Source of the DNA: an uncultured Candidatus Actinomarina sp. | Lineage (GTDB): Bacteria; Actinomycetota; Acidimicrobiia; Actinomarinales; Actinomarinaceae | DNA: 64,000 nt | Reading direction: 5' to 3' | NCBI GenBank assembly: GCA_902625455.1 | Contig: CACOBL010000001.1 | Coordinates: 244,191 to 308,190, forward strand | Shown here: one piece after another, positions 1-64,000 of the stretch | Layout of the letters: each line of letters opens with the position of its first letter | How positions within the stretch are numbered: the first letter of the stretch is position 1 | Notes under the pieces: model-generated | What the model was told of the DNA's origin: nothing | Databases searched by the model: none | The model's input: the letters and a program-made list of their open reading frames with translations, nothing else | Translations under genes and position numbers: made by a program

Positions 1-2261
1 TTGAAGAAAAAGTTACTTCTGGTGACTGGAAATTATATATTGATTTTGAAGGCGAAATTGTAGATGATTTAAGAGGTTTTTATAGAAGCAAGTTTGTAGA
101 TGAAAATAATAAACAACAATGGATAGCTACAACCCAATTTGAACCTACTTCTGCAAGAATGGCTTTTCCTTGTTGGGATGAACCAGAATATAAGTCGGTT
201 TTTTCAATAACTCTTACATCCGATAAATCAGATATAAGAGTTAGTAATGAAAAAGTTATCAGCGAAACAACCTTGAATGAGAGAACTGCAAGTAAGTTCG
301 AAGACACAATGAGAATGTCTACCTATCTTGTTGCATTTGTAGTTGGTCCTCTAGAAATTACAGAAATAGGAAAATCTAAAACAACAGATGTTCGAGTCGT
401 TCATAGGCCTGGATTTGGACAACAAACAAAATTTGCTGGAGAAGCAGCCATAAAAATTTTGGACTTTTTTGAAAATTATTATGACATAAATTATCCAGGA
501 ACGAAATTAGATTTAATAGCTATCCCAGATTTTGCTATGGGAGCCATGGAAAATGTTGGTGCTGTAACTTTCAGAGAAACTTTGCTATTGATTGATGTTG
601 AAAAAGCTACAAGAGCAGAATTGTCTAGGTCTGTTGAAGTTGTTGCGCACGAACTTGCACATATGTGGTTTGGAGATTTAGTAACAATGAAATGGTGGGA
701 CGGAATTTGGTTAAATGAAGCATTCGCAAGTTTAATGGAGGTGATTGCCTCAGAAGCTACCTATCCTGAATTTAAATTGTGGAATGAACTAAATCTAGCA
801 AGAAGCCAAGGTTTTAATGTAGACTCCCTTAAATCTTCAAGGCCAGTTGAGTTTGAAGTTGCAACACCAGAAGAAGCGGAAGAAATGTTTGACGTTCTAA
901 CATATCAAAAAGGTTCTACTGTTTTAAGAATGTTTGAGACATTTATTGGTGAAGAAAATTTTAAAAAAGGTGTCAGAAATTATTTGAACAAACACAAATA
1001 TAAAAACACCCACTCATCTGATTTGTGGACAGAACTTTCTGGAGAAACAGAATATGATTTAGAAGATATCTTGCCCACTTGGATAAAACAAGAAGGCTAC
1101 CCAATAATTAGTATTGAACATAAGGAAAATACAAATTTTATTTTTTCGCAATCAAAGTTTTTAATTGATGGAGAGACTGATGATTCGCAATGGAAAGTTC
1201 CTATAAATATCCGTTTTCTAGATAATAGTAAAAGTCAAAAAGTTCTTTTAGAAAATAAGACTGACTCTTTTGAACTTATTGGCAATGTACCATTTATCAA
1301 CAACGGAGGTTGGTCCTTTTTCCACTCAGCATACGACGCTAAACATCTAAATGAAATTATTCGATACTTTGATGATTTGGATGTTAATGAAAAATATCGA
1401 CTACTTGAAGATTCGTGGATGTCTTTAAGAACAGAGAAGCTGACCTTAGAAAGTTTCCTTAAACTAATTGATTTATATAAAAATGAAACTGATAAAAATA
1501 TATGGTCTTTAGTTTCGGGGATATTTGCCACTCTTCATAAGATAGATTCGAGTAATGAACTAGAAAATTACATAGCACAATTCTGTAGACCATTATTGGA
1601 CAAATTAGGAAGTGAGTATAAAGAAGGCATAGATCAAGAAACGTCCCAATTAAAATCATTGATTTGTTTTTTGTATGCGAAATACTCAAAAGATGATAAA
1701 TTTATTTCATATTTCACAGATCAATTTAATTCAGAAGCATATAAAGATTATTCTGATGGAAATTACTATAACTTAGTCCTCTCTATATCAGGACTAGACA
1801 AATCAATTTCAATTAATAATTATTTAAATAACTTCATTAATTCAGATTCTCCACAGATTGAAGCTAGGTTTAGGTCAAGCCTTCCAGGAGTTTATGATCC
1901 AGAGACTCCAAAAGTGGTTATTGAAGCAATACTCAATGAGACTATAAGAGGTGCTGACGCCCCATACCTACTTGCTGGCCTGATATCACATCATGAAAAT
2001 GGTAAAAATGCTTGGGAAATTATAAAGTCAAACTGGAAAGATTTACTGAAAGTAATGCCCGAATGGACTTCATCACGAATTCTTGATGGGCTTCCGTCGG
2101 TTTATGATGAAAATATAGGAAAAGACATCCAAGATTTTATAAAATTAAATCCGCTTCCATCTGCAGAAAAACTAATGAAGCAAAAGTTTGAAAGATTAAG
2201 TGCAAATATTAAATTTAAAAATTCTATAAATAGTGCACTAAAAAAGGCTAAATTTGTATAA
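1..2261 (+). CDS. pepN: Aminopeptidase N (M1 family zinc metallopeptidase), 5' end outside window
   Basis: HELAHMWFGD...WLNEAF (HEXXH-18-E gluzincin motif). The frame stays open back to nt 3 (..QFEPTSARMAFPCWDEP, a conserved PepN N-domain motif), so the true start lies upstream of the window. The ORF track's M at 159 is internal. Confidence 0.9.
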   Translation, partial: EEKVTSGDWKLYIDFEGEIVDDLRGFYRSKFVDENNKQQWIATTQFEPTSARMAFPCWDEPEYKSVFSITLTSDKSDIRVSNEKVISETTLNERTASKFEDTMRMSTYLVAFVVGPLEITEIGKSKTTDVRVVHRPGFGQQTKFAGEAAIKILDFFENYYDINYPGTKLDLIAIPDFAMGAMENVGAVTFRETLLLIDVEKATRAELSRSVEVVAHELAHMWFGDLVTMKWWDGIWLNEAFASLMEVIASEATYPEFKLWNELNLARSQGFNVDSLKSSRPVEFEVATPEEAEEMFDVLTYQKGSTVLRMFETFIGEENFKKGVRNYLNKHKYKNTHSSDLWTELSGETEYDLEDILPTWIKQEGYPIISIEHKENTNFIFSQSKFLIDGETDDSQWKVPINIRFLDNSKSQKVLLENKTDSFELIGNVPFINNGGWSFFHSAYDAKHLNEIIRYFDDLDVNEKYRLLEDSWMSLRTEKLTLESFLKLIDLYKNETDKNIWSLVSGIFATLHKIDSSNELENYIAQFCRPLLDKLGSEYKEGIDQETSQLKSLICFLYAKYSKDDKFISYFTDQFNSEAYKDYSDGNYYNLVLSISGLDKSISINNYLNNFINSDSPQIEARFRSSLPGVYDPETPKVVIEAILNETIRGADAPYLLAGLISHHENGKNAWEIIKSNWKDLLKVMPEWTSSRILDGLPSVYDENIGKDIQDFIKLNPLPSAEKLMKQKFERLSANIKFKNSINSALKKAKFV

Positions 2262-2272
2262 AAGGAGATGAA

Positions 2273-3091
2273 ATGAAACCAAGAATTGCTGTATTTTTAC
2301 AACCTCAACATGCAGAGTATGACCAGATAAGGAAAGCTGCTAAGGAATCGGAAGAAATTGGTGCAGATGTTATTTACAACTGGGACCATTTCTATCCGCT
2401 ATACAAAGAAGATGGTACACAATGGGAACAGGGTGAAAGAAGAGAGGGGAAGCATTTTGAATGTTGGACCATGCTAGCTAGTTGGGCTGAAGTGACAGAT
2501 AAGATTGATGTAGGTCCTTTAGTTACATGTAATTCATATAGAAATCCTGAACTATTAGCTGATATGGCTAGAACTGTTGACCACATATCTGATGGGCGGG
2601 TAATTCTTGGAATCGGCTCGGGTTGGTTTGAACAAGATTATGAAGAGTATGGTTATGAGTTTGGCACAGCAATATGGAGGCTCAAAGAACTGGAAAAATC
2701 ATTGGAAAGAATTGTAAAAAGGATGGGCAAATTGGATCCTCAGCCTAAAAGAAAGATACCTATACTAATCGGAGGTGGTGGGGAAAAAGTTACTCTTAGG
2801 CTAGTCGCACAGTATGCAGATATTTGGCATGGATTTGCAACGAAAACAGAAGAACGAAGTGGCATTGAGACTGTAGCACACAAAAATTCAGTTTTAGACA
2901 ATTGGTGTTCTGAAGTAGGAAGAGATCCAAATGAAATACAAAGATCAATTGGAATAGATATTAAAAGAATTGATCTTGCCGATGATCTGTTGGAAGCTGG
3001 AGCTACTGAAGTAACTTTAGCCGTTAATGGACCAGGATATGATTTGTCTTTAGTAAAAGAGTGGATTGCATGGAGAGATTCAAAAGAATAG
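2273..3091 (+). CDS. Luciferase-like (LLM) flavin/F420-dependent oxidoreductase
   Basis: About 270 aa with an LLM-class TIM-barrel signature (GRVILGIGSGWFEQDYEEYG). The SD AAGGAG sits 7 nt upstream of the ATG. Confidence 0.6.
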   Translation: MKPRIAVFLQPQHAEYDQIRKAAKESEEIGADVIYNWDHFYPLYKEDGTQWEQGERREGKHFECWTMLASWAEVTDKIDVGPLVTCNSYRNPELLADMARTVDHISDGRVILGIGSGWFEQDYEEYGYEFGTAIWRLKELEKSLERIVKRMGKLDPQPKRKIPILIGGGGEKVTLRLVAQYADIWHGFATKTEERSGIETVAHKNSVLDNWCSEVGRDPNEIQRSIGIDIKRIDLADDLLEAGATEVTLAVNGPGYDLSLVKEWIAWRDSKE

Positions 3092-3101
3092 ACAGCAAAA
3101 C

Positions 3102-4025
3102 ATGGATATATTAATTCTCATATTCGGATTTATAGTAGGGTTAATTTTTTTAGTAAAGGGTGCAGATGAAATGGTTGATTCTGCCGTACAGATCGCTTTA
3201 AAATTCAAAATTCCCAGTTCAATCATAGGTGCAACATTTATTGGATTTGGTACATCTGCACCAGAATTGTTTGCAAGTACGGGAGCTGCATTAAATGGAG
3301 ATTTAGATCTGGGAATTGGAAATATAGTAGGTTCAAATATTGCAAATTCATTACTTGTAGTAGCAGTTTTGTATCTTGCAATTCCAAAAGACTTTGATAA
3401 GAAAATTAAGCTCAATCAACTTAGTCCAGTTTGGATGGCAATCCTCACCACTGTATTTGTATCAACTTATGTTCTTTTCAGTAGCTTTCCACTGTACTTA
3501 GGAATTGTGCTGTTAGTTTTGACAATTTATGTAGTTTACAAAATGGTAAGTACTGACAGTGTTGAAGAAGAAGATTTCAAAACAGAAGAAAAAAAATACG
3601 TGTGGCTAAGGGGATTCCTTTCTTTAGCCGCAACTCTTTATGGAAGTCAATTAGTGGTTGATAATGCAGTTAAGATAGCAGAAACGTTTGGCGTTTCATC
3701 TTTGGTAATAGGTTCAACAATTATTGCAATTGGTACTAGTCTTCCGGAAGTTGCTGGAACAATAGCAGCGGCGAGGATGAGAAAGCCTGACATTGTTTTT
3801 GGAAATATTTTTGGTTCAAATCTTTTTAATATTGGATTAGTTGGCGGTGTGGCAATTTCAATAAGCCCTGGAAATATTCTTTCAAGAATTGATTACCAGC
3901 TATTTATGATGTATTTTGTTTCTTTTCTTGTAATATTTTTATCAAGAAATGTCATTAAAAGAAACATTGTTATTGGGTATTCTTTTATAGCTTTTTATCT
4001 TTTATTTATTATTAGTCTTTTTTAA
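3102..4025 (+). CDS. CaCA-family Na+/Ca2+ (K+-dependent) exchanger, YrbG-like
   Basis: Two alpha-repeats, GFGTSAPELFAS and AIGTSLPEVAGT, in a polytopic membrane protein. The start was moved to the internal ATG (MDILIL) to avoid overlap with the upstream gene. Confidence 0.75.
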   Translation: MDILILIFGFIVGLIFLVKGADEMVDSAVQIALKFKIPSSIIGATFIGFGTSAPELFASTGAALNGDLDLGIGNIVGSNIANSLLVVAVLYLAIPKDFDKKIKLNQLSPVWMAILTTVFVSTYVLFSSFPLYLGIVLLVLTIYVVYKMVSTDSVEEEDFKTEEKKYVWLRGFLSLAATLYGSQLVVDNAVKIAETFGVSSLVIGSTIIAIGTSLPEVAGTIAAARMRKPDIVFGNIFGSNLFNIGLVGGVAISISPGNILSRIDYQLFMMYFVSFLVIFLSRNVIKRNIVIGYSFIAFYLLFIISLF

Positions 4026-4845
4026 TATTTTTATTCTTTAAGAAAAAGATTAATCCTAAAAATGCAAGAAGGGCTCCTCCAATTTGATTCCAGGTAAATA
4101 TACCAATCGTAGAATCGCCCATTCCAAATCTTAAAGTGTCTAGAAATGCTCTTTGAGTTCCATACCATACTGCCCATAAACCAATCCAAGATCCTTTTCC
4201 AAACTCATAACGATTTTGCAACGATCTAAAAATAAAGAAAACAATTAATGCAAGGATTAAGTCGTAAAGTGCGACGTGATGGTATGTTCCACAAGTTAAC
4301 AGTGGCTCCGTACATTCTAAAGAATTGTGTTGCGGGGCAACGTCATATCCCGGCTTAATCTCATAACCTAAAAAGAAGCTTGTTTCTCTTCCTAAATGTT
4401 CGACGATAGCCAGATCGCCAATTCTTCCAATAACAGTTCCCAGTATTAATCCTGTGGCAGCGTAATCTCCATATTGTTTAAAATCTTCTTTATTAAAAAT
4501 ACTAATTTTAAGATATGCAGCAATAATTCCTCCTGCCATACCACCCATAATTGAATAGCTACCAGCTAATGTAAAAATATCGCCTAATCCATACCCTGGG
4601 TTGGCATACCATTGTGCTGGTATAGTGAAGAATCTTGCTCCAAGAATTGCGCCAAAAATAGCCCAAGTAAGCGCCTCAGAAAATAAAATAGCGTTTGCTC
4701 CATCTTTTTCCGAAAGTTTTAAAGCATGACTAGCTCCAAAATAGAATCCAACAGCGGCAAAAACGCCATGTAAAGAAAGGAATACAGGCCCTACTTTTGT
4801 AATTGGTATTGGAGGATAGGTTATTGAAAAAAATATTTCTTCCAT
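4012..4845 (-). CDS. lgt: Prolipoprotein diacylglyceryl transferase
   Basis: Polytopic membrane protein with Lgt-like N-terminus (GPVFLSLHGV..VGF), a GGMAGGIIAAY glycine-rich segment and an HHVALYDL (HPxxLYE-like) motif. Confidence 0.7.
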   Translation of the reverse strand: MEEIFFSITYPPIPITKVGPVFLSLHGVFAAVGFYFGASHALKLSEKDGANAILFSEALTWAIFGAILGARFFTIPAQWYANPGYGLGDIFTLAGSYSIMGGMAGGIIAAYLKISIFNKEDFKQYGDYAATGLILGTVIGRIGDLAIVEHLGRETSFFLGYEIKPGYDVAPQHNSLECTEPLLTCGTYHHVALYDLILALIVFFIFRSLQNRYEFGKGSWIGLWAVWYGTQRAFLDTLRFGMGDSTIGIFTWNQIGGALLAFLGLIFFLKNKNIKKD

Positions 4846-4847
4846 AA

Positions 4848-5729
4848 TTAAGTATTCCTTATTGTAAATAGAATGTCAGCAATCATAGAAAGAAATACTA
4901 CTGCTAAATATGTGTTAGAAAATACAAAATAAGATATTGGTTTTATTTTATCTGAGTATAAGCGATAAGATTTAATCATTAAATAAATTCCTGAGATTAA
5001 CGACAAGATTAAATATATGAAACCAAGTTGTAATATTGGAGCAATCATAAGAGAAGTAATTACTGTTGCACAAGAATAAATTCCAATAAATATTGATGTT
5101 CTCTTTTTAGTTTCCTGTGTAGGTAACATCGGAAAATCAGCATCCTTATAATCATCGACATTTTCAATTGATAATGCCCAAAAATGAGCGGGAGTCCATA
5201 GAAAAACTAATAAAAACAAAAGCCAAGATCCAGTTTCTAGCGGAGTTCCTGTTGCTGCCCATCCAATTAAAACAGGGGCAGCACCGGCGGCTCCACCTAT
5301 CACAATATTTTGATTTGTTCTAGGTTTTAGAATCAAAGTGTAAATGAAAGAGTAAAAAATATTTGCTAAAAGAGCAATGAATGAAGCTAAAGGTGTTGTT
5401 TGAGTATATAAAATTAGAAAACCTAATAGTCCCAGAACTATTGAATATATATATGCATTTTTAACTTTAATAGATCCTGTAACAAGCGGCCTGTCTGCTG
5501 TTCTCATCATCAACTTATCTGTTTCAATCTCAAAAATTTGATTTAGTACATTGGCACTAATAGCCAATAAGGTACCGCCTACGAGTGTGAAGCAAACAAG
5601 ACTTACTGGTGGAAACCCATAAATTGCTACAACCATAGAGGGAACAGTAGTTATAAGAAGCAGCTCAACAATTCTTAATTTTGAAAGTTTTAAGTAACGT
5701 GAAGCAACTTCTTTTATATCACTCTCCAT
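4848..5729 (-). CDS. ctaB: Protoheme IX farnesyltransferase (heme O synthase), UbiA family
   Basis: NQIFEIETDKLMMRTADRPL, the UbiA/CyoE Asp-rich motif. Nine TM helices. Divergent from ctaC as in Bacillus. Confidence 0.85.
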   Translation of the reverse strand: MESDIKEVASRYLKLSKLRIVELLLITTVPSMVVAIYGFPPVSLVCFTLVGGTLLAISANVLNQIFEIETDKLMMRTADRPLVTGSIKVKNAYIYSIVLGLLGFLILYTQTTPLASFIALLANIFYSFIYTLILKPRTNQNIVIGGAAGAAPVLIGWAATGTPLETGSWLLFLLVFLWTPAHFWALSIENVDDYKDADFPMLPTQETKKRTSIFIGIYSCATVITSLMIAPILQLGFIYLILSLISGIYLMIKSYRLYSDKIKPISYFVFSNTYLAVVFLSMIADILFTIRNT

Positions 5730-5799
5730 AAGGACATAATACTTTGATTACACAATATAAGGTTTGAACGCTATCCTTAAATATTGTTGATTAAAAAAT
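5730..5799. promoter_or_regulatory. Divergent ctaB / ctaCDEFG intergenic promoter region
   Basis: A 70-bp AT-rich gap between divergently transcribed ctaB and ctaC. No specific motif resolved. Confidence 0.3.
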
Positions 5800-6819
5800 A
5801 TGCTGATAAAAAAAGTTTTTAAATTAAAAAATTTAAGATATGTATTTTTCTTATTTATATATTCATGTATTGAAAATGCTCCTCTAGACTCTTTAAGTCC
5901 TGAAGGACCATATGCTAGATCAATTGATGAATTATTTTGGATTACTTTTTGGATTGCTGTTGTAATTTTTGCAATTGTTCAAGGTGCACTATTATTTTCA
6001 GTTTTTGTATATAAAGAAAAACCTGACTCTCCTGAACCAAAGCAAATTCATGGCAATACAAAGTTAGAAATCATCTGGACTGTAATACCAGTTCTAATTT
6101 TAGCTGCAATTGCTGTTCCTACAGTAAGGACGATCTTTGATCTAGCAAGAGAACCTGAAAATGCACTTAAAATAGAAGTAATTGGCCATCAGTGGTGGTT
6201 CGAATACAAATATCCTGATTATGGAATAACTACCGCAAATGTTTTGGTAATTCCGGCTGATAGACCAGTAAGACTTGAAATGTGGTCAAATGATGTTCTT
6301 CATAATTATTGGGTTCCAAAATTAAATGGAAAAAGATACCTGGTACCGGGACAAACAACGTATCTTAATCTTCATGCTGACTCACCAAATGAATTTTGGG
6401 CACAATGTGGAGAGTATTGTGGATTGAGTCATTCAAAAATGAGAGGGCGGGTTTTGTCATTGTCTGAAGAAGACTTTGCAGCATGGGTAAAAAATGAACA
6501 AAAAGACGCCACTGCTTTTAGCTCTGATGATTTATCTCTTGCAGCGGAGGGGCAACAAGTTTACTTAAATGCTGGATGTACACAGTGTCATGTAATTAAT
6601 GGTGTATGGGATGTGCAAGGAGATAGAATTGCGCCAAATTTAACACATTTCGCAATCAGAAATGTTTTTGCTGGAGCGGCATTAAAAAACAATCCTGAGA
6701 ATCTTACAAAATGGCTTGCAAATCCCGCCGAAATTAAACCAGGTACTTTTATGCCTAATCTAGAATTGACTGAATCGGAAATAAATGCTTTAATTGCGTA
6801 TTTGGAGACACTTAAATGA
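5800..6819 (+). CDS. ctaC: Cytochrome c oxidase subunit II with fused C-terminal cytochrome c domain (caa3-type)
   Basis: CuA site H..CGEYCGLSHSKM, plus a C-terminal CTQCH heme-c motif followed by a Met ligand region. Confidence 0.9.
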   Translation: MLIKKVFKLKNLRYVFFLFIYSCIENAPLDSLSPEGPYARSIDELFWITFWIAVVIFAIVQGALLFSVFVYKEKPDSPEPKQIHGNTKLEIIWTVIPVLILAAIAVPTVRTIFDLAREPENALKIEVIGHQWWFEYKYPDYGITTANVLVIPADRPVRLEMWSNDVLHNYWVPKLNGKRYLVPGQTTYLNLHADSPNEFWAQCGEYCGLSHSKMRGRVLSLSEEDFAAWVKNEQKDATAFSSDDLSLAAEGQQVYLNAGCTQCHVINGVWDVQGDRIAPNLTHFAIRNVFAGAALKNNPENLTKWLANPAEIKPGTFMPNLELTESEINALIAYLETLK

Positions 6820-8798
6820 CAAAGATAATTAAACCAGGAAAACAAAGCAGTATTTTTAGAAGACCTTCTTCAGAAACTGGAATTTGGAGCTGGATTACAA
6901 CTGTTGATCATAAAAGAATAGGAATAATGTATGGATATGCTGCATTCTTCTTTTTGTTAATTGGCGGTCTTGAAGCCCTTGTTCTTAGAATACAACTTTC
7001 TCAACCTGACAATAATTTTTTAACAGCTGCTGAATACAATGCAATGTTTACAATGCATGGGACTACCATGATCTTCCTAGCAATAATGCCTATAAGTGCT
7101 GCCTTCTTTAATTATTTACTACCTTTACAAATTGGTGCAAGAGATGTTGCTTTCCCTAGGCTCAATGCTTTATCTTTTTGGATATTTATTTTTGGTGGAG
7201 CTTTCTTATACTCTACTTTTATATTTGGAACCGCAGGTGCTCCTGAAGGAGGTTATCTTTCTGAGGAAGTTGGTTGGTTGGGATCCGCTCCTAACGGTGG
7301 TTGGTTTGGTTACCAACCAAATGCTGGAATGAAATATTCTCCTGGAACTGCAATGGATTATTGGGCAATAGGCCTTCAAATTTTAGGCATTGCTTCACTA
7401 ATTTCTGCTTTTAATTTTATAACAACAATTATTAATATGCGCACTAAAGGAATGAGATTCATGAGAATGCCTGTATTTACGTGGATGACTTTTGCTGTTT
7501 CCTTTCTATTAGCGTTTTCATTGCCAATTATTGCGATCGCACTTTTTTATGTAACTTTTGATAGAAAATTTGGTACTACTTTCTTTTTAACAGAAGGTGG
7601 TGGTGACCCAATCTTATGGCAGCATTTATTTTGGCTATTTGGTCATCCAGAAGTTTACATATTAATTTTGCCGGCTTTTGGAATAGTTTCAGAAGTTTTA
7701 CCAACATTTTCACGAAAACCACTTTTTGGCTATGCGGCAATAGTTTTTGCAGGTTTTGGAATCGCATTTATCGGTTTTGGTGTCTGGGCACACCACATGT
7801 TTGCTTCTGCAATAAGTCCTGTAGCACAAGCAGGGTTTGGATTATCAACTATGGTGATTGCTGTACCAACTGGAGTCAAAATATTCAATTGGTTAGGAAC
7901 AATTTGGGGAGGAAAGCTTAAATTAAATACTCCAATGTTATTTTCTCTAGGGTTTATAGGAATGTTTGTCATAGGTGGATTAAGTGGCGTAACTCACTCA
8001 GTAGTTCCTGCAGATACACAACAAACTGATACTTATTATGTAGTTGCACACTTTCACTATGTACTTTTTGGTGGTGCTCTTTTTGGTATTTTTTCTGGAC
8101 TTTATTATTGGTTTCCAAAAGTCTGGGGAAAAATGTATAACGAAACATTAGGAAAGCTACATTTTTGGACAATGCTTATTGGGTTTAACTTAACATTTGG
8201 TCCAATGCATTGGTTGGGTTTGCAAGGGCAGGTTCGAAGAACATGGGTATATGCCGAAGAAACAAACTTGCAATTTTGGAATATAGTCGTGACAATTGGA
8301 GCATTCATAATTGCTGTTTCAATTATTATTTTTATGATAAATTGGATTTTCTCAAAAAGAAAAGGTGAGAAAGCTCCTTTTGATCCATGGGATGCGAGAA
8401 CAATTGAGTGGACAATCCCTTCTCCTACACCTGAATGGAATTTCTCTAAAGCTCCGGAAGTTAAAGCACTAGATGATTTCTGGCATGCAAAATATGAAGA
8501 AGATGATGAAGGAAGGGCTGTAAGAAAAGAATCCGCTGAGCAATTATTGATAGAACTAGAAGAAGAGGGCTTAAATCCTACGGAAAATATTGTATTACCA
8601 AACCCGTCATACTTTCCGATTGTACTTGCTTCCGGATTACCATTTTTAGGCTATGCAGTTATTTATAAATCAATTCCACTTGCTTTAATAGGTTCGCTAC
8701 TTTTACTTATTGGCAGTTTCGGCTGGGGAACCGAGCCATTAGAAGAAGAAGTAGAAGATGAAGAAGATAATAATGAGGAATATCTAGATAATGTCTAA
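6816..8798 (+). CDS. ctaD: Cytochrome c oxidase subunit I (14-TM caa3-type, acidic C-terminal tail)
   Basis: Canonical heme-copper oxidase motifs WFFGHPEVYILILP and HHMF. 660 aa, with two extra C-terminal TM helices and an EEEVEDEEDNNEE tail. Confidence 0.92.
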   Translation: MTKIIKPGKQSSIFRRPSSETGIWSWITTVDHKRIGIMYGYAAFFFLLIGGLEALVLRIQLSQPDNNFLTAAEYNAMFTMHGTTMIFLAIMPISAAFFNYLLPLQIGARDVAFPRLNALSFWIFIFGGAFLYSTFIFGTAGAPEGGYLSEEVGWLGSAPNGGWFGYQPNAGMKYSPGTAMDYWAIGLQILGIASLISAFNFITTIINMRTKGMRFMRMPVFTWMTFAVSFLLAFSLPIIAIALFYVTFDRKFGTTFFLTEGGGDPILWQHLFWLFGHPEVYILILPAFGIVSEVLPTFSRKPLFGYAAIVFAGFGIAFIGFGVWAHHMFASAISPVAQAGFGLSTMVIAVPTGVKIFNWLGTIWGGKLKLNTPMLFSLGFIGMFVIGGLSGVTHSVVPADTQQTDTYYVVAHFHYVLFGGALFGIFSGLYYWFPKVWGKMYNETLGKLHFWTMLIGFNLTFGPMHWLGLQGQVRRTWVYAEETNLQFWNIVVTIGAFIIAVSIIIFMINWIFSKRKGEKAPFDPWDARTIEWTIPSPTPEWNFSKAPEVKALDDFWHAKYEEDDEGRAVRKESAEQLLIELEEEGLNPTENIVLPNPSYFPIVLASGLPFLGYAVIYKSIPLALIGSLLLLIGSFGWGTEPLEEEVEDEEDNNEEYLDNV

Positions 8799-9375
8799 TG
8801 CTCATGCTTATCCGCATGAACCTACTGGAGTCGAGACCAGAAAGTTGGGGATGTGGGTATTTCTTTCAACAGAAATTTTGTTTTTTGGAACATTAATAAC
8901 TACTTTTATGATTTTTAAAGGCAGAGAATTTCCTGGGATAAAACTTACTGATGTTTATGACATCCCATTCACTTCAATAAGTTCATTTATACTTTTAATG
9001 AGTTCGCTAACAATGGTTTTAGCTCACAATGCTCTTGAAGCAAAAGATCAAGAAAAAACTAGGGTTTGGTTACTTGCAACTGCAATGCTTGGTGCTGTAT
9101 TTTTAGCTGGACAAATTTATGAATTTACCGAGTTCTATCACAAGGGTTTTAAGCTTGATACGAATATATTTAGTTCAACTTTTTATGTGTTAACCGGATT
9201 TCATGGATTGCATGTATTTATAGGCGTTGTTCTTTTATTAGCTCTATGGGGTATTGGACAAAGGCAGCAAGGCTTGACTCTAGAGGGTGGAATGAATTTA
9301 GAATTTGTTGCACTTTATTGGCACTTTGTGGATATTGTTTGGATAGTGTTGTTTACAGTTGTGTATTTAATTTAA
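8791..9375 (+). CDS. ctaE: Cytochrome c oxidase subunit III (short form)
   Basis: Subunit III N-terminus RKLGMWVFLSTEILFFG and HFVDIVWIVLF. About 194 aa, like Bacillus CtaE. Confidence 0.85.
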   Translation: MSNAHAYPHEPTGVETRKLGMWVFLSTEILFFGTLITTFMIFKGREFPGIKLTDVYDIPFTSISSFILLMSSLTMVLAHNALEAKDQEKTRVWLLATAMLGAVFLAGQIYEFTEFYHKGFKLDTNIFSSTFYVLTGFHGLHVFIGVVLLLALWGIGQRQQGLTLEGGMNLEFVALYWHFVDIVWIVLFTVVYLI

Positions 9376-9376
9376 A

Positions 9377-9676
9377 ATGTCAGAAGAACATATTAACCAC
9401 CCTACTCCAAAACGCTATGTACAAATTGCAATTATTCTTGGTGTTTTAACGGCAATTGAAATTGCACTTTACTATACAGAAGATCTTGTTGGAGCCTTCA
9501 CGGCCCCACTTTTAATAATCCTTGCTGTAGGAAAATTTGTAATTGTTGTTGGATGGTTCATGCATTTAAGGTTTGAGAGTAAAATGGTAAATAGATTTTT
9601 TGCTGGAGGAATGATTTTAGCTTTAATCTTATTTGCCATAGTAATGATTGAACGAGCATCGGCTAATTTTTCCTAA
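9377..9676 (+). CDS. ctaF: Cytochrome c oxidase subunit IV (Bacillus CtaF-type)
   Basis: 99 aa, 3 TM, immediately after ctaE. Family assignment from size, position and hydropathy. Confidence 0.6.
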   Translation: MSEEHINHPTPKRYVQIAIILGVLTAIEIALYYTEDLVGAFTAPLLIILAVGKFVIVVGWFMHLRFESKMVNRFFAGGMILALILFAIVMIERASANFS

Positions 9677-9679
9677 ATC

Positions 9680-10462
9680 ATGTTACAGAACTTACCTTGG
9701 CACCCTCATTATGATGTTTGGGCATTAATATTTACACTTATCATTTTTTTTGAGTTTTCTACAAAAAATGAAATTGTAAAGAAGAAGAAAAGAAGGCTAT
9801 GGTACTCAGGAATTTTTATACTTTGGATTTTTACTGATTACCCCATTCACGATATTGGTGAGAAATATTTATTTTCTGTTCATTCAGTTGAACATTTAGT
9901 TTTAGCATTAGTTGCACCACCCCTGCTGCTTTTAGGTATGCATAGAGAGATGAAAAAACTTATATCTGTTAAACCGTTTATTAACTTGCTTAAAATAACT
10001 TCTAAACCAATTATTGCTTTTTTTCTATTCAATGTTGTTATGGTAGGAATGCATTGGTCATCAGTGGTTAACTTAATGGTCACAAATACTTTATTTCATT
10101 TTCTTATTCATTCTGTAATGCTTTTAGTTTCTTTAAATATGTGGGTTCCAGTAATAGGATTCAACGAAGAAATAATGCCTTTAAATTCTGCAGCAAGAAT
10201 TGCGTACTTATTTTTGCAGTCATTATTACCTACTATACCTGCCAGTTTCCTCGCTTTTGGAACTGAGCCCCTCTATAGTGCATATCTAAATACAAATAGC
10301 ATTTTTAATATTTCAGTTATTAACGATCAGACTCTCGCAGGATTAATTTTAAAACTTGGAGGGGGAATTATATTGTGGATCTCGATTCTTGTAATTTGGA
10401 TGAGATGGTACCAAGATGAAAAAACGTTTGACGACGTAGTTAGAAACAACTCATCAGACTAG
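9680..10462 (+). CDS. ctaG: Caa3-type cytochrome oxidase assembly factor CtaG-like membrane protein
   Basis: 7-TM membrane protein directly downstream of ctaF (ctaCDEFG order as in B. subtilis). Assignment is by synteny and topology only. Confidence 0.45.
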   Translation: MLQNLPWHPHYDVWALIFTLIIFFEFSTKNEIVKKKKRRLWYSGIFILWIFTDYPIHDIGEKYLFSVHSVEHLVLALVAPPLLLLGMHREMKKLISVKPFINLLKITSKPIIAFFLFNVVMVGMHWSSVVNLMVTNTLFHFLIHSVMLLVSLNMWVPVIGFNEEIMPLNSAARIAYLFLQSLLPTIPASFLAFGTEPLYSAYLNTNSIFNISVINDQTLAGLILKLGGGIILWISILVIWMRWYQDEKTFDDVVRNNSSD

Positions 10463-10480
10463 AATAATATTAATTTCATT

Positions 10481-11614
10481 ATGGATTTACAAAAATTAGA
10501 ACAATTAAGTAGCTCGAGCGGTATACCTTTAGACTTATTATCTAGATCAATTCAAGCTAGAGCAGAAGCTGCTGGTGTTTCATCTGATGACATACTTAAT
10601 AACTGGAGTGGTGGAGAACCATTAACAACTACTACTCAAAGCGAACCTCCTGAAAATAAAATAGAAGAAGTAAGTGTTGAACCACAGCAAAATGAGCCAG
10701 AAGTACAAACAAAGGAAGAACCTGCTGTAAAAGAATCCGATTCTGAAAATGTTATTGAGGAAAGTCTTGGTGTAACGACCATCGTTATTGAAGATGCGCC
10801 TCCCCCAGTTCCATTAAGTCAAAAAATATTTAAATCATTAAAGTACGGATTAGGTTTTGGAATATTATGTGGTTTTATTCAAGGATTAGTAACGAGCTCT
10901 TATCTTTATGATGGACTAATTTTAGAGGCAGAAACCCAAAATTTGATTTCAGAATATAACACTGTTTCATTTGTGTTGATAATTTCTTTGACAACTGCAT
11001 TTATTAGTTCGCTAAATGCTTTAAATATTAAAAAATTCTTAGAAAGAAACTTTCAGGGTTATGGAGTTTTAACAAATGATAAAGAATCAATTTTTACTGG
11101 AATTGGATTAGGACTAGTTTTTGGTTCATCATCAGCTTTTTTTATTGTTAATAGTGTTGGACAAACAATTGAAGGAATTTTACCAGAAGACCCTGTAATT
11201 AATTTGATCAGTGTAAGTAGTGCTTTTTGGAGAATAGTTATAATGTCGGCATTTATTCAGTCTTTAATTGCAGTACTAACAATGATTTTGGGAATTCCAA
11301 AAGGTCTTGATTTAGATGATCTTATTGAGGCTAACAAAATAAGAAATAGAATAGTCGGGTCAATCATTATTCCACTGGGTTCAATTGTTGTTGGAGGAAT
11401 CGTAGCTGTATCAGTAGCTCAGATTTTTCTCAACTTTCACGACTACGCGCCACTGTTTGCATTAATTATTTCTGCAGCAATTTTATTATTTGCAAGTGTC
11501 ATGAGTTCAGCACCAAAAATTCGAATTACAAGAAGTGAAGTTATTATTGCTTCTGTTGGAGTTATTACACTAATTGTAATAATTGCTAGTGTTGCAGCGA
11601 GCCAAAACTTGTAA
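10481..11614 (+). CDS. Hypothetical modular membrane protein (N-terminal soluble domain, acidic Pro/Glu-rich linker, 6-7 TM)
   Basis: No family recognised. Lies 19 nt after ctaG and ends 1 nt before aceA, so it is probably co-transcribed with the oxidase operon. Confidence 0.35.
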   Translation: MDLQKLEQLSSSSGIPLDLLSRSIQARAEAAGVSSDDILNNWSGGEPLTTTTQSEPPENKIEEVSVEPQQNEPEVQTKEEPAVKESDSENVIEESLGVTTIVIEDAPPPVPLSQKIFKSLKYGLGFGILCGFIQGLVTSSYLYDGLILEAETQNLISEYNTVSFVLIISLTTAFISSLNALNIKKFLERNFQGYGVLTNDKESIFTGIGLGLVFGSSSAFFIVNSVGQTIEGILPEDPVINLISVSSAFWRIVIMSAFIQSLIAVLTMILGIPKGLDLDDLIEANKIRNRIVGSIIIPLGSIVVGGIVAVSVAQIFLNFHDYAPLFALIISAAILLFASVMSSAPKIRITRSEVIIASVGVITLIVIIASVAASQNL

Positions 11615-12874
11615 ATGGATATAAATTTCAATTCAGAAAAAGTTGTAAAAGACTATTTAATTTCACCCAGATGGGAAGGCATTAAACGAAAATATTCTGA
11701 TAAAGATGTTCAAAGACTAAGACCAGCCGTAAAAATAACAAATTCGATTTCTGAACACTGCTCAAACAAGCTTTGGGATTTATTAAAAAGAAAAGAGACA
11801 TGGATTTCTGGTTTAGGAGCTGCCACCGCTCAACAAGCTTTACAAATGTTTAATTTAGATTATGAAATTATTTATGTGAGTGGGTGGCAAATAGCTGCAG
11901 AAAGTAATGTTGGAAACAATACATATCCAGACCTATCCCTTTATCCATCAAATAGTACTCCTAATTTTGTCACTAAAATAAACAATACTCTAATAAGAAA
12001 AATTACGGAGACAAAAGGCACTGATCTACCTCCTATAATTGCAGATGGCGAATCTGGATTTGGAGGTATTTACAATGTTTATGATCTTACATCTCAGTTT
12101 ATTAAAGCAGGTACAGCTGGAATTCATTTTGAAGATCAATTGGCATCAGAAAAAAAGTGTGGTCATGTTGGTGGAAAAGTAGTCATTCCTACTCATGAAT
12201 ATATAAAAAAACTAAACGCTTCAAGACTTAGTACTGATGTTGCTGGTTCACCTGTTTTAATAATTGCTAGAACCGATGCCTTAAATGCAAAATTAATAAC
12301 TTCAGATTTTGATGATAGAGACAAAGAATTTATAAGTAAAGAACGCACCTCTGATGGGTATTTTTTAATAAAAAATAACGAGGGATTAGCAATATCAAAA
12401 GCTTTAGCTTATTCAGAATATGCAGACGTAATTTGGTGTGAGACAAATACTCCAGATTTAGGTTTTGCGAAAGAATTTGCTGACGAAATTAAGAATCATT
12501 TTCCTAAAAAAATATTGGCTTATAATTGTTCTCCATCATTTAATTGGATGAATAAGTTTTCCAAATCTGAAATTGAAAATTTCCAATTAACTTTATTTGA
12601 ACTTGGGTATAAATTGCAATTCGTCTCCCTTGCAGGTTTTCACTCAATGGTTAGCTCAATGTATGATTTAGCTAGTAAGTACAAAGGTGGAAATATGAGT
12701 GCAATTGTTGAGCTTCAAAAATTTGAAAATAACCTTACTAAAGAAGGTTATACAGGCATCAAGCATCAGCAGGAAGTTGGTGGAGATTATTATGAAAAAA
12801 TTGGTGAAGCATTACTTGGCGATGATTCAGAACTACTTTCGAAAAAAGACTCTACAGAGAATACACAATTTTAA
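11615..12874 (+). CDS. aceA: Isocitrate lyase
   Basis: Isocitrate lyase signature K-K-C-G-H (ASEKKCGHVGGKVVIPT) and PEP-mutase/ICL fold motifs (DGESGFGG, ARTDA). Confidence 0.9.
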   Translation: MDINFNSEKVVKDYLISPRWEGIKRKYSDKDVQRLRPAVKITNSISEHCSNKLWDLLKRKETWISGLGAATAQQALQMFNLDYEIIYVSGWQIAAESNVGNNTYPDLSLYPSNSTPNFVTKINNTLIRKITETKGTDLPPIIADGESGFGGIYNVYDLTSQFIKAGTAGIHFEDQLASEKKCGHVGGKVVIPTHEYIKKLNASRLSTDVAGSPVLIIARTDALNAKLITSDFDDRDKEFISKERTSDGYFLIKNNEGLAISKALAYSEYADVIWCETNTPDLGFAKEFADEIKNHFPKKILAYNCSPSFNWMNKFSKSEIENFQLTLFELGYKLQFVSLAGFHSMVSSMYDLASKYKGGNMSAIVELQKFENNLTKEGYTGIKHQQEVGGDYYEKIGEALLGDDSELLSKKDSTENTQF

Positions 12875-12886
12875 TAGAATATAAAA

Positions 12887-13735
12887 ATGACATATTTTAA
12901 AAATAAAACCGTAATTATGAGTGGAGGCTCTCGTGGTGTTGGTCTTGAGATAGCTAAAGCACTAGGTAAAGATGGGGCAAATATTGCAATCCTAGCCAAG
13001 ACTACAGAACCACATCCAACTCTTCCTGGCACAATTTTTACTGCTGCAGAAGAGATTGAAGAAGTTGGAGGAACTGCCCTTCCAATTGTTTGTGATATTA
13101 GATATGAAGATCAAGTTGAAGCAGCAGTCGAAGAAACAGCAGGTAAATTTGGTGGCATAGATATATGTATAAACAATGCGAGTGCAATACATCTAACTGA
13201 TACGGTCAATACACCCATGAAAAGATATGACTTAATGCATAACATAAATGTACGAGGTACTTTTATGTTAAGTCAAAAATGCATACCCCATTTAATTAAA
13301 CGTGATAATGCACATATCTTAACGCTATCTCCACCATTAGACATAGCTAGAAAATGGTTTGGTATGACCCTTGCTTACACCACTGCGAAGTATGGTATGT
13401 CGCTTGTTGCACATGGACTAGCTGAAGAACTTGGAAAACACAATGTTGCATCTAATTGTCTGTGGCCAAGAACCTCACTTGATACTGCAGCTGTAAGAAA
13501 TGTGATAGGTGAAGAACTGGTAAAAGGCTCTCGAAAGCCTTCAATATACGCTGATGCTGCATATGCTGTTTTAAAAAGAGATTCATCTTCATGTACCGGT
13601 AATTTCTTTTTAGATCAAGATGTACTTGAAGAAGAAGGAGTTACAGATTTTGATCAATATGCAATAGATCCTGAGGCAAAACTTGTATCAGACTTTTTTG
13701 TAGATGACAATCCTGAAGATTGGATTCAAGCTTAG
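12887..13735 (+). CDS. SDR family NAD(P)-dependent oxidoreductase
   Basis: N-terminal Rossmann motif MSGGSRGVGLEIAKAL. NNAS and Y..AK catalytic elements (TTAKYGMS). Confidence 0.75.
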   Translation: MTYFKNKTVIMSGGSRGVGLEIAKALGKDGANIAILAKTTEPHPTLPGTIFTAAEEIEEVGGTALPIVCDIRYEDQVEAAVEETAGKFGGIDICINNASAIHLTDTVNTPMKRYDLMHNINVRGTFMLSQKCIPHLIKRDNAHILTLSPPLDIARKWFGMTLAYTTAKYGMSLVAHGLAEELGKHNVASNCLWPRTSLDTAAVRNVIGEELVKGSRKPSIYADAAYAVLKRDSSSCTGNFFLDQDVLEEEGVTDFDQYAIDPEAKLVSDFFVDDNPEDWIQA

Positions 13736-13959
13736 TTACCTAAAAAGTCTATTACGCTTTCCCAGCCTTTGGAAACTCCTTTATAAAACTCCGTATAAGT
13801 ACAGTTTGAACACGTCACAGCTATGAATTTTCTATTTTGTATATTCATAAATCTTGACCAAGACTTACCAGTCATTGTCACTGTATCTTCAGAATATTCA
13901 GTCGATTCACATTTAGGACATACCCATATTTTTTTTTGTGTTGGATATCTTTCTTCCAT
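13732..13959 (-). CDS. Small predicted zinc-ribbon protein
   Basis: 75 aa with two CxxC pairs (CPKC ... CSNC) separated by about 40 aa. No firm family. Confidence 0.4.
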   Translation of the reverse strand: MEERYPTQKKIWVCPKCESTEYSEDTVTMTGKSWSRFMNIQNRKFIAVTCSNCTYTEFYKGVSKGWESVIDFLGN

Positions 13960-14019
13960 ACTTAAATACTAATTATTTTTTTAAATGGAATCTGCATTTA
14001 TAGAAAGGTAAAATTTAAT

Positions 14020-15987
14020 ATGCATAATATTTTGCGCATACTTTTTTTATCTTGCCTTATGTTGATTTTTGCATGTGGAGCTGAAGAGTCTGCCAACTTA
14101 GACCCACAAGTTGTAAGAGTTGTCGATGATGAGTTTTCTCCAAAAGTAATAAGAGTTGAACCAGGAACAACGGTAATTTGGGAATCTGGCGGAGCAAATG
14201 ATCATAATGTAATTGCAAGTGATGGTTCCTGGCAAGCTATATCATCGGACTATTTTGAATATGGAATTATTACAAAAGGCGATCAATATGAGCACACATT
14301 TAATGAGCCTGGAGTTTACGATTATTACTGTCCGTATCATGGAACCAATGACAAAGGAATGGTTGGAACAGTAATCGTAGGAGATGTTGATTTTGCTGTT
14401 GAGCCTGAAAAAGTGATTGTTAGTTTAAGTGAGAATGTTTTAAGTGTAGGTCAAGGTGAAGCATTTACAAAAATTCAAGATGCTGTTGATGCAGCACAAG
14501 AAGGAGATTTAATTCTAATTAACCCTGGAGTTTATAACGAAAGTATAACTGTCACTACTTCTTATCTAACACTCAGGGGGACTGATAGAAATAAAGTGAT
14601 AATAGATGGTCAGTTTATGAGTGAAAACGGAGTGCAGATTTATGAGACAGACGGAGTCACGGTTGAAAATCTATCTGTAAGAAACTTTACACTAAATGGC
14701 GTATATTGGAATACAGCAAAAGGGTTTAGAGGTTCTTATTTAACTGTTTATAACAACGGAGATTATGGTGTCTATGCTTTTAATTCAACTGATGGTGTAT
14801 TTGATAATGTGTATGCATCAGGACATCCTGATAGTGGAATTTATATAGGACAATGCTACCCATGTAATTCTCTAATTTACGATAACGTAGTTGAGGGTAA
14901 CGCACTAGGATATTCAGGAACAAATGCAGGTGGTCATTTGTATTTATATAACAATATATGGCGCGATAATATGTCAGGTATTGTACCAAATACTCTTGAC
15001 TCTGAACTTAATCCTCCAGGTCGAGAAACAACAATTGTTGGAAATCTAGTGATTGACAATAATAACTATGAAGCTCCTACAAACCGATTTGGCGTAGTGG
15101 CTAAAGGTATGGGAATTGTTGTTCCGGGAAGAGTTGGAGATGTCATTGAAAAAAACTTAGTGATTAATCATGATCGCTATGGAATTGTTGCAAGCCCGAT
15201 GCTTGACGCAAATTTATACTTTTCTCAACATGTAAGCATTGTTGATAATGTTGTTTTAGATTCTGGGTACACAGATTTAGCCCTTGCAGGGCCTTGGGGT
15301 CCCGGAAACTGTTTTGAAAACAATGTTTATCAAACAAGTACTCCTCCATTACTTGAACAAGTCCATAACTGTAGTTCTATCAATTCAACAAATATACTTG
15401 CTAGATTCCCACTACAAGGAGACCCTTCTGGACTTATGATGCTTGCTGGATTCTTTGCTGATGCACAAACTACTGATCTAGACAAAAATAGATATAAAGA
15501 ATACCCTTGGCCAAAAGAACAAATGAATATGGAGTTTGATAATATTAATGAGCCATCTCCAGCAATAAATTTATTTTACGTACCAAACTTAGAAGAAATA
15601 AAGATACCTACAAACTTACTTAATGAGGATTTAGAAAATTACTACAATGCTGAAAAGGAGATAATTATGAGCGGAGTTCCAATTTCAAGCCCAACATTGT
15701 GGCAGTTATTATTTCAACTTTACGGATACTTGATGCCGTTTGTGTTGTATGCTGCTTGGGCTGCTTTAGCGATAAAGGATATTGACTCTAACGACAAAGT
15801 AAATGGAAGTATGAAATATATATGGTTGGGGGTGGTTTACCTTGTACCATTTTTTGGTGTTCTTGTTTACCACCTTATGGGACCAAGTGCCATATCGCGC
15901 AGTATGAAGCTAGCAGCGATTGTTGGTGGACTATTTAGTTACATTGCAATACTTGTTGCAGGCGCAGTGATTAGCGGATTAGTTTAA
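14020..15987 (+). CDS. Lipoprotein fusing a cupredoxin (type-1 Cu), a right-handed beta-helix (NosD/pectate-lyase-like) and a C-terminal PLDc_N membrane domain
   Basis: Signal peptide plus lipobox (LIFAC-G). Plastocyanin-like ligand set H..C-P-Y-H-x6-M (HNVIASDG ... YYCPYHGTNDKGM). Repeated beta-helix strands (NNGDYGVYAFNST, NVVEGNALGYSG, VIDNNNYEA, NVVLDSGYTD). C-terminal WAALAIKDID....WLGVVYLVPFFGVLVYHLMG matches the PLD N-terminal (PLDc_N) membrane motif. Confidence 0.6.
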   Translation: MHNILRILFLSCLMLIFACGAEESANLDPQVVRVVDDEFSPKVIRVEPGTTVIWESGGANDHNVIASDGSWQAISSDYFEYGIITKGDQYEHTFNEPGVYDYYCPYHGTNDKGMVGTVIVGDVDFAVEPEKVIVSLSENVLSVGQGEAFTKIQDAVDAAQEGDLILINPGVYNESITVTTSYLTLRGTDRNKVIIDGQFMSENGVQIYETDGVTVENLSVRNFTLNGVYWNTAKGFRGSYLTVYNNGDYGVYAFNSTDGVFDNVYASGHPDSGIYIGQCYPCNSLIYDNVVEGNALGYSGTNAGGHLYLYNNIWRDNMSGIVPNTLDSELNPPGRETTIVGNLVIDNNNYEAPTNRFGVVAKGMGIVVPGRVGDVIEKNLVINHDRYGIVASPMLDANLYFSQHVSIVDNVVLDSGYTDLALAGPWGPGNCFENNVYQTSTPPLLEQVHNCSSINSTNILARFPLQGDPSGLMMLAGFFADAQTTDLDKNRYKEYPWPKEQMNMEFDNINEPSPAINLFYVPNLEEIKIPTNLLNEDLENYYNAEKEIIMSGVPISSPTLWQLLFQLYGYLMPFVLYAAWAALAIKDIDSNDKVNGSMKYIWLGVVYLVPFFGVLVYHLMGPSAISRSMKLAAIVGGLFSYIAILVAGAVISGLV

Positions 15988-16009
15988 AGTAAAAACTTGA
16001 ATTTAATTT

Positions 16010-16861
16010 ATGTCTTTTGAAAAGATACTCTGCTTTGGATCATTAAATCCTGATTTAATTTATTTTGTCGATAATATACCAAAAAAAGGTGACGATATCA
16101 GAAGTTCAAATTCACTTATTAGAGCTGGCGGAACAGCAATTAATTGTGCTGAAAAAATTGCTCTTTGGGATAAATCTGTTCATGTCAGGGGGAACAGTAT
16201 TGGTACAGATCCTTTGGGAGAATTTTTAGTAAATCACTTAAGAGCAAAAGACATTAACCATAGTGACTTAGTAATTGATAAAGGCATTACACCAACTTGT
16301 TCAATCTTTGTAGATGAAACAGGTGAAAGAACTATTGTCTCTTCAGGGTACCAAAAGTCAATTTGGAATAATTTTGAAGATATAGATTCATATGATTCGC
16401 TGATGCTTGATCGATATTCAATTGAATTTATTAGAAGCGACCTTGTTGAGCTTCAAAAAAGAAAAAACTTATTTATTAGCCAAGCAGGATATGAGCATAA
16501 GATCGATTACAGATTAGATTTTTTGACTGTAAGTAAGGATGAAATTACTGTAAACGAAGCAAATGATCTCATAGATTCAAAAACTATAAGATATATCTTG
16601 TTAACATCCTCAAACCTACCGGCAAGACTACTCAGCCTTGAAGGCACAATAGAAATAGTTCCTCCTGATTTCAAAACTATAAATGCAAATGGAGCTGGTG
16701 ACACAACAGCTGCATATATTGCCGCATTTGGTGTTGGAGACTTAATTAACAATATCAAAAAAGCCTGCGCAGCTGGTGCAATAGTTGCTGGAACAAATGA
16801 TGAACCTACAATTGAAAAAATTGAGGAAATTGCCAAGCTTGTTGAGGTAAACCCAAGATAG
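16010..16861 (+). CDS. PfkB-family carbohydrate/nucleoside kinase
   Basis: PfkB C-terminal signature NANGAGDTTAAYIAAFG (DTxGAGD) and N-terminal GG-type motif (RAGGTAIN). Confidence 0.7.
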   Translation: MSFEKILCFGSLNPDLIYFVDNIPKKGDDIRSSNSLIRAGGTAINCAEKIALWDKSVHVRGNSIGTDPLGEFLVNHLRAKDINHSDLVIDKGITPTCSIFVDETGERTIVSSGYQKSIWNNFEDIDSYDSLMLDRYSIEFIRSDLVELQKRKNLFISQAGYEHKIDYRLDFLTVSKDEITVNEANDLIDSKTIRYILLTSSNLPARLLSLEGTIEIVPPDFKTINANGAGDTTAAYIAAFGVGDLINNIKKACAAGAIVAGTNDEPTIEKIEEIAKLVEVNPR

Positions 16862-16902
16862 CGATTTATACTTTTTAAAAAAATCTACTAATATAAAATA
16901 CT

Positions 16903-18690
16903 ATGGCAGTTACCTACAAAGCACCTGTCAAAGACATTGTTTTTGGCTATGAAGTTATAGATTCTTATAATGTATTAAACAAAATATCAGAGTTTAGTGA
17001 TTTTTCAGAAGATATTGTCATCCCGACTATGGAGGAATGTGCAAAATTTTCTGAGGAAGTACTCGCTCCTATCAATGCTATAGGTGACCAACAAGGCGCA
17101 ACCATTGAGAATGGAATTGTAACAATGCCAGTAGAATTCGTTGATGCCTATAAGAAATTTGCTGAAGCTGGATGGGCGTCTATATCGCTTCCCGAAGAAA
17201 TTGGTGGAGGAGGCATGCCAATAACCCTTTCTGGTGGTACATTAGAAATTTTGAGTACTGCTAATTTAGCATTTGGATTAGCTCCTGGGTTAAGTGCTGG
17301 TGCAATATCTGCCATTAACTTTCATGGAAATCAAGAACAAAAAGATAAATTTCTACCAAAACTTGTTTCGGGGGAATGGACAGGAACAATGAACCTAAGT
17401 GAGCCTCAGTCAGGTTCTGATTTAGGAACGATAACAACAAAAGCAGAAAAACAAGATGATGGTACTTATAAGATTACTGGAACAAAAGTATGGATTACTT
17501 TTGGTGAACATGATATGACCGAAAATATAATCCACTTAGTTCTTGCAAAAGTACCTGGTTCACCAGAGGGAACTAAAGGTATTTCTATGTTCATAGTTCC
17601 AAAAGTGATTATTAACGACGATGGTTCGTTAGGTGATAATAATAATGTTTCCTGTATATCTATTGAAGAAAAACTTGGTATACATGCTAGTCCTACATGT
17701 GTGATGGAATATGATGGATCTGTTGGCTACTTAGTGGGTGAAGAAAATAGAGGTCTCAACTATATGTTCACTATGATGAATGAAGCCAGAGTTTGGGTAG
17801 GCGGCCAAGGATTAGCTTGTGCTTCTGGAGCACTACAAGGAGCATCACAATACGCTCGAGACCGCGTTCAGGGAAGACCAGTTGGAATGTCTAAAGAAGA
17901 TGCAAAAAAATCAACAATAATTGATCATGCAGATGTGAGAAGAATGCTTATGACAATTAAATCTTATGTAGATGCGATGAGATATCTTATGTACGATAAC
18001 CAATTAATGCTTGACCTTGAGTATTTTGCAGAAGGAGAACTAAAAGAGTTTGGTGAAGAGAGGTGCGGTATTCTTACGCCTATTACTAAAGCGTGGATAT
18101 CAGATTTAGGTGTCGAGTTGTCTTCTATTGCTATTCAAGTTTATGGAGGAATGGGCTATGTAGAGGAAACGGGAGTCGCACAGTACTTAAGAGATTCTCG
18201 TATTGCTCCAATTTATGAAGGAACAAATGGTATTCAAGCATTAGATCTTATGTTTAGAAAACTTCCTCTTGATAATGGACAAGCAATGCAAAGATTGCTT
18301 ACTGATGTAAACAAAGTTATAGATGAAATGAATAATGGTGGAGAATTATTATCAAATCTAGCGCAAAAATTAAAAGTTGAAGTTGATAAACTGTCAGAAG
18401 TCACTTTATGGTTGGGTTCAAAAATGCTTGAAGGTGAACTAGTTGACGCAAGTGCTGGTGCAACACCATATTTAAAGATGTTTGGTCAAGTTCTTGGAGG
18501 CTACTACATGGGTAAAGCAGCAATATTAGCTACTAAGAAATTGGAAGAGACAGGCGATGAATATTACAAAGAAAAAATTACATTATCAAAGTTTTATATA
18601 GAACAACTTTTGCCTTTAGCTTCAGGTTATGCTTCTTCTGTCACTGCAGGTAAAGACGATCTTTTTAATATAAAAGCCGAAAGCTTTTAA
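16903..18690 (+). CDS. Long-form acyl-CoA dehydrogenase (about 600 aa, FadE-like with C-terminal ACAD extension)
   Basis: ACAD middle/C-domain motifs (GSDLGTITTKAEKQDDGTYKITGTKVWIT, YGGMGYVEETGVAQYLRDSRIAPIYEGTNGIQ). Confidence 0.75.
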   Translation: MAVTYKAPVKDIVFGYEVIDSYNVLNKISEFSDFSEDIVIPTMEECAKFSEEVLAPINAIGDQQGATIENGIVTMPVEFVDAYKKFAEAGWASISLPEEIGGGGMPITLSGGTLEILSTANLAFGLAPGLSAGAISAINFHGNQEQKDKFLPKLVSGEWTGTMNLSEPQSGSDLGTITTKAEKQDDGTYKITGTKVWITFGEHDMTENIIHLVLAKVPGSPEGTKGISMFIVPKVIINDDGSLGDNNNVSCISIEEKLGIHASPTCVMEYDGSVGYLVGEENRGLNYMFTMMNEARVWVGGQGLACASGALQGASQYARDRVQGRPVGMSKEDAKKSTIIDHADVRRMLMTIKSYVDAMRYLMYDNQLMLDLEYFAEGELKEFGEERCGILTPITKAWISDLGVELSSIAIQVYGGMGYVEETGVAQYLRDSRIAPIYEGTNGIQALDLMFRKLPLDNGQAMQRLLTDVNKVIDEMNNGGELLSNLAQKLKVEVDKLSEVTLWLGSKMLEGELVDASAGATPYLKMFGQVLGGYYMGKAAILATKKLEETGDEYYKEKITLSKFYIEQLLPLASGYASSVTAGKDDLFNIKAESF

Positions 18691-19083
18691 TTGCTTAATG
18701 CTTTAAAAAACAAAAGCAATCTTATTGCTTTAGTGGGTGCAAGTAACGATCCGCAAAAATATGGTAACAAAATTTTACTTGACCTTATTTCGAAAGGATA
18801 CAAAGTTGCACCAATTAATAAAAAAGAAAAGATGATATCAGGTAATAAATCTTACAAAAATGTTATGGATCTTGAAATAGTCCCATCAATAATAAACTTT
18901 GTAGTACCTCCAAAAATTGGATTTGAAATTACAAAAGAATTAGTAGAGAATAACTTTGATAATTTTTGGTATCAACCCGGTGCCGAAAGTAAAGATATTT
19001 CTTCTTACTTAAACCAAAATAACAAAAATTTTATCGATGACAAATGTATTATGGTTGTTACAAGGTTGTCAGAGCACTACTAA
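18691..19083 (+). CDS. CoA-binding domain protein (YccU/YneT family)
   Basis: IALVGASNDPQKYGNKIL..GYKVAPIN matches the small CoA-binding Rossmann family. TTG start abuts the upstream stop. Confidence 0.7.
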   Translation: MLNALKNKSNLIALVGASNDPQKYGNKILLDLISKGYKVAPINKKEKMISGNKSYKNVMDLEIVPSIINFVVPPKIGFEITKELVENNFDNFWYQPGAESKDISSYLNQNNKNFIDDKCIMVVTRLSEHY

Positions 19084-20102
19084 TTTTCAGAAGACTTATT
19101 AACCTCATCTAATTCATCAAAGGACTTCTCTAGCTTATTAACTCTTGTTGTTTTTAATGCTTCAAATGATTGAACAGTTTGGTCTAATCGCTTCGTTACA
19201 TCATCAAAAGAATCTATAAACTTTCTAACTTCATTTTTAACCTTTTCGTGAGTAATTAAAATATTTTTTGTATCTGTTTGTAAACTAAATAATTTCATGG
19301 AATGCCTGATCGTCTCTAAATAAGCCATTAACGTTTGAGGACTTACAAGAATAACTTTTTTTGAAAAAGCGTACTGAATTACGGGAGTTTTGTTCGATCC
19401 TATCACTGAAGTTAATAAGAAGTGGTAAAGATTTTCAAGTGGAATATACATTAGTACAAAATCAACTGTGTCCTCTTCAGAGGAAATATAACCTTCCCTA
19501 CCTGAAGTTTCATCAATCTTAGTTTTAATAGCTTTATCCAAGAATTCTCTGTTTTTGCTTTTGATTAAATCATTTATTTCTTTTCTTGAAATTTGATCGA
19601 GAGTCTCATCATCTAAGTCACGATTTAATTTGGCGATTTCCATGTAATTTGTCAATGGAAACTTTGAATCCATATTTATTGTTTTATTATCAGGAAGGTA
19701 AAAAGTAAAGTCTGGTTTGGTTCCACTTTTCATTATTTTTTGTGTTTCATAATGTATACCGTCTTTATATTCCATTATTCCCAAAAGGTCTTCTACTTGA
19801 AATTCAGCCCACTGTCCTCTGCTTTGATTATTATTAAGTACTGAAATTAAGTTTCTCGTTTGTTGATCAACCCCTGTTATTGAACTTTTAATTTCACCAG
19901 TTCTTTCAATAAAATCTTTTACAGTTTGATCAGATTTATTAAGTAATTTATATATTTGTGATTCTTCATTTTCAATAATTTCACTTACAATTCCTTTAAT
20001 CAAATATTCATCATCTTTATTGTCTTCTTCTTTTTTTCTGGTGACAAAATACAAATTTGTACTCAGAAGTAAAACTATTATCACATAAAATATAATTTCC
20101 AT
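19080..20102 (-). CDS. rmuC: DNA recombination protein RmuC
   Basis: N-terminal TM, a coiled-coil region and the RmuC C-terminal motif (DFVLMYIPLENLYH ... VILVSPQTLMAYLETI). Confidence 0.8.
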   Translation of the reverse strand: MEIIFYVIIVLLLSTNLYFVTRKKEEDNKDDEYLIKGIVSEIIENEESQIYKLLNKSDQTVKDFIERTGEIKSSITGVDQQTRNLISVLNNNQSRGQWAEFQVEDLLGIMEYKDGIHYETQKIMKSGTKPDFTFYLPDNKTINMDSKFPLTNYMEIAKLNRDLDDETLDQISRKEINDLIKSKNREFLDKAIKTKIDETSGREGYISSEEDTVDFVLMYIPLENLYHFLLTSVIGSNKTPVIQYAFSKKVILVSPQTLMAYLETIRHSMKLFSLQTDTKNILITHEKVKNEVRKFIDSFDDVTKRLDQTVQSFEALKTTRVNKLEKSFDELDEVNKSSEN

Positions 20103-20159
20103 GCTTTAAGAATAGCAATAAAGAAAGACAATTTAATAATTGGGTTAAGTAAAGCTAAA

Positions 20160-21296
20160 TTAGGTAGAGACTAAATCAATTAATTTTTTATAACCAAACT
20201 CAAAATTTGTAACACTTTGGTTCTCTTTTACGAAATCCTTAGAATTCAATCCTATTTGTAGGGCACTTTCATAGTTATCTATAATGTACTGAATTTTCTT
20301 TGTTAAATCATTTTTATTGTTGTTCTCAAATATATAACCAGTTTCATTTTCAATAATTAAATCGGTCATTCCAGTGTTGCTTGATACCAAGACAGGGCAT
20401 GCTGTTGATTGTGCCTCAATTATTACCCTTCCTAAACCTTCAGATTTTGAAGGCAGAATAAATAGATTCGCAGATGAATATTTTAATATTAGCTCTTCAG
20501 CTTTAATAAAAGGCGTCATGGTAATGCTCTTCGCATGCTTAGAACTAGCAATAAGCTTATTTAATTCTTTTAGATATTTTAAATTAGGTGTTTGTCCAAT
20601 TATCTCTAGTGAAATATCCTCGTCAATTGTTTCAAGTGACTCAATAATTATCTTGGGATTTTTTCTTTCAGTAACACTTCCAACAAATATTATTTTGAAT
20701 GTGCCTGTGGATAATCTTTTAGTATCAGCATTAAGATAGTTATCAATATTTATCCATGCAGGAAAACGAACAAATAAGCCTTTATATCCAAAATTCAAAG
20801 CTTGTTTTTCAGTAAAGTCAGAAATAGATCTAATTAAATCAGCATTTTTGATTGAATATTTTGCTAGATAACTAAATATTAAGGTATAGAATTTTGGTAT
20901 TAGTAAATTTTTTTCTAATCCAATCGTATTAATAAAATCTCCATGAGTTTCAACTACAATTTTTACAGGTAATTTTCTAATTTTTAAAGAAAAAATTGTA
21001 AAAAAACCAGTGATAGGATCTTGCAAACAAACAATTTCTATATTTTGATTTTTAACAATTTTTGGGATTTCAAAAAAGAATAAAAATATAATTTTAAGAT
21101 AATTAAAAAACCTATTTTTATTTTTTTTATTAAAAATAGTCTCAACACCTTCCACTACGGAATTAAATTTTTCCTCACTAAATGCAAAAACTGTAGGGTT
21201 ACAAACTTTTGAAAGAGATTGAAATTTTTTTTGAATATCTTTTGTTATAGGATTTGAGTAAACAGTCGGAGAAATAAATAGAACTTTATTCATCAT
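20160..21296 (-). CDS. Glycosyltransferase family 4 (GT-B fold)
   Basis: GT4 C-terminal motif LPSKSEGLGRVIIEAQSTACPVLVSSNTGMTDLI (E-x7-E). Confidence 0.8.
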   Translation of the reverse strand: MMNKVLFISPTVYSNPITKDIQKKFQSLSKVCNPTVFAFSEEKFNSVVEGVETIFNKKNKNRFFNYLKIIFLFFFEIPKIVKNQNIEIVCLQDPITGFFTIFSLKIRKLPVKIVVETHGDFINTIGLEKNLLIPKFYTLIFSYLAKYSIKNADLIRSISDFTEKQALNFGYKGLFVRFPAWINIDNYLNADTKRLSTGTFKIIFVGSVTERKNPKIIIESLETIDEDISLEIIGQTPNLKYLKELNKLIASSKHAKSITMTPFIKAEELILKYSSANLFILPSKSEGLGRVIIEAQSTACPVLVSSNTGMTDLIIENETGYIFENNNKNDLTKKIQYIIDNYESALQIGLNSKDFVKENQSVTNFEFGYKKLIDLVST

Positions 21297-22209
21297 TTAA
21301 AAAGCTATTAATCTCATCTAATAGTTCATCTGCGTGTGTCCACGGAACAGAGTGACCAGCGTCATTAATAACTTTTGACTTAACAGTATTTAAGCGACTT
21401 ATAACCTCACTAGATGTTTCTTCAGGAACTAATTTATCTTTACCACCAGTTATTACAAGCGTGTCAGAGTTTATTTCATGAATCCAAGGTCTTGCATCGT
21501 AAGGTACAACAAACCTTCCTCCATCACCATATATAAAATCATCTTTCGACCTATGTAGATTGTTCCAAGCCCACTCCGTATACTCATCTTCAATAGATTG
21601 GGATTTCCTTAAGAAAGAAAATTTTGATTTAGGATTAAAATTTGGAAAGAGTCTTTCCCGAATTCTTACAAAACTTATAAATATCTTAAATGCGATCTTA
21701 TCACTATAAACAGCACCACCTAACCAACTAAATGGGGTTATTAAAACTAATTTTCTAATCAAAGATTGTTTTTTTCTTGCAACGGACATGCCAACAGCAC
21801 TTCCCATCGACCAGCCAACAATATCACACTCTTCTATATCAAGTTTTTCTAAAATACTTATAACTAAATCTGCATTCTCGTCTACATCCCATCTTTTCCA
21901 ACTTGAATCTGATTTTCCGTGATTTCTTAAATCAATTGCAACAAATGAGTTTTTATTTTTAATTTTAGGCAAAATTTTAAACCAACTGCCTAACGAATCT
22001 GATCCCCAGCTATGTAAGAAAACGATTGGAACTGTTCCTTCGACATATGACTCTCTAATGAAATACTCTTTCTCTCTTATAAAAATAGTTCTTCCAGGAA
22101 ACTTACTTGGATGAATTTGAGTATTGCCAGTAACATCACCTTTTTTTGTTTCAAGCAAATTCTTTAAAATTGTTGCAAAAGCAAAAAATTTAGTAATTGT
22201 TTTTATCAT
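21286..22209 (-). CDS. Alpha/beta hydrolase fold protein
   Basis: HG oxyanion motif (VFLHSWGSD), nucleophile elbow GWSMG, and a distal Asp/His. Confidence 0.75.
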   Translation of the reverse strand: MIKTITKFFAFATILKNLLETKKGDVTGNTQIHPSKFPGRTIFIREKEYFIRESYVEGTVPIVFLHSWGSDSLGSWFKILPKIKNKNSFVAIDLRNHGKSDSSWKRWDVDENADLVISILEKLDIEECDIVGWSMGSAVGMSVARKKQSLIRKLVLITPFSWLGGAVYSDKIAFKIFISFVRIRERLFPNFNPKSKFSFLRKSQSIEDEYTEWAWNNLHRSKDDFIYGDGGRFVVPYDARPWIHEINSDTLVITGGKDKLVPEETSSEVISRLNTVKSKVINDAGHSVPWTHADELLDEINSFLNDE

Positions 22210-23246
22210 TTGTTGTTAATGATATTGACTTTATTTTTATATCTAGAAACAATATCTCCAATTTCCCATAGATTTATTCCAAATCTATTTGATATATCTT
22301 TGACATTTATTGAATTATCACTTGGTGCTGAAATTAATAATCCACCGCTTGTTTGAGCATCTGATAAAATTTTTACAAAAGATTCCTGATCAGAGTTGTA
22401 AATTATATTTTCTTTAGCTAAATCAAAATTTCTTATAGAGCCTGAAGGATAAATTCCATTGTTAAAATATTCATTTGCGTATTTAATAACAGGTACTTCA
22501 TCTTGGTATATATTTACTGTTACATTGGAATCTCCAATCATTTCTATTAAGTGCCCCAACAGTCCAAAACCTGTGACATCTGTTATAGCATTTGCGTTTA
22601 ATTGTTTGGCAGCTTCAAGTGCTTTGTCATTCAATGTTGACATTACTTCGGTTACTTCATATACCGCTTTATCACTTGCTAAATTTTTTTTAATCGCAGA
22701 AGAGATTATTCCAGAACCTAAGGGTTTTGTTAAATAAAGTTTATCGCCTAATTGAAGATTTCTTTTTTTATAGATAACTTCATTAATTATCCCCATTACA
22801 GCAAAACCATACTTAGGCTCTTTATCGTCAATACTGTGTCCTCCAATGATATTGCATCCAGCACTTTGCATGATTTCTAAACCACCTTTTAAAACCTCAG
22901 ACAGTATTTCAAAACTTAAATCTTCTCTTGGCCATGAAACAAGTTGTAAGGCAGAAATAGGGGTTCCACCCATTGCATATATATCAGATAATGCGTTAGC
23001 GGCCGCAACTTTTCCCCAATCAAATGGGTTGTCTAATATTGGTGTAAAAAAATCGACTGTCTGAACTATTTTCATTCCATTACCAATGTCAATTACTCCT
23101 CCGTCATCAGGCGAATCTAAACCAACTAATATTTGTGAATTGTCGGAATTATTTTGTTTTTTAAAATGCGTCAGTACCTGAGCAAGCTCTTTTTGAGAGA
23201 GTTTACACGCTCAACCAGCACCATGTGAGTACTCAGTTAACCTCAT
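22206..23246 (-). CDS. selD: Selenide, water dikinase SelD (selenophosphate synthetase), selenocysteine-containing; in-frame UGA at codon 12
   Basis: The track ORF (from MKIVQTVDFFTPILDNPFDWGKVAAANALSDIYAMGG) is the PurM-like SelD core. Reading upstream in the same frame (171 nt = 57 codons by ORF-track anchors) reaches an ATG at ~23246-23244 preceded by the SD AAAGGAGG. It translates as MRLTEYSHGAG-[TGA]-ACKLSQKELAQVLTHF..LVGLDSPDDGGVIDIGNGM. The TGA (complement of plus 23211-23213) sits exactly where SelD has its catalytic Cys/Sec (consensus SHGAG-C/U-GCK). The upstream gene's stop is at 23258, so no other start is available. Confidence 0.75.
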
Positions 23247-23257
23247 TTCACCTCCTT

Positions 23258-24073
23258 TTAAGGGCGCTCAATATTTACTTCATCTTTAAATGTTTGTTGA
23301 ATTTCATTAATTAAAGCATGATGAGAATAATTTATTTTATTTATTTTGGATACAGGTATCGCATGTTTTGCAGTTGATAATACAAAAGCACTTTGTATAT
23401 TTTCTAATTCTTCTTCTGCTAGACGCCCAATAGATACCTTTAATTTTTTTTCTTTTCCAAAACGAATTAAGTATCTTCGAGTTATTGAATCAAGAATTCC
23501 GAGATCTAAGTCTGGTACGTGTATATGATCATTTATTATCCATCCGAATGTCCAAGTTGGGCCCTCAAGAATAATATTTTCTCTATTCACAAGTAAAGCG
23601 TCTGTGTATCCATTTGACTCGGCAAATCTTGTATGGCTAATATTCATTGCATACGATGTCGATTTCGTACCTATGTTAAATACATCATCTTCTAAAAAGT
23701 CACCACCACCCTGCCAATATGCTTTTTGAGTTTGCAAAGTAAAATATTCGGGAACATCGATAGGCGGCTGATAAAAGCAAAATACATTAAATGAATCTTT
23801 CTCATTTCTTAAAATTAATGTTCTAACATATCCATTTTGAAAATTTTCTGCCACTAGCAAAATATCTTTTTTAATTTTTTCAAAATTTATGTTGTCAAAG
23901 AATACTTTAGATGCAGATTTTTTAAATCTTTCAATATGTAAATCTATGCCAAACGGATAACCTTCGTGAATTCTAATTGCTTCAAATATTCCATCGCCTC
24001 TCCAAACTCCAATATTCTCTACAGGAAGGGTGAAGTCTTTTTTTTCAACTTGAACTCCATCAATCAAATACAT
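23258..24073 (-). CDS. Class IV aminotransferase family (branched-chain aa aminotransferase / aminodeoxychorismate lyase-like)
   Basis: Fold-type IV PLP enzyme motifs (GDGIFEAIRI, ER...S; C-terminal GI..R..LI). Specific substrate not assignable. Confidence 0.6.
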   Translation of the reverse strand: MYLIDGVQVEKKDFTLPVENIGVWRGDGIFEAIRIHEGYPFGIDLHIERFKKSASKVFFDNINFEKIKKDILLVAENFQNGYVRTLILRNEKDSFNVFCFYQPPIDVPEYFTLQTQKAYWQGGGDFLEDDVFNIGTKSTSYAMNISHTRFAESNGYTDALLVNRENIILEGPTWTFGWIINDHIHVPDLDLGILDSITRRYLIRFGKEKKLKVSIGRLAEEELENIQSAFVLSTAKHAIPVSKINKINYSHHALINEIQQTFKDEVNIERP

Positions 24074-24074
24074 T

Positions 24075-25781
24075 TTATTCCTTTTGTCTTATATAGGTAT
24101 TTGTTATAGGCATTCTCCTATCCTTTCCAAAAGCTTTCTGCGTAAGTTTTACTCCAGGCGCAACTTGTTTTCTTTTATATTCGTTTCTGTCCACTTTTTC
24201 AAGAACATCATATACCAAACCTGGCTGAACTCCCGAAGCTATAATTCTCTCGGACGAACTGTCTTCCTCAATATAAAGATTTAATATTTTATCAAGTACT
24301 TCATAGTCTGGAAGTGAATCACTATCAAACTGATTAGGACGAAGTTCCGCACTTGGCTCCTTGGAAATAATATTTTCCGGTATTGCGTCAGAAATTGAAT
24401 TTCTGTAATTTGATAATTCGTATACTTTAGTTTTGTATAGATCTTTTATCAAAGCAAACCCGCCTGCAAGATCACCATAAAGAGTTGAATACCCAACTGC
24501 CATTTCTGATTTATTTCCAGTAGAGACAACCATTGCACCAGTTTGGTTAGATAACCCCATTAGAATATTACCTCTAACCCTTGATTGAATATTTTCATCA
24601 GTAATTTGCCCAAGCTCTTCTTTGAGTGAATTGGCTAAAACTTCTCTAAAACTGTCTACTATTTTCTCAATCTCAATTATTTTTAAATTTATTCCCAAAT
24701 TATCTGATAATGTCATTGCATCTTCTAATGATTCTTTGGAGTTGTATTTAGATGGCATAGCTACTCCAAGAACATTTTCTGAACCTAGTGCATCAACGCA
24801 AATTGCAGCAGTTAAGGCAGAATCGATTCCTCCTGAAATCCCAATCAATACCTTTGTGAATTTATTTTTGCTGACATAATCTAAAAGCCCCAATTTTAGT
24901 GCAGAATAAATAGATTCATTCTCACTTAATGAAGGCTTGCTTTTAACATCTTTCAATTTAGTTGTTTTAGGCCTTGTTGTTAGAGAGGATTTGCTGTTTT
25001 GCTTTTTAATTTTTAAATCAATATCTAAATGGAATACCTCTTCTTGAAAACTTGAAGCCTGATAAATAATTTCTCCAAGGTCATTTACAACAAATGAACC
25101 TCCATCAAAAACTAGTTCATCTTGACCACCTACCATGTTTAGATATATTATCGGCACGTTGAGTTTTAATGCCTTTTTCATTACTAATTCTTTTCGAGTT
25201 TCGTTTTTTTGAATATCATAAGGTGATGCATTGATGTTGATAATTAATGATGCACCTTGCTTAACTTGATCTTCTGCTGGTCCATCTTCTATCCAAATAT
25301 CTTCACAAATGTTAATCCCGATTGCGATATCGTCATACCAAAATAAAGTATCTGAATTAGTGCCTTTAGAAAAATACCTAGCTTCATCAAAAACTGAATA
25401 GTTTGGTAGGAATGATTTATGGTATATTCCTCTAACATCGCCATTCTGCACAATTGCAGCAGCATTAGCTATGGTGCGTTCATTATTGTCTTGATTATTA
25501 GAATCAGTTTTTCTATCAACAAACCCAATAATTCCGCTCGTATTAGATGAGAAAGCAGCAATTTCTTCTAATACAGCAAAATTTTTACCAATAAAACTTT
25601 CACGAAGTAATAAGTCTTCTGGTGGGTATCCTGTAATGGCGAGTTCAGGAAAAATGATGATATCTGATTCAACTGATTCAGCTTGTTCAAAACAATTGAG
25701 TATAGTTTCTTTATTTTCTTGAATTGCACCCACAGAAAAGGAACACTGAGCTCCAGTTATTCTTATTGTTTTTTTATCCAC
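24075..25781 (-). CDS. nadE: Glutamine-dependent NAD+ synthetase (N-terminal CN-hydrolase plus C-terminal NadE)
   Basis: Nitrilase-type N-domain (FPELAITGYPPEDLL). C-domain PP-loop SGGIDS (LIGISGGIDSALTAA). Confidence 0.9.
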   Translation of the reverse strand: MDKKTIRITGAQCSFSVGAIQENKETILNCFEQAESVESDIIIFPELAITGYPPEDLLLRESFIGKNFAVLEEIAAFSSNTSGIIGFVDRKTDSNNQDNNERTIANAAAIVQNGDVRGIYHKSFLPNYSVFDEARYFSKGTNSDTLFWYDDIAIGINICEDIWIEDGPAEDQVKQGASLIININASPYDIQKNETRKELVMKKALKLNVPIIYLNMVGGQDELVFDGGSFVVNDLGEIIYQASSFQEEVFHLDIDLKIKKQNSKSSLTTRPKTTKLKDVKSKPSLSENESIYSALKLGLLDYVSKNKFTKVLIGISGGIDSALTAAICVDALGSENVLGVAMPSKYNSKESLEDAMTLSDNLGINLKIIEIEKIVDSFREVLANSLKEELGQITDENIQSRVRGNILMGLSNQTGAMVVSTGNKSEMAVGYSTLYGDLAGGFALIKDLYKTKVYELSNYRNSISDAIPENIISKEPSAELRPNQFDSDSLPDYEVLDKILNLYIEEDSSSERIIASGVQPGLVYDVLEKVDRNEYKRKQVAPGVKLTQKAFGKDRRMPITNTYIRQKE

Positions 25782-25807
25782 AACTTAATGATAGATTCTT
25801 GTTGTTA

Positions 25808-26212
25808 TTAAGAAGAAACCTTAATTTCTATATCCTGGGAATCTTCTATCCATCTATTGACTCTCTTAATAGAAGGCATTCTTTCAACAATTTTGGCTTT
25901 GATATTTATTTTTTGCATTGATTCATGTAATGATTCAGGATTTCGTCTTCTAAGTTCGGAAACACTTTCAACACCAGCTGCTTCAAGTAAATCAGCATAA
26001 TCTCTGCCAAGATCTTTAATTTTCATCAATTCAGCTCTTCTTGCCCAGTGAAGAAGTTTGGGTGAGCTTATACCCGTCTCTTTAGTTAGTAAAGCCCTTC
26101 CAGATCTTGATGAAGCTATCTGAAGGAATGTTGTAGTTGTTCTAACTCTGGCTCTTCTTAATTTTGTTGCCTCGGCATGAGTCATTCCATTTATCGAATC
26201 AATTGAATTCAT
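25808..26212 (-). CDS. DUF4332-like helix-hairpin-helix domain protein
   Basis: Two HhH-like repeats (THAEATKLRRARV ; IKDLGRDYADLLEAAGVESVSELRRRNPESL). Confidence 0.45.
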   Translation of the reverse strand: MNSIDSINGMTHAEATKLRRARVRTTTTFLQIASSRSGRALLTKETGISSPKLLHWARRAELMKIKDLGRDYADLLEAAGVESVSELRRRNPESLHESMQKINIKAKIVERMPSIKRVNRWIEDSQDIEIKVSS

Positions 26213-26275
26213 GTTTTTGATTTTACAAAATTTATTTTAAAAACAAATGTTTTTTTTTAAGAGATTTTCCCACTC

Positions 26276-26884
26276 TCAAAAATCTTTTTCTTCATCATAA
26301 TCTGTTGGACCAAGAAAATTAAAATTAATTTTTTCAATCTTAATTTCAGATGAAACAAAATAATCAATTAAATCAAAATCTTTGTAAGGTGATATTTCAA
26401 ATTCACCTGGGTCATCTTGTGTCAACAATTCTAACTTTGGCCAAAATTGACGTGGAATCAAAATTGGAAAACCCAACTTATATCTATATTGAGGAATTAC
26501 AATTTTTGAATTATCGATTTCATTACTTTGTAAAGCAGAAATGACTTCATCTTTTACTTCAGGTTGATCTCCTAAGAAAAAAATAAGATTCTCTACTTGC
26601 TTTTGCTCCTGATAAAAAAACAGTGAGGTTCTTATTGATGAAACAATGCCTTCTTCCCAGTTTTCATTTATCAAAATATTTGAATTATGAAAATTAATTT
26701 TTTCTTCAATAATTTCGTTTTCAGATCCTAAAACTACAGTTGAAGACTCAAAGTTTGAATTGACTTTTTCAATAATAATCTCCAACAAAGGCTTGTCTTT
26801 AACTTCGGCAAGCTGTTTTGGAAACCCCATTCTTGTTGAATCTCCGGCTGCAAGTATCACTCCTGCATTCATCTTATGTACCAC
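26276..26884 (-). CDS. MobA-like NTP transferase domain protein (molybdopterin nucleotidyltransferase-like)
   Basis: N-terminal ILAAGDSTRMGFPKQL matches the MobA/MocA/IspD nucleotidyltransferase motif (LAAGxSxRMGxxK). Confidence 0.55.
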   Translation of the reverse strand: MVHKMNAGVILAAGDSTRMGFPKQLAEVKDKPLLEIIIEKVNSNFESSTVVLGSENEIIEEKINFHNSNILINENWEEGIVSSIRTSLFFYQEQKQVENLIFFLGDQPEVKDEVISALQSNEIDNSKIVIPQYRYKLGFPILIPRQFWPKLELLTQDDPGEFEISPYKDFDLIDYFVSSEIKIEKINFNFLGPTDYDEEKDF

Positions 26885-27500
26885 CTAAAATGCTTGTCCC
26901 AAATGTTAATGAAACAATTAATAATATTACCTCGATATTTCTCAACAAATAAACTTGTTTTAACCCTGAACCAAAAGAGACAATTGAATATATAGAAACA
27001 AACAAGATTAACAAACCTTGTATGAAAATCGATGATACAAATAGAGCAGGTACGACCAACAAGCAAGGGGTTGAAGCAAAGAAATTAATTATTAGTAGAT
27101 CTTTAGGAATAGGATCTTTTCTAAAAAGAAATCTCAGAATTAAGTAAATTATTACCAATCCTATGACTGTAGCTATTAATGATGAGAAAGCTGAAGAAAA
27201 TAACGAAGAAGTGCTATCTGAAGAATTTATAAAAGTTTGTAGCTCTTCAATTAACGATTTAAACATATTGAATTCTTCTGCGGAAAATTCTTCCTGAAAA
27301 TCTTGTTGAAATAAAATTAAGTTTTCCTGTAAATAATCTAATAGACCTGTAATAAACCTGAAACCGCTCATAGTAATTAAAATTGTTGTGCTTATAAAAA
27401 TAGCGATCGATTTTTGAAAAGATCCATCTTGAACTAATAACTCGTTATAAACTTCTTTATCGAGACGCAATATTCGTAATATTATTTTTTTATCATTCAT
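26874..27500 (-). CDS. Hypothetical membrane protein (5 TM; Yip1-like topology)
   Basis: Hydropathy only. Overlaps the downstream gene by 11 nt, which suggests an operon. Confidence 0.3.
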   Translation of the reverse strand: MNDKKIILRILRLDKEVYNELLVQDGSFQKSIAIFISTTILITMSGFRFITGLLDYLQENLILFQQDFQEEFSAEEFNMFKSLIEELQTFINSSDSTSSLFSSAFSSLIATVIGLVIIYLILRFLFRKDPIPKDLLIINFFASTPCLLVVPALFVSSIFIQGLLILFVSIYSIVSFGSGLKQVYLLRNIEVILLIVSLTFGTSILGGT

Positions 27501-27529
27501 TTTTTTTTCATTTATTTAAAATCTACTTT

Positions 27530-27847
27530 ATGACTATAACAAAATTTATTTCATACGTTATAAGTGTCTCAATGATAGGAGTAATAATTTGGGCACAAAA
27601 CCAGGTTTCTTTATTTGATTCACCTATTCCAGATTTACCATGGGGCATAGTTTCTCTTGTGGATTTGTACGGAGGATTTATTTTAGTATGCTTATGGATT
27701 GCTTACAAAGAATCTCTATCTTCCACAATAATTTGGACATTTTTTGTTTTAATTTTAGGAAATCTTACTACTGCGATTTATATAATTTACAGCATAAATA
27801 AATCAAAAGGTGATGTAGTAAATTTTTTTATGGGAAAAAATTCTTAG
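27530..27847 (+). CDS. Small 3-TM membrane protein (DUF1475-like)
   Basis: 105 aa and hydrophobic. Motif WGIVSLVDLYGGF. Confidence 0.35.
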   Translation: MTITKFISYVISVSMIGVIIWAQNQVSLFDSPIPDLPWGIVSLVDLYGGFILVCLWIAYKESLSSTIIWTFFVLILGNLTTAIYIIYSINKSKGDVVNFFMGKNS

Positions 27848-30000
27848 TCTTTTTTGAGATTGTCTAAAAGAATTAAAGAAACATCCCTTACTTTGACATT
27901 ATCTCCATAACCAAGTTCTTTTACACCATCATCCATCATTATGTAGCAAAATGGGCACGCAACAGCAACTTCATCAGCACCAGTTTCAATTGCTTCTTGA
28001 GATCTTTCAATATTTACTTTTTTGCCTACTGACTCCTCCATCCACATTCTTCCACCACCAGCACCACAACAAAAACTCTTTGTTCCTTGGCGCTTCATCT
28101 CTCTAATTTCTATTCCCCCAATTGAGCCAACGATCTCTCTAGGTGCTGTATAAATGTCATTATGCCTACCCAGATAACAAGAATCGTGATAAGTAATTTT
28201 ATAAGGTTTGTCACTTGTTCCAACTTCTATTCTGCCTGACTGTACGAGTTCGGTTAATAACTGACTATGATGAATCACTTTGTAATCTCCACCTAGTTGA
28301 GGATATTCATTTGCAATTGTATTAAAACAGTGAGGGCATTGTGTAATAATTTTATCTACTTTTAGATTGTTCATGTTTTCAATATTTTGTATTGCAAGTT
28401 GTTGAAAAACAAATTCATTACCTGTTCTCCTTGCTGAGTCTCCTGTGCAGACTTCTTTGGGTCCTAGAACTGCAAATGACACTCCAGCTCGTTGTAAAAG
28501 TGTTGCAACAGCTTTTGTAACAGGCACATTTCTATCATCAAAAGCGCCTGCACATCCAATCCAGTATAAATAGTCATACTCTTCATAATTTGAATCATCA
28601 ATAACAGGTACTTCAAAATCAAGATCTTCGGTCCACTTTAGCCTATCATTTTGTGATGCTCCCCAGGGGTTTGATGAATTTTCCATTGCTACGTATGCTT
28701 TACCAAGCTCAGATGGAAAGTCAGATTCCATCAATGCTAAATGTCTTCTCATATCAAGTATTTTGTCCAAGATCTCAATATTTACAGGACATATCTCATC
28801 ACATGCTCTACATGAAGTACATGCCCAAACTTCTTCTGAAGTAATTCTTTCAAAAACATTTGATGAGTTAATTTTTAACGGTCCAGGAGTACTTATAGTT
28901 GCTGGAACTGGGGGTGTGCCTGATTCTGACATTACTTGGCCAACTTTTAAAATTATCTCTCTTGGATCAAGAGATTTCCCGGTTTGATTTGCTGGACATA
29001 CAGAAGTACACCTTCCACAAACTGTACATGCATCTAAATCCATAAGTTGTTTCCATGTAAAATGATCAATCAACTCAGTACCAACATTATCAATATCCTC
29101 GGCTTCTAAAAGGTTCCCAATATCTCTCATGGCTCCTTTGTGTCTTTCCTTAGGAGACATAAACATGTTGACTGGTGAAGTGATAATATGACGTAATTTT
29201 GAAATAGGCATCGCGACAAGAAAAACAAAGAAAGAAGCCACATGCAAAACCCAAGATATCCTGTGAAATAATTGAGGATTAGATAAATCTAAAATATCAG
29301 CAACAAGATATCCAATAAATGACCATTTTTCGTAATCTGGAAATTGCTCAAATGCAATTCGACCAGCTTCAGTAGTAACACCAGAGATTCCGATAAAAAT
29401 TAATAGTGATAATGTTAAATAATCATCAGCGGTAGTTTTTGTTTCTATACGATATTCAGCACCTCTTAGTCTTCTAATTAGAGCCCAAAAAAGGCCTACA
29501 AGATAAGCAATAGTTGCTAGCTCTAGGAGAAAAGAATAAACAATATATGTTGTGCCCTGTAAAAATTTAAGTGTTGGTGGCAATAAATGATGGATTTCAA
29601 GAGTTATAGTGCCTGCAAATAAACCAAGAAATCCTACATAAATTAATGAATGCATCAAACCAGCAGCTTTAAATCTAAGGACGGTTCTCATTGTTATACC
29701 GTCAAAAAAACTTAAGACACGTAATGAAAATGCAACTTTCCTTTTCTCTTCTTTACCTCTTGACCAGTTTTTTACCCTTAATGAAAATAAATAACCAGAA
29801 AGAAAAATTGTTGAAGCACTTAAAACGTAGAATATATACTGGAGCACTTTAGGTATATTTTCAAATACACGTCTACCATCAACTATTTCTCCTTCTGGAA
29901 AAATATAACTTGCTGCCCATAAAAACAAAGTACCGATTGAGGCTCCCGCTGAAAACAAAAGAACATACTCATTGCCTTTTAAATTTTTTAATTTATTCAT
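27844..30000 (-). CDS. Membrane-anchored Fe-S oxidoreductase, HdrD/GlpC/DsrK-like (NarI-like TM domain, 2x[4Fe-4S] ferredoxin and two CCG domains)
   Basis: N-terminal 5-6 TM with conserved His (HHLLPP, HVASFFVF). CTVCGRCTSVCP and CTSCRACDEICP ferredoxin motifs. C-terminal Cys-rich CCG motifs (CPHCFNT, SFCCGAGGG, CPFCYIMMD). Confidence 0.75.
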   Translation of the reverse strand: MNKLKNLKGNEYVLLFSAGASIGTLFLWAASYIFPEGEIVDGRRVFENIPKVLQYIFYVLSASTIFLSGYLFSLRVKNWSRGKEEKRKVAFSLRVLSFFDGITMRTVLRFKAAGLMHSLIYVGFLGLFAGTITLEIHHLLPPTLKFLQGTTYIVYSFLLELATIAYLVGLFWALIRRLRGAEYRIETKTTADDYLTLSLLIFIGISGVTTEAGRIAFEQFPDYEKWSFIGYLVADILDLSNPQLFHRISWVLHVASFFVFLVAMPISKLRHIITSPVNMFMSPKERHKGAMRDIGNLLEAEDIDNVGTELIDHFTWKQLMDLDACTVCGRCTSVCPANQTGKSLDPREIILKVGQVMSESGTPPVPATISTPGPLKINSSNVFERITSEEVWACTSCRACDEICPVNIEILDKILDMRRHLALMESDFPSELGKAYVAMENSSNPWGASQNDRLKWTEDLDFEVPVIDDSNYEEYDYLYWIGCAGAFDDRNVPVTKAVATLLQRAGVSFAVLGPKEVCTGDSARRTGNEFVFQQLAIQNIENMNNLKVDKIITQCPHCFNTIANEYPQLGGDYKVIHHSQLLTELVQSGRIEVGTSDKPYKITYHDSCYLGRHNDIYTAPREIVGSIGGIEIREMKRQGTKSFCCGAGGGRMWMEESVGKKVNIERSQEAIETGADEVAVACPFCYIMMDDGVKELGYGDNVKVRDVSLILLDNLKKD

Positions 30001-30787
30001 TTTCTAATTCAGAACTTATATCGAGTGATCTTTGAGTTGCTTTTTGGATTGCTTTTTTTATTATTATTTGAAATGAATCATCTATAAGAGAATCTAATCC
30101 TGCTTCAGTAATTCCTTTAGGTGATTTAATTTTATTAACAAGATCACTAAAAGTATCTTCATCGTTTATTAAGTCAGGTAGCGATTTTATAAGTTCTTTA
30201 ATTAATAATTCAGCATCTTTCTCACTCATTCCTTGATCGCTGCCAGCTTCAATTAATTGTTGAGATAGTTCGTAATACCAAGCGGGACCACTGCCTGATA
30301 ATGATGTAATTAATGGAAACATATCTTCGTCGAATTCTTTAATGTTGCCCAAAAATGAGAGAACTTCTAATTCAAAATTTATATAGTCTCCCTCATAATT
30401 TTTTACGAAAGGAATAAAACCATTATTTTTCTTAATTAATAAATTAGGCATTATTCGTATAATTTTATTATTTAGATATTTTGATATTGAAGAAATTGTT
30501 AAACCAGCAATTGGAGAACAAATTAATACATCTTTATTTATTTGAGTTGAGGTTTGTTTTAGAAATGAATTTATACCTTGTGGTTTTATACATAATATCA
30601 AAACACCTGAATCAATTTTTTCGAAATTCTTAAAAACTGGAAGGTTAAATTTTTTGCTGTAATTTTCTCTAATATCATCGTTTTCTTCATATAAGTGAAG
30701 ATTTAAATTGTTATTACTATTTAAGCCTTCTAAAAAAGCGGTACCTAAATTACCTAAACCAATAATATAAACATCCAAATAAGCCAT
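29993..30787 (-). CDS. proC: Pyrroline-5-carboxylate reductase
   Basis: N-terminal IGLGNLGTAF Rossmann motif and the ProC signature SLSGSGPAWYYEL. Confidence 0.8.
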   Translation of the reverse strand: MAYLDVYIIGLGNLGTAFLEGLNSNNNLNLHLYEENDDIRENYSKKFNLPVFKNFEKIDSGVLILCIKPQGINSFLKQTSTQINKDVLICSPIAGLTISSISKYLNNKIIRIMPNLLIKKNNGFIPFVKNYEGDYINFELEVLSFLGNIKEFDEDMFPLITSLSGSGPAWYYELSQQLIEAGSDQGMSEKDAELLIKELIKSLPDLINDEDTFSDLVNKIKSPKGITEAGLDSLIDDSFQIIIKKAIQKATQRSLDISSELENE

Positions 30788-30892
30788 TGTTTAATGATAT
30801 CAGGTGATTATCAAAATTCTAAATGGACTCTTTTTTAATATTTTTTTATTTTTATTTTGTTTAAATTCAGAATGATGTTATATTTATATCAA

Positions 30893-30914
30893 ATCTAAGT
30901 AAAAACACTTAGAT
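30893..30914. promoter_or_regulatory. Perfect 8-bp inverted repeat ATCTAAGT-N6-ACTTAGAT, candidate HspR (HAIR-like) operator
   Basis: Seen directly in the sequence, about 40 bp upstream of the ATG at 30953. It resembles the HspR-associated inverted repeat CTTGAGT-N7-ACTCAAG. A TATATA -10-like element and the SD GAAAGG follow. Confidence 0.45.
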
Positions 30915-30952
30915 TATATATATTAATTTGATAAGATTAGAAAGGTAAAAAA

Positions 30953-31153
30953 ATGAGTGGATCATTAACTGCATCACAAGTTAAGCCGGGTATACGAAGG
31001 TCGAAAAAATACACATCTGGTCGAGTTTGCGCATTTGATACTTGTGAAACTGTTATCAGCGTTTATAACAAAAAGAAGTTTTGTTTTCTGCATGCTCCTA
31101 TCTCCTATCCGAGAGTAAGAGGGCACTTGGCAAGAGAACAAGAACCGACTTAA
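30953..31153 (+). CDS. Small basic CCCH protein (paralog A), first gene of the dnaK locus
   Basis: 66 aa with motif GRVC-x4-C-x12-C-F-x-HAP-x-YPRVRG. About 55% identical to the ORF at 56205..56399. Own SD. 27 nt upstream of dnaK. Confidence 0.6.
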   Translation: MSGSLTASQVKPGIRRSKKYTSGRVCAFDTCETVISVYNKKKFCFLHAPISYPRVRGHLAREQEPT

Positions 31154-31180
31154 TAATTTTTACGAAAGGAAACATTAATA

Positions 31181-32989
31181 ATGGGAAAAGCTGTTGGAAT
31201 CGATTTAGGAACAACAAATAGTGTTGTAGCGGTCTTAGAAGGTGGTGAACCATCGGTTATTGCTAATGCAGAAGGTAATAGAACTACCCCATCTATTGTT
31301 GCTTTTAAGTCTGAAGAAGTCCTTGTCGGCGAACTTGCAAAAAGGCAAGCTATTACCAACCCAGACAACACAGTGAGATCTATTAAAAGACATATCGGGA
31401 CTAATTGGAAAGAAAAGTTTGAAGGTAAAGAATATACACCCCAAGAAATTTCAGCAAGAATACTACAAAAATTAAAAAGAGATGCAGAATCTTATTTAGG
31501 TGATGAAGTTACCGAGGCAGTAATTACTGTGCCAGCATACTTCAACGATGCTGAAAGACAGGCAACTAAAGAGGCTGGTCAAATCGCAGGTTTGAATGTT
31601 TTAAGAATAATTAATGAACCAACAGCAGCATCATTAGCTTATGGACTTGAGAATAATGAAGATCAAAAAATCCTAGTATTTGATTTAGGTGGAGGTACTT
31701 TTGATGTTTCAATTCTTGAGATATCAGAAGGTGTCTTTGAAGTTAAGTCAACGTCTGGTGATTCGAAACTGGGAGGAGATGATTGGGATCAAAGAGTGAT
31801 GGACTGGCTAATAGATAAATTTAAGTCTTCTACAGGAATTGATTTATCAAAAGATAAAATGGCCATTCAAAGAATACAAGAAGGTGCTGAAAAAGCCAAG
31901 ATTGAGCTATCTTCAACCACCGAAACTGAGATAAACTTGCCATTTATCACTGCCAATGATGCTGGTCCTCAACATCTACTTGAAAAGTTGAGTAGAGCTG
32001 AGTTTGAAAAAATAACAGCTGACTTAGTAGAACGTACTAAAGCTCCTGTTGAAAATGCTTTATCTGACGCAGGTATGAAATACTCCGACATTGATCACAT
32101 TATTTTAGTTGGTGGATCAACACGTATGCCATCCGTACAGCAACTTGTAAAAAATGTTACTGGCAAAGACCCTCACAAAGGAGTTAATCCCGATGAAGTT
32201 GTAGCTTCTGGTGCAGCTATTCAAGCTGGCGTCTTAAAGGGAGATGTGAAAGATGTACTTTTGTTAGATGTTACACCGCTTACTTTAGGTGTTGAAACAA
32301 AGGGTGGAATTATGACAAAAATGATTGAAAGAAATACAACTATTCCAACCAAAAGATCGGAAGTTTTTAGTACTGCTGACAACAATCAGACTCAAGTTGA
32401 AATTCATATATTACAGGGTGAGAGAGAAATGGCAGCTGGCAATAAATCTCTAGGTAGATTTACTCTTACAGACATCCCTGCTGCAATGGCTGGGACTCCA
32501 CAAATTGAAGTAACATTTGATATTGATGCCAATGGAATCGTAAATGTTAATGCCAAAGATCTTGGCACTGGAAAAGAACAAGCTATAACAATTACTGGTG
32601 GAACTGCGCTTGAAGAAGATGAAATCGATAGGATGATAAAAGATGCAGAACAACATGCAAATGAAGATGCTAAAAAGAAAGAGCTTGTTGAGACAAGAAA
32701 CATGGCAGAAGGTATGGTTACTTCAACTGAGAAAATGCTCGATGAAAATAAAGATAAAGCTACTGAAGAAGAAGTAACAGCAATCACTGAAGCAAATGAT
32801 AAATTAAAAAAGCTTCTTGAAAATGAAGATTTATCTCTAGATGATCTGAAAAATGGAATTGATGAGTTGGCTAAAGCAAGTCAATCTTTTGCAGAAAAGC
32901 TTTATGCTGAAGCCCAAAACGATGTACCGGACTCATCTGATGATGGTTCAGAAGATGTAGTCGAAGGTGAAGTTATAGAGGATGAATAA
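31181..32989 (+). CDS. dnaK: Chaperone DnaK (Hsp70)
   Basis: Hsp70 signatures [24 protein letters not shown]. Confidence 0.97.
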
Positions 32990-33461
32990 AGAAGAACCCT
33001 CTACTGATGAAGTAGAAAATGATTCAGATGAAACAGTTGAAGAATCAACCGTTTCCCTTTCCGAATACGAAAAAATTAAAGATGACTATTTAAGACTTGC
33101 GGCTGATTTTGATAATTATAAAAAAAGAGCTGAAAAAGAGAAGGAAAATATTGGATCTGCATCAGTAGCCTATTTCGTTAATGCTATTTTTCCACTTATT
33201 GATAACTTTGAAATGGCTATGGCACAAGAAGAAGTTGTTAAAGAAGTAGATGCACTAAATAGTATGCTTATCTCAGTTCTTCAAAGCTTACAGGTCGAAG
33301 AAGTAGGAGAAATTGGAGAAAGCTTTGATCCAGCTCTCCATGAAGCTGTTGAACATTCTGGTGAGGGTAATTCTCAGATAATCGAAGCTGTTCTACGTAA
33401 AGGATATCTATTTCAGGGTAGTTTAATTCGGCCTGCAATGGTGAAAGTAAAAAGTGAGTAG
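32982..33461 (+). CDS. grpE: Nucleotide exchange factor GrpE
   Basis: Overlaps the dnaK stop. GrpE motifs ([28 protein letters not shown]). Confidence 0.85.
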
Positions 33462-34539
33462 AGATTGGTTAGACAAAGACTTTTACGCCACCCTGGGCGT
33501 ATCACAAGAGGCAAGTACTGAAGAAATTAAGAAAGCGTATAAGAAGCTAGCGAGAGAAAATCATCCAGACTTGAACCCAGGAGATACAGAAGCGGAAAAA
33601 AAATTCAAAGAAATTTCAGAAGCTAGTTCAGTCCTCGGAGATGAAAAGAAAAGACAAGAGTATGATCAAATTCGTGCAATGGGTGCTTCAGGATTTGGAG
33701 GATTTGGTGGACAAGGGTTTAATGTAGAAGATTTTGGTGATTTATTTGGAAATCTCGGAGATATATTTGGATTCGGAGGTGCTGGAGGGAGAAGAAAAGG
33801 ACAAACTTATCAGACTAATATAAACATATCTTTCAATGATGCTGCTTCAGGAGTAGAAAGTGTAGTTCCTCTTCGAAAAGAAGTTATGTGTTCTTACTGT
33901 AAAGGAACTGGAGCAGATAAAGGCGAAGCTTTCCATAGGTGTAATATTTGCAACGGAAGTGGCCAGACAGCTTCAAATCAAGGATTCTTTTCTTTTGCTC
34001 AAACATGTTCAGCTTGCAAAGGGCAGGGAAATATAATTGATAAAGCATGTAAAACCTGTAGAAGTTCTGGATCTGTAATACAGAATGAGTCAATAAAAGT
34101 AAAAGTACCTGCTGGAGTAGATAACGGAACAGTTATTAGACTACGTGGAAGAGGAGGTCCTGGAGATACAGGCGCACCAGATGGAGACTTATTAGTTCAA
34201 GTTGCTGTTGAACCACACAAATTTTTCAAAAGAAATAATAGCGATTTGATTCTTGAAATTCCATTACTATTTACAGAGGCGGCTCTTGGTGCAAGTGTAA
34301 AAATTCCGACTCTTAAGAAAGCTGTAACATTAAAAATTCCTGCAGGTACTCCAAGTGGAAAAACTTTCAAAATAAAAGGTGAGGGAATTGCTCCGCAAGG
34401 CAGAAGACCTGGAGATTTATTTGTAAAAGTTTATATAACCCCTCCAACAAATTTATCAAGATCTGCAAAAAAACATTTAGAAAACTATAGAGATCAATTT
34501 GAGTCTGGGGACTCTCCAAGGGATTATTTGTATGAATAA
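33454..34539 (+). CDS. dnaJ: Chaperone DnaJ
   Basis: J-domain HPD (ENHPDLNP), G/F-rich linker, four CxxCxGxG zinc motifs, C-terminal substrate domains. GTG start overlaps the grpE end. Confidence 0.9.
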   Translation: MSRDWLDKDFYATLGVSQEASTEEIKKAYKKLARENHPDLNPGDTEAEKKFKEISEASSVLGDEKKRQEYDQIRAMGASGFGGFGGQGFNVEDFGDLFGNLGDIFGFGGAGGRRKGQTYQTNINISFNDAASGVESVVPLRKEVMCSYCKGTGADKGEAFHRCNICNGSGQTASNQGFFSFAQTCSACKGQGNIIDKACKTCRSSGSVIQNESIKVKVPAGVDNGTVIRLRGRGGPGDTGAPDGDLLVQVAVEPHKFFKRNNSDLILEIPLLFTEAALGASVKIPTLKKAVTLKIPAGTPSGKTFKIKGEGIAPQGRRPGDLFVKVYITPPTNLSRSAKKHLENYRDQFESGDSPRDYLYE

Positions 34540-34921
34540 TGAAGACTCAAAAGCAATATATTTTATTTCTGTAGCATCAACTCTTTCAGGAATCCATCAA
34601 CAAACAATAAGAACATACGAACAAAAAGGTTTAATTAAGCCTTTTAGAACAGGCGGGGGAACAAGAAGATATTCACAAGAAGACATAGATAAATTAATAC
34701 AGATCCAAAATCTTTCTCAGAGAGGTATAAATTTAGATGGAATAAAAATTATATATGAAATGAAAGATAAGATAGAAGAATTACAAAGTAAAATAATCTC
34801 TTTAGAACACGAAATGTCCACTCAAAAGGTAGATTCTAGGAATAAAGAACGAGAAATACACCAAAGTTACAAAAATGAAATTGTTAAAAAAACTAACAAA
34901 TCAATCAAAAAAACAAATTAA
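34532..34921 (+). CDS. hspR: Heat-shock repressor HspR (MerR family)
   Basis: MerR HTH (IYFISVASTLSGIHQQTIRTYEQKGLIKPFRTGGGTRRYS) plus a C-terminal coiled coil. Last gene of dnaK-grpE-dnaJ-hspR. Start placed at the internal ATG (MNNEDSK); the track start at 34499 overlaps dnaJ. Confidence 0.8.
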   Translation: MNNEDSKAIYFISVASTLSGIHQQTIRTYEQKGLIKPFRTGGGTRRYSQEDIDKLIQIQNLSQRGINLDGIKIIYEMKDKIEELQSKIISLEHEMSTQKVDSRNKEREIHQSYKNEIVKKTNKSIKKTN

Positions 34922-34931
34922 AATAAACTAA

Positions 34932-35150
34932 ATGGATACGGGTAACATAATTCTTTTTTTAAAAAAGTTCAGTTTTGTTCGATTGGTTGGAACCGGAATA
35001 GTTCTAAGGGTGTTTATTGCAATCATTGATGGTATTTTTGGGTTACAAATTAATGAAGTTGAGAACTTCAATTTCTATATTTTTGGTCTTGCACTGGCGT
35101 ATACAATCCTGTGGATGTTTAATAAAAGCTACTCCGAAGAAGAAGAGTAA
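34932..35150 (+). CDS. Small 2-TM hypothetical protein
   Basis: 72 aa, hydrophobic, acidic tail EEEE. Confidence 0.3.
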   Translation: MDTGNIILFLKKFSFVRLVGTGIVLRVFIAIIDGIFGLQINEVENFNFYIFGLALAYTILWMFNKSYSEEEE

Positions 35151-35162
35151 TATAAATTTTTA

Positions 35163-36326
35163 ATGAACTCTGTTCAGAGAATTACAAATTTAGATTTTAT
35201 TAGAGGTTTTGCTCTACTCGGAATACTTGTAATAAACGTAATAGCATTTGGGCTTCCGCTTACTGCAACTACAAATTCATCAACATTCGGAATTGACAAT
35301 ACTCTTGATTGGATAGTTTTGGTAATTTCATCAGTATTTTTTGAGCAAAAAATGATGGGTTTATTTTCAATGCTTTTTGGTGTTGGCATAATAATATTTT
35401 TAGAAAATGCAGAAAAAAAGACTTCGAAACCAAAAACACTAGCTATTTGGAGAAATGTTTTATTATTTTGTTTTGGGCTGATTCACCTATCAATTTGGGA
35501 AGGTGACATACTTGCACCATATGCAATTTGTGCTTTGTTACTAATCATATTTCCTAAAGTTGAAAATCCGAAATTCATATTTGCTGCAATAGTTTTTTTG
35601 ATGACAGCATTTATTTTAATAACAAACTATTTCTCTTCGTTATACGATACAGGTGGAAACTTGATTTCACAAGAAGAGTGGGTTCTTTTAGCAAGTAAAG
35701 GCGGTGCATTATCATATGGTAAGTTTTGGTTTCCAGATTCAGAATCTTGGGGCAATCTTGTTGCCATATGGTGGTATCTCGGAGCATTTTTTAGAGCAAT
35801 ATCTTTAATGCTATTTGGTTTTTTGTTATACAGATTAAACATTATTCAAGGTAAAAAAGAAATTTCATATTATAAAAGAATCTCTCTTGTTGGATTTTCA
35901 ATAGGTTTACCATTGGCTATCTACAGTATCTATTTGCTTATTAGTTCAAACTATGATCCATCTGTTCTTTTCATCAGCAATATTTTTAACACTTTATCAG
36001 TAATACCAATGGTTTTAGGATATACAGGACTTTTGACAATTCTTAATTTGAAACTAAAAGATTCTATAAGTAACAGGTTAAGAGCATGTGGTAAGTTGGC
36101 ATTTACAAATTATATTACCCAGACAATCTCTGGAGTTTTTATCTTAGGTGCATTTGGTTTAGATACGTTTTCAAGATCACAATTAATGGTCTATGTATTT
36201 TTAGTTTGGATAATCCAGATAGCTTGGTCAAAACCAATTTTAGATAGATTTAATTATGGACCTCTAGAATGGATATGGCGTAAATTAACTTACAGTTTTA
36301 TCAAGAAACATAAGTTTACGAATTAA
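35163..36326 (+). CDS. DUF418 (YeiB-like) membrane protein
   Basis: N-terminal LDFIRGFALLGILVINV is characteristic of DUF418. About 10 TM. Confidence 0.55.
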   Translation: MNSVQRITNLDFIRGFALLGILVINVIAFGLPLTATTNSSTFGIDNTLDWIVLVISSVFFEQKMMGLFSMLFGVGIIIFLENAEKKTSKPKTLAIWRNVLLFCFGLIHLSIWEGDILAPYAICALLLIIFPKVENPKFIFAAIVFLMTAFILITNYFSSLYDTGGNLISQEEWVLLASKGGALSYGKFWFPDSESWGNLVAIWWYLGAFFRAISLMLFGFLLYRLNIIQGKKEISYYKRISLVGFSIGLPLAIYSIYLLISSNYDPSVLFISNIFNTLSVIPMVLGYTGLLTILNLKLKDSISNRLRACGKLAFTNYITQTISGVFILGAFGLDTFSRSQLMVYVFLVWIIQIAWSKPILDRFNYGPLEWIWRKLTYSFIKKHKFTN

Positions 36327-37464
36327 ACATATTGGTAATAACTCTACTTATGTATTCAGCAAAAATAGGTTTTGCATCAATCCAAGATATATTGTAAGTA
36401 ATCTCAAAAGCCTCTTCAAAATCTTTTCCTGATGCAATTACTGTATACATATGCATAGCAGAATCAGCACCTGACATTGCATTCATAGCTTCAACAGTAA
36501 GATAACCAATTGAATAGCCAAGAACATAATCAGGATTTTTTGTACAAACACCCGGAATACTCTTGTTGTAATAATCTAATACCGCAGATGTTGAATAATC
36601 ATTAAATGGAGCTTGTATATGTCTACCAGTAACTTGTGATGACCTCATGTCTAAATATTCTTCATATGTTCCAACTCCCAGTGATATTCCAGCTGCATGA
36701 GCAATTCCCTCATTTAACCAACAAGGTGAGGCATCATTTGCACTCTGTTGAGGATTTCTAGCATTTCCTATCCACTGAGATGCAACAACTGAATGTGTTA
36801 CTTCATGAATATGTAAAGCACCATATCTATAGGCATCTATAGAATCTGCACTATTTATACCAAATACACCAACCCCAAAATGAGGAGGTTCTTGGTAAAT
36901 TCCAGAATTAGCTCCACTACAAATACCGTCACGACATGGAGCTCTTGCCATACCTCCTTCAAAACCAGTAGTGGTTAATTCATTTATGGCCCAATCTAAA
37001 TCTTCATAGTTGTAAAAAAATCCATAGTACTTTTCTGGAAGATTAAAGTTTTGCCAAAAACTAATGCCTTTTTGGATATATTTTTCATTATCTTCAAAAT
37101 ACAAATCAGTAGAAGGACCAATATTTAATATGATTTCAAAAGAATCATTTTCAAATTTATCATTTTCATTAGATATTCTTTGATAATCATTCCAGGCAAA
37201 TTTTGGTATATTATTAAGATTTGAAATTAATTCGCTGATGCTTACATATTCACAATCGTCACATTTATTTTTTACAATTGAGGTTGTAGTTGTGTCCTGA
37301 ATTGTAGTTGTAGTTGTGTCCTGTATTGTAGTTGTAGTTGTAGTTGTAGTTGTTGTTGTGTCCTGAATTGTATCATCTGATGAATCTTGAACAACATTAC
37401 TCTGACTTTCTGCTCCCCCACAAGTAATAAATATAAACAGAATAAATAATGATAATTTTTTCAT
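36316..37464 (-). CDS. Secreted lipoprotein with Thr-rich repetitive linker and HExxH zinc-metallopeptidase-like domain
   Basis: Signal peptide plus lipobox (FITCGG). (T)n-IQD repeats. HIHEVTHS (HExxH) in the C-terminal domain. Confidence 0.5.
   Translation of the reverse strand: MKKLSLFILFIFITCGGAESQSNVVQDSSDDTIQDTTTTTTTTTTTIQDTTTTTIQDTTTTSIVKNKCDDCEYVSISELISNLNNIPKFAWNDYQRISNENDKFENDSFEIILNIGPSTDLYFEDNEKYIQKGISFWQNFNLPEKYYGFFYNYEDLDWAINELTTTGFEGGMARAPCRDGICSGANSGIYQEPPHFGVGVFGINSADSIDAYRYGALHIHEVTHSVVASQWIGNARNPQQSANDASPCWLNEGIAHAAGISLGVGTYEEYLDMRSSQVTGRHIQAPFNDYSTSAVLDYYNKSIPGVCTKNPDYVLGYSIGYLTVEAMNAMSGADSAMHMYTVIASGKDFEEAFEITYNISWIDAKPIFAEYISRVITNMFNS
37280..37375. repeat. Imperfect tandem nucleotide repeat [(GTAGTT)n GTGTCCTGAATT]x3 encoding the Thr-rich linker (coding, minus strand)
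   Basis: Seen directly: gtagttgtagttgtgtcctgaatt units repeated with variable GTAGTT copy number. Confidence 0.7.
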
Positions 37465-37541
37465 GATAAGTTAATTATAATAACAATTCTTGAAACTCTC
37501 TTCAGGAGATTCAACAATTGAAAATTAACTTATCTTTTTGT

Positions 37542-39233
37542 TTAGCTTTTATGTTTTGTAATAAAAGAGTCAATTTTATTTTCTAAAATTGGAAGTGTTA
37601 TCCCTCCGTCGCATAAGACTTCATCATGGAAGTATCTAATGTCAAACTTATCTCCTAGCTCGTTTTCAGCTTTTCTTCGTAGTTCTTCAATCTTTAACTG
37701 ACCCATTTTATAGGAACATGCTTGTCCTGGCCAAGCAATATACCGATCTGTTTCAATTTCTGCATTTATGGCTTCAATTGGAGAATTTGCTTTGAAAAAA
37801 TCAATTGCTTTGTCTCTTGACCATCCCATGCCATGCATACCTGTATCAAGTACTAGACGACATGCTCTCCAAGCATCATTTCCTAATCGACCGAGTTGCT
37901 GTACATCATTAGAATATAAACCCATTTCATTAGCTAATTGCTCTGAATAAAGTCCCCACCCCTCGACAAATGCCGTGGAAGCAACATACTTTTGAAAGTC
38001 TGGTACGTCTTGAAGTTCAACTGCAATAGTTCTATCAAGGTGATGACCTGGTATGGCCTCATGAAAAGCAACCGATTCAGCCTCAAATATGCTTTTTGTT
38101 TCTGCTTTGTATGTATTGAGAAAATAAGTACCGTCTCTTGAGCCATCTGGTAAAGGTGGGTAGTAATAAGCAGGTGGAGCATGTTGCTCAGATTCAGCCG
38201 GTACCGGAAGGACTTTACATGGAGATTTTGGAAATACTGTGAACCACTCATCTAAAGGTTTATAAGATCTTTCTATGGTATCAATTGCTAACTGTAACAT
38301 CTGCTCTTTGCTTTCATATCTCATTGAAGGTTCTGTTTGCATTTTGTGTATTACATCTTCAGGAGTATTAACTCCATCAAATACATTTTTTCCAATTTCA
38401 AAAAATTCTTTTTTTAGTCTCTCTATTTCTGATAGACCTATTTCATGCACTTCTTTTACCGTTGTTGCTTTGTGTCCTGTGTATTTTCTTAGTGATCTTA
38501 AATAAGACTCTTCTCCACCATCAATCCACATAATCCCGCACTTGTCATCTCCCCGCCCTTTAGGAAGATGCTCAGTTTTTAATTGATCCAAATAAGCTGA
38601 TACAGTTGGCCTAATATTTGCTTCAATAATATTTTTTGCTTTATCTTTCCATTCAGAAATTTCTGAACCTGGAATCTCTGGTGAGAAATTGACTAAAAGT
38701 AATGGGTCCTGATCCAAAGAAGAAGCTAGGTAGTTTTCTAGTTGATCAATAGTTCGTAATAAGTTTCTTTCTGTTGCAACTCTATTGTTACTAAGACCCA
38801 CTTTTTGAACTTCAGCAATTTGAGTGTACAATCTCTTGTATAATTCAAGTCTTTTTAACATCATATCTGCTGATTCAGAATCAGGTACAAACATTTGTTG
38901 ATTGTAATCAATTAAAAATCCTGTAAAACCCGCTACTCCAGCTCCAAATTCCCAACTTCTATCAAGAAGAGAGTCTTTGTTTGAATTCAGGGCAAACTCC
39001 AACATCCCGTGTGTTACTTTTTCTCTACTTGTAAGATTATCTTTCTCAATAGCATTTAAACGTTTAGCGAAAGTATCAACAGTTTCTTTTTCTTTTTTAA
39101 ACTGCTCTTCTGTGAGTTCTTCTATTTGATCAAAATATTTTTTATGTCCTCGCATAATTGCTGATGTTGGTGAAGAATCTAAAGAATTTTGAAAAAAATC
39201 TTCAGAAAGACTGACTAACTGATTTTCTGACAT
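37542..39233 (-). CDS. DUF885 family protein (putative metallopeptidase-like)
   Basis: Conserved DUF885 motif HEAIPGHHLD and a size near 560 aa. Confidence 0.65.
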   Translation of the reverse strand: MSENQLVSLSEDFFQNSLDSSPTSAIMRGHKKYFDQIEELTEEQFKKEKETVDTFAKRLNAIEKDNLTSREKVTHGMLEFALNSNKDSLLDRSWEFGAGVAGFTGFLIDYNQQMFVPDSESADMMLKRLELYKRLYTQIAEVQKVGLSNNRVATERNLLRTIDQLENYLASSLDQDPLLLVNFSPEIPGSEISEWKDKAKNIIEANIRPTVSAYLDQLKTEHLPKGRGDDKCGIMWIDGGEESYLRSLRKYTGHKATTVKEVHEIGLSEIERLKKEFFEIGKNVFDGVNTPEDVIHKMQTEPSMRYESKEQMLQLAIDTIERSYKPLDEWFTVFPKSPCKVLPVPAESEQHAPPAYYYPPLPDGSRDGTYFLNTYKAETKSIFEAESVAFHEAIPGHHLDRTIAVELQDVPDFQKYVASTAFVEGWGLYSEQLANEMGLYSNDVQQLGRLGNDAWRACRLVLDTGMHGMGWSRDKAIDFFKANSPIEAINAEIETDRYIAWPGQACSYKMGQLKIEELRRKAENELGDKFDIRYFHDEVLCDGGITLPILENKIDSFITKHKS

Positions 39234-39344
39234 TGGGAGCTCCTCTTATTTTTAAAATTAATTACATTATTAAGTCTATCTTTTATTTTTATTTTTAATT
39301 GTCTAACTTTTGGATATTTTAAAAAGAAACCTTAATATGAGATT

Positions 39345-40634
39345 ATGAACAGGGTAGTTTTTATATTTTTATCTATTTTATTAATTGTTTTTCCACTTTC
39401 TATTGAGAATATTGAAAATGAAAATGTTAGCTATTTCGAACTTGTTAAAAATATAACAACTGAGTTAATTCATACTGTAGTTAAAGCTCAAGTAAAAAAT
39501 CCTGAAGAAATAAACTTTACTAATGACCAAGTAGCTCTTCTTAAAATCAAATTAGATGAACTAGAGGTAATTGATTTCGAGTTTGAAAATAATTTAATCC
39601 AAAATTATGAAAGATCAATTATTCAAATTAACAAAGATTTGAATAAAAATTTAGCAATTTATGAATATAGAAAATTCGTAAATGAATTTGGTGGAATCAA
39701 AGGAATTTATTTAAACAGTTATGACTTTGTAAATTTAGACAAAATGTCATCTATTAAAGCAATAATTGACGAAACAGTTGTAAATACTCTAGTTATTGAT
39801 GTTAAAACAGACCATGGTCATTTAATGTATGACAGCAATGTTCAAGAAAGCTATGAAATTAACAATGAAAGAGTAAAATTTAATAAAACATCTCTCGAAG
39901 AACTTAAAACTAATCACAATTTATATTTAATTGGAAGAGTTGTTGCTTTTCAAGATCCTTTATTTGCAAAAACATACGAAGATTCATCTGTATTTAACTC
40001 AAAAACTAATTCTATTTTTTCAAAAAATGGACAGTATTTTCTTGATCCAAGTGATCAAAAAAGTAGAAATTATGTATTAAATATTGCAATAGAAGCATGT
40101 AATTTAGGGTTTGACGAAATTCAATTTGATTATATTAGATACCCAGATGCAGTTAATAACCATCTAGTTTATAAAGAAGAAAGTAATTTTGAAAATAGAA
40201 CGCGTAATATAAATTCATTTTTATATGAGGCAACAAAAATACTTCATGGAGAAGGCTGTTTAGTATCTGCAGACATATTTGGATATGTTTTACAATCTGA
40301 GTCTGATAATGGAATTGGTCAACATTTGGAAACTATTGTTAAGTCAGTAGATTTTATATCACCGATGGTTTATCCGTCTCATTATTCAAATGGATCATTC
40401 GGTTATAAATATCCAAACAAGCATCCCTATGAAGTTGTTACTGCTGCACTTAATGATGGGATATATAGAGGAACTAAGGTAGAACAGTTGCGACCTTATT
40501 TGCAAGGATTTTGGCATACCCCAAAAGATGTGAGATTAAATATAAAAGCTGCAGAGGATATAGGACTTGATTGGATAATTTGGAATAATTCTAGTGTGTA
40601 TGATACAAATTACTTTACTAAAATCGAATCATGA
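39345..40634 (+). CDS. Secreted putative glycoside-hydrolase-like TIM-barrel protein (DUF4015/GHL-type)
   Basis: Signal peptide. Motifs GIKGIYLNSYDF ... TLVIDVKTDHG ... FDEIQFDYIRYP are typical of the putative glycosyl hydrolase domain family. Confidence 0.4.
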   Translation: MNRVVFIFLSILLIVFPLSIENIENENVSYFELVKNITTELIHTVVKAQVKNPEEINFTNDQVALLKIKLDELEVIDFEFENNLIQNYERSIIQINKDLNKNLAIYEYRKFVNEFGGIKGIYLNSYDFVNLDKMSSIKAIIDETVVNTLVIDVKTDHGHLMYDSNVQESYEINNERVKFNKTSLEELKTNHNLYLIGRVVAFQDPLFAKTYEDSSVFNSKTNSIFSKNGQYFLDPSDQKSRNYVLNIAIEACNLGFDEIQFDYIRYPDAVNNHLVYKEESNFENRTRNINSFLYEATKILHGEGCLVSADIFGYVLQSESDNGIGQHLETIVKSVDFISPMVYPSHYSNGSFGYKYPNKHPYEVVTAALNDGIYRGTKVEQLRPYLQGFWHTPKDVRLNIKAAEDIGLDWIIWNNSSVYDTNYFTKIES

Positions 40635-41773
40635 CCAATAAAGAAAAATTCAAAGATACGTTAGATAATCTACATAAGGAGCTCTGTGATGTTAGTGATT
40701 GGATGTACCACAACCCAGAAGTAGGGTTTGAGGAATATAAAACTTCAAAATATTTAGTCAATTTTATTGAGAGCAAGAATACAAAAGTTAATTATCCTTC
40801 ACATAATCTTGATACGGCTTTCGATGTAACTTTTGGAGATTCTGGACCTCTTGTTGTATTGTGTGTTGAATATGATGCGTTACCAGAAATTGGACATGCA
40901 TGTGGACACAATATCATTGCAACTGCATCGATTGGTGCTGGTTTAGGCCTACAAGATTTAGCAAATGATTTAGATATTAGAGTGAAACTCCTTGGAACCC
41001 CAGCTGAAGAAGGTGGCGGAGGAAAAATTATTTTACTTGATAATGGAGCTTTTGAGGATGCTAAATGTTCAATGATGATTCATCCAGCATATGAAAATGT
41101 AGTTAACCCTACCTTTACAACCATACAGCAATATACAGTAGAATTTTACGGTAAAGATGCTCATGCTGCTGGAGCGCCGGAAGAAGGAATTAATGCTTTA
41201 GATGCACAAATCCAACTTTTTGTAAATGCTTCAACATATAGACAACAAATGGTACAAACCAATAGAATGCACGGAGTGATTAAAGAAGGAGGATTTAAGC
41301 CAAATATAATTCCTTCATACACAAAATCTGAATGGTATTTAAGATCTTTAGATAAAGAAGGGTTAGACAAACTTGAAAGTGATTTTTATAATTTCGCCAA
41401 TGCAGCAGCTTTATCAACGAAGTGTGAAGTAAAAATAACTTTTCCTGATTACAGGTATGAAGAAATTGATAACAATAAAACAATGTATGAACTATATGCA
41501 GCTAATTCTGCTGATATAGACAGGAAAATGATTTTACAAAAAGAAGCTACAAGACCTGGTTTAGGATCAACAGATATGGGAAATATTTCTCAAGTATTCC
41601 CATCAATTCATCCTATGTTGTCCATAGATGCTAAAAATGCAGTAAATCATCAACCGGAATACGCTGCTGCAACTATTACTCCTGGTGGTCACAAAGCTAT
41701 ATATGACGGTGCTTATGCAATGGGAGCTACCATTATTGATTTAGCTGAAAAAAATCTCTGGGATAGTCTTTAG
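40631..41773 (+). CDS. M20D-family amidohydrolase (N-acyl-amino acid / aminobenzoyl-glutamate hydrolase-like)
   Basis: Metal-binding [27 protein letters not shown] and other M20 motifs. Confidence 0.75.
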
Positions 41774-42498
41774 AGAATTTGACTTAAAAATAGCTTAGTT
41801 CTATCACTCTCAGGATTATTAAAAAATTCTTCAGGAGTGTTTTGCTCTACAAGTTGACCTTCATCAAATAACATAACTCGATCTGCAACTTCTTTTGCAA
41901 ATCCCATTTCATGAGTAACCACAATCATTGTCATACCAGATTGTGCTAATTCTTTCATAACATCTAATACTTCTTTGATCATTTCAGGATCTAATGCAGA
42001 AGTAGGTTCATCAAAAAGCATAATCTTTGGTTCCATAGCTAGCGCTCTTGCAATCGCTACTCTTTGTTGCTGACCACCAGAAAGTTGTCCGGGAAATTTA
42101 TCAGCCTGCTCAGGTATACCCACTCTTTCAAGTAATTCCATAGCTTTCTCTTCTGCTTCAGATTTACTTTTCTTTCTTACCCAAATTGGAGCTAGTGTGA
42201 TGTTTTGTAATACTGTTAAATGTGGAAATAAATTGAAGCTTTGAAACACCATTCCAACTTCGGATCTAATCGCTTCAATATTTTTTAAGTCATTTGTAAG
42301 CTCAATTCCATCAACAATAATCTGGCCATCCTGATGTTGTTCAAGTCTATTAATGCATCTAATAAAAGTTGATTTGCCTGAACCTGATGGACCGCAAATA
42401 ACTAGTACTTCTCCTTCTGCTACATCCATTGTTATACCTTTTAAGGCTTGGAAATCGCCGTACCATTTTTTTACGTCTATTGATTGTATTATGCTCAT
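41770..42498 (-). CDS. Amino-acid ABC transporter ATP-binding protein
   Basis: Walker [10 protein letters not shown], signature [15 protein letters not shown], Walker [12 protein letters not shown]. Polar amino acid ATPase subfamily (GlnQ/AapP-like). Confidence 0.9.
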
Positions 42499-42505
42499 AA
42501 TTTGA

Positions 42506-44341
42506 TTATCTTTCTCCTAATCCTAATCGTTTTTCAATTTTCATGCTTCTTCTTGCAAAGCTGTAAGTAAAAATCCAATAAAATATTGCACAGAATAAAA
42601 TATTTTCTTGAATTGTTCCAAGAAAGTTAGCTCCTTGAGATTGGTTTGGAATAACTTTTGAACCTATATAAAGCAAATCGAAAAGTCCTACAATTGCAAC
42701 TAAGCTTGTATCTTTAAATAAACTAATGACTTGGCTTACAATTGGAGGAATAACTGCTCTCAATGCTTGAGGCATAACAATTAAAGAAATTCTTTGTAAA
42801 GTACTTAACCCAACAGCATCAGCTGCTTCAAACTGACCTTTACTTATCGACTGTAATCCACCTCTAACATTTTCAGCTAAATAAGCAGCACTGAAAATAG
42901 ACGTAACAACTACTGCCCTTACAACTTCATCAAACTCAACTCCTGATGGCAAAAAGAAAGTTAACATAACGCTTCCAAAGAAAAGCCATGTAATGAAAGG
43001 TACAGATCGAACAAGTTCAATTATGGCGGTACAGATTATTCTAATAATAGGCAAGCTTGAAGTTCGTCCTAAAGCAAGCATAACTCCAAAAGGAAAAGAT
43101 ATTGCAATTCCAAAAAATGCTAAAACCCAAGTCAAAGCAAAGCCACCGTAGATTGAAGATCCAGGTACAACTATGAGAGTTTCTGAAGTTCCACCTCTCA
43201 TTAGTAAGATTAAAATTGTAATAGCAACAGACCAAACAATAAATAAGCTTCTTGCAGATTCTTTAGAGTTTGCAATTGTAGGAGCAACTGAAATTAAAAT
43301 CCATAGTAGAAAGAAAAGCAGTTTCAATTGTCTAAGTACTGGAAGTGAAAAAACAACTACTGCAATTATTAATGAGCCATAAACAAAGTATCTTTGATAC
43401 TGGATCAGTTTTTCAGAATTTAAATAATTTATTACTAAATATCCTATTACAGAAAAACCAAGGATAACTGGCAAGTCAAGAGTGGTTATTTGTGAAACCG
43501 TAAAGTCAGGTTTTCTATAAATCCAAGTTACAACTACTAATGGTGTTAGGAGCCAAGAAACAGGTAAAATTCTCTTGAATGAAGTTAAGTTTTTTGAATT
43601 CAAATATCTACCAATAAAAAAAGTGACTACTAAAAGTACATAAAGTGCTGTCCAAGGGTTTTTTGTAGAAGCCGCAAGAGGAAGAAGTGGGTCAGGCTCT
43701 ACTCTTACATTGGATGAATCAAAAGTTACAGTTGGGACTCTAATTAACCAAATTGAAATAACTAATAGACCTATATAGCCAATATTTAAATAATCTTTTG
43801 AAATTTCTTGAGTTGAGAGTTTTGTTCTTATAAAATACGAAATCAAAATTAATCCTGCCAAAATAGCAAGCAAATAAATCCTCAACTCTTGTTGAAATAC
43901 ATCGACTACTGTTCCTTCAACTTTGTCAACAACTACAGATGTTGGAGCGATTAAAACAAGTAAAAATAAAGATGAAAACACTTTCATCATAGTTGTGCCA
44001 GTTGATTTTAAGCTTGATTTTTCATTTATACTATTAAATCCCCAGGTTAAACCCAGTAATCCCATAACTAAACCAATGGTTATCCATACCCTTATGAAAT
44101 CTGATTCGGGATAGGCTTGAACCATATAGAGCCTAAGATTATATGTGATTGCTGTCCACTCTCTTTCAGGTGAAATAAAAAATCCAATTATCGATCTAAA
44201 TAGTCCAATTAAAGCGCTAATAGAGATAAAAGTAAGAATTGCTGAACCTGTGCTTGAAAAAAGATTTTCTCTTAACCACCTGTTAACTCCAGCGAATTGT
44301 ACTTCTGGAGGGCTTTCCTGAATGTTTACATCATCTGCCAT
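42506..44341 (-). CDS. Amino-acid ABC transporter permease (extended N-terminal TM domain)
   Basis: C-terminal EAA-loop region ([28 protein letters not shown]). 611 aa, about twice the usual size. Confidence 0.75.
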
Positions 44342-45888
44342 TATCTCTCCACGATTTTCATTTTTCTATTGTAATAATTAACAATTGTTGAGAGGGTTAA
44401 ACTAATTGTCGAGTAAAAAGCCATCCAGACTATAAATACAGCAATAGTCTGCCCTTCCTGATTATAAAGAGTTTGGCCGACCGCAACTATTTCAGGATAT
44501 GCAACAGCTATTCCTAATGAAGTATTTTTAGCTAAATTTAAATACTGATTTCCCATTGGTGGGAGCATAATTCTTAATGCTTGAGGGAGAACAATCAGTC
44601 TTAAGAGAGTTCTTCTTCTTAAACCAAGAGAGAGTCCAGCTTCACTTTGACCTTTGGCGACAGCCATAATTCCAGATCTCACAACCTCTGATATGAAAAC
44701 TGAAGTATATAAAATTACACCTACCCATGTAGCAAAATATCCCACAGACATAATTTTCCCTACGTCTGGTGAGTATCTCGTAAACTTAGAAGACCCTGCC
44801 TGAATTGCTTCAGGATAACTGAAAGTAAAAGGTGAGCCGGAATACTCCCAATTAAGTTTATTCTGAATACCATCAAAAAATTGTGGTATGCCCCAATCGG
44901 CTTTGAAAAATAATTCATTTCCTAATAGAAAATCTACTAATGAATTACCTAACGGTAAAAATAATCCAATAATTAATATAAGAACAAGTAAAGCAGCAAT
45001 AATAATTCTGAAAACATCATCATCAGTTAAAATTCCTCTATTTTCAGCGCTTCTTGTTCGTTTTATTTCTCTAGAAATATAACGAAATGCGTAATATGAA
45101 GCTACAACAATAAATGAGAGTTGAAGACCTATTTTAGGAAGTAAATCAAAGAACATTGAAATATAAGAAGCAATGAATCCAATGGCACCAATAGCCTTAT
45201 AGCCACCAAACCAACCAACAATATTCCATGTAATAAATGCACCAAATGCAAATAGTCCTGGTCGTGTATCTACACCCTCTCGTTCAAGCTTTGCAACTCT
45301 TAATTTGAACACTCTTCTAGCAATTGAGAAAGATATTAAAAACCAAACTCCGAATAACCAGCTAGCTTCACCTGGATCAAGCCATGGAAATGCTATCCCT
45401 TTTGCACTTATATGGACAACATGTTGACCTCTATCTACCTCTTCAAGTCTTGGAAAAGAGAGAATAACTGCCTGCCAAAAGAAAATTTGAACAAGCAGAG
45501 GAATATTTCTAACTGTCTCAACAAAACCTGTTGTCGCTCTTTCTACAATCCAGTTTTTTGAAAGTCTTGCAATTCCCATTAATGTACCAAGAAAAGTTGC
45601 AAAGAAAATACCTGAAACAGTAATTCTCAGCATGTTTGCCATACCAATCTGAAGAGCTTGTAAACCTGATTCTGGATAGGTTACGAAACCTTCTGAAACT
45701 TGTATTCCTGGAGTTGAACCAAGAAATCTCCAAGAAAAAGGTAAATTTGTTGCATTTAAATTTGTAATTGCTTGACCAAAAAAATTTCGAATAAGATTAA
45801 AAATTATTAGTAAAAATATAATCTGGCCTGCCCATTTAAGGAATCTAACATCCCGCCAAAACGCTGAATTTAACTTTAATTTATTCAT
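44341..45888 (-). CDS. Amino-acid ABC transporter permease (AapQ-like, extended)
   Basis: EAA-loop region (QSEAGLSLGLRRRTLLRLIVLPQALRIMLPP). 515 aa. Confidence 0.75.
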   Translation of the reverse strand: MNKLKLNSAFWRDVRFLKWAGQIIFLLIIFNLIRNFFGQAITNLNATNLPFSWRFLGSTPGIQVSEGFVTYPESGLQALQIGMANMLRITVSGIFFATFLGTLMGIARLSKNWIVERATTGFVETVRNIPLLVQIFFWQAVILSFPRLEEVDRGQHVVHISAKGIAFPWLDPGEASWLFGVWFLISFSIARRVFKLRVAKLEREGVDTRPGLFAFGAFITWNIVGWFGGYKAIGAIGFIASYISMFFDLLPKIGLQLSFIVVASYYAFRYISREIKRTRSAENRGILTDDDVFRIIIAALLVLILIIGLFLPLGNSLVDFLLGNELFFKADWGIPQFFDGIQNKLNWEYSGSPFTFSYPEAIQAGSSKFTRYSPDVGKIMSVGYFATWVGVILYTSVFISEVVRSGIMAVAKGQSEAGLSLGLRRRTLLRLIVLPQALRIMLPPMGNQYLNLAKNTSLGIAVAYPEIVAVGQTLYNQEGQTIAVFIVWMAFYSTISLTLSTIVNYYNRKMKIVER

Positions 45889-45956
45889 AATTTAATAAGT
45901 AAATAGATAATACCACTCTTACTTTTTCATTTCCATTCGTCTATTAGAAGAAATGT

Positions 45957-45980
45957 GAAAGGGGCCTTACGGCCCCTTTC
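45957..45980 (-). terminator. Intrinsic terminator/attenuator hairpin between the SBP gene and the permease genes
   Basis: Perfect 10-bp GC-rich stem gaaaggggcc-ttac-ggcccctttc, with a U-rich tract on the minus-strand transcript. Confidence 0.6.
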
Positions 45981-46000
45981 TAAAAAACAATTAAGTTTTT

Positions 46001-47071
46001 TTACCTTGCTGGAGGTGCGTAAATTAATCCGCCTTCAGTCCAAGGTGCGTTTGCAGAACCTTCTCTATAAAGTCCGACAGGATTTAAGTTTTTAGAATAA
46101 ATCTCGTCATAGTTACCAACTTGCTTGATAACGTTATAGTAAGCATCGGCACTTAGGCCCATGACTGTTTGCAATTCGCCGTCGTTCTTGCCCATAAGTC
46201 TTCCCATTTCTGGATTTGCATCATAGTCAAAAGAATCAACGTTGGCTCTACCTACACCATATTCATCAGCGATGAATGTAGCATAAACAGTCCAGTTAAC
46301 GATGTCTGCCCATTGGCTATCGTTTGAACGATATACAGGACCAAGAGGTTCTTTAGAGATTGGTGATGCTGGGAAAATTGCCCAGTCATTCAATGCACCC
46401 TCTTTAGCTCTGTTACCAACAAGACCAGATCCGTCTGTGGTTACAAGGTCACACTCACCAGCTTTGAATTTCTCCATAGCTTCTGGGAATGCTTCAACTG
46501 TAACAAGCTCAATTGCTGCTCCAGCTAATCTTGCACCTTCAGTAATGTTCTTCTCTGTTGTTGTACCAGCATTAGTACATACTCTTAGACCATCAATGTC
46601 TTTAAGAGTAGAAGAAGCAGAAAGACCATCAGAGTTTCTACCCATTAACTGTTGTCCGTCATAATAGGTTGTTGGTCCAAAGTCGTTACCAAGTTCGGTA
46701 TCACGGCTTTGAGTCCATGTTGTATTTCTGATTAATAGGTCTACTTCACCAGCTGATAGGGCTGTGAATCTTTCAGCAGCTGTAAGTGCTGTAAATTCAA
46801 CCTTGCTGTAATCACCGAAAATTGCTGCTGCAACTGCATAACAGTAGTCAGCGTCAATTCCTGTTACAGAACCGTCAGCTTGTGTCTCAGAGAAAGCAAC
46901 TGCAGAACCTGAAACACCACACTTAAGGAATCCACGTTCTTGAACTTCTTCAAGTGTAGAACCATGATCGTGTTCATCTTCAACAGCAACTTCTTCTTCT
47001 GCTGCTTCAGTAGCACATGCAACTGCTACTAATGCAAATACAAGCAGATATACGATTGATTTTTTATTCAA
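46001..47071 (-). CDS. General L-amino-acid ABC transporter substrate-binding lipoprotein (AapJ-like)
   Basis: Signal peptide plus lipobox (LVAVACAT). Type-II SBP fold motifs. Noticeably higher GC than its neighbours. Confidence 0.75.
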   Translation of the reverse strand: MNKKSIVYLLVFALVAVACATEAAEEEVAVEDEHDHGSTLEEVQERGFLKCGVSGSAVAFSETQADGSVTGIDADYCYAVAAAIFGDYSKVEFTALTAAERFTALSAGEVDLLIRNTTWTQSRDTELGNDFGPTTYYDGQQLMGRNSDGLSASSTLKDIDGLRVCTNAGTTTEKNITEGARLAGAAIELVTVEAFPEAMEKFKAGECDLVTTDGSGLVGNRAKEGALNDWAIFPASPISKEPLGPVYRSNDSQWADIVNWTVYATFIADEYGVGRANVDSFDYDANPEMGRLMGKNDGELQTVMGLSADAYYNVIKQVGNYDEIYSKNLNPVGLYREGSANAPWTEGGLIYAPPAR

Positions 47072-47272
47072 TTTTTATCTCCTTTTAATTAAAAGTAGAC
47101 AGCTTCGTTAAGAAGCCGACATATTCTAAATTTAATATGGTTAATATTTTGAATCAATGAATTTAATGCGAAAAAATTAAAAAATTTGCATTTTTATTTA
47201 AATTCGCTAAGAAACCTCTACAGATTGTAGGAAAAATGCATTATTATTTTATGTTGTATCTAAGGAGAAATA

Positions 47273-48544
47273 TTGTCCACTACCGTAGTTCTCGGAGCCC
47301 AGTGGGGTGATGAAGGTAAGGGTAAAGTCACAGATTTTTTTGCTTCAACAGCTGATTATGTAGTACGTTTTCAAGGTGGAAACAATGCCGGTCACACTAT
47401 TGTTGTTGGAGAAAACAAAATTGCACTGTCTTTAACACCCTCTGGAGTTCTTTATCCTAACTGCACTCCAGTGATCGGGTCTGGTTGTGTTATAGATCTT
47501 GGATTTTTAAAACAAGAACTGGAAATGTTAAATGAAAAAAACATTAATACAGATAAATTAGTGATTTCTGCAAACGCTCATGTAATAATGCCATATCATA
47601 AACTGCTTGATGAGCTCATAGAAGAAAATTTGGGAAAAAACAAAATTGGAACTACAAAAAAAGGTATCGGTCCGTGTTATACAGATAAAATTCAAAGAAA
47701 AGGAATAAGAATCCAAGACTTACTGCATGAAGAAGATTTTGAAAAAAAAGTCAGAAAAAATGTTGAAGATGTAAATCTAACTCTTACAAAAATCTATAAT
47801 CAGGCTCCCTTAATAGCTGATGAAATTATCGATGAATTTGGATCTTACAAAGATATTGTTGCTAATCATGTTGCAGATACATCTCTATTGATATCAAATG
47901 CAATAAAGAATAAAAAAACAATTTTATTTGAAGGAGCTCAGGGAACATTATTAGACATTGATCATGGAACATATCCTTTTGTTACAAGTTCAAATACTTC
48001 TTCTGGAAATGCAGCTATCGGTTCAGGAATAGGTCCTAAAAATTTAGATAAAATTGTTGGTGTGACAAAAGCGTATATATCTCGTGTAGGTAGTGGTCCT
48101 TTTCTAACAGAGCAAAAAAATGAGATCGGAGATTTTCTTATTGAAAAGGGAGCAGAGTTTGGTGTAGTTACTGGGAGAAGAAGAAGATGTGGATGGCTTG
48201 ATTTAATTTCCCTAAAATACTCTGTAAGAGTTAACTCTTTAACAGAGCTTTTTATAACTAAACTTGATGTGCTTTCAGGCCTTGAAGAATTAAATCTTTG
48301 TGTAGGTTATAAAAATAACAATGAAGTTATTACAGATTATCCATTCGATCAAAATATCTTAAATACAGCTGAACCAATTTATCAAACCTTTGATGGTTGG
48401 ACAGATGATATTTCAACCGTTAAATCTTTTGAGAATTTACCAGATAATGCACAAAGTTATATAAAAGCGATTGAAGACTTTATAGAAGTACCTATTACGT
48501 TCATCTCTGTTGGACCAGAGAGAACAGAAAATATAATAATTTAA
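47273..48544 (+). CDS. purA: Adenylosuccinate synthetase
   Basis: QWGDEGKGK P-loop, GIGPCY, TGRRRRCGWLD. TTG start preceded by AAGGAGAA. Confidence 0.95.
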   Translation: MSTTVVLGAQWGDEGKGKVTDFFASTADYVVRFQGGNNAGHTIVVGENKIALSLTPSGVLYPNCTPVIGSGCVIDLGFLKQELEMLNEKNINTDKLVISANAHVIMPYHKLLDELIEENLGKNKIGTTKKGIGPCYTDKIQRKGIRIQDLLHEEDFEKKVRKNVEDVNLTLTKIYNQAPLIADEIIDEFGSYKDIVANHVADTSLLISNAIKNKKTILFEGAQGTLLDIDHGTYPFVTSSNTSSGNAAIGSGIGPKNLDKIVGVTKAYISRVGSGPFLTEQKNEIGDFLIEKGAEFGVVTGRRRRCGWLDLISLKYSVRVNSLTELFITKLDVLSGLEELNLCVGYKNNNEVITDYPFDQNILNTAEPIYQTFDGWTDDISTVKSFENLPDNAQSYIKAIEDFIEVPITFISVGPERTENIII

Positions 48545-49807
48545 ATGATTGATAGATACATAAACGATAAAATTAACGCAATTTGGAATGATCAAAACAA
48601 ATTTGATACATGGAAGCTCATACAGGAGAAGTATGTTGAAACCCTTGAAAACCTAAAAATAGCAGAAAGTGGTGTTGCAAAAAAAATTCAAGCAGCTGAA
48701 GTTTTAAAAGAAGAAGTCTACAAGCAGGAGGAAATTACTAATCATGATTTAGCTTCATTTGTGGACATACTTCAAGAAAAAATTGGTAAAGGCTCAAATT
48801 GGGTTCACTATGGTCTAACTAGTTCGGATATTGTAGATACTGCTAATAGCTTACTAATAATACAATCGATCGAAGTAACTCAAGAGTTAATTCTTGGTTT
48901 GCTTAAAGAAATCAAATCAAAAGCAACAAAAGAAAAAGATACCAAAATTATTGGTAGGACTCATGGTGTGTTTGCTGAAGAAACCTTCCTTGGTAATATA
49001 TTCGGAAACTGGTATCTAGAAATAAAAAGATCATTGGTTAGAGTTGAGAGAGCAAAAGAATCAATTGCTTATGGAAAATTAAGTGGCCCTGTTGGCAACC
49101 ATACTGTTGTTACCGAGGAAATGGAAGAATTAACACTAGAAAAACTTGGACTAAAGTCTGAAATATTTGCGAGTCAAATAGTTAGTAGAGATAGATATGC
49201 TGAGGTGTTTTCATCCCTCTCTATTCTTGCTTCAACCTATGAGAGAATCTCAACTAATCTGAGAAGTTACCAAAGATCAGAAATTTCTGAAATGTATGAA
49301 CCATTTAAAGATGGACAAAAAGGTTCTTCTGCTATGCCTCATAAAAAAAACCCTATAGGCAGTGAGAGAATTACTGGCCTTGCAAGAGTAATGAGGGGAT
49401 ACACATTAAGTGGTTTAGAAAATATGGTGCTATGGAATGAAAGAGATATTTCTAATTCTTCAGTAGAGAGAATTACACTACCAGATTCTTTTAATTTAAT
49501 TTGCTTCATGACTTCAGAGTTAACATCGATTATTCGTGATATGGTCATAAATTATGAACAAATTGAAGTTAATTTAAATAATGCAAAGAGTAAATCAATG
49601 AGTCAACAAATGTTATCTCATCTTGTAAATGAGGGCGTTAATAGAGAAGAGGCTTACAAGGTAATTCAGGAAGAATCATTCAAAAACTTAAGTCCAAATG
49701 AAATTAAGATCAACCTCGAAAAACACTTTAATATTGAATTTCCTAATTTTGACACTCATGATAGTAAAAACATCAGTAAAGAATCTTTTGAGGATAAATT
49801 AACTTAA
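48545..49807 (+). CDS. purB: Adenylosuccinate lyase
   Basis: Fumarate-lyase signature GSSAMPHKKNP. Directly abuts purA. Confidence 0.9.
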   Translation: MIDRYINDKINAIWNDQNKFDTWKLIQEKYVETLENLKIAESGVAKKIQAAEVLKEEVYKQEEITNHDLASFVDILQEKIGKGSNWVHYGLTSSDIVDTANSLLIIQSIEVTQELILGLLKEIKSKATKEKDTKIIGRTHGVFAEETFLGNIFGNWYLEIKRSLVRVERAKESIAYGKLSGPVGNHTVVTEEMEELTLEKLGLKSEIFASQIVSRDRYAEVFSSLSILASTYERISTNLRSYQRSEISEMYEPFKDGQKGSSAMPHKKNPIGSERITGLARVMRGYTLSGLENMVLWNERDISNSSVERITLPDSFNLICFMTSELTSIIRDMVINYEQIEVNLNNAKSKSMSQQMLSHLVNEGVNREEAYKVIQEESFKNLSPNEIKINLEKHFNIEFPNFDTHDSKNISKESFEDKLT

Positions 49808-49808
49808 T

Positions 49809-50489
49809 TTGGAAAATTTTAAAAACAAATTCATAGAGATTAAAGATGAAATTAAAAATCTCAATCCTAACAATGAATCAATCACAGATTCAATAATTGC
49901 GCCGATATTTTTTGTTATAAGTGCTAATTTTTTAGAATTGAATCAAGCGATATACATTACAGCAGCATTATTATCTGCATTTCTTTTTTACAGAGTATTC
50001 AAAAAACAAAATTTAAAATATGTATTTTATGGTTTCATCGGATCTTTAATTGCTTTATTTATTGCCAGAATACAAGGAAGTGCATCTGGATTTTTTCTGC
50101 CAGGAATTATTAGAGATGGCGCAATAGCCTTTGTGGGAGTTGTATCAATCATAGTAGGTAGGCCTTTTACAATATATAGTTCAAAAGCTTTTAGAAATTG
50201 GCCAAAAGAATGGTACTTACATAAAAAAGTAAAGCCAGCATACACTTTGGTAGCTATTATCTGGACACTGTATCTTTTAATAAAGGCAGGTCTACAGATT
50301 TACTTTTACAACAACCCAGAAATTCTTATAGTGATAAAACTTGCAACATCTAATCAAAGCACTCTTGTATTGTTAGTTGCTACATATATTGTTGGTCAAA
50401 AAAGACTACAGAAATTAAATGGGCCAAGTGTGGAAGAATTTATAAATAACACACCTGAGCCATGGACAAGTCAACAAAAAGGATTTTAA
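49809..50489 (+). CDS. Hypothetical 5-6 TM membrane protein
   Basis: Hydropathy only. Confidence 0.3.
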   Translation: MENFKNKFIEIKDEIKNLNPNNESITDSIIAPIFFVISANFLELNQAIYITAALLSAFLFYRVFKKQNLKYVFYGFIGSLIALFIARIQGSASGFFLPGIIRDGAIAFVGVVSIIVGRPFTIYSSKAFRNWPKEWYLHKKVKPAYTLVAIIWTLYLLIKAGLQIYFYNNPEILIVIKLATSNQSTLVLLVATYIVGQKRLQKLNGPSVEEFINNTPEPWTSQQKGF

Positions 50490-50504
50490 GGTTATTATTA
50501 AAAT

Positions 50505-51725
50505 ATGGATAATTTACTAAATTCAGATGCAACAACCGCCTTAATTCTATTAGGAATATTGATTGTTTCTTATGGAATTTTAAGATCTATTTTTTTTCCA
50601 GCTGTAAAAAAAATAGCAAATAGGACATCAACGTTTATTGATGACTTATTTCTTGACAAAAAATTTTTAAATAGGCTCTCTTATGTTGTAGTTTTTATCA
50701 TCTTCAATATATTGACCGCAACGCCAGAATTTAGTATTGACCTGTTTAGCAATGTTATTGTTTCGAGACTAATAGATGCTGCATTTGCACTATTAGTCGG
50801 ATTGACGATTTTAGAAGTCTTAAGCGTTTTCAATAAAATTTCTGAAAAAATTGATGTTTTAAAAAATAGACCAATAAAAGGTTATATACAAATTCTAAAA
50901 ATTATTATCTCTGCTTTTGTGGTGATTATTATTTTCGCAATCGTAACTGGACAGTCTGTAGCTTATTATATAAGTGGACTTGGCGCTCTTACAGCTGTTT
51001 TACTATTAGTTTTTCAAGATACAATTTTGTCATTTGTAGCCTCAGTTCAAATAGGTCAAAATGACATAATCAAAATTGGAGACTGGATTGAAGTTCCAGA
51101 ATTTGGAGCAGATGGTGATGTAGTAGACATTGCTCTTCACACTGTAAAAGTTCAAAACTGGGACAAAACAATAACAACAATTCCGACATCGAAAATTGTA
51201 AACACTTCTGTTAAGAATTGGAGGGCAATGTCTGAGTATGGTGGAAGAAGAATCAAAAGATCTTTACTTATAGATATTTCAAGTATCAAATTTTTAACGG
51301 CCAAAGAAATTTCGGAATTAGAAAAATTAGCACCATTAAAGGATTACATATCTTTTAAAAATAACGAATTATCTGAATTTAATGCTTCTATTGAAAATCC
51401 GGATAACAGTATTGAAACTAGAAAATTGACAAATATAGGTACATACAGAGCTTATGTTGAAAGCTATTTGAAACAAAATTCAAACTTAAATACTGAAACT
51501 ATGACATTCCTTGTTCGACAACTTCCATCCTCTCCAGAAGGTGTGCCATTAGAAATCTATACATTCACAAACACGACTGAGTGGGAGGCGTATGAAAAAA
51601 TTCAGTCTGATATCTTTGATCACTTATTTGCTATTCTTCCAAAATTTGGCCTAAGAGTTTTTCAAAATGGACTACTCGAAGCAGTAGCTGTTAAAAATTT
51701 ACCCTTTAATCAGTTGGACGAATAA
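50505..51725 (+). CDS. Small-conductance mechanosensitive channel (MscS family)
   Basis: MscS pore helix/beta domain (GALTAVLLLVFQDT..VQIGQNDIIKIGDWIEV..GDVVDIALHTVKVQNWDKTITTIPTSKIVN). Confidence 0.8.
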   Translation: MDNLLNSDATTALILLGILIVSYGILRSIFFPAVKKIANRTSTFIDDLFLDKKFLNRLSYVVVFIIFNILTATPEFSIDLFSNVIVSRLIDAAFALLVGLTILEVLSVFNKISEKIDVLKNRPIKGYIQILKIIISAFVVIIIFAIVTGQSVAYYISGLGALTAVLLLVFQDTILSFVASVQIGQNDIIKIGDWIEVPEFGADGDVVDIALHTVKVQNWDKTITTIPTSKIVNTSVKNWRAMSEYGGRRIKRSLLIDISSIKFLTAKEISELEKLAPLKDYISFKNNELSEFNASIENPDNSIETRKLTNIGTYRAYVESYLKQNSNLNTETMTFLVRQLPSSPEGVPLEIYTFTNTTEWEAYEKIQSDIFDHLFAILPKFGLRVFQNGLLEAVAVKNLPFNQLDE

Positions 51726-53199
51726 ATTTTTTACAAAAAACAATCAACCCAAATATTATAAAAATATAATTTAAATAATTTCCATATCTGCTGTAAGGAG
51801 TTTCTTTCTGTTTTGCCTCAAGTTTTTCAGTAAGTACTCCAGTTTCAAATAATTTAGTTTTAGCAATCACTTTTCCGTTATGATCTATAAATGCTGATTT
51901 ACCAGTTATAGCTGCATGTACAATTGGTCTCCCATTTGAAATTGCGTTTGCCCTAGACATTAATATAAATTGATCTGACATACCGCTTTCTCCATAACTT
52001 GCTTGGTTAGTAAGTATTACAACTAATTCTGCACCATCCTGAACACTATTCCTGATATATCTTTGGAACGATCCTTCAAATGAGATAACAGTTGAAATTT
52101 TCGTATTGTTTACCGTAAATATTTTTTGACCATCACCCCTAATCATGTCACGTGGAACAAGTGCTAAAGGAGGAATCCAATCTAAATATTTTCTAAATGG
52201 AATATATTCTCCAAAGGGCACCGGATGCTGTTTTAAATATTGATCTATAATCTCACCATCTTTGTTTATAAAGACTCCATAATTTTCAAAATATTGATTT
52301 TGTATAGGTCTGTCTCCTCCTATTAAAAAATATGAATCTAGCCTCAAAGCTTCGGTAGCAATATCATTTTGAACTCTACTATGTATTCCAGGATCATTAT
52401 TAAATCCTGTTGAGCTCTCAGGCCAAACTACAAGATCAAAATTTCCATCAAGAGATTGTGTCTGAGTTAAATGGCTATCGTATATTTTTTGTCTTTCATT
52501 GGCACATCTATTTTTGGCACCAGGACACGGGCTGTTTCCTTGAATGATTGCGATGTTTAGTTCTGATGCTTCTAATTGAGCATCGTCGTAATCAGTATTA
52601 ATAATTACAAGACTGAAAACGTATATTGAAAAAACTACTAATGAAAATATCATATAATTTTTAATATAATTTTTTTGTTTGTTTTTTGAAAAGACACCAA
52701 GTGCAATTATTAAAGAAAAGGATTGTAGTAAAAGAGAAGATCCTGTTGGTCCAAAGCCTTCAAAAGATAAACGAGCATCTAGCATGAACCAACTGTCTAT
52801 AGGACCAGTTAATAAAACCGTTGAGGGAAAACCCCAAGGAAAACCGCCAAATGGAAAATATGCTCTAATCAAATCAAAAATTGCTATAACTGACAACAAT
52901 ACAAAGAAATTGTTATCAGATTTTGTATTTAGATAAGAAAACAGTTTTGCAAATATTCCATACATGAATCCCATTAAAATTGTTAATGGAATCCATGCTT
53001 CAAGCCCTATTGATTGAATTCCTAATAAAATTACACCATATGTAACGCTCCCAAATATAAATCCTGTTAAAAAAGATTTTTCATGTAGTAACAATGAATA
53101 GTAAAAAAAATACAGTGCTGGAAAAATTAAGAACCAGAAGTCAAAAGGGGGGAAGCTTAAAAAATATAATACCCCTCCCAAGAATGCTCTTATAAACAT
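51706..53199 (-). CDS. lnt: Apolipoprotein N-acyltransferase (Lnt) homolog with catalytic Cys replaced by Ser
   Basis: Lnt N-terminal TM block (LSFPPFDFWFL), CN-hydrolase Glu (VVWPESS) and Lys (KYLKQHPVPFGEYIPF). The expected AICYE segment reads VISFEGSF, and no Cys occurs in the surrounding 100 aa. Confidence 0.65.
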   Translation of the reverse strand: MFIRAFLGGVLYFLSFPPFDFWFLIFPALYFFYYSLLLHEKSFLTGFIFGSVTYGVILLGIQSIGLEAWIPLTILMGFMYGIFAKLFSYLNTKSDNNFFVLLSVIAIFDLIRAYFPFGGFPWGFPSTVLLTGPIDSWFMLDARLSFEGFGPTGSSLLLQSFSLIIALGVFSKNKQKNYIKNYMIFSLVVFSIYVFSLVIINTDYDDAQLEASELNIAIIQGNSPCPGAKNRCANERQKIYDSHLTQTQSLDGNFDLVVWPESSTGFNNDPGIHSRVQNDIATEALRLDSYFLIGGDRPIQNQYFENYGVFINKDGEIIDQYLKQHPVPFGEYIPFRKYLDWIPPLALVPRDMIRGDGQKIFTVNNTKISTVISFEGSFQRYIRNSVQDGAELVVILTNQASYGESGMSDQFILMSRANAISNGRPIVHAAITGKSAFIDHNGKVIAKTKLFETGVLTEKLEAKQKETPYSRYGNYLNYIFIIFGLIVFCKKFIRPTD

Positions 53200-53236
53200 A
53201 TCTTTTTATGTTAATAATTAGACCTCATGAAATAAA

Positions 53237-53971
53237 CTAATTTATATTTCTTAATATCACATATAAGCCAGAAAAAATAGAAAAATAAGTCACTGACAGA
53301 GACAGGAAATTCTGAGAAACTTTAGAAAAAATTGAGCTTGATAATTTAATACCTAAAAAAACAAATGGAATATTGATCAAAAATAAATAAATGTGATCTA
53401 TGTAGATTCTTCCGGTAAAGACGAGTAAAGACAAGGTAATTAGTATTCCAATTATAAAAACACTATTTAATGATGGTCTAAATTCGTCAGGATCAGTATC
53501 TCGATACAAAAGAGCAATTGGAGGACCCCCTATTGCAGCAATCATTCCAAAAATTCCAGAAAATGTACCTGCTATGAAAGAATTAGTTTTGTTTCTTTTA
53601 ATTACCCATCCAAAAAAAGAAGCTAGTCCAGCTAAAAAAACTATTAGACCTACAGAAATAGAAAGATATTTTTCATTTAATATTGATAAAAAAAGCAAAC
53701 CAATTGGTCCTCCAACAAACCTGCCTGCAACTAAAGGTTTAACTGAACTTAAATTAACTTTATTTCTTTCTCTTATAAATACACGAATTGCTAATGGTAA
53801 GCCTAGTAGTGATAAGAGTTGAGGAACCAGTAGTGGCTCAATCTGTACAACTATGGGTGATGCTATAACAGCAAAACCAAATCCTAGAATGCCTTGAACA
53901 GATGATCCTACAAAGATTAATAAAGCAATGAAGATTAATTCAAAAAGGGTTAGATCAAAAGGTAGACTCAA
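53237..53971 (-). CDS. TauE/SafE (DUF81) family anion exporter
   Basis: Typical DUF81 N-terminus GFGFAVIASPIV and an internal repeat. Confidence 0.7.
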   Translation of the reverse strand: MSLPFDLTLFELIFIALLIFVGSSVQGILGFGFAVIASPIVVQIEPLLVPQLLSLLGLPLAIRVFIRERNKVNLSSVKPLVAGRFVGGPIGLLFLSILNEKYLSISVGLIVFLAGLASFFGWVIKRNKTNSFIAGTFSGIFGMIAAIGGPPIALLYRDTDPDEFRPSLNSVFIIGILITLSLLVFTGRIYIDHIYLFLINIPFVFLGIKLSSSIFSKVSQNFLSLSVTYFSIFSGLYVILRNIN

Positions 53972-54204
53972 TCAAGCGCTTCTTCTATGAGCTTAAGAAT
54001 CTCACCATCCTCAGTATGTCTACCTAATTCTTTCTTTGAAAATAATAATTCATCATTCAAGTGAAACTCGAACACACCACCACCACTTGGAATCAAATTA
54101 ATCGATGTTACTTTGTTTCCATAAATTTCTAAGATGTCTTCTATCGTACTAACTGCACGAGGTGTGTAGTTTCAGACTACACAAAACTCTAATTTTATTT
54201 CCAT
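53956..54204 (-). CDS. SelW/Rdx-family selenoprotein (CxxU) with in-frame UGA; not in ORF track
   Basis: Minus-strand ATG at ~54204 translates MEIKLEFCVV-[TGA at ~54174-54172]-NYTPRAVSTIEDILEIYGNKVTSINLIPSGGGVFEFHLNDELLFSKKELGRHTEDGEILKLIEEALD... This matches the Rdx/SelW consensus (IeYC-x-x-C/U ... L.PgsgGvFEv..dgelifSK.e.grfPe). The 3' end overlaps the tauE start by a few codons, and the exact stop is uncertain to +/-3 nt. Confidence 0.7.
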
Positions 54205-54240
54205 AATTTAATAGTATCATAACTTAGATTAAGGAGGTTT

Positions 54241-56139
54241 ATGTTTAACTATTCCGAGGCAAACTTAGATAGTTTGAATAATGATTTAGATAGCACTTTA
54301 GAAGAATGTAAAAAATTAGTTAGAAATATTAAATCGTCAACGAACATCAATTTAAGCGATTTTGATGAATTAGAAAGTACAGTTTATGATGTTTCAGGAA
54401 GAGTTGCTTTTCTTGGAGATGTACACCCTGAAGAAAAAATCAGAGACTTTGGAAATGAAGCAGATTCTAAAATACAAAATTTTGCACTTGAAATATTTAA
54501 TGATGATGATCTTTACAAAAAATATAATGAAATTGATATTTCAGATGCAGATAAAGAAAGTATTGAGTTTCACAAAGATTTAGGTATAGATTTTAAAAAT
54601 GCTGGTCATGGTCTGTCAGATAAAAGTAGAAATAGGTTAATAGAAATTGATAAGAGGCTTATAAAGCTTGGTATTGATTTTTCAGAGAATATAGCAAAAG
54701 ATAAAACAGAGCTTAAATTTTCAGAAGTTGAATTAAGCGGTTTAAGCAAAAATGAACTTAACAACTTAAAAAAAGATGGGGAGAAATTTATTATTACAAT
54801 GGCATATCCTGATGTCAATGCAATATCTGAGAATTGTAATGTCAGGAGCACAAGAGAAATAGTTTGGAAAGCTTTTAATAATCGGGCTGTAGAAGATAAT
54901 ATTCCAATCCTTAAAGAGGCTGTTTTGCTAAGAAATGAAAAATCTAAATTGTTTGGATTTGAAACGTGGGCTGAATATAGATTGCAAAACAGAATGGCAA
55001 AAAATCCAAAAAATGTTGACGCTATGTATAAAGATTTAATTCCTAAGGTGCAAAAAGCTGCTGAGAAAGAAAAGAAAGACCTTGTGACAGATGATATTAA
55101 AATTACTGACATATCACCGTGGGATATTCGATACTTTATTTCATCAGAAAGAAGCAAAACAAGCAATATAAAAAATAGTGAATTAAAAAAATATTTTTTT
55201 ATTCATGATGTAAAAAACGAGATGTTCAAAGTTTGTGAAGAAGTTTTTGATTTAGAAATTAAGCCAGAATCAAATCAAACTGCATGGCATGAAGATGTTG
55301 AACTTTGGTCTTTATGGGAAAAAAATGGTGAGCAACTTGCTTACTTTTATTTAGATCTCTATCCGAGAGAAGGAAAGTTTACTCATGCAGCAGTATTTGA
55401 CATCTCTTCTGGTGGATCTGAAAGACAAAAGCTACCTGTGTGTTCAATGGTCGCAAACTTTCCAAATCCTAATACAGGAGATGGTTTAATGACTTTTGAT
55501 GAAGTTGAGACATTGTTTCATGAATTTGGTCACGTCTTGCATAACGGAATTGGTAAATCGAAATATACCAGATTTGTTGGTGCAAGTTGTGAGTGGGACT
55601 TTGTGGAGGCGCCTAGTCAAATTATGGAACACTGGGTTTGGAAAGTGGAGTGCTTAAAAAGAATTTCAAAACATATTGAAACTTCAGAACCATTATCTGA
55701 ACAACTATGTGAAAGACTAAATGAGTCTAAAAATATTGGTGTTAGTTTATTGACACTAAGACAAATATCTTTTGGGCTTGCCGATCAACACATGCATGGT
55801 AAAAATTTCAATGATGACCTTTTAGAAATAGAACAAACTTCTCAAAAGGTAACTAACATCACCTACCCTAAAGACACAAATCATTTGGCAGCATTTGGCC
55901 ATTTACTAGGTGGATATGATGCTGCTTACTATGGATACTTATGGGCTGAAATTATTGGTGATGACTTGTTTAGTAGATTTGAAGATGAAGGAGTGCTTTC
56001 GAATTCGGTTGGTGTTGACTATAAAAATAAAATTCTCAAGCCTGGAGGTGCTATATCCGCAGAAAATATGGTTCAAAGCTTCTTAGGTAGAAAATGGAAT
56101 GATAAAGCTTTTTTATTTCAAAAGAACTTGCTTATTTAA
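54241..56139 (+). CDS. M3-family zinc metallopeptidase (oligopeptidase / Dcp-like)
   Basis: HEFGH (FHEFGHVLHNG) plus downstream E. M3 thimet/neurolysin fold length. SD AAGGAGG. Confidence 0.8.
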   Translation: MFNYSEANLDSLNNDLDSTLEECKKLVRNIKSSTNINLSDFDELESTVYDVSGRVAFLGDVHPEEKIRDFGNEADSKIQNFALEIFNDDDLYKKYNEIDISDADKESIEFHKDLGIDFKNAGHGLSDKSRNRLIEIDKRLIKLGIDFSENIAKDKTELKFSEVELSGLSKNELNNLKKDGEKFIITMAYPDVNAISENCNVRSTREIVWKAFNNRAVEDNIPILKEAVLLRNEKSKLFGFETWAEYRLQNRMAKNPKNVDAMYKDLIPKVQKAAEKEKKDLVTDDIKITDISPWDIRYFISSERSKTSNIKNSELKKYFFIHDVKNEMFKVCEEVFDLEIKPESNQTAWHEDVELWSLWEKNGEQLAYFYLDLYPREGKFTHAAVFDISSGGSERQKLPVCSMVANFPNPNTGDGLMTFDEVETLFHEFGHVLHNGIGKSKYTRFVGASCEWDFVEAPSQIMEHWVWKVECLKRISKHIETSEPLSEQLCERLNESKNIGVSLLTLRQISFGLADQHMHGKNFNDDLLEIEQTSQKVTNITYPKDTNHLAAFGHLLGGYDAAYYGYLWAEIIGDDLFSRFEDEGVLSNSVGVDYKNKILKPGGAISAENMVQSFLGRKWNDKAFLFQKNLLI

Positions 56140-56168
56140 AATTGTATTCTAAAATATTTATGTTAAGC

Positions 56169-56186
56169 TTGTGAATATATTCACAA
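56169..56186. promoter_or_regulatory. Perfect 18-bp palindrome TTGTGAATATATTCACAA (core TGTGA-N6-TCACA, CRP/FNR-family consensus)
   Basis: Seen directly, about 20 bp upstream of the ATG at 56205. A TTGCTT-16-TAAAAT promoter-like pair lies just upstream (56129-56156). Confidence 0.45.
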
Positions 56187-56204
56187 AGTATATAAAGGAA
56201 TAAA

Positions 56205-56399
56205 ATGACAGACGGATTAAAAGCGAGTCAAATTAAGGGTGGAATTAGACCTTCAAAGAGTTTTGACCAGGGCAGAGTATGTAAAGATGAAACTTGCACT
56301 ACTCAATTAAGTATTTACAACAAAAGAGATCATTGTTTTAATCATGCTCCGGTTAAATATCCGAGAGTAAGAGGCAGAATCCTTCAAGAAACTGCTTAA
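56205..56399 (+). CDS. Small basic CCCH protein (paralog B), head of the copZ-copA locus
   Basis: 64 aa. Same GRVC-x4-C-x12-C-F-x-HAP-x-YPRVRG architecture as 30953..31153. Confidence 0.6.
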   Translation: MTDGLKASQIKGGIRPSKSFDQGRVCKDETCTTQLSIYNKRDHCFNHAPVKYPRVRGRILQETA

Positions 56400-56444
56400 G
56401 TTTTAAAGACCCCCCTAACGAAATCTCCCCCAAGAGGTTTCTTA

Positions 56445-56475
56445 TAAGCCCCTAAGAAATTAGGGGCTTATTTAT
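56445..56475 (+). terminator. Stable hairpin (11-bp stem, GAAA loop, T-run) between the small ORF and copZ; preceded by two C-rich CCCCTAA tracts
   Basis: taagcccctaa-gaaa-ttaggggctta followed by tttat. ccccctaa (56411-18) could pair with the same 3' arm, which suggests an alternative structure. Confidence 0.45.
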
Positions 56476-56503
56476 AGCCTATTAAGTATTATTATTGTTA
56501 ATT

Positions 56504-56713
56504 ATGAATGTTGTATTTACAGTTCCTGAAATCAGTTGTGGTCATTGCAAGGATACAATTGAATCTACATTAGACAATGTCGACTCTATAGAAAGTGTTT
56601 CGGTTGATATTGAGAAGAAATCTGTTGAGGTTGTCTCATCTGCTGATTTAGATATGATAAATGTTTCTCAACTGTTAGATGAACAAGGCTACACAGTTGT
56701 CCAATCAGAATAA
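56504..56713 (+). CDS. copZ: Copper chaperone CopZ (HMA domain)
   Basis: M-x-C-x-x-C type motif (SCGHCK) in a ~70-aa ferredoxin-like HMA fold. The track's TTG start at 56495 was replaced by the ATG. Confidence 0.75.
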   Translation: MNVVFTVPEISCGHCKDTIESTLDNVDSIESVSVDIEKKSVEVVSSADLDMINVSQLLDEQGYTVVQSE

Positions 56714-58772
56714 GACTTTAAATTTAGACATTGAGGGCATGACATGTGCTGCATGTGCTGCGCGCATTGAACGAGTAATTTCAAAAGACCAAGACGTTTT
56801 AGATGTTTCTGTAAGCTTTCCTCTAAAGTCTGCAATTGTTGATATTAACGATGACGATAGTTTTGATGTTAATAATTTAATTAAAAAAGTAAACAACATT
56901 GGTTATAAAGCTAAAGAGACAGACAGTCTTGGCTCAAGTAAAAATGTTAAGTTTAAATTTGTAATGCCTTTCTTGTCACTATTTTTAACTTATATTCTCA
57001 GGTTCACATTTGAAGCTGGGCTTGATCTATTATCTTATTCGATAGGCTCTTTTGTTATATTGCTATTGGGCAGAAATTTTCATATTTCAGCTTTTAAAAA
57101 AATTAAATACCTTGACTTTAATATGGATACATTAATTTCAATTGGTAGCTTGAGTGCTCTTGCTATTTCATTACTACCAAGTAATGTTCTAGGTTCAGAC
57201 ATATCGATTGCAAATAATAAAATGTTCTTAGATACTGGTGCTTTTATAGTTTCATTTATATTAATTGGTAAAGCAATAGAAGATAAGGTTATAGAGGAAT
57301 CTGTAAATGAATCTGAATCTATAAAAACCAGAATGCCCAAAACATTAATTGTTGAAAGAGATGGACAAAATCTAGAAGTACCCATTAAAGAAGTTACAGT
57401 AGGTGATTTGTTTCTAGTAAGCCCTGGGCAGATTATTCCAGTTGATGGTGCTGTTTTAGATGGTTCTACAACTGTTGATGAAAGCTTATTGACTGGAGAA
57501 TCAATTCCTCTAGTAAAAAATCCTCAAGACTCAGTAGTTGGTGGAAGTATTAATTTAGATGGTGCAATAAAGGTTTCTGTGCAAGAGTCTTATCAGAAAT
57601 CTACTTACAATGTAATTGAAGAATTAATTAGAACAGCTCAAGCAACTAAACCGGAAATTCAAAAATCATTAGACAAAGTTACTCAATACTTTGTTCCAGT
57701 TGTTCTTTTGATTAGTGTTCTGACTTTTCTGTTTAGATTTTATGTAAGTGACTACGCATTGTTAGACGCCTTAAAAAATTCAATAGCAGTACTTGTAATT
57801 GCGTGCCCTTGTGCATTAGGTCTAGCAACCCCTATAGTTTTATTTAAAACTGCAACACTAAGTAAAAAAGATGGGTATTTATTCAAAAATTTTGATATTT
57901 TACAAAGATTTGGTGATATAAATACGCTCATCTTTGATAAAACGGGAACACTGTCATCTGGTATTTTTAAGATATCAAAAATTGAAGACAATTATACAAA
58001 TTTAACTGAGAGCGAAATTTTACAATTAATTGCAAGTCTTGAAAACTATTCTCAGCACCCAATAGCAAGAAGTATTGTTTATGAAGCAGAATTACAAGAC
58101 TTGGAGTTACTTAAAGCTGATAATGTTAAAGAAGTTCCGGGGTTAGGAATACAAGGAAAAGTAAATAATAGAAAAATTATTATTGAAAAAAACATAGAGT
58201 CGCAAGAGTCTTCGTTGATTATTAAAATTGATGAACAAAAACTTTATCTCTACATAGAAGAAGAAGTATCTGTATCATCAAACTTCTTTGAGAAATTAAA
58301 AGGTGAAAAAGAAATAATTATTCTTTCTGGAGATAAAGAAATTAATGTTGAAAGGTTTGCTAAAAGTATTGGGGTCAAAAAATATCATTCAAATAAATCT
58401 CCAGAAGAAAAATTAGAATTTATAAAGAACAAACAAAAAAATGAAAAAGTTATATATGTTGGTGATGGAGTAAATGATTCCCCTTCAATCAAGCAAGCAG
58501 ATGTTGGAGTAACAACCTCTAGTAGTAGTCAAATAGCACAAGTAGCTGGAGATATTCTAATTCACAAGGGCGGTTTAGATACAATATCTGAAATTTTTAA
58601 ATTATCAAAAAAATCTAAAAGCCGAATCTATCAAAACCTATTTCTTGCTTTTGTTTACAACACTTCAATGATTCCATTAGCTGTGTCCGGGGCAATTACT
58701 CCAAACTTAGCAGCTTTAGCAATGGCCTTATCAAGCATTTCTGTAGTGTTAAATTCATCAAGAAAACTATAG
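56679..58772 (+). CDS. copA: Copper-translocating P1B-type ATPase
   Basis: N-terminal HMA GMTCAACAARIE, TM6 CPC (ACPCALGLATP), DKTGTLS, GDGVNDSP. Confidence 0.9.
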   Translation: MNKATQLSNQNKTLNLDIEGMTCAACAARIERVISKDQDVLDVSVSFPLKSAIVDINDDDSFDVNNLIKKVNNIGYKAKETDSLGSSKNVKFKFVMPFLSLFLTYILRFTFEAGLDLLSYSIGSFVILLLGRNFHISAFKKIKYLDFNMDTLISIGSLSALAISLLPSNVLGSDISIANNKMFLDTGAFIVSFILIGKAIEDKVIEESVNESESIKTRMPKTLIVERDGQNLEVPIKEVTVGDLFLVSPGQIIPVDGAVLDGSTTVDESLLTGESIPLVKNPQDSVVGGSINLDGAIKVSVQESYQKSTYNVIEELIRTAQATKPEIQKSLDKVTQYFVPVVLLISVLTFLFRFYVSDYALLDALKNSIAVLVIACPCALGLATPIVLFKTATLSKKDGYLFKNFDILQRFGDINTLIFDKTGTLSSGIFKISKIEDNYTNLTESEILQLIASLENYSQHPIARSIVYEAELQDLELLKADNVKEVPGLGIQGKVNNRKIIIEKNIESQESSLIIKIDEQKLYLYIEEEVSVSSNFFEKLKGEKEIIILSGDKEINVERFAKSIGVKKYHSNKSPEEKLEFIKNKQKNEKVIYVGDGVNDSPSIKQADVGVTTSSSSQIAQVAGDILIHKGGLDTISEIFKLSKKSKSRIYQNLFLAFVYNTSMIPLAVSGAITPNLAALAMALSSISVVLNSSRKL

Positions 58773-58815
58773 AAATTTATATTAAATAAATCTATTTAAA
58801 CATTAATCTTTCATT

Positions 58816-59664
58816 ATGGAAGATGTAGTTTGGTATAGAAAGCCACTTTTATCAGAACCTGTAGCAATTCTCGCTTTTGAAGGATGGAGTGATGCAGGTA
58901 ACACAGCTACTGGATGCGTCGAAAACTTAAGCTGCACTTATGAAGTAGATCCTTTCGCAGAGTTAGATTCTGACTCTTACTACAACTATCAGATGAGAAG
59001 ACCAATAGTCGAGGTAAAAGACTTTGGTGAAAGAAACTTTCATTGGCCCCAGACTTCTTTTTATTCTATTGAAGACTACAAGCTTAAAAGTGATCTCATT
59101 TTAGTTTTTGGTGAAGAACCCTCAATGAGATGGAAAGAATATTCAAAAAATATTACAGAAACTCTTCTAGAACTTGGAGTTAAAAAAGCTGTTACTTTAG
59201 GTGCTTTTTTTGGACAGGTAGCACATACTCTTCCAGTTCCAATTTTTGGTGTTAGTGGTGATCCAACATTTCACTCTCGTTTTAATGTTCTCAATCCTAA
59301 CTATTCTGGACCAACAGGAATTACAAGTGTTGTAGGACAGTCTTTAAGAGATAACGGAATTGAGACTGCTGGTCTTTGGGCTGCTGTTCCACATTATTTA
59401 AGTAGCGGTGGATATCCTAAAGGAATGAGTGCTCTCTTGAACAAAACTTCTGAAATACTAAAAATTGATATTGATGACTCCGGAATACAAAGCGAAGGCC
59501 AACAGTTTGAATTAAAAATAAGTAAAGCTATGGAAAATTCTCAAGATTTAGCTGAATATGTTTCTAAACTTGAGGAAGCAGAAGTTAGCATTGAAGACAA
59601 CTTTTCTGAAGATAATTTAGTCCAACAAATTGAAGATTTTTTGAATGAAGAAAGAGAGTTCTAA
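58816..59664 (+). CDS. PAC2 family protein (proteasome-assembly-chaperone-like, actinobacterial type)
   Basis: N-terminal VAILAFEGWSDAGNTATG motif and a size near 280 aa. Confidence 0.6.
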   Translation: MEDVVWYRKPLLSEPVAILAFEGWSDAGNTATGCVENLSCTYEVDPFAELDSDSYYNYQMRRPIVEVKDFGERNFHWPQTSFYSIEDYKLKSDLILVFGEEPSMRWKEYSKNITETLLELGVKKAVTLGAFFGQVAHTLPVPIFGVSGDPTFHSRFNVLNPNYSGPTGITSVVGQSLRDNGIETAGLWAAVPHYLSSGGYPKGMSALLNKTSEILKIDIDDSGIQSEGQQFELKISKAMENSQDLAEYVSKLEEAEVSIEDNFSEDNLVQQIEDFLNEEREF

Positions 59665-59760
59665 CTAACTACTTTTCTTCTTATGTCTATTTGATTTACG
59701 ACGTTTACGATATTTATGTTTTGACATTTTTTTACGTCTTTTTTTAATCAAAGATCCCAT
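59665..59760 (-). CDS. Ribosomal protein bS22 (actinobacteria-specific, 31 aa); not in ORF track
   Basis: Minus-strand ORF MGSLIKKRRKKMSKHKYRKRRKSNRHKKKSS. It closely matches mycobacterial bS22 ([21 protein letters not shown]...). Confidence 0.7.
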   Translation of the reverse strand: MGSLIKKRRKKMSKHKYRKRRKSNRHKKKSS

Positions 59761-59830
59761 AAAGTAAATTTGTTCCTTTTTTCCTAACTGCGAAATTCTA
59801 ACTGATTTTCATCATTAACTGAAAATCTTT

Positions 59831-60700
59831 TTAAAGTTTTTTAATTTTGCTTAATTTTATTGCATTATTTATAGCCTTTAAACCATCGTTATCATTTGGA
59901 GACCTTTTTAGCGCCCATAGACCCCAAGTGATCATAGAAAGCATTTCAAAGTAATCAAATTTTTCAATATTTTCGTCAGAGTCTATACCTATTTCTATTA
60001 ATGAATTTTTTTTAAACTCATTATCTAGGTCGAATTCATTTTGCCAAAATAAGTCTGCATAATCAAAATAGCTATCTCCCATAGACGAGTATTCCCAATC
60101 AATAAGTAGTGTTTTGTTTTTATAGATTACGAAATTTGCATAATAAAGATCTTGATGACATGGTACATTTTTGATTCCAATTTCTTCTATTTTTTTTATA
60201 GCCTTTGAAGCAACTTCCATAGCTTCGTTTTCTACTGGGTTAGAAGCGTCTGCAATATCTTGAAAAACTTTTAGAGGTGAAAAATTTTCTTCAAATACTA
60301 AATCCGCATTATGCAATTCATTTAATACATAAAATGCATTTAGCCGCATTTCTTTATTATTAAAGTCTTGTTGCTTATAAGTGTATATATCAAAATATTC
60401 TGAAATTTTAATTCCAGTAACTTCATCAAAAAGTATAAATGGAAGAGTTAATCCAGCCTCATAAGCTTTAATAGAATTAAATTTTTCAGATTTTCTATTT
60501 ATAACATCTGGATTTTTTCCAGGGATTCTCAAAACAAAATTTTTATTATCAACGCCTACAACAACTGTATTATTTGTTATTCCATGTAAAGGTAAGATAG
60601 TATATTTTTTTTCGTCTTTTACATTAGATATTTCATAGTCTAAAAATATTTTTACAACTTCACTAGATTTGATCATATTCATTATCATAATATAAGTTAT
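59831..60700 (-). CDS. Aminoglycoside/choline-kinase-like phosphotransferase (APH family)
   Basis: Brenner motif HQDLYYANF and metal-binding IDWEYSSMGD. The true start is probably an internal Met (~60700); the first ~55 codons of the track ORF look like read-through of upstream sequence. Confidence 0.65.
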   Translation of the reverse strand: MTYIMIMNMIKSSEVVKIFLDYEISNVKDEKKYTILPLHGITNNTVVVGVDNKNFVLRIPGKNPDVINRKSEKFNSIKAYEAGLTLPFILFDEVTGIKISEYFDIYTYKQQDFNNKEMRLNAFYVLNELHNADLVFEENFSPLKVFQDIADASNPVENEAMEVASKAIKKIEEIGIKNVPCHQDLYYANFVIYKNKTLLIDWEYSSMGDSYFDYADLFWQNEFDLDNEFKKNSLIEIGIDSDENIEKFDYFEMLSMITWGLWALKRSPNDNDGLKAINNAIKLSKIKKL

Positions 60701-60946
60701 GAATGATCCATTTGCACTAGATTTAACAATAATTCTACTTCTACTTGGTGTAGGGGCAGCCATGGTTGCTGGAAATGTAGTGGCTCTTTTAAAATCAAAG
60801 AAAGAGGATAGTGAAATTTTCTTAACTAGAACAATTTTTTTAACAATTATTGGTCTCGTAATTACCATCTGGTCTATTGCTTCATTAATAAACAGATAAA
60901 AAAATTAAAAATATAGGTTATTATATTCAAAGAACTAAAGGATGAA

Positions 60947-61513
60947 ATGTTATCAGACAAGGACATCAAAATATCGTTAGAAAACAATGAAATAGAAATC
61001 TTTCCTTTAGATGAAACTTATATTCAACCTTCAAGTGTAGATCTTAGAGTTGGTAGTGAATTTAGAGTTTTTGAAAATCATAAATATTCTCATATAGATC
61101 CAAAAGCAAATCAGGAAGATTTAACTACATTGGTTACAGCTACGAATGATGAACCATTTGTACTTCATCCAGGAGAATTTGTTCTAGGAACTACATACGA
61201 AAGAGTAACTTTATCAAATAAGGTAGTCGCAAGACTCGAAGGAAAAAGTTCCCTCGGTAGAATTGGCTTATTAATTCATTCAACTGCAGGATTTGTAGAC
61301 CCTGGTTTTTCTGGTTTTTTAACACTTGAACTATCAAATGTCGCAAATTTGCCTATAAAAATTTATCCTGAAATGAAAATAGGTCAGATATCTTTTTACT
61401 ATTTGAATTCACCATCTGAATCTGAATATGGTTCGGGAGTATACGGAAGCAAATACCAAGGACAAGAGGGACCTACTCCAAGCCGTAGTCATAACGATTT
61501 TAAAAGTAAATGA
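60947..61513 (+). CDS. dcd: dCTP deaminase
   Basis: dUTPase-superfamily motifs ([27 protein letters not shown]). About 188 aa, typical of Dcd. Confidence 0.85.
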
Positions 61514-62193
61514 TTCCAGGTATTGGTACCCTAATAAATTCTTTTGCAGTTATTGGTGTAGGTATAATAAGTAGATTTTTAATTAGAAAAGAAATTAAAA
61601 ATTTTGAAAACAACTTGCTTCCACTTGGTTTACTAGTTTTAACATTGGGTATAAGAGAATCACTAAAAAGTCCAGAATTTTTAATAACATTATTTGCTGT
61701 TTTAATTGGCGCAATTATTGGAACCTTTTTAAAAATTGAAGAAAGAATTAAAAGCTTTGGAGAGTATCTACATAAAAGATTTGAAAAAGGAGAAGGAGAA
61801 AGAAACAAGTTTATCGAAAGTTATTTAACTGCTTCATTAATAGTAGTGACTGGTCCGCTTGCAATTGTAGGACCATTTTTAGATGTAGTTGAAGGAAATA
61901 TTGAACTTTTACTAATCAAAACTGCACTTGATTGTTTCTTAGTACTATTTTTAACTTCTAGTGGTGGCAAAGGGGCGGGTTATTCAGGTATTTCTATATT
62001 GATATACCAGGGGTTCTTTACTTTATGTGCTTTGGCAATAGGAGGCTCAATTGATCAAAATATGTCTGATTCTATTGCGGGAATTGGTGGCGTATTGCTT
62101 GTAGGAGTTGGGATTAACTTACTTGGAATTAAACAAATTCCTGTTGGAAACTACATATTAAGTTTATTTATTCCATTTTTTCTAACATTTTAA
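61510..62193 (+). CDS. DUF554 family membrane protein
   Basis: Polytopic. N-terminal [15 protein letters not shown] is typical of DUF554. Confidence 0.5.
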
Positions 62194-62833
62194 ATGTTCT
62201 AGTCGCCCCTTTGACACCTTCAAATTGATCAATTAGCTTTTGGGACTCTTCCTCAAAGGTACCTTTTACAAAATAATATTGCTTTATTGAAAAGCATCGA
62301 CTGTTGAAATCTATAGCTATAGGTACCAAGGGAATATTTAGACCTTTTGCTAGATAGTAAAAACCACTTCTAAACTCAGAAACTGGCTCTGTTCCAGCTT
62401 CAGGTGCTATAACTAAAATATAGTTATCTATATTCTTAAACTCTTCAATCGCTCCATAGATAAGTCCTTTTGAATTTACTCTGTATACAGGAATTCCACC
62501 AAGTTTTAATAAAAGATATTTTTGTAGCCACCAAAACGGCCAAGGAACACCCAATTTGTCTAAATTTTTTGAAATGGTAAACAAGCTTGGTAATCGTGTA
62601 AATATCCACGCAGCACCAAAAAAATTAATTTTTAAATCTAAAGCCCAAACTGCCAAAAGAGCATACCAAGCATCTCTCATTGCTGTATGGGGTAAACCAA
62701 TAAGAATCATTTTGCTTAAATCTGGAATTTCCCCTTTAATCTCCCATCTAAATAGTTTCATTAAGAACCTTCCTAATGGTCCAAGAATTCTTCTTTTTTT
62801 TATTGCAAGATTTGTATAATTTGATTCTTTCAT
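62168..62833 (-). CDS. Lysophospholipid acyltransferase (PlsC/LPLAT superfamily)
   Basis: HX4D motif (GLPHTAMRDAW) and a downstream PEGT/PEAG-type block (APEAGTE). Confidence 0.55.
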   Translation of the reverse strand: MKESNYTNLAIKKRRILGPLGRFLMKLFRWEIKGEIPDLSKMILIGLPHTAMRDAWYALLAVWALDLKINFFGAAWIFTRLPSLFTISKNLDKLGVPWPFWWLQKYLLLKLGGIPVYRVNSKGLIYGAIEEFKNIDNYILVIAPEAGTEPVSEFRSGFYYLAKGLNIPLVPIAIDFNSRCFSIKQYYFVKGTFEEESQKLIDQFEGVKGATRTFKMLEKME

Positions 62834-63816
62834 AGCTGTGATACGTATTTTGCTATCTGAACAGCATTAAGTGCTGCACCTTTAAGTAAGTTGTCTGAAA
62901 CAACCCAAAAATTTAGTATTTTTTTTGATGAAATGCCCTCCCTCATTCTTGATACCAAAACATTTTTTCTTCCTTCAGCATCTAGTGGAGTGGGAAGTAA
63001 ATTATCCCAGTATTCGACACCATCAAAATTGTTAATAGCATCAATTGCGGTCTCTCTATTAATTTCACTTTCAAAAACTGCAGAACAAAATGTTCCGTGT
63101 CCTGTTTTTACTCCGACCCTAGCGTTTGAAGGCTCTACAATTAAGTCATCAATAGACAGTATTTTTCTTGATTCATTAACAAACTTCATTTCCTCGTCAG
63201 AGTATCCATTATCCAGTAAATTACCAGCAACTGGAATCACATTCTTTGCAATCGGTCTTGAATAAAAACCTTCTGTATAATTTACATTCAAATTATCCCC
63301 CATTTCAATTTCTCTATTAAGGGAGTCAACTGCTTGAGTTCCTGATCCTGATACTGCTTGATATGCAACTGGAGTAATAGATTTAAGGTTAAATTTATCG
63401 TGGAGAGGTTTTAAAACCATAACCAAGCCCATAGTTGTACAATTTGGGTTTGCAATTAGTTTTGTGCTACTACTTATAGTTTCTTCATTAATTCCATAAA
63501 CAACTAAAGGTACATGATGTTCATGCCTGAAAGCAGATGAGTTATCAATAACATAAGCTCCTTGATCTATAAACTTCTTTGCAAATTCTTTGGATCTTTC
63601 ACTTCCAGCTGAAAAGAGAGCAATATCAAATTCAGATATATTGTTGTCAATAAGTTCTTGAACAATCAACTTGTTTCCATTAATTTTTAATTCAGAGCCT
63701 TTTGATTTGCTTGATGCAAAGAAAGTATAGGACGTATCCGCTGAAAAATATTCTTCTAATAAATTGATGATTTTTCGACCAACTAGTCCAGTTGCCCCAA
63801 TAATAGCTATTTTCAT
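62830..63816 (-). CDS. asd: Aspartate-semialdehyde dehydrogenase
   Basis: N-terminal IIGATGLVG and active-site NPNCTT. Confidence 0.85.
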   Translation of the reverse strand: MKIAIIGATGLVGRKIINLLEEYFSADTSYTFFASSKSKGSELKINGNKLIVQELIDNNISEFDIALFSAGSERSKEFAKKFIDQGAYVIDNSSAFRHEHHVPLVVYGINEETISSSTKLIANPNCTTMGLVMVLKPLHDKFNLKSITPVAYQAVSGSGTQAVDSLNREIEMGDNLNVNYTEGFYSRPIAKNVIPVAGNLLDNGYSDEEMKFVNESRKILSIDDLIVEPSNARVGVKTGHGTFCSAVFESEINRETAIDAINNFDGVEYWDNLLPTPLDAEGRKNVLVSRMREGISSKKILNFWVVSDNLLKGAALNAVQIAKYVSQL

Positions 63817-64000
63817 TACTTCGTTATGAATTCTTCATGTAAGACATTGAGAGCCCTCTCAATATCACTACTGCTTATAACACAAGATACTCTGATAGGA
63901 GAAGTCGAAATCATTGATATATTAATTTTATTATCTCCCAAAGTTTTAAACATTTTTGAGGCTACTCCTGATTCTGATTTCATACCTGCTCCGATTATAG
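63817..64000 (-). CDS. lysC: Aspartate kinase, C-terminal ACT domain; 5' part outside window
   Basis: Minus-strand frame ends ..IIGAGMKSESGVASKMFKTLGDNKINISMISTSPIRVSCVI...LHEEFITK*. This matches the LysC ACT domain in the classic lysC-asd arrangement. Confidence 0.7.

Follow-up and report, generated by a model that had tools for sequence, protein, structure and literature searches.

Conserved pairing of a type-1 copper cupredoxin with a parallel beta-helix in Candidatus Actinomarina and other bacteria: a probable copper or electron-transfer role

What could a single polypeptide do that joins a type-1 copper domain to a parallel beta-helix and a membrane module? This question is raised by an open reading frame of Candidatus Actinomarina that lies at positions 14020-15987 (plus strand) of the 64,000-nucleotide stretch analysed here (the window). 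It encodes 655 amino acids plus a stop codon, in which a lipoprotein signal, a cupredoxin, a beta-helix, a conserved extension and a module of three transmembrane (TM) helices follow one another. The reading frame is real, and the domains that a preliminary description had named in it are recovered by Pfam, in the sequence and in an AlphaFold model. A protein at NCBI matches it at 99% identity, and more than 100 clusters with at least 76% identity to it are found in Ca. Actinomarina. The model has a mean pLDDT of 91.8 and a pTM of 0.88, the latter value indicating that the predicted domains stand in a fixed mutual arrangement. A scan for promoters and terminators around the gene gave a signal no better than in shuffled sequence, and an Rfam search of the window returned no match.

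The cupredoxin domain comprises residues ~26-125 (14095-14394, plus strand) and is identified by Pfam Copper-bind (PF00127, residues 38-120, 45.8 bits against a cut-off of 21.2), by PDB matches and by Foldseek. The spacing of its plastocyanin-type site is exactly the one first described (H..C-x2-H-x6-M). Indeed, the sequence holds a complete His-Cys-His-Met set between 14203 and 14361 (plus strand), formed by H62 (14203-14205), C104 (14329-14331), H107 (14338-14340) and M114 (14359-14361). The preliminary description had made its copper reading depend on the conservation of these ligands; they are kept in 30 of 32 fused homologs, with methionine changed to glutamine in three, and in 64-68 of 68 cupredoxins of a sister clade (Cys in 68, His in 68 and Met in 67). 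The nearest PDB sequences are 5fc9 (a cupredoxin of Nitrosopumilus maritimus, E=5e-9), plastocyanins and amicyanins, and Foldseek with the domain returns the same families. Membership in plastocyanin proper (TIGR02656, 42.4 against a cut-off of 87.85), halocyanin (TIGR03102, 48.9 against 93.8) and amicyanin (TIGR02657, 27.6 against 110.2) fails. The fold and the four ligands are shared with plastocyanin, amicyanin, pseudoazurin, halocyanin and 5fc9, and with halocyanin also the lipid anchor, which is predicted for our protein. Unlike these single-domain proteins, the cupredoxin has a longer ligand loop (C-x2-H-x6-M) and, throughout its family, comes nearly always with a beta-helix partner.

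That partner occupies residues ~147-455 (14458-15384, plus strand), which the AlphaFold model folds into a right-handed parallel beta-helix of about ten rungs; Pfam Beta_helix scores 42.4 bits against 25.9. The fold had been named correctly, but not its length: instead of about 350 residues of repeats there are about 310, followed by an extension of about 100. The closest curated sequence model is TIGR03805 (beta_helix_1), an uncharacterised subfamily of parallel beta-helix domains, which aligns with residues 152-397 (E=1.5e-26). As its score of 93.2 stays under the cut-off of 141.5, our protein belongs to a sister group rather than to that subfamily. Mean column identity in the beta-helix is 64% across seven phyla, a conservation that, as judged from the alignment, is far in excess of what a scaffold would require. 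Conserved Arg, Asp, Glu and Tyr residues form a ladder along it (R186, D189, R190, D196, E216, Y249, Y252, D271, Y275 and D419), and no conserved His or recognisable cofactor motif is seen in 72 homologs. H384 was rejected as a ligand, since just 38 of them have His at this position. In rung 5, the homolog alignment revealed a C279-Y-P-C282 motif (14854-14865, plus strand), both cysteines of which are present in 69 of the 72 homologs and jointly absent in the remaining three. This pattern is consistent with a disulfide or with some other function for which both cysteines would be required; the joint loss led us to downgrade the motif as a catalytic or metal site, and it looks like a structural disulfide.

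The conserved extension (residues ~456-560; 15385-15699, plus strand), delimited by the homolog consensus and the model, comes shortly after C431 and C451 and carries the motif P-x-P-x2-Q-P-x-M-P (P498, Q501 and M504). It is modelled with a pLDDT mostly of 89-98 over residues 470-530, and according to the consensus it is kept in homologs without the TM module. Position 504 is Met in 58 and position 501 is Gln in 51 of the 72 homologs.

Both ends of the protein carry predicted anchors. The N-terminus, MHNILRILFLSCLMLIFAC19G, is a signal peptide (14020-14076, plus strand) with the lipobox L-I-F-A-C19 that had been reported, Cys19 being the predicted lipidated residue. Each of 120 close homologs carries the motif [AG]-C-G; in 43 of these the start codon has been annotated too late. 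The same window encodes lgt (4012-4845) and lnt (51706-53199). With its lipobox, its invariant cysteine and these two genes the protein has the attributes of a bacterial lipoprotein, and we predict its lipidation; the outward orientation first proposed is upheld, on the extracytoplasmic side. At the C-terminus, hydropathy and the model place helices at residues 567-585, 598-621 and 628-655 (15700-15984, plus strand). The double-TM end of PLDc_N type given in the preliminary description is therefore a three-helix module, whose first two helices probably correspond to a PLDc_N hairpin. PLDc_N is a two-helix membrane domain found N-terminally in cardiolipin synthases and in many small stand-alone proteins. 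Here it scores 21.5 against a Pfam cut-off of 23.3 (PF13396), but its identity is supported by a homologous stand-alone SAR11 gene that scores 30.9; PF13396 matches are precomputed for several close homologs, and the module is also homologous to a stand-alone Leptospira gene of 126 aa (tblastn E=1e-14). It has the D...W...P-x2-G-x3-Y signature of PLDc_N over TM1 and TM2. In contrast to the usual arrangement, it is C-terminal, has a third helix and an extracytoplasmic ectodomain, and lacks a PLD catalytic domain.

Relatives of the protein occur in at least 595 species genomes, which belong to Actinomycetota, Leptospira, SAR11, Gemmatimonadota, Acidobacteriota, Chloroflexota and Bacillota; at 50% identity, 403 clusters match with E<1e-30. 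Where relatives are longer, the additional domains are no more than PD40/TolB-like repeats or another beta-helix. The fusion had been thought not to be a described family. Our search of the literature on the fusion, TIGR03805, Actinomarina copper proteins and DUF1996 found no functional study of the family, and databases name its members only "plastocyanin" or "beta-helix repeat protein", but the architecture itself is widespread.

We then compared 160 loci, namely the best 80 genome loci and 80 metagenome loci related to "beta-helix-only" proteins. Cupredoxin and beta-helix were fused or adjacent in 147 of them. The fusion was present in 80 of the 80 genome loci, while 13 metagenome loci were fused, 49 encoded the cupredoxin separately, as the next gene upstream in the same orientation, and 5 had such a gene elsewhere within 5 kb. 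The neighbourhoods of three "beta-helix-only" or cupredoxin-less proteins (P0199, P0131 and P0137) held housekeeping or lipid genes and were uninformative. The pair is thus the conserved core and its third partners are variable: in SAR11 the membrane module has a gene of its own, and a DUF1996 protein follows the pair in the sister clade. The commonest neighbour is a two-domain multicopper oxidase with a Tat signal (Cu-oxidase_3 + Cu-oxidase_2). Of 75 loci that could be assessed, 27 encode it as the next gene downstream, often with an overlap (Leptospira 7/7, Gemmatimonadota 6/7, Acidobacteriota 2/2, other Actinomycetota 12/41). Leptospira loci also have Sco. An apparent triple fusion of cupredoxin, beta-helix and multicopper oxidase (a 956-aa ORF in locus L062) was discarded as a spurious out-of-frame ORF running through high-GC DNA into the oxidase gene.

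The neighbouring oxidase is related to Nmar_1354 (MCO4) of N. maritimus (PDB 9cck, E=7e-37), in which a fused "dangler" cupredoxin sits 13.5 Å from the enzyme's own T1 copper (PMC11761707). Our cupredoxin resembles this dangler (E=1.9e-5, and by Foldseek too), so that Nmar_1354 offers a cupredoxin together with a two-domain oxidase homologous to the one that neighbours the family in four phyla. Unlike in Nmar_1354, the cupredoxin is fused to a beta-helix and the oxidase is a separate gene, found at about one-third of loci and absent from the window. Because the copper ligands are conserved, the cupredoxin and beta-helix are paired and the multicopper oxidase is the commonest neighbour, the best reading of the 655-aa protein is probably a role in copper biology or electron transfer. 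To this extent the first interpretation is retained.

The gene had been placed 4 kb from both a caa3 oxidase and a copper ATPase. This holds for the caa3 operon (5800-10462), which ends 3.56 kb upstream, but not for the ATPase: no P-type ATPase was found in positions 1-33000, and the heavy-metal enzyme (HMA + E1-E2) lies at 56679-58772, 40.7 kb away. Four unrelated genes separate the caa3 operon from our gene, in a synteny limited to Actinomarina, where the neighbours are unrelated metabolic genes. By tblastn, neither multicopper oxidase nor Sco nor DUF1996 was detected in the window or in eight Actinomarina-like loci, for which 8 kb on either side of the hit were covered; the co-occurrence with sco that had been proposed as a check is seen beside the Leptospira members and not here.

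Tentatively, we favour a redox module outside the cytoplasm whose cupredoxin would pass electrons between the beta-helix and copper oxidases. The N-terminal lipid and the C-terminal three-helix module would hold the protein at the outer face of the cytoplasmic membrane, the beta-helix would be the conserved working part that binds or converts a substrate, and the cupredoxin would serve it as a dedicated one-electron relay. Electrons would be exchanged with a copper oxidase, the likely partner being the adjacent two-domain multicopper oxidase where one is encoded; in Actinomarina this role would fall to caa3 or to an oxidase encoded elsewhere. The domains, the intact copper site, the gene pairing and the oxidase neighbourhood in other phyla are observations, whereas which way electrons flow, on what substrate and to which partner in Actinomarina is our inference. 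Against the redox module count the lack of a conserved His or a cofactor motif in the beta-helix, whose one Cys motif looks structural, the conserved Arg, Asp, Glu and Tyr residues and the structural matches, which look like those of carbohydrate-active rather than redox enzymes, and the gene's surroundings in Actinomarina, where unrelated metabolic genes and no multicopper oxidase, Sco or DUF1996 gene lie nearby. Should the pairing reflect catalysis, it would represent a novel means of coupling a beta-helix to electron transfer by copper and would add a new cell-surface component to copper or respiratory biology.

A bolder version, which we regard as possible but doubtful, makes the pair an unrecognised class of extracytoplasmic oxidoreductase. 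A groove lined by the Asp, Glu, Arg and Tyr residues would bind the substrate, from which the type-1 copper would take single electrons and pass them to a multicopper oxidase or caa3 and on to O2. The substrate might be a reduced metal ion (Cu(I), Fe(II) or Mn(II)), or else an organic compound that is dissolved or belongs to the envelope. Among the genomes that keep the gene are the most streamlined ones known from free-living cells (Actinomarina and part of SAR11) and those of pathogenic Leptospira; were this version true, it would amount to an electron-input or metal-handling step on some of the ocean's most abundant cells, those of SAR11 and Actinomarina.

A role in copper trafficking or maturation, as the beta-helix had been likened to NosD, appears unlikely. 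Here the beta-helix, perhaps through CxPC or M504, would take up copper at the membrane, where the membrane module may supply the metal, and hand it to secreted copper enzymes such as the neighbouring multicopper oxidase, DUF1996 proteins or the CuA site of caa3. NosD is the periplasmic beta-helix part of NosDFY(L), the machinery for the maturation of nitrous oxide reductase. The resemblance holds at the level of fold only. Pfam NosD (PF05048) is marginal (24.9 against 23.6), whereas membership in the NosD family proper fails (TIGR04247, 32.8 against 300, with only 72 residues, 152-223, aligned) and a search of PDB sequences with a domain profile built from 23 sequences missed NosD (7o0y) at E<=10; the NosD fold is no closer to our beta-helix than alginate epimerases or tailspikes. 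Moreover, NosD has no fused type-1 copper cupredoxin, and the membrane part of our protein is a small PLDc_N-type module of three TM helices with no NosF/NosY ABC partners, NosL or NosZ. Pfam found no nosZ, nosF, nosY or nosL in the 51 ORFs scanned (positions 159-60868; five further ORFs of at least 120 aa lie between 60947 and 63816), nor do these genes occur among the conserved neighbours of the 160 loci, so the co-occurrence with nosZ or nosL that had been proposed as a check is not borne out there. T1 sites with the full His2-Cys-Met set, such as the one in our protein, transfer electrons and not metal. Finally, the beta-helix has no conserved Met-, His- or Cys-rich motif besides CxPC, without which 3 of 72 homologs manage, and delivery to caa3 has against it the four intervening genes and the restriction of that synteny to Actinomarina.

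We also consider it improbable that the protein is a membrane-tethered enzyme modifying envelope glycans (epimerase-, lyase- or hydrolase-like) to which the cupredoxin would be accessory, for example for redox control or to bring electrons to oxidative polymer chemistry. In its favour, the best structural matches of the beta-helix are alginate epimerases, lyases and glycosidases. The identity of these proteins to our beta-helix is 10-18% (AlgE4/AlgG mannuronan C5-epimerases, PL6/PL9 lyases, GH28 and the CE8 pectinesterase), and no sequence signature of a carbohydrate-active family reaches its cut-off in our protein. CE8 pectinesterase (PF01095) comes to 22.7 against 27 and matches only the N-terminal cap (profile positions 11-134; 48 residues with the domain profile). 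We know of no pairing with a blue-copper protein in any of these families, nor, more widely, of any family of carbohydrate-active enzymes that has a type-1 copper protein as its dedicated partner, whereas here the pairing is nearly universal. Recurring neighbours are copper oxidases and not genes of glycan synthesis. The streamlined genomes of Actinomarina and SAR11 hold few polysaccharide enzymes, yet they retain this gene.

Very improbable is a plain membrane-tethered carrier to caa3, a Gram-positive equivalent of plastocyanin or halocyanin with the beta-helix as rigid stalk or docking scaffold: the anchors predicted at both ends (monoderm bacteria tether periplasmic-type carriers), the nearby caa3 operon and the name "plastocyanin" in the sources speak for it, but the 64% column identity and the invariant charged residues across seven phyla are not expected of a stalk, a separately encoded beta-helix is still kept beside the cupredoxin, and the family is also present in diderms with a true periplasm (Leptospira, SAR11 and Gemmatimonadota). 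For such proteins the labels "plastocyanin" and "NosD domain" are misleading. The member from pathogenic Leptospira has long been labelled "petE plastocyanin".

The ORF at 14020-15987 (+) encodes a protein of 655 aa. It begins with a lipobox-bearing signal peptide (MHNILRILFLSCLMLIFAC19G), as the preliminary description had claimed: the [AG]-C-G motif is kept in 120 of 120 close homologs, 43 of which have a late start codon called. The Copper-bind domain (residues 38-120; Pfam, 45.8 bits against a cut-off of 21.2) carries the ligands H62, C104, H107 and M114 in the C-x2-H-x6-M spacing that had been read there, and Beta_helix is also matched (42.4 against 25.9). AlphaFold, run on an alignment of 72 diverse homologs, gives a confident model (mean pLDDT 91.8, pTM 0.88) that consists of a cupredoxin sandwich, a beta-helix of about ten rungs (residues ~147 to ~455), a well-ordered extension up to ~residue 530 and three long helices at the C-terminus. 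The hydrophobic helices seen in both sequence and model (residues 567-585, 598-621 and 628-655) agree with the membrane-bound end proposed earlier, except that there are three of them and not two. The PLDc_N match (residues 594-621) stays below its cut-off here (21.5 against 23.3), but the homologous stand-alone gene of Pelagibacteraceae exceeds it, which supports the identification.

We searched 1.8 billion cluster representatives exhaustively and obtained 403 clusters at E<1e-30. Among the best 150 of these we found proteins with cupredoxin, beta-helix and the three-helix membrane module (3TM), with cupredoxin and beta-helix, with beta-helix and 3TM, with the beta-helix alone, and with beta-helix, two TM helices and PD40 repeats. 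Scanning one genome per GTDB species gave at least 595 confirmed relatives; cupredoxin and beta-helix are fused in all of the best 80, and the membrane module is also present in 73. They come from Actinomycetota, Leptospira (eight species, L. interrogans included), Pelagibacteraceae, Gemmatimonadota, Acidobacteriota, Chloroflexota and Bacillota. Source names in the family are nothing more specific than 'plastocyanin', 'plastocyanin/azurin family copper-binding protein' or 'right-handed parallel beta-helix repeat-containing protein'. Neither NCBIfam nor Pfam holds a dedicated model for the family, and no paper on the fusion or its family was found in the open-access literature. The fusion thus appears to be undescribed, as first thought, but it is not unusual: because the architecture is common and the automatic names are generic, the query gene represents an uncharacterised family in typical form and is not a one-off oddity.

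We also compared 80 metagenome loci holding relatives of apparently 'beta-helix-only' proteins, 40-59% identical to one such homolog (P0199). A cupredoxin lies inside the locus in 67 of them, fused in 13, encoded separately, directly upstream and on the same strand in 49, and elsewhere in the locus in 5. Once the genome loci, all 80 of them fused, are added, the pair occurs in 147 of 160 loci, which are interrelated, so that the counts are not independent events, and which range over several phyla with identities down to ~40%. The conserved core of the family is thus the cupredoxin/beta-helix pair. The copper ligands are conserved, as had been expected, both in the fused homologs (His 32/32, Cys 30/32, His 32/34, Met 27 plus Gln 3) and in the metagenome cupredoxins (Cys 68/68, His 68/68, Met 67/68), and the length of the C-x2-H-x6-M loop is likewise kept.

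In 27 of the 75 assessable genome loci the next gene downstream, which in many cases overlaps the stop codon, encodes a ~345-aa two-domain multicopper oxidase (Cu-oxidase_3 plus Cu-oxidase_2). It is present in Leptospira (7/7), Gemmatimonadota (6/7), Acidobacteriota (2/2) and other Actinomycetota (12/41), and in none of the Actinomarina-like, Pelagibacteraceae, Bacillota and Chloroflexota loci among the 75. At least one of these oxidases has a twin-arginine signal (MGLSRRELIL, at the start of the copy in locus L062). A 956-aa ORF in the same locus (1712-4582), which seemed to span beta-helix and oxidase, is an artefact that runs out of frame through high-GC DNA into the oxidase frame. The nearest solved structures to the oxidase are 3gdc (E=1e-62), 7rab and 9cck, the last being Nmar_1354 of Nitrosopumilus. 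In this two-domain oxidase a 'dangler' cupredoxin is fused to the enzyme and sits 13.5 A from the oxidase's own type-1 (T1) copper (PMC11761707). Both this dangler and cupredoxin 5fc9 of N. maritimus are similar to the query cupredoxin. Three observations agree: an intact T1 domain almost always accompanies the beta-helix, the domains have a fixed arrangement, and a copper-oxidase gene recurs next door. They lead us to favour, tentatively, a reading in which the cupredoxin would be a dedicated relay, carrying single electrons between the beta-helix domain and a copper oxidase. The protein would then be a cupredoxin-wired enzyme module.

Delivery of copper by a NosD-like factor is an unlikely alternative. 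The Pfam NosD model is matched marginally (24.9 against 23.6), but NosD_copper_fam of NCBIfam reaches 32.8 against a cut-off of 300. TIGR03805 (beta_helix_1) is matched at E=1.5e-26, with a score of 93.2 that is below its cut-off of 141.5. A profile of 23 beta-helix domains run on PDB sequences matched a pectinesterase N-terminal cap only and did not recover NosD; fold comparison gave tailspikes among its matches, in agreement with Foldseek. The domain therefore has a pectin-lyase-like fold, as proposed, but falls outside the NosD family. We give no better chance to a glycan-active beta-helix enzyme with the cupredoxin as accessory. At least 90% conserved in the 72 homologs are, among others, R186, D189, R190 (72/72), D196, E216, Y249, Y252, D271, Y275 and D419, and likewise C279/C282 and C431/C451; three homologs lack both Cys of the CxPC motif, lost as a pair. 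No His of the domain is conserved among the 72; position 384 holds His in just 38. As a set, the conserved residues resemble an acid/base or cation-binding cleft more than a classical site for a redox cofactor. By the model's rung periodicity the conserved residues sit on equivalent strands of successive rungs, which suggests one conserved face. A tethered electron carrier using the beta-helix as a stalk is less likely still; mean column identity of the domain across phyla is 64%.

Returning to the relay, third partners vary between lineages. In Leptospira a SCO1/SenC gene (Pfam, on the L. interrogans copy) follows the oxidase in 7 of 8 loci, and in 6 of 8 the membrane module is also encoded a second time, as a free-standing gene before the oxidase. 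The L. interrogans order (locus L056, 7956-12289: cupredoxin/beta-helix/3TM, 673 aa; membrane module, 126 aa; two-domain multicopper oxidase, 343 aa; SCO1/SenC, 197 aa) looks like an operon. This homolog very probably corresponds to LIC12217/LA1553 ('petE plastocyanin'), as histidine kinase LIC12218 would match a divergent ORF upstream, kinase-like by sequence (PMC5100919); LIC12217 was reported to be lowered 1.62-fold in serum (PMC2841595). Pelagibacteraceae encode the membrane module in a gene of its own (106 aa) just 3' of the cupredoxin/beta-helix gene (L066, 9622-9942; also L055, L067, L069, L074 and L080), with PLDc_N above cut-off (30.9 bits); the flanking genes encode a TPR lipoprotein, an NlpC/P60 peptidase and an MFS transporter. 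The 80 metagenome loci represent a sister clade; in 38 of them a homologous ORF (median ~314 aa) directly follows the beta-helix gene, and these 38 have neither oxidase nor membrane module. The three copies scanned are all DUF1996 (PF09362, 150-160 bits), for which a literature search gave no biochemical function; the ORF (for example L146, 6311-7255) has conserved His motifs (SHEHDFFGN).

The proteins nearest to the query (76-99% identical) belong to Candidatus Actinomarina, one so named by NCBI, and the nearest genome loci carry the same name; GC is ~33%. Upstream lie the caa3 oxidase genes with ctaG (5800-10462), an unannotated 377-aa membrane protein, isocitrate lyase, a short-chain dehydrogenase and a divergent Zn-ribbon gene; downstream lie a PfkB kinase, an acyl-CoA dehydrogenase and a CoA-binding protein. 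This order is common to 8 of 8 Actinomarina-like loci and to no other loci compared. The oxidase is 4 kb away, as described, but the copper P-type ATPase placed beside it is not: the sole heavy-metal P-type ATPase of the window (56679-58772, +; HMA, E1-E2_ATPase and Hydrolase; DKTGT at 57936) lies 40.7 kb from the query gene. Pfam matched none of the nos, sco and multicopper oxidase families in the 51 ORFs scanned at 159-60868, and tblastn searches of the whole window for the Leptospira oxidase and Sco turned up no copy. Informative partner neighbours are thus missing here, and the caa3 oxidase is a candidate partner by inference alone. Lgt (4012-4845, -) and an Lnt-like apolipoprotein N-acyltransferase (51706-53199, -; LNT_N and CN_hydrolase) are both encoded, so this minimal actinobacterium appears capable of making triacylated lipoproteins. 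The 377-aa ORF directly 3' of ctaG (10481-11614, +) has no Pfam match, an acidic, low-complexity N-terminal third and then some five to seven hydrophobic helices, and may belong to the caa3 operon as an accessory that has gone unrecognised. A 99-codon ORF between the COX3 gene and ctaG (9377-9676, +), with two hydrophobic stretches, is probably oxidase subunit IV. Another membrane redox protein is a 718-aa fusion (27844-30000, -) of a NarI-like membrane domain, a 4Fe-4S dicluster and two CCG (heterodisulfide-reductase-type) domains.

Follow-up and report, generated by a model that had tools for sequence, protein, structure and literature searches.

The complete selD gene of a Candidatus Actinomarina genome is very probably itself a selenoprotein gene, with a covarying SECIS-type hairpin downstream of its catalytic UGA

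The window analyzed here, a 64-kb stretch of DNA with 33% G+C from an uncultured Candidatus Actinomarina, carries a complete selD gene on its minus strand (Table 1). The TAA stop codon of an upstream aminotransferase gene (23260..23258, minus) is directly followed by the Shine–Dalgarno sequence of selD, with its GGAGG core 4 nt ahead of the ATG (23246..23244); a GGAGG-type motif is present at the equivalent place in most Actinomarinales selD loci. The original prediction had proposed this upstream ATG, its strong Shine–Dalgarno site and its adjoining of the neighbor's stop, and all three can be read from the minus-strand sequence. Translation of the minus strand from 23246 to 22206 encounters exactly one internal stop, a TGA that, as claimed, is codon 12 and lies inside HGAG-[U]-ACK. 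The frame is otherwise continuous, with neither a frameshift nor a further internal stop, and this includes the region near 23100, where a 1-nt discrepancy had been suspected. The mechanical ORF list begins at Met58 (23075), and the 57 codons upstream of it are indeed absent from that list. One distance needs correction: 171 nt, earlier given as the interval between the TGA and Met58, is that from the ATG to Met58, whereas the TGA and Met58 are 135 nt (45 codons) apart. A single selD mRNA would hence contain two UGAs, one recoded at codon 12 and the other terminating at the end of the gene.

Table 1. Features of the selD locus and of the second candidate selenoprotein gene in the window.
Feature	Position	Strand	Remarks
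selD, complete CDS	22206..23246	minus	346 codons + stop; codon 12 = UGA (predicted Sec)
Shine–Dalgarno AAGGAGGTG	23249..23257	minus	read from sequence
In-frame UGA, codon 12	23211..23213	minus	predicted Sec at catalytic position; context HGAG-U-ACK, glycine-rich loop
Codon 15, AAA (Lys)	23202..23204	minus	opposite Lys20 of E. coli SelD in the alignment
Possible auxiliary hairpin CUCU-CUCAAAA-AGAG	23187..23201	minus	between UGA and SECIS hairpin; weaker support
Predicted bSECIS hairpin 5'-UGCUCAG-GUA-CUGA(C)GCA-3'	23167..23184	minus	28–45 nt after UGA; codons for LAQVLTH
selD stop codon UGA	22206..22208	minus	overlaps ATG of downstream alpha/beta-hydrolase gene (ATGA)
SelW-like (SelW/Rdx) selenoprotein gene, CxxU motif	54204..53968		TGA at known Sec position

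The membership of the product in the SelD family is unequivocal. With the N-terminal extension included, as the original prediction had recommended, the 346-residue translation scores 368.8 bits against TIGR00476 (cut-off 125; residues 2–310) and 347.2 bits against NF002098 (cut-off 299), both of them SelD equivalog models with curated cut-offs. The AIRS N-terminal domain (PF00586; 85.4 bits) spans residues 47–154 and the AIRS_C domain (PF02769; 68.4 bits) residues 167–340. The closest relative is 89% identical across residues 1–346. On these grounds the gene is predicted to code for a selenide, water dikinase (selenophosphate synthetase) that would make selenophosphate from selenide and ATP. 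The product has the SHGAG-x-x-C-K motif and the fold that follows it in common with E. coli SelD (PDB 3u0o; E = 9e-80, 334 residues alignable), and the alignment sets HGAG-U12-A-C-K15 opposite HGAG-C17-G-C-K20. The TGA therefore stands, as proposed, at the catalytic Cys/Sec position, with U12 opposite Cys17 and Lys15 opposite Lys20, which is essential in the E. coli enzyme. Having Cys at this position, E. coli SelD needs no SECIS. The Aquifex aeolicus SelD (PDB 2yye, 2zod; E = 2.5e-66) has the N-terminal loop SSGCAAK in place of HGAGUACK, and its crystallized chain likewise places a Cys opposite U12. The native A. aeolicus enzyme is a Sec form that was crystallized as a Cys mutant.

TGA is found at codon 12 in all 53 Actinomarinales-type selD genes and at the equivalent codon in 27 of 28 more distant ones from Acidimicrobiia, Marinimicrobia and Binatia, the sole exception being a TGC in one Binatia gene (L065). 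Given this retention, and given that the only other credible gene in the window with an internal TGA is a SelW-like gene, the codon reflects more than chance. The position thus forms a Cys/Sec pair, with Cys in E. coli SelD and L065 and TGA in 79 of 80 loci. These data also bear on the possibility that the TGA merely arose from an error of sequencing or assembly at a TGT or TGC codon for Cys. Apart from the TGC of the distant L065, nothing specific favors such an error, and replication across assemblies already refutes it: the 79 loci with TGA were independently assembled, and an identical downstream ORF recurs on 16 independent contigs from both single-cell genomes and metagenomes. We accordingly regard its probability as negligible.

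Selection acts on both sides of the TGA. Codons 2–11 show a pN/pS of 0.095, indicative of strong purifying selection upstream of it, and codons 13–57 a value of 0.40, as against 0.35 for the remainder of the gene. The N-terminal motif RLTEYSHG[AS]G-U-ACKL is kept across phyla, and the start codon preceding it in the 53 Actinomarinales-type genes varies between ATG (20), GTG (17) and TTG (16). If the TGA were instead a genuine stop, the locus would either be a pseudogene or encode a truncated SelD-like protein starting at Met58. This 289-aa ORF is precisely what gene callers give on 16 public contigs, and the ORF list of the window begins there too; however, callers produce the fragment because they treat UGA as a stop, and Met58 is retained in only 7 of 51 Actinomarinales sequences. 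The fragment would also be devoid of the loop aligned to Cys17 and Lys20 of E. coli SelD. Together with the constraint on codons 2–11, the conservation of the TGA and its surrounding motif across phyla, and the strong Shine–Dalgarno site before the upstream ATG, this makes a true stop extremely improbable.

The original prediction had suggested looking for a bacterial SECIS in the 60 nt 3' of the TGA. We found a covarying stem-loop of 7 bp with a one-base bulge (C at 23170), whose apical loop GUA (23177..23175) begins 33 nt after the UGA. The published bSECIS model specifies an apical loop of 3–9 nt, an upper stem of 4–16 bp, a UGA–loop spacing of 16–37 nt, a G at one of the two nucleotides that open the loop, as a rule with G or U after it, and an MFE of -7.5 kcal/mol or lower (PMC13188914). 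The selD hairpin fits it, with a loop of 3 nt, a stem of 4 bp + bulge + 3 bp, a G-U opening and a spacing of 33 nt; the hairpin alone has -5.3 kcal/mol, and the MFE of the 50-nt region is -9.1 kcal/mol, below the limit. RNAalifold recovers the upper 4 pairs. In an alignment of 50 selD sequences, stem pair 36–46 occurs as UA (28), GC (12), CG (7) or AU (1), and pair 39–43 as GC (32), AU (13) or GU (4); double changes at two upper-stem pairs number 20 and 13. The covariation score of 0.327 exceeds those of all 500 shuffles and of every slid register, and, with the bulge allowed, pairing holds for 98.2% of cells across 24 Actinomarinales sequences. Several of the compensatory exchanges are silent in both arms of the stem (CAG/CUG to CAA/UUG), while others force an amino-acid replacement, as where an Ala codon GCG, GCU or GCC pairs with CGC, AGC or GGC. 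In the loop, conservation is at least 90% for the G column, and the U is the same in every sequence. Synonymous diversity is also lower across the SECIS codons (pS 0.36 versus 0.63).

The folding energy of single sequences equals that of shuffled ones (z = -0.26, -0.07 and +0.09), and thus, on thermodynamic grounds alone, a SECIS is neither supported nor contradicted. Since the hairpin of this AT-rich genome is weak and shuffled sequence folds as well as the region does, it is covariation rather than stability that supports the SECIS. Rfam, which contains no bacterial SECIS model, returned nothing relevant with gathering thresholds across the whole window or at E-values up to 10 on 23100..23260. 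One MFE fold pairs UGAGC, made up of the Sec codon and the two nucleotides after it, with GCUCA; we rejected this as a conserved element because column 36 covaries with column 46, whereas its alternative partner, the A of the UGA, cannot vary. A further hairpin at 23187..23201 possibly represents an auxiliary element: 77% of its cells pair in Actinomarinales and two of its pairs show double changes, but its register differs among clades, and conserved Leu (CUC) and Glu (GAG) codons account for the outer pairs.

The wider window informs on how UGA is read in this genome. Of its 61 genes, 7, selD included, end in TGA as an ordinary stop codon, which excludes a reassigned genetic code. In a scan of the window for genes extendable through a TGA at either end, none emerged besides selD and the SelW-like gene, in which TGA occupies the Sec position of a CxxU motif and is kept in 42 of 42 metagenome relatives. 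The latter gene independently points to Sec decoding. A MobA-like gene (26276..26884) was also considered, but no link to selenium could be made, as it scores 106 versus the MocA cut-off of 186.

The components of the Sec machinery were sought in the same sequences. ARAGORN found no tRNA-Sec in the window or the 80 related loci, and the 64-kb window contains no selA, selB or selC, nor do the 10 kb on either side of selD in those loci. Motifs for SelA (GDK..GGPQ), the SelB G-domain and YbbB had no credible match among all ORFs of the window and the 80 loci, which is a weak negative; Pfam annotation of the window ORFs that had not been read by eye yielded no selA, selB, selU, yqeB or yqeC. Evidence for the machinery therefore comes from a non-peer-reviewed preprint, 'Actinomarina, resolved' (bioRxiv, 10.64898/2026.04.03.716425), which reports selA, selB and selC in 84 of 84 complete Actinomarina genomes, with selB below the KofamScan threshold.

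These observations allow us to weigh a reading of the UGA without Sec, whether a reassigned code assigns it to Trp or Gly or a near-cognate or Cys-charged tRNA decodes it. The low G+C, similar to that of many UGA-reassigned lineages, and the lack of visible Sec machinery in the window are in line with it. Against it stand the genes terminated by TGA, the restriction of other internal TGAs to the Sec position of the SelW-like gene, the Cys rather than Trp or Gly at the equivalent position of homologs, the covarying SECIS-type hairpin after the UGA, and the tRNA-Sec(UCA), selA and selB that the preprint reports in all complete genomes. We therefore consider decoding without Sec to be very unlikely.

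Thus, the original prediction of a selD that is a selenoprotein gene with a catalytic UGA is supported, with the reading frame, the SelD models, the alignment to Cys17 and the SECIS hairpin all in agreement, and we hold with high confidence that Sec is inserted at codon 12 under the direction of that hairpin. Translation would start at the ATG behind the strong Shine–Dalgarno site, and the ribosome would soon meet the UGA, followed by a stem-loop, its apical loop opened by a conserved G-U, that probably acts as a bacterial SECIS and binds SelB. The predicted product is an active 346-residue SelD with Sec12 and Lys15 in a flexible glycine-rich N-terminal loop, corresponding to Cys17 and Lys20 in E. 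coli. The second UGA, which has no such hairpin, would terminate translation.

As a kind of gene, this is not new. Sec-containing bacterial SelD has been known since the 1990s, its first description being credited by the above preprint (10.64898/2026.04.03.716425) to Guimaraes et al. 1996, and among prokaryotic selenoprotein families it is described as second only to one other in how widespread it is (PMC13188914). The Actinomarina version does not differ in anything essential: it belongs to the same family, has the catalytic UGA at the same position and places the bSECIS within the coding region just downstream. In Actinomarinales it is distinguished by its AT-rich, weak stem (-5.3 kcal/mol) with a one-base bulge, in contrast to the perfect 7-bp stem (-10 to -13 kcal/mol) of GC-rich relatives. 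Sec-selD has already been reported for the genus in the 2026 preprint, whose family with an 'MRLT* prefix, 342-346 aa' matches our product (MRLT..., 346 aa). The preprint further states that these organisms, among the smallest free-living marine bacteria, have kept Sec decoding with the first enzyme of the pathway itself dependent on Sec, a view that the present analysis confirms.

What our analysis adds is the SECIS hairpin, which the preprint missed with Rfam models and which is here located with covariation support, along with two likely corrections to that work. First, in the preprint roughly half of the genomes have the Sec form and the remainder are presumed to have Cys, whereas we observe TGA in 53 of 53 Actinomarinales-type genes. 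As 33 of these start with GTG or TTG and hence would have no MRLT prefix, the presumed Cys half is probably an effect of start codon usage. Second, its top selenoprotein family, an 'uncharacterised 78-aa' protein, is probably a SelW/Rdx-family protein.

SelW-like proteins and SelD have been reported as the two most widespread selenoprotein families in ocean metagenomes. In light of this, the TGA in 53 of 53 genes and the SelW-like selenoprotein in the window, we tentatively raise the somewhat doubtful prospect that Sec-SelD is universal in Actinomarinales and that Actinomarina could account for a major, hitherto unassigned part of the marine selenoproteome. Since the synthesis of such a SelD depends on the product of that very enzyme, the entire Sec pathway in this 1.1-Mb genome might then, if this is true, sit behind a self-reinforcing selenium-gated switch. 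A more immediate consequence concerns annotation: in public gene calls, SelD of this lineage is given as a 289-residue fragment that lacks the catalytic loop (16 contigs), in place of the 346-residue product with its predicted Sec12.

The selD gene lies on the minus strand directly 3' of a class IV aminotransferase gene, whose TAA stop (23260..23258) is abutted by AAGGAGGTG at 23257..23249, with the selD ATG at 23246..23244. Its frame translates as 346 codons plus a stop, and the sole internal stop is a TGA at codon 12 in the context MRLTEYSHGAG-*-ACKLSQKELAQVL; the terminal stop (22208..22206), also TGA, overlaps the ATG of the next gene. This is the arrangement proposed in the original prediction, namely a frame continuing upstream of the annotated Met to an ATG abutting the neighbor's stop, with a codon-12 TGA in HGAG-U-ACK and 57 N-terminal codons missed by the mechanical ORF list, which opens the gene at Met58 (23075). 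The suspected 1-nt discrepancy near 23100, or any other frameshift or further stop between the TGA and Met58, is absent from the translation of the whole frame. One distance needs correction: the 171 nt thought to separate the TGA from Met58 run from the ATG to Met58, and the TGA is 135 nt from that Met.

In profile and structure comparisons, for which Cys was placed at the TGA, the product matched the SelD model TIGR00476 (368.8 bits, cut-off 125; residues 2–310 against model positions 1–309) and NF002098 (347.2 bits, cut-off 299), and contained the Pfam domains AIRS and AIRS_C. Its best solved-structure match is the E. coli SelD (3u0o, E = 9e-80), in which Cys17 aligns with codon 12 and Lys20 with Lys15; thus, the N-terminal extension is the catalytic glycine-rich loop, as anticipated along with its alignment to the SelD model. 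The Aquifex aeolicus SelD chain likewise has Cys in the codon-12 column. When the full-length protein was scanned against a single genome for each prokaryotic species, 80 loci emerged. Nearly all of the top 52 bear the labels Candidatus Actinomarina, Actinomarinales or OCS155 (54–89% identity over residues 1–346), and the other 28 come from Acidimicrobiia, Marinimicrobia/Fidelibacterota, Binatia and others. Three Actinomarina-type genes (loci L029, L034 and L052; 59–73% identity) sit in metagenome-assembled genomes labelled Methanosarcinales, Methanobacteriota and Melainabacteria, probably through binning contamination.

The TGA occupies codon 12 in all 53 Actinomarinales-type selD genes (the window gene and 52 loci from other genomes) and in 27 of the 28 more distant ones, the exception being a Binatia gene (L065) with TGC, a recurrence that counters a sequencing error at this codon. 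Among 51 distinct Actinomarinales coding sequences, pN/pS is 0.095 for codons 2–11, 5' of the UGA, and 0.40 for codons 13–57 vs. 0.35 for codons 58–346; these values on either side of the UGA imply that both sides are translated. The constraint on codons 2–11 speaks against a pseudogene or a truncated product, as does position 58, which is Met in only 7 of the 51 proteins and Gln, Ile, Thr, etc. elsewhere. A reassigned code, with UGA read as Trp or Gly, is countered by the use of TGA as the terminal stop of 7 of the 61 window genes, selD among them: the genetic code is standard, and the only other credible window gene with an internal TGA is the SelW-like gene considered below. Together, the conservation of the UGA, the selection, the unconserved Met58 and the standard code rule out these alternatives. 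The observation behind the original prediction is thereby confirmed, and its reading as a selenocysteine (Sec)-encoding selD is very probably correct.

Single-sequence folding of the window selD was uninformative, with energies matching those of shuffled sequence (z −0.26 to +0.09), and Rfam contains no family matching the region. The bacterial SECIS (bSECIS) sought 3' of the UGA emerged from a gap-free alignment of 50 distinct sequences, spanning 3 nt 5' of the UGA to 51 nt 3' of it, in which RNAalifold found one helix, pairing columns 36–39 with 43–46. Pair 36–46 is U-A in 28 sequences, G-C in 12, C-G in 7 and A-U in 1, and pair 39–43 is G-C in 32, A-U in 13 and G-U in 4, while pairs 37–45 and 38–44 are kept in 49 and 50 of the 50, respectively. 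Both the covariation score and the count of double changes for the 7-bp stem exceed those of 500 of 500 shuffles and of all slid registers. Some of the compensatory changes are synonymous on both arms (Gln CAG to CAA with Leu CUG to UUG). Others link an Ala codon to the codon that follows Leu: the third base of the former (GCG, GCU or GCC) is paired to the opening base of the latter (Arg CGC, Ser AGC or Gly GGC), so that here the RNA pairing dictates the protein sequence. In the Actinomarinales, a single base (C or A) is bulged out among the lower three pairs, and in this register 98.2% of cells are paired across 24 distinct sequences. The consensus bSECIS has an apical loop of 3–9 nt that starts with G, usually followed by G or U, a UGA-to-loop distance of 16–37 nt and a region MFE of at most −7.5 kcal/mol (PMC13188914). 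The selD hairpin agrees with this model throughout: its loop of 3 nt opens with G (column at least 90% conserved) then U (column invariant), 33 nt from the UGA, and the region MFE is −9.1 kcal/mol. The energy of the hairpin itself is −5.3 kcal/mol in the window, which has a G+C content of 33%, vs. −10 to −13 kcal/mol in GC-rich relatives. Synonymous diversity is lower over the SECIS codons (pS 0.36 vs. 0.63). Between the UGA and the SECIS, a second, smaller hairpin is a possible further RNA element; its register differs by clade, and conserved Leu and Glu codons account for its outer pairs.

Coordinates of selD, the SelW-like gene and associated features in the window
Feature	Position	Strand	Details
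selD	23246..22206	minus	TGA codon 12, 23213..23211
selD bSECIS hairpin	23184..23167	minus	5'-UGCUCAG-GUA-CUGA(C)GCA-3'
Possible smaller hairpin between UGA and SECIS	23201..23187	minus	77% of cells pair in Actinomarinales
Uncalled SelW/SelT/SelH (Rdx) family gene	54204..53968	minus	78 codons; TGA codon 11, 54174..54172
TauE/SafE-family membrane protein gene (PF01925)	53237..53971	minus	TTG start overlaps SelW-like stop (TTGA)

By analogy with the E. coli paradigm, a ribosome initiating selD at 23246 would reach UGA-12 with SelB·GTP·Sec-tRNA(Sec) bound to the apical part of the hairpin; Sec would be inserted, and translation would run on to the terminal UGA, which, being without a SECIS, would terminate it. 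What the sequences themselves establish is the frame, the SelD family, the conserved UGA, the selection and the covarying stem; SelB binding and Sec insertion are carried over from E. coli. SelD would then depend on its own product, because it makes the selenium donor needed to charge tRNA-Sec, a known property of organisms with Sec-SelD. The 64-kb window contains no tRNA gene, and profile annotation plus reading of its remaining genes by eye found no selA, selB, selU or yqeB/yqeC; nor was any Sec machinery found in the 10-kb flanks of selD at the 80 related loci. The bioRxiv preprint 'Actinomarina, resolved' reports tRNA-Sec(UCA), selA and selD in 84 of 84 complete Actinomarina genomes, and also selB in all 84, under the KofamScan threshold (268 vs. 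306), with YbbB not found (10.64898/2026.04.03.716425, not peer-reviewed). A MobA-like nucleotidyltransferase gene lies 3 kb from selD (26276..26884, minus), its best match being MocA/YgfJ (molybdenum cofactor cytidylyltransferase; 106 bits, under the 186-bit cut-off); other genes of the selenium-dependent molybdenum hydroxylase trait were not found in the window.

The SelW-like product (MEIKLEFCVV-U-NYTPR...), with its TGA within a CxxU motif, matches Pfam Rdx (PF10262; 60.4 bits, cut-off 22.6) and TIGR02174 CXXU_selWTH (49.7 bits, cut-off 34.2), and the TGA is kept in 42 of 42 marine-metagenome relatives. Two unrelated genes within 64 kb, selD and this one, each carry TGA where an established selenoprotein family has its Sec, which is independent in-window evidence of Sec decoding by this organism. 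The codons CGU GCA GUU 3' of this TGA are invariant in the relatives, synonymous sites included; they supply the 5' arm and some of the loop bases of the hairpin CGUGC-AGUU[A/G]-G[U/C]ACG, in which the loop starts 17 nt past the UGA. The window form, CGUGC-AGUUA-GUACG, is a candidate SECIS. Another hairpin, UGUGUAGU-CUGAA-ACUACACA (54167..54187, minus), with a stem of 8 bp, carries the UGA itself in its 5-nt loop; in the relatives it shows one compensatory change (G-C to A-U) and a broken pair in two sequences. The stretch 5' of the ATG (54205..54218, minus) contains no Shine-Dalgarno motif, and a TAnnAT-like box (GATACTAT or GATAGTAT), conserved in the relatives, stands about 7 nt 5' of the ATG, pointing to a possible leaderless transcript. 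Of 43 metagenome loci, 42 keep the SelW-like and TauE genes in synteny, and no start codon lies 5' of the TGA preceding the TauE gene. We take K07090 to be the TauE-type neighbor, and the 'K07090' selenoprotein group of the preprint may represent SelW-like ORFs mapped onto it by overlap.

The Sec form of SelD was already known in the 1990s (Guimaraes et al. 1996, cited by 10.64898/2026.04.03.716425), and a 2026 review ranks it second among prokaryotic selenoprotein families in breadth of distribution (PMC13188914). A stem-loop adjoining the UGA has been described in SelD/SPS genes across life (PMC4561486), and the preprint reports the Actinomarina case; the finding is therefore already known, and the window gene is an unexceptional example of a familiar class. 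Its main value is that it mends a truncated gene call: public gene calls carry exactly the 289-residue truncated ORF on 16 contigs, including the single-cell assembly GCA_902626295.1 (CACOES010000002.1, 215.6 kb) and Tara Oceans metagenomes, with a 182-nt 'intergenic' gap where the first 57 codons sit. Beyond this, we make three modest additions. First, the SECIS of this lineage's selD is located with covariation support, where the preprint could not find one with Rfam models. Second, about half of the genomes in the preprint have, by its account, the Sec form ('MRLT* prefix'), and Cys is presumed for the rest (10.64898/2026.04.03.716425). The 53 Actinomarinales genes studied here, every one with the Sec TGA, start with ATG (20), GTG (17) or TTG (16), examples being those at 10001 in loci L008 and L023; ATG-only tools or 'MRLT'-prefix groupings would lose about two-thirds of them. 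Since 33 start with GTG or TTG, the 'missing half' is likelier to be a start-codon effect, as judged from these 53 genes. Third, the most abundant selenoprotein family of the preprint, 'uncharacterised' and of 78 aa (10.64898/2026.04.03.716425), is probably the SelW/Rdx-family protein of the window, matched by length and abundance.

Elsewhere in the window, two ORFs (30953..31153 and 56205..56399, both plus strand) are paralogs of each other, encode about 65 aa each and share the Cys/His pattern RVC-x4-C-x13-C-x2-H...YPRVRG, for which there is no Pfam or NCBIfam match in either; dnaK lies downstream of the first or second of the pair, and copZ-like and Cu-ATPase genes downstream of its paralog.

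Follow-up and report, generated by a model that had tools for sequence, protein, structure and literature searches.

Hsp33 and the mycobacterial protein Ruc (Rv0991c) are described as releasing zinc upon oxidation or heat, unfolding and binding clients for DnaK/DnaJ, and RbpA, a member of the SigR regulon in Streptomyces, holds zinc there through three cysteines and one histidine. The usual head regulator of actinobacterial copZA is CsoR (PF02583). Among regulatory DNA elements, the HAIR consensus reads CTTGAGT-N7-ACTCAAG (PMC6102357) and that of sigmaH-type promoters GGAAY-N17-19-GTT (PMC4803200, PMC10012870). Translation genes are among the members of published SigH regulons (PMC4803200).

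Here, we describe two small genes, sp1 and sp2, which lie ahead of dnaK and copZ, respectively, in a 64-kb stretch of genomic DNA from an uncultured Candidatus Actinomarina sp. (64,000 nucleotides; hereafter the window, to which all coordinates refer). Judging from their sequences, both belong to a large, so far undescribed protein family that is common to uncultured Actinomycetota and their phages, and genes of this family repeatedly appear under controls that respond to heat shock, thiol oxidation and, to judge by position, copper.

Results

A preliminary description of the window had reported two related ORFs with about 55% identity. Both are present on the + strand, sp1 at 30953..31153 (66 aa) and sp2 at 56205..56399 (64 aa), and BLASTP aligned their products with 34/62 identities (E = 2e-26), in agreement with that estimate and indicating paralogues of one family. 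The skeleton proposed for them, GRVC-x4-C-x12-C-F-x-HAP-x-YPRVRG, is legible in both proteins, with R24, C26, C31, Y38, N39, C44 and H47 as the key residues of sp1, a putative basic Cys3His zinc-knuckle protein. Further Cys/His ligands after His47 are absent from sp1 and sp2, which end 17–19 residues beyond it. These two are the only family copies within the window, and sp2 represents the widely conserved (ancestral) family type. Strong purifying selection was evident for sp1 (pN/pS = 0.12, dN/dS ~0.05; 56 orthologous loci) as well as sp2 (pN/pS = 0.057, dN/dS ~0.03; 23 orthologous loci), and this, together with the conservation of their orthologues, identifies them as real genes and not chance ORFs. 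Indeed, sp2 is 89–98% identical where the adjoining copZ and copA are only 45–70% identical.

Searching with a family profile retrieved 893 cluster representatives at E <= 1e-3. All named representatives belong to Ca. Actinomarina, Acidimicrobiia or "Actinomycetota bacterium", a range that is thinly sampled among named genomes, because the profile scan of genome contigs used a narrow alignment and recovered Actinomarinales only; wider relatives were gathered with a degenerate DNA pattern. The skeleton R-x-C-x4-C-x6-YN-x4-C-x2-H was invariant in a 50-sequence alignment and in 115 non-redundant sequences and lies between a conserved N-terminal arm ([LV]-[RK]-G ... R-[RPK]-[PS]-[KR]-x-[YF]) and a C-terminal arm (P-R-x-R-G). 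Family proteins are 60–70 aa long (typically ~65) and very basic, with a median pI of 10.2 and a median net charge of +8; some longer relatives carry a second CxxC...H...C module. AF2 predicted a short beta-hairpin and little besides (pLDDT 85.8), with confidence only on a deep alignment, and so sparse a fold is what would be expected of a metal-held knuckle. The four invariant ligand residues together with this model suggest that the family is a zinc-binding Cys3His knuckle.

No named family could be given for this arrangement in the preliminary description, and none emerged here. Scans of sp1, sp2 and relatives against Pfam, NCBIfam, PHROGs and PADLOC assigned no family, no Pfam or NCBIfam model or solved structure matched sp1 or sp2, and a PDB search with two family profiles returned nothing but an SBP domain (E = 0.41). 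A faint PHROG match pointed to phrog_10853 (unknown function). A weak match of one phage member to phrog_144 (E = 0.024) was rejected as an HNH endonuclease, since that motif (beta-beta-alpha-Me) has a catalytic His (DH) ahead of the Asn, whereas just 7 residues lie between C31 and N39, a conserved His not being among them. Our literature search on the motif and its genomic context found nothing on the family, and in many NCBI genomes that encode the gene it is left unannotated. A survey of family genes revealed ~30 distinct contexts, with members often standing alone and Fur-family and NicO genes near one further subfamily.

At the first locus, Pfam confirmed the genes of the dnaK-grpE-dnaJ-hspR unit that sp1 had been said to head: dnaK (31181..32989, +; HSP70, E = 5.9e-248), grpE (32982..33461, +; GrpE), dnaJ (33454..34539, +; DnaJ, DnaJ_CXXCXGXG and DnaJ_C) and hspR, coding for a MerR-family heat-shock repressor (34499..34921, +; MerR_1, E = 1.3e-16). 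Only 27 nt, free of terminators, separate the sp1 stop codon from the dnaK start, and hspR is the final gene of the unit, which matches its position in the actinobacterial dnaK operon. The arrangement recurred in 57/57 Actinomarinales sp1 loci; the position upstream of dnaK is hence conserved, but the dnaK linkage is limited to that order. A putative promoter of the sp1-dnaK operon was read from the sequence at 30857..30884 (+), with a -35 element TTGTTT (30857–30862), a 16-nt spacer and a -10 element TATATT (30879–30884); relatives have TTGCAT-N16/17-TATATT at the matching place upstream of sp1. Directly 3' of the -10 element lies an inverted repeat (30885..30922), a putative HAIR-like operator that occurs once in the window. 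Its 16-nt arms (30885–30900 and 30907–30922) are 88% complementary around the core AATCTAAGT-N6-ACTTAGATT (30892–30915), and across 56 related loci a freely varying spacer separates invariant arms. This dyad resembles the HAIR consensus in its inner AGT/ACT core and in lying behind the -10 element, whereas outer bases and spacing differ. HspR is probably the protein that binds it. sp1 constitutes a copy specific to Actinomarinales, placed between the HAIR-like operator and dnaK.

The second locus has a putative promoter at 56142..56169 (+), likewise read from the sequence, with a -35 element TTGTAT (56142–56147) and an extended -10 element TGT-TAAGCT that ends at 56169; in relatives, TTGCAT is found at -35 and GTTAAGC is conserved. 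A perfect 9+9 palindrome, TTGTGAATA/TATTCACAA (56169..56186), includes TGTGA-N6-TCACA and spans the predicted transcription start as a putative operator. It is found once in the window, is unaltered in 22/23 related loci (one substitution in L077) and is absent from high-GC relatives. The earlier claim that each small gene has its own palindrome was thus borne out, at 30885–30922 for sp1 and 56169–56186 for sp2.

Downstream of sp2 lie copZ, coding for an HMA copper chaperone (56495..56713, +; Pfam HMA), and copA, coding for a P1B-type ATPase (56679..58772, +; HMA, E1-E2_ATPase and Hydrolase). While sp2 does precede this copper pair as proposed, a 95-nt gap with structured RNA and a terminator-like hairpin intervenes. 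With a promoter and an operator to itself and this 3' RNA behind it, sp2 is more than a head gene of copZA. copZ-copA adjoins sp2-type genes in 23/23 Actinomarinales loci and (csoR-)copZA adjoins a family gene in ~9/73 high-GC loci. Since sp2 follows inositol phosphatase, amidohydrolase and M3 peptidase genes in a conserved synteny block, the adjacency to copZA may be inherited and not functional. In at least six lineages (L092, L270, L306, L318, L321 and L362), CsoR intervenes between the small gene and copZ, so that the small protein is not needed there as a copper regulator, and the neighbours of other sp2-type genes are unrelated to copper (PPIase, NfeD, ABC transporter, cydAB). No CsoR homologue was found within the window. 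sp2, the ancestral-type copy, has retained its M3-peptidase/copZA surroundings.

The sp2-copZ gap harbours a C-rich element (56410..56471, +) that folds into two hairpins with -27.2 kcal/mol (z = -3.95). A C6 run (56410–56415) is followed by hairpin 1 (56420–56441) with CUCCCCC and by hairpin 2 (56444–56471), after which comes AUUUAU. Hairpin 2 looks like a terminator and shows covariation in 6/12 pairs. A homologous two-hairpin C-rich element was detected 3' of sp2-type genes in lineages of 60–70% GC; where species lack the 3' hairpins, just ~50 nt separate sp2 from copZ. Rfam gave no match at gathering score anywhere in the window, and a consensus scan for promoters (TTGACA/TATAAT) and terminators flagged neither an sp promoter nor the 3' hairpin, so that these calls are founded on conservation among relatives and on folding energy.

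The preliminary description had linked the two genes to stress operons. This placement extends across the family through sigH-rshA and sigmaH-type promoters, but not to the phage copies, which are without stress context. In 22/53 high-GC metagenome loci, representing at least three divergent subfamilies, a family gene lies directly behind sigH-rshA, with the sigma factor gene 330–600 nt upstream on the same strand. This sigma factor is SigH_actino (TIGR02947; 262.9 bits versus a cut-off of 251.55) and the anti-sigma factor is RsrA-like. The motif GGAAY-N17-19-GTT was present upstream of 38/90 high-GC family genes versus 5/302 neighbouring genes (Fisher p = 1.5e-22), with no occurrence on the opposite strand and 4.1% among random windows. 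Taking either such a promoter or a place in a sigH-rshA operon as the mark of the SigH/SigR regulon, the family belongs to it. Upstream of sigH itself, the strict motif was found only in L221 and in 1/21 other loci. The motif is missing upstream of sp1 and sp2 in the window and from all 56 sp1 loci examined, it occurs in 2/23 sp2 loci, both times inside the upstream M3 peptidase gene, and the window contains no SigH homologue. Because sp1 and sp2 are without a sigmaH-type promoter, it is the HAIR-like operator and homology that link the window to stress. Some of the context signal (copZA, ECH/FUR) may reflect synteny that related lineages have inherited.

Scanning viral contigs with the DNA pattern showed that the family is common there, and 120/120 among the matches listed were family members. 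These copies reside on genuine phage genomes, beside TerL/portal, between DnaB and primase, or between portal and protease, and thus in packaging, replication and head modules. The phage terminase is nearest to Streptomyces phage terminases, and tblastn against GenBank phages (INPHARED) returned no match for sp1 or for one phage copy. The sp1-type dyad was found on 31 viral contigs, 5 of which have a phage family gene ~650 nt away, and the sp2 palindrome had 7 viral matches, none with a family gene; in the first 120 viral loci, neither type of palindrome lay near the phage copies.

Discussion

We propose that the members of this family are basic (pI ~10), zinc-stabilised and stress-induced factors that bind nucleic acid or the transcription machinery, and we give this reading of the sequences an even chance of being right. 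The zinc knuckle would hold two basic arms on DNA, RNA or an RNA polymerase-promoter complex, and the protein would serve transcription or the nucleoid as a small accessory factor, with RbpA, WhiB or DksA/TraR-type proteins as its counterparts in role and not in ancestry. Oxidants or copper could strip the zinc from its thiolate site and so render its activity sensitive to stress, while phage copies would impose or bypass the same stress control. A more far-reaching picture, which we put forward only tentatively and with considerable doubt, is that of a transcription or nucleoid accessory factor shared with phages, with a thiol/copper switch, acting as output or feedback of sigmaH-RshA, HspR and (by position) CsoR, hijacked by phages and partnered by a regulatory RNA that co-evolves with it, the conserved CCUCC loop 3' of the sp2-type gene. 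The putative role as a redox/metal-sensitive adaptor or anti-repressor suggested in the preliminary description is compatible with our findings.

That sp1 shares one transcription unit with dnaK-grpE-dnaJ in all Actinomarinales loci, that the family is tied to sigH-rshA and sigmaH-type promoters and that its metal site is cysteine-rich would also fit a redox-regulated holdase or DnaK co-factor, whose Cys3His site releases zinc on oxidation or heat and which, once unfolded, passes clients to DnaK/DnaJ. However, a protein of ~65 aa with a charge of +8 has neither a hydrophobic nor a long disordered client-binding segment, the linkage to dnaK is restricted to one order, the phage copies lie in packaging and replication modules, and the invariant R24, Y38, N39 and P-R-x-R-G suggest a specific partner over promiscuous clients, which renders such a function unlikely.

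Small size, very basic character, extreme conservation and a putative zinc site, together with the many phage-encoded copies and the translation genes in published SigH regulons (PMC4803200), could instead point to a stress-made ribosome- or translation-associated zinc protein, in the manner of zinc-ribbon ribosomal proteins, hibernation factors or phage-encoded ribosomal proteins. The preliminary description had itself looked to ribosomal zinc-ribbon families for a possible refutation; models of bL31, bL32, bL33, bL36, bS14 and bS18 (Pfam/NCBIfam) gave no match, nor did any other ribosomal-protein model in these libraries. Ribosomal-protein neighbours and operons were absent from the ~30 contexts surveyed, and two separately regulated paralogues occur in one 64-kb window. 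We therefore regard a ribosomal role as improbable.

For sp2, a metal handler or sensor was weighed that would bind Cu(I)/Zn, regulate or supply copZA, replace CsoR and possibly bind the TTGTGAATATATTCACAA palindrome. The neighbourhood speaks in its favour, with copZ-copA beside sp2-type genes in all 23 Actinomarinales and ~9/73 high-GC loci, no CsoR homologue in the window, a spacer of ~50 nt to copZ in species without 3' hairpins, and Fur-family and NicO genes near another subfamily. Yet at least six lineages already have CsoR between the small gene and copZ, a terminator-like hairpin parts sp2 from copZ in the window, unrelated genes (PPIase, NfeD, ABC transporter, cydAB) adjoin many sp2-type genes, the palindrome is absent from high-GC relatives, and a metal buffer would hardly be expected to combine just one metal site with invariant residues that are not ligands. 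Such a function seems quite improbable to us.

The conserved dyads over the predicted transcription starts, one per paralogue, and the sp1-type dyad ~650 nt from a phage family gene on 5/31 dyad-bearing viral contigs could mean that the proteins are autoregulators or anti-repressors, with sp1 acting on AATCTAAGT-N6-ACTTAGATT (alone or with HspR) and sp2 on TGTGA-N6-TCACA. We consider this very unlikely, as HspR is the simpler ligand for a HAIR-like dyad in an operon that contains hspR, high-GC family genes have sigma-factor promoters in place of comparable dyads, the first 120 phage loci are without them, and a monomeric 65-aa single knuckle would be an unusual reader of an 18–22 bp dyad. Finally, although leader peptides can be short ORFs ahead of regulated operons, chance ORFs or a dnaK regulatory leader peptide have next to no probability and are refuted by dN/dS values of 0.03–0.05, paralogy at E = 2e-26, residues invariant across 893 homologue clusters and members that stand alone in many contexts.

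Small proteins are routinely overlooked, and we found neither a library model nor a structure or paper for this family, which comprises hundreds of sequence clusters, whose gene is among the most conserved in its neighbourhood and which has ties to the chief sigma factor of thiol and heat stress in actinobacteria. Phages of the abundant marine Actinomarina carry copies of it as well. If the proteins act on transcription or nucleic acids as we propose, they would constitute a new component of the SigH/RsrA, HspR and CsoR networks in poorly studied classes of Actinomycetota, and a new metalloregulator common to actinobacteria and their phages, alongside WhiB. At 65 aa, they are easily synthesised and offer a concrete target for analysing metal content, solving a structure and assaying binding.

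Among known proteins, the Zn1 site of the SBP box (SPL5, PDB 8j49) was the sole structure matched by a family profile, with a non-significant score (hmmsearch, E = 0.41, 13.4 bits). It resembles the family in the order Cys-x4-Cys ... Cys-x2-His, in its basic DNA-binding context and in an L-S/T plus aromatic residue ahead of the third Cys, but its spacing is C-x4-C-x16-C-x2-H as opposed to C-x4-C-x12-C-x2-H. In addition, SBP is a plant transcription-factor domain of ~76 aa with a second C2HC site, whereas the family consists of stand-alone bacterial and phage proteins, and the second CxxC...H...C module of longer members is spaced unlike the second SBP site. With the wrong middle spacing, no second zinc site in sp1 or sp2 and a non-significant profile match, membership was rejected. 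EsV_1_7_cys (PF19114), CxC6 (PF18721) and Zf_WRKY19 (PF24906) are likewise of the C-x4-C-x(n)-C-x2-H style; they occur as repeats in eukaryotes or giant viruses or in association with transposases, and their roles are unknown or DNA-related. Weak Pfam matches were obtained among 50 members (CxC6 14, EsV_1_7_cys 5, Zf_WRKY19 4; best E-values 0.0095–0.089), none above the Pfam gathering threshold, and sp1 and sp2 had no match to these models at E <= 10, so that the family was not placed in any of them.

RbpA (PDB 6bzo_J) is, like the family, small and restricted to Actinobacteria, and its N-terminal tail MADRVLRGSRL recalls family tails of the form M..D..VLRGSRP. Kinship was rejected, as hhalign against Mtb RbpA aligned only 7 N-terminal columns (E = 0.27); the order of metal ligands differs, and family proteins are half the size and have neither the sigma-interaction helices nor the helical C-terminal domain. 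Ruc/Hsp33-type proteins share with the family that a small zinc-cysteine protein is expressed alongside the heat-shock machinery. Ruc, however, combines a four-Cys zinc ribbon with a long disordered tail, whereas family members are shorter, strongly basic Cys3His proteins, and no homology to Ruc or Hsp33 was detected in Pfam, NCBIfam or PDB searches. As CsoR usually does, sp2 sits upstream of copZ; it is not a CsoR, since PF02583 is not matched and relatives have a genuine CsoR next to the small gene, encoded separately.

The WhiB-like (Wbl) proteins are also small cysteine-rich metalloproteins that are confined to Actinomycetota and their phages and occur as several paralogues per genome. They have four Cys (C-xn-C-x2-C-x5-C), a [4Fe-4S] cluster and a G[VI]WGG turn, while the family combines three Cys with a single His and lacks WGG. 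Membership was rejected, there being no match to Pfam Whib (PF02467) and no sequence similarity. A separate WhiB gene lies near the family gene in L217 and L188. Both Wbl and the family are linked to stress and to sigma factors, and the distribution of Wbl proteins is the closest analogue of that described here.

Two small genes of an undescribed protein family

The window (33% G+C), from a genome of the Candidatus Actinomarina type, carries two small genes on the plus strand, sp1 ahead of dnaK (30953..31153, 66 aa) and sp2 ahead of copZ-copA (56205..56399, 64 aa). The coordinates are those of the preliminary description. BLASTP aligned the two products with 34/62 identities (E = 2e-26), confirming the approximately 55% identity given there, and a six-frame HMM scan found no third family copy in the window. 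Judged by divergence from 56 orthologues for sp1 (pS 0.65, non-synonymous divergence 0.078, dN/dS ~0.05) and 23 for sp2 (pS 0.58, 0.033 and ~0.03), with synonymous sites near saturation in both comparisons, both are genuine protein-coding genes. sp2 keeps 89-98% identity across loci where the adjoining copZ and copA keep just 45-70%.

Neither protein matched any Pfam or NCBIfam model, housekeeping zinc ribbons included, even at E = 10, in agreement with the earlier failure to assign a named family. Of the 893 clusters that a close-relative profile retrieved at E <= 1e-3 from 1.84 billion representative proteins, 93 reached E <= 1e-10; almost all of the 893 are proteins 55-85 aa long. Members are named only "hypothetical protein", are labelled Candidatus Actinomarina, Acidimicrobiia bacterium, Actinomycetota bacterium or bacterium BMS3Abin02, and are present yet without annotation in many NCBI genomes; neither the motif nor a description of the family was found in the literature. 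sp1 and sp2 thus reveal an undescribed protein family rather than membership of a known one.

In a 50-sequence alignment (mean identity ~30%), R24, C26, C31, Y38, N39, C44 and H47 (sp1 numbering) are invariant and S36, R54, R56 and G57 nearly so. Across 115 non-redundant sequences, an N-terminal arm (R at -9, then [RPK]-[PS]-[KR]-x-[YF]-x-x-G ahead of R24) and a C-terminal arm (H-x-P-x-[RK]-[FY]-P-R-x-R-G) are kept, with a median pI of 10.2 and a median net charge of +8. Some longer relatives of 100-150 aa have a second C-x2-C...H...C module, and no fusion to any known domain was seen among the longer relatives. In one such subfamily (P0088, P0132, P0145, P0154, P0168, P0178, P0188, P0192, P0194, P0200), a second putative metal module, C-x2-C-x19-25-H-x9-11-C-E, follows the P-R-x-R-G arm, giving putative two-finger versions of the small protein.

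sp1 heads the dnaK operon behind a candidate HspR operator

Pfam annotation of the window placed Hsp70, GrpE, DnaJ and a MerR-type HspR after sp1, and a divergent ProC gene upstream. A scan of GTDB genomes for relatives yielded 216 stretches, the best 80 of which were all Actinomarina-type; in such genomes, contigs carrying both sp1 and sp2 have 21-25 kb between them. The order CCG/Fe-S protein (-), proC (-), sp1, dnaK, grpE, dnaJ, hspR (+) was found in 57/57 sp1 loci, as far as contigs reach. Since the 27-nt gap between sp1 and dnaK contains a ribosome-binding site and no hairpin, sp1 is the predicted first cistron of the heat-shock operon, as first described, and its position upstream of dnaK holds in all sp1 loci.

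Every sp1 locus has upstream a TTGCAT-like -35, a TATATT -10 and, directly after the latter, a dyad AATCTAAGT-N6-ACTTAGATT (inverted repeat at 30885-30922, unique in the window). Its arms are fixed and its spacer is free to vary, which is the signature of a protein operator. In placement and in its inner core, AGT/ACT, the Actinomarina dyad agrees with the HspR operator HAIR (consensus CTTGAGT-N7-ACTCAAG; PMC6102357), but its outer bases and spacing differ; a more divergent relative (L049) reads CTTAGT-N7-ACTAAG there. HspR would be the most economical ligand of the sp1 dyad, because hspR closes the same operon.

Bearing no relation to the two small genes, a predicted 382-aa protein with a lipoprotein-like N-terminus is encoded at 36316-37464 (-); its long threonine runs, broken by the IQD repeat TTTTTTTTTTIQDTTTTTIQDTTTT, probably mark a heavily O-glycosylated linker.

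sp2 is not just the first gene of a copZA unit

In the window, sp2 follows an M3 peptidase gene and is followed by an HMA chaperone, an HMA/E1-E2 ATPase and, downstream of copA, a PAC2 protein gene. Among the 23 sp2 loci, copZ comes after sp2 in 23/23, then copA and PAC2 as far as contigs reach, and the M3 peptidase gene, where present, lies ahead. A perfect 9+9 palindrome (56169-56186) stands directly after a TGT-TAAGCT extended -10 and includes TGTGA-N6-TCACA, the consensus of CRP/FNR-type regulators. The sequence GTTA(A/C)(G/T)CTTGTGAATATATTCACAAAGT is unchanged in 22/23 loci while its flanks vary, and L077 has one substitution within the palindrome. Each small gene therefore has a palindrome of its own, as the preliminary description held, and both are kept in relatives.

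The 95 nt between sp2 and copZ in the window form a pair of hairpins (-27.2 kcal/mol, z = -3.95), of which the second has a 12-bp stem followed by AUUUAU, whereas in other Actinomarinales species the hairpins are missing and just ~50 nt separate the two genes; co-transcription of sp2 with copZA is therefore predicted to be species-dependent. Thus, that sp2 precedes the copper chaperone/ATPase pair stands, but that it heads copZA is unproven given the two hairpins and its own promoter region.

Directly 3' of sp2-type genes, a structured RNA is kept in 33%-GC Actinomarina and 60-70%-GC Acidimicrobiia (window 56410-56471; L090:5193-5285; L291:2727-2812; L215:4210-4305; L092:5206-5290; L306:2930-3015; L318:716-841(-); L320, L321, L270). 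In hairpin 1, a C-rich tract, CUCCCCC(U)CCCC, is exposed and looks like an anti-Shine-Dalgarno sequence; hairpin 2 forms a terminator-like stem, GAGRGCCCCGG...CCGGGGCYCUC, with covariation in 6/12 pairs and, in some lineages, CCUCC in its loop too. At least two C4+ runs occur in the 3' region of 23/57 sp2-type genes versus 4/91 in other subfamilies. Rfam gave only weak matches, to the alpha-proteobacterial ar14/ar7 anti-SD sRNAs (E = 0.13); the RNA may be a 6C-like, 3'UTR-derived sRNA.

Linkage to SigH and sigmaH-type promoters across the family

Outside Actinomarinales, neighbourhoods vary: M3 peptidase - small gene - CopZ - CopA - PAC2 (L090), small gene - CsoR - CopZ - CopA (L092), enoyl-CoA hydratase - small gene with Fur and NicO nearby (L081, L087, L220), small gene - ETF (L093, L218), small gene - PPIase (L215), a small gene near NfeD and WhiB (L217), ABC transporter - small gene (L223), and ECF sigma - zf-HC2 anti-sigma - small gene - cydAB (L221). 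For an unbiased sample, a degenerate DNA pattern encoding the invariant residues was run over metagenome contigs and matched at least 120 loci; of the 120 listed, 110 hold a clean family ORF (37 low-GC, 73 high-GC). With reference neighbours in tblastn, dnaK linkage was restricted to the low-GC (Actinomarina) loci. copZ lay within 4 kb in 9/73 high-GC loci, five with CsoR between; adjacency to copZA is recurrent, not universal. In 25/73 high-GC loci, a gene homologous to that of the L221 sigma factor precedes the small gene on its strand by ~600-800 nt. Against NCBIfam TIGR02947 SigH_actino (cut-off 251.55), the L221 sigma factor scored 262.9 bits, and the best match of its anti-sigma partner was the RsrA anti-sigma model (53 bits, below the model cut-off). 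Where at least 950 nt of upstream sequence was available, the sigma gene ended 330-600 nt before the zinc motif in 22/53 high-GC loci, which represent at least three divergent subfamilies (C-termini ...YPRLRGRIV, ...FPNYRGKRL and ...AVPRTRGKKIA).

For M. tuberculosis, the published SigH/SigR consensus reads GGAAYR-N17-18-GTT (PMC4803200); for C. glutamicum it reads GGAA(T/C)-N18-19-GTT, and the GGAAC form is recognised by SigE as well (PMC10012870). A motif drawn from these two species, GGAA[TC]-N17-19-GTT, was sought in the 300 nt preceding every distinct family gene of the high-GC set. It occurred in 38/90 regions, mostly 35-100 nt from the start codon, versus 5/302 for neighbouring genes in those loci that encode 120 aa or more (Fisher p = 1.5e-22), 4.1% of random 300-nt windows in the same loci and no match on the reverse complement of the 90 regions. 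Essentially all members linked to enoyl-CoA hydratase and many linked to copZA carry it. Because the motif lies inside the rshA 3' end, ~97 nt before the small gene, in L221, L294, L308, L335, L352, L364 and L371, the small gene has its own predicted ECF-type promoter even behind sigH-rshA. Upstream of sigH itself, the strict motif was found just in L221 and 1/21 other loci. The motif was found upstream of sp1 in 0/56 loci and of sp2 in 2/23, both inside the M3 gene and thus effectively absent.

All relatives were scored against sp1 and sp2. The 63-65-aa proteins of other Acidimicrobiia were consistently closer to sp2, no clearly sp1-like protein was found outside Actinomarinales, and sp2-type genes have in common the block inositol phosphatase - amidohydrolase - M3 peptidase - sp2, whether copZA is present or not. 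By these relationships, sp1 is a duplicate particular to this lineage that was taken into the dnaK operon, and the sp2 type is ancestral. In our reading, the ancestral gene would have been a SigH-regulon member, and in the streamlined Actinomarinales sp1 would have been rewired to HspR and sp2 to another, dyad-binding regulator.

A further recurrent block is (NicO) - Fur-family regulator (-) - enoyl-CoA hydratase (+) - small gene (+), with ETF and MnmA downstream (L081:2224-5204, L087, L220, L262, L277, L302, L314, L360). Its small genes form a subfamily with the tail ...RGSRPRELPRPNRTY..., each preceded 60-95 nt upstream by GGAAT-N18/19-GTT.

Phage copies

The same DNA pattern matched at least 120 IMG/VR loci, every match translating to a family member, on contigs of real phages (terminase, portal, capsid, protease, DnaB, primase, methyltransferase and lysozyme genes). 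Phages carry the family independently, in regulatory, replication and packaging positions: in the dominant group (~80/111 loci) the small gene leads the rightward genes and is transcribed away from the terminase-portal module, in a second it lies between DnaB and primase, and in a third between portal and prohead protease. The sigmaH-type motif was found upstream of 2/108 phage copies. In the dominant group (L095-L214; e.g. L116:3780-3808), a conserved TATACT(A/T) -10-like box stands only 8-9 nt before the ATG with no Shine-Dalgarno sequence, suggesting that the mRNA is leaderless or nearly so. Phage contig G+C (mostly 30-38%) and a dominant terminase nearest those of Streptomyces phages (29/39 records, 26-28% identity) would fit phages of marine Actinomarina; the family was not found in cultured-phage collections.

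In this dominant group, the ~30 nt between the small gene and the divergent upstream gene are nearly all promoter, and the large terminase (L116:1129-3015(-) and homologues) begins with its own Cys4 finger, C-x4-C-x13-C-x3-C (KTCANKGCEKKFTAKTNKKLYCSDQC), whose first spacing equals that of the neighbouring small protein. The exact host dnaK-operon dyad, ATCTAAGT-N6-ACTTAGAT with spacer GTAATT, occurs on five family-bearing phage contigs (L246:5214-5235, L250:801-822, L253:4153-4174, L257:6184-6205, L258:7744-7765) out of just 31 viral contigs that bear the dyad. On these five, the dyad is preceded by a TATTAT -10-like element and lies ~650 nt downstream of the phage family gene, where genes are sparse over ~1 kb, suggesting that these phages put an early promoter under host HspR-type heat-shock control.

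Proposed role and comparison with known systems

The finding is real: the family encodes a conserved, very basic and probably zinc-binding mini-protein, linked family-wide to the SigH-RshA module and sigmaH-type promoters and recruited in the Actinomarinales lineage into the HspR operon. The stress connection first proposed is vindicated for the family through SigH (22/53 loci; 38/90 promoters), which was invisible from the window, where no SigH, CsoR or Fur homologue was found, and not through the picture of sp2 heading copZA in particular. A sensor or anti-repressor mechanism, as first suggested, stays conjectural. Scatter without stress linkage, the outcome set against that proposal, is countered by the SigH linkage, though phage copies show no stress context.

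We propose that stress induces the small protein, that the Cys3His knuckle would hold two basic arms binding nucleic acid or a transcription complex, and that its zinc-thiolate site may be sensitive to oxidants or copper. The family and its regulon we hold with high confidence and the molecular mechanism only tentatively; the composite of stress induction and knuckle-held, nucleic acid- or transcription complex-binding arms stands at an even chance. A Ruc/Hsp33-like redox holdase working with DnaK would agree with the position of sp1 but is at odds with size, charge and phage contexts, and is unlikely. Similarly improbable is a stress-specific ribosome-associated protein, with which size and charge agree and which nothing else supports. 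Metal sensing or handling for copZA is more doubtful still, given separate CsoR genes, the terminator-like hairpin between sp2 and copZ and the many unrelated family contexts, and autoregulation through the palindromes appears very improbable.

The RNAP-inserting tail of RbpA (MADRVLRGSRL, checked against PDB 6bzo) resembles many family N-tails (M.D..VLRGSRP...), an appealing likeness that has no statistical support and is a hypothesis. The sole sequence-level echoes of the family are C-x4-C-x(n)-C-x2-H fingers: Pfam CxC6, EsV_1_7_cys and Zf_WRKY19, weakly matched by 14, 5 and 4 of 50 members (best E ~0.01, not significant), and the Zn1 finger of the plant SBP-box (PDB 8j49; profile match E = 0.41, not significant), spaced C-x4-C-x16-C-x2-H. 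Because these matches are not significant and the middle spacer differs, 12 residues in the family and 16 in SBP, we treat the likeness as a resemblance in finger type rather than membership.

Follow-up and report, generated by a model that had tools for sequence, protein, structure and literature searches.

The gene analysed here encodes a true member of the apolipoprotein N-acyltransferase (Lnt) family, maintained by selection and belonging to a large branch in which serine stands in place of the catalytic cysteine. We favour, by a modest degree of belief, the reading that its product is a predicted active acyltransferase with a serine nucleophile, for which the lipoprotein N-terminus is the leading, if unproven, candidate acceptor. 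For the locus itself the result is a modest one, the protein being one more member of a class already noted. The window, by which we mean the whole 64-kb stretch of DNA that was analysed, has a GC content of about 33% and apparently comes from a low-GC marine genome; an Rfam scan of it returned no rRNA and no other RNA family. Gene order and sequence similarity shared with Acidimicrobiia MAGs, together with that GC content, suggest an Actinomarinales-like lineage.

Lnt proteins are membrane acyltransferases that carry a nitrilase-fold domain, and the modelled query has the complete architecture of the family, with a helical membrane domain, a CN-hydrolase domain and a final transmembrane helix:

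51706..53199, minus strand: Ser-type Lnt homolog, complete open reading frame (ATG start, 497 aa, TAA stop)
52585..53199, minus strand: N-terminal membrane domain, residues 1-205 (LNT_N), with seven helices predicted by AF2 (residues 2-14, 22-37, 42-59, 66-93, 98-114, 137-170 and 175-202)
51814..52566, minus strand: extracytoplasmic CN-hydrolase (nitrilase-like) domain, residues 212-462 (Pfam PF00795 and AF2)
51721..51777, minus strand: C-terminal transmembrane helix, residues 475-493 (AF2), matched in the alignment by the final helix of the E. coli enzyme

The NCBIfam model TIGR00546 (lnt) covers residues 67-443 and gives a whole-protein score of 178.3 bits, above its equivalog cutoff of 132.9, and Pfam places LNT_N (PF20154) at residues 9-137 and CN_hydrolase (PF00795) at residues 216-461 (E 3.9e-18). 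In the AF2 model (pLDDT 90.8, pTM 0.92) the strands and helices of the CN-hydrolase domain follow an alpha-beta-beta-alpha type pattern, and Foldseek matched the model over its whole length to 24 solved Lnt chains, including those of E. coli and P. aeruginosa, with TM scores of 0.74-0.82.

A Glu-Lys-Cys triad is the defining feature of the nitrilase superfamily, and in the textbook account Lnt works through a thioester intermediate on the cysteine. With residues numbered by aligning the query to chains of E. coli Lnt in phmmer, counted along 5vrh with a tag offset of +2, the corresponding site of the query is as follows:

52081..52083, minus strand: Ser373 (codon TCA), aligned with the E. coli nucleophile Cys387 (HMMER, MAFFT)
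52417..52419, minus strand: Glu261 (codon GAG, WPE motif), equivalent to E. coli E267, the catalytic base
52231..52233, minus strand: Lys323 (codon AAA), equivalent to E. coli K335
52207..52209, minus strand: Glu331 (codon GAA, in VPFGEY), equivalent to E. coli E343
52075..52080, minus strand: Phe374-Glu375, directly after the nucleophile, equivalent to E. coli Y388-E389, both essential
52504..52527, minus strand: Cys225-x6-Cys232 pair, in a loop aligning with the W237 region of E. coli Lnt

The earlier note, made from the letters alone, had described the protein as an Lnt homolog with serine at the catalytic cysteine, clear Glu and Lys anchors and no cysteine nearby, and the TIGR00546 score and the alignments bear this description out. 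Ser373 falls on Cys387, with phmmer pairing tvISFEgs of the query with aaI[C/S]YEii of the E. coli chains, and both HMMER and MAFFT recover E261, within the anchor DLVVWPESS, and K323, within the anchor QYLKQHPVPFGEYIPF; a stretch given in the note as KYLKQ reads QYLKQ, a trivial slip. The catalytic Cys of Lnt was not found in the query. Its column is occupied by Ser373, and the protein contains only three cysteines (C225, C232 and C489), of which the closest to Ser373 are C489 at 116 residues and C232 at 141. In the AF2 secondary structure Ser373 opens the helix 373-377 straight after the strand 366-372, forming a nucleophile elbow. Cys225 and Cys232 probably form a disulfide; counted column by column rather than as pairs matched per sequence, each of the two positions is occupied by cysteine in 18 of the 49 Ser-type representatives; in the Cys-type group cysteine lies outside the top three residues. 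E. coli W237 itself aligns with G227 of the query and is not conserved; the functional mycobacterial Lnt also lacks it, having V at this position (PMC3850990).

That the serine is an artefact, whether of sequencing, of assembly or of an alignment that misses the true cysteine, has in our judgement a negligible probability. A sequencing error or chance lesion is excluded because all 120 close homologs (81-97% identity) read ISFEG and four independent assemblies share the same TCA codon, separated from TGY by two base changes. As to misalignment, HMMER, MAFFT and the predicted secondary structure agree in placing Ser373 at the nucleophile elbow, with no cysteine closer than 116 residues. The two outcomes that the earlier note had named as fatal to its claim, a TCN-for-TGY sequencing error and a cysteine appearing at the catalytic position on realignment, are thus both ruled out. 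The codons point the same way on selection: across related loci the serine is encoded by TCC (12), TCG (10), TCA (8), TCT (2) and AGC (4), that is, by five codons from both serine codon families, and AGC and TCN both occur inside the query's own clade. Taken with a dN/dS of 0.14 between the window gene and its counterpart at locus L001 and with the constancy of ISFEG, this pattern indicates that the serine itself is under selection.

Serine at the nucleophile column is also widespread. The earlier note had suggested that this might be a rare variant, a reading that we reject: 67 of the 146 nearest representatives (clusters at 50% identity) that cover the site have Ser, and among the matches listed it is the usual state in Acidimicrobiia relatives. 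The Cys-to-Ser swap is common and conserved among Actinobacteria. Ser-type representatives fall into at least two separate, well-supported actinobacterial clades (Acidimicrobiia, Bifidobacterium and others), namely clade A, with 77% bootstrap and the Cys-type representative P0132 either inside it or as its sister, and clade B, with 84%; a third small Ser clade has 100%. Support for uniting A and B with the pair P0189/P0173 was only 20%. By this tree the Ser clades do not form a single group and the nucleophile swap is recurrent. Apart from a 2013 report on M. bovis BCG, we found no natural Ser-nucleophile Lnt described in the literature.

The remainder of the catalytic site bears on whether these proteins are enzymes at all. 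Counted over 123 full-length representatives (49 Ser-type, 74 Cys-type), the columns of E261, K323 and E331 are conserved in 49/49 Ser-type and 74/74 Cys-type sequences and that of E375 in 49/49 and 71/74, so that catalytic-site residues other than the nucleophile are 96-100% conserved in the two groups alike. An aromatic residue (F, Y or W) stands at position 374, and Q220, N306, Y321, D351 and G433 are kept in at least 90% of the representatives of either type. Several putative pocket-lining columns set the Ser and Cys groups apart in a systematic way, for example q399, q223 and q396; q432 is likewise group-specific. Retention of the whole catalytic apparatus is not expected of a dead enzyme. 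The alternative that the query is an inactive pseudoenzyme with a structural, regulatory or substrate-binding role, for instance as a partner of an envelope enzyme, is therefore one we consider improbable. In its favour are early work in which E. coli C387S had no detectable Lnt activity, as that work is cited in PMC3850990, and the case of BCG_2279c of M. bovis BCG, which showed no N-acylation of four lipoproteins, for which a "contributive" role has been proposed and whose M. tuberculosis H37Rv counterpart is broken by a frameshift into two parts, Rv2262c and Rv2261c (PMC3850990). Against it, E261, K323, E331 and E375, and with them the aromatic position next to the nucleophile, are as well conserved as in Cys-type enzymes, C387S was graded as of low activity rather than dead in later work, and the low dN/dS is found in an apparently low-GC marine genome. 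In addition, serine is fixed in both codon families and has not drifted to Ala, Gly or Thr, unlike a residue without a role. The earlier note had left open whether the protein is a Ser-nucleophile enzyme or an inactive or diverged paralog; the residue conservation, the use of both codon families and the dN/dS argue against "inactive", while the failure of BCG_2279c to N-acylate the lipoproteins examined keeps "diverged paralog" alive.

Under the favoured reading of an active serine acyltransferase, Ser373 would be acylated with the sn-1 chain of a membrane phospholipid, giving an O-acyl (oxyester) enzyme in place of the thioester, and the chain would then pass to an acceptor at the membrane's outer face. 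As in the classical Lnt reaction, this acceptor would most likely be the free alpha-amino group of diacylglyceryl-Cys lipoproteins; another envelope acceptor is the main alternative. By analogy with the E. coli C387S mutant, which is reported to have low activity and to form an acyl-enzyme, such serine chemistry is feasible. Potential substrates are likewise predicted to exist, as the window contains an Lgt-family gene and a solute-binding protein with a lipobox:

4012..4845, minus strand: Lgt-family gene, 47 kb from the query (Pfam LGT 85.9 bits, cutoff 24.9)
46001..47071, minus strand: solute-binding protein, candidate lipoprotein substrate (signal peptide MNKKSIVYLLVFALVAVAC, relaxed lipobox)

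Lgt is the first enzyme of lipoprotein lipidation. The earlier note's call of Lgt at 4012..4845 stands at the level of the Pfam family, but against TIGR00544 the gene scores 60.5 bits, below the equivalog cutoff of 118.9. The solute-binding protein was the single match when all open reading frames of the window were scanned with a lipobox regular expression, and its ortholog at L001 belongs to Pfam SBP_bac_3.

A possible alternative, to which we assign a minority of the probability, is that the query is an active paralog with another job. It would form an acyl-enzyme from phospholipid and then either serve a non-lipoprotein acceptor (another protein N-terminus, a glycolipid or an inositol lipid) or mainly hydrolyse, like a phospholipase A1, and a Cys-type Lnt, if present in the genome, would N-acylate the lipoproteins. 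The search that the earlier note had suggested found no second lnt in the 64-kb window, and none lay within 8-10 kb at any of 84 loci (30 Ser-type, 54 Cys-type), which counts against this alternative. A scan of a genome collection with the motif pattern VPFGE[YF][VI]PxR yielded, among the matches listed, no relative more than 40% identical to the query. Among the matches listed, 19 loci are labelled Acidimicrobiia or one of its families (16 Ser-type, 3 Cys-type) and no genome occurs twice, which weighs weakly in the same direction.

A low-GC Cys-type lnt-GT2 group (P0218/L085, 34% GC; P0343/L089, 36% GC) was considered as a possible second copy in the organism and rejected. Its BFN protein is 69% identical to that of the Nanopelagicales locus L048 and 52% to that of the Acidimicrobiia locus L071, and its MerR protein 64% and 49%, respectively. 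Since both gene order and protein similarity are Nanopelagicales-like, this group provides no evidence on the window's organism. One member carries the NCBI label "Actinomycetes bacterium", and the NCBI-sourced members come from bulk metagenome assemblies rather than single genomes.

Gene neighbourhoods speak to the active-paralog alternative from both sides. The query is flanked by TauE, M3 peptidase and MscS genes; no GT2 gene adjoins it, and the canonical Lnt/Ppm2 operon or fusion with Ppm1 is absent. More generally, a ppm1-like GT2 neighbour is found at 1 of 30 Ser-type loci versus 36 of 54 Cys-type loci, and its near absence from the former fits a separate role. Moreover, the Ser-type proteins form old clades of their own with group-specific residues close to the site. 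In the Acidimicrobiia orthologs a gene of the inositol monophosphatase family adjoins in 12 of 14 loci and the gene lies immediately upstream of acetyl-CoA synthetase in 6 of 14, neighbours that could hint at lipid or inositol metabolism, but both are absent from the 64-kb window. Also contrary to a separate role, the Ser-type locus L025 fills the canonical lnt-GT2...MerR-BFN slot that is elsewhere occupied by Cys-type lnt, and the Cys-type P0132 groups with the query's Ser clade, which suggests that the nucleophiles are interchangeable inside one functional lineage. The genomic context of P0132 is itself uninformative, because it shares synteny with neither Ser-type nor Cys-type loci. An Amidohydro_3 gene lies upstream at 9 Ser clade A loci, where it is divergent, and at 31 canonical Cys-type loci, where it is co-oriented. 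In weighing the active-Lnt reading we counted in its favour the position of L025 and the Amidohydro_3 gene upstream in both kinds of locus, and against it the at best weak activity of engineered C387S, the lack of N-acylation by BCG_2279c, the scarcity of GT2 partners at Ser-type loci and the systematic group differences at q399, q223 and q396.

Nearly half of the nearest relatives have serine with the rest of the site intact, which suggests that many proteins annotated as apolipoprotein N-acyltransferase either use an unstudied oxyester mechanism or have a function other than the one annotated. This is relevant to predicting whether the lipoproteins of Bifidobacterium and other Actinobacteria are diacylated (TLR2/6 ligands) or triacylated (TLR2/1 ligands), and to the design of Lnt inhibitors aimed at cysteine. 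As a tentative and, in our own estimate, rather doubtful extension, Ser-type Lnts may be full acyltransferases that use a Glu-Lys-Ser(+Glu) site and form an oxyester intermediate, may have arisen by several independent Cys-to-Ser events, and may be the sole N-acyltransferase in many Acidimicrobiia, including the window's lineage, as an adaptation that avoids oxidation. We speculate that a free thiol is a liability at the oxidising, disulfide-forming exterior of monoderm Actinobacteria; if the extension were true, removal of an oxidation-prone thiol from a surface-exposed enzyme would be the adaptive reason for the swap, and a Ser-type protein would be the sole lipoprotein N-acyltransferase of the abundant low-GC marine lineage from which the window appears to come. 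To our knowledge no natural nitrilase-superfamily protein with a serine nucleophile is on record, our literature search having found none, and the Ser-type Lnts would then be the first.

Within the phylum, the canonical actinobacterial Lnt is Ppm2, represented by M. smegmatis MSMEG_3860, C. glutamicum NCgl1424 and the D1 domain of M. tuberculosis Rv2051c (PMC3460810). Ppm2 belongs to the same family as the query, and the Amidohydro_3 gene is upstream in both kinds of locus, though in different orientation. Ppm2, however, is Cys-type and either shares an operon with the GT2 polyprenol-phosphate-mannose synthase Ppm1 or is fused to it, whereas the query has Ser and no GT2 neighbour; fused Lnt-GT2 proteins of about 700-770 aa do occur. 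Another family member is AatD, from the Aat system found in enteroaggregative and enterotoxigenic E. coli, which N-acylates a glycine at the N-terminus (PMC7943197). It is a paralog showing that the scaffold can come to serve an acceptor of a different kind, and as such a precedent for the active-paralog alternative, but it differs from the query in being proteobacterial, in having a Glu-Lys-Cys triad plus an extra Glu (E217, K278, C325, E286) and in being encoded alongside a dedicated secretion system.

A natural parallel is BCG_2279c (M. tuberculosis Rv2262c-Rv2261c), reported in 2013 by Bruelle et al. to have a natural Ser at the position of C387 (PMC3850990); the Cys-to-Ser state in mycobacteria had therefore been published before, a point absent from the earlier note's account. 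The query and BCG_2279c both keep the equivalents of E267, K335, E343 and E389 with a Ser nucleophile, and neither is linked to ppm1; they differ in their motifs, WGE and SYE in BCG_2279c versus WPE and SFE in the query. BCG_2279c is the sole natural Ser-type homolog with a genetic test: present alongside the functional Cys-type BCG_2070c, it did not N-acylate LprF, LpqH, LpqL or LppX when BCG_2070c was deleted (PMC3850990), and its inability to replace that enzyme again favours the active-paralog alternative. A search from P0185, a Ser-type representative with WGE and SYE that we guessed to be BCG_2279c-like, returned no mycobacterial matches.

E. coli CutE/Lnt (5N6H, 5VRG, 8B0K) shares the two-domain architecture and the fold of the query (TM about 0.8 over about 525 columns) at only about 20% identity. 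Its E267, K335, E343 and E389 are kept in the query and its Y388 is matched by the aromatic F374. The differences lie in the thioester-forming Cys387 versus Ser373, in the W237 region versus the C-x6-C loop, and in the Lnt activity of the query being a prediction. The top-scoring PDB sequence for the query is in fact 5vrh, the engineered C387S mutant (PDB 5VRH, 8B0M), whose Glu-Lys-Ser site is identical to that of the query. This mutant, a laboratory tool for trapping substrate complexes, was graded "low activity" and C387A "inactive" (PMC10313180); according to work as cited in PMC3850990, C387S formed the acyl-enzyme and transfer went undetected. Unlike the engineered mutant, the natural Ser-type proteins have had a long evolutionary time in which to tune the pocket around their serine.

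The Lnt (apolipoprotein N-acyltransferase) homolog studied here and the codon at issue are:
51706..53199, minus strand: Lnt-homolog open reading frame (ORF listing), ATG start, 497 aa
52081-52083, minus strand: TCA codon of Ser373, at the E. coli C387 position

The predicted protein contains Pfam LNT_N (residues 9-137) and CN_hydrolase (residues 216-461) domains and scores 178.3 bits against the NCBIfam equivalog TIGR00546 'lnt' (cutoff 132.9). In a phmmer search of PDB sequences it matches E. coli Lnt along its whole length, and its top match is the engineered C387S mutant. Counting along chain 5vrh, with a two-residue tag offset allowed for, this alignment pairs S373 with native residue 387, K323 with K335, E331 with E343 and E375 with E389, while E261, within a WPES motif, is the counterpart of E267. 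The claim of an earlier note that serine occupies the position of the catalytic cysteine is thus confirmed, and its alignment anchors are correct save for one letter (KYLKQ should be QYLKQ). The only cysteines are C225, C232 and C489. The first two form a C-x6-C pair (window 52504-52527, minus strand) in an extracytoplasmic loop whose counterpart in E. coli Lnt is the region around W237. Of 49 representatives with serine at the nucleophile column (Ser-type), 18 have Cys at the first position and 18 at the second, whereas Cys is rare there in those with cysteine at that column (Cys-type). The pair probably forms a disulfide; this would be in keeping with an oxidising exterior, in which keeping a free thiol at the active site is risky.

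Several observations indicate that this serine is genuine. All 120 close homologs (81-97% identity), drawn from marine metagenomes and from assemblies whose accession series suggest single-cell and metagenome-assembled genomes, read I-S-F-E-G, with one cluster alone holding 1,350 members, and four independent assemblies have the same TCA codon. These data exclude an artefact, including the sequencing error that the earlier note had named as a refutation. Comparison of the window copy with that of the related contig L001 gives a dN/dS of 0.14. Across 34 Ser-type loci and the window, the nucleophile codons are TCC (12), TCG (10), TCA (8), TCT (2) and AGC (4); both serine codon families are present, even within the query's own clade, and selection therefore holds the amino acid rather than the codon.

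The variant is also not rare, as had been suggested. When 1.84 billion cluster representatives were searched exhaustively with HMMER, 16,698 relatives were returned, and among the best 150 of these the nucleophile column is covered in 146, with Ser in 67 and Cys in 79. A scan of species-representative genomes, whose matches are listed without the query's close relatives, yielded at least 80 loci; among the matches listed, 79 are Actinomycetota-titled or unclassified and one is an Omnitrophota MAG. Ser-type proteins among these matches come from 'Acidimicrobiia bacterium' MAGs (29-39% identity with the query), Acidimicrobiales, Ilumatobacteraceae, Bifidobacterium breve and a marine single-cell genome, and Cys-type proteins from Streptomyces, Kitasatospora, Kribbella, Nocardioidaceae, Nanopelagicales and others. 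The B. breve homolog (L070) has the motif TPISWE, whereas an uncultured Bifidobacteriaceae MAG (L035) has a Cys-type copy (SVICFE) in a DEAD-helicase/GcvP neighbourhood, a difference that bears on the lipoprotein acylation state of gut bifidobacteria.

Neighbour-joining trees (100 bootstrap replicates on a 70-sequence subset) place the query in a Ser clade A that groups at 77% with a single Cys-type protein, P0132, placed beside the clade as its sister or within it. This grouping is one of three points that favour classical lipoprotein N-acylation as the query's reaction. A separate Ser clade B (84%) holds Acidimicrobiales, Ilumatobacteraceae, B. breve and others, while a small third clade (L025, P0141, P0145 and P0157; 100%) sits among Cys-type proteins, and P0200, P0185 and P0195 make up a possible further group. 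Clades A and B and the P0189/P0173 pair are joined in only 20% of replicates, which implies several switches between Cys and Ser.

An AlphaFold2 model of the query, built from a 30-sequence alignment, has a pLDDT of 90.8 and a pTM of 0.92, and its top 24 Foldseek matches in the PDB are all Lnt chains (TM 0.74-0.82). In the model, Ser373 opens helix 373-377 straight after strand 366-372, where proteins of this fold typically have their nucleophile elbow. When 49 Ser-type and 74 Cys-type full-length representatives were compared, E261, K323 and E331 were invariant in both groups and E375 was kept in 49/49 and 71/74, respectively; Q220, N306, Y321, the VPFGE..P motif, D351, G355, G433 and G442 reached at least 90% in each. 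Leaving the nucleophile aside, the complete catalytic apparatus is under the same strong conservation as in genuine Lnt; the serine itself is fixed, and its replacement of cysteine has arisen repeatedly and been retained. These data speak against decay or inactivation of the gene. The choice left by the earlier note between an active and an inactive protein leans towards activity, and its interpretation as a whole is partly supported. The best-supported reading of the sequence data is an active Lnt-family acyltransferase that would use Ser373 to carry the acyl chain as an oxyester acyl-enzyme. Besides the nucleophile, the strongest group-specific columns are query positions 399 (N or D in Cys-type; A, E or T in Ser-type), 223, 396 and 432 (Ser versus Thr). 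These pocket residues are the first of three points in favour of a diverged role.

The second is the missing linkage to ppm1: a ppm1-like GT2 gene adjoins lnt at 36 of 54 Cys-type loci, matching the lnt(ppm2)-ppm1 operon published for Corynebacterium and Mycobacterium (PMC3460810), versus 1 of 30 Ser-type loci. That one locus (L025:6355-8402), from the Actinomycetota MAG TH_ant_mag_195, places a Ser-type lnt (VVISFE, with TCC as the serine codon) in the canonical slot, followed by the GT2 gene with MerR and BFN downstream, and it speaks for classical N-acylation. The absence of any genome with both types among the 19 Acidimicrobiia loci in the matches listed points weakly the same way.

Clade A loci of Acidimicrobiia have neighbours of their own, as in this example:
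L012:5817-11393: Amidohydro_3, inositol monophosphatase (divergent), Ser-type lnt, acetyl-CoA synthetase

An inositol monophosphatase family gene lies divergently, directly upstream of lnt in 12 of 14 such loci (L005-L018). Acetyl-CoA synthetase is directly downstream in six, overlapping or abutting lnt (-16 to +10 nt) in four of them, and these neighbours may point to a connection with inositol-lipid or acyl metabolism. Amidohydro_3 is upstream in nine clade A loci and, co-oriented and directly upstream, as a gene of ~540 aa in 31 canonical Cys-type loci (in one of these, L048:6448-9497, it overlaps lnt by 3 nt). It appears to be a so far overlooked part of the lnt-ppm neighbourhood in actinobacteria, and its presence beside both types hints at a shared ancestral arrangement.

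None of these three genes occurs within the 64-kb window (~33% GC), in which the neighbours of lnt are TauE, a divergently oriented M3 peptidase and a convergent MscS gene; gene order shared with Acidimicrobiia loci involves M3 peptidase (6 loci), PAC2 (3) and P-type ATPase (3). Together with the GC content and the marine metagenomes that supply the homologs, this shared order suggests that the window comes from a marine, low-GC member of Acidimicrobiia, probably Actinomarinales-like. Other features of the window are:
50505..51725, plus strand: MscS-family gene, convergent with lnt
4012..4845, minus strand: Lgt-family gene, Pfam LGT 85.9 bits, TIGR00544 60.5 bits (cutoff 118.9)
46001..47071, minus strand: solute-binding protein (L001 ortholog, SBP_bac_3)

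The 3' ends of lnt and the MscS-family gene overlap by 20 nt (51706-51725), with identical geometry in related contigs L001-L004. The Lgt reported earlier stands as a family member by Pfam, although as a divergent homolog it misses the stricter TIGR00544 cutoff; it adjoins heme o synthase and a cytochrome c oxidase gene cluster (5800-10462). The solute-binding protein begins MNKKSIVYLLVFALVAVAC, a signal peptide of the lipoprotein type whose lipobox is relaxed, and no other ORF of the window has one. Encoded 4.6 kb away from lnt, the protein is a candidate substrate of Lgt and Lnt. Rfam found zero families at gathering score over the whole 64 kb (no rRNA, riboswitch or other RNA-family match).

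Low-GC actinobacterial contigs L085 (34% GC) and L089/L090 (36% GC) carry a canonical Cys-type lnt-GT2 operon in the order dop-pup-pafA-pafBC...DEAD helicase-M24-lnt-GT2-gcvP, with prcBA absent between pup and pafA. We considered these loci as a second lnt of the window's organism and rejected this, as they belong to a Nanopelagicales-like lineage, their closest relatives by similarity being Nanopelagicales, for which 34-36% GC seems low.

The serine variant is real, common and already noted in the literature, and the query is a further member of a known but uncharacterised class; our literature search found no paper characterising a natural Ser-type Lnt or its distribution. As a whole the class is under-appreciated and poses a clean, testable biochemical question. 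In M. bovis, BCG_2279c is an Lnt homolog with Ser replacing C387, and its M. tuberculosis H37Rv counterpart is the split pair Rv2262c and Rv2261c; with the Cys-type BCG_2070c deleted, BCG_2279c did not N-acylate four lipoproteins, though in the authors' view it might still contribute or act under certain conditions (Bruelle et al. 2013, PMC3850990). This result is the third point favouring a diverged role. In E. coli, C387A is described as 'inactive' and C387S as having 'low activity' (Smithers et al. 2023, PMC10313180), while AatD, an Lnt paralog serving a different acceptor, keeps the Cys triad (PMC7943197).
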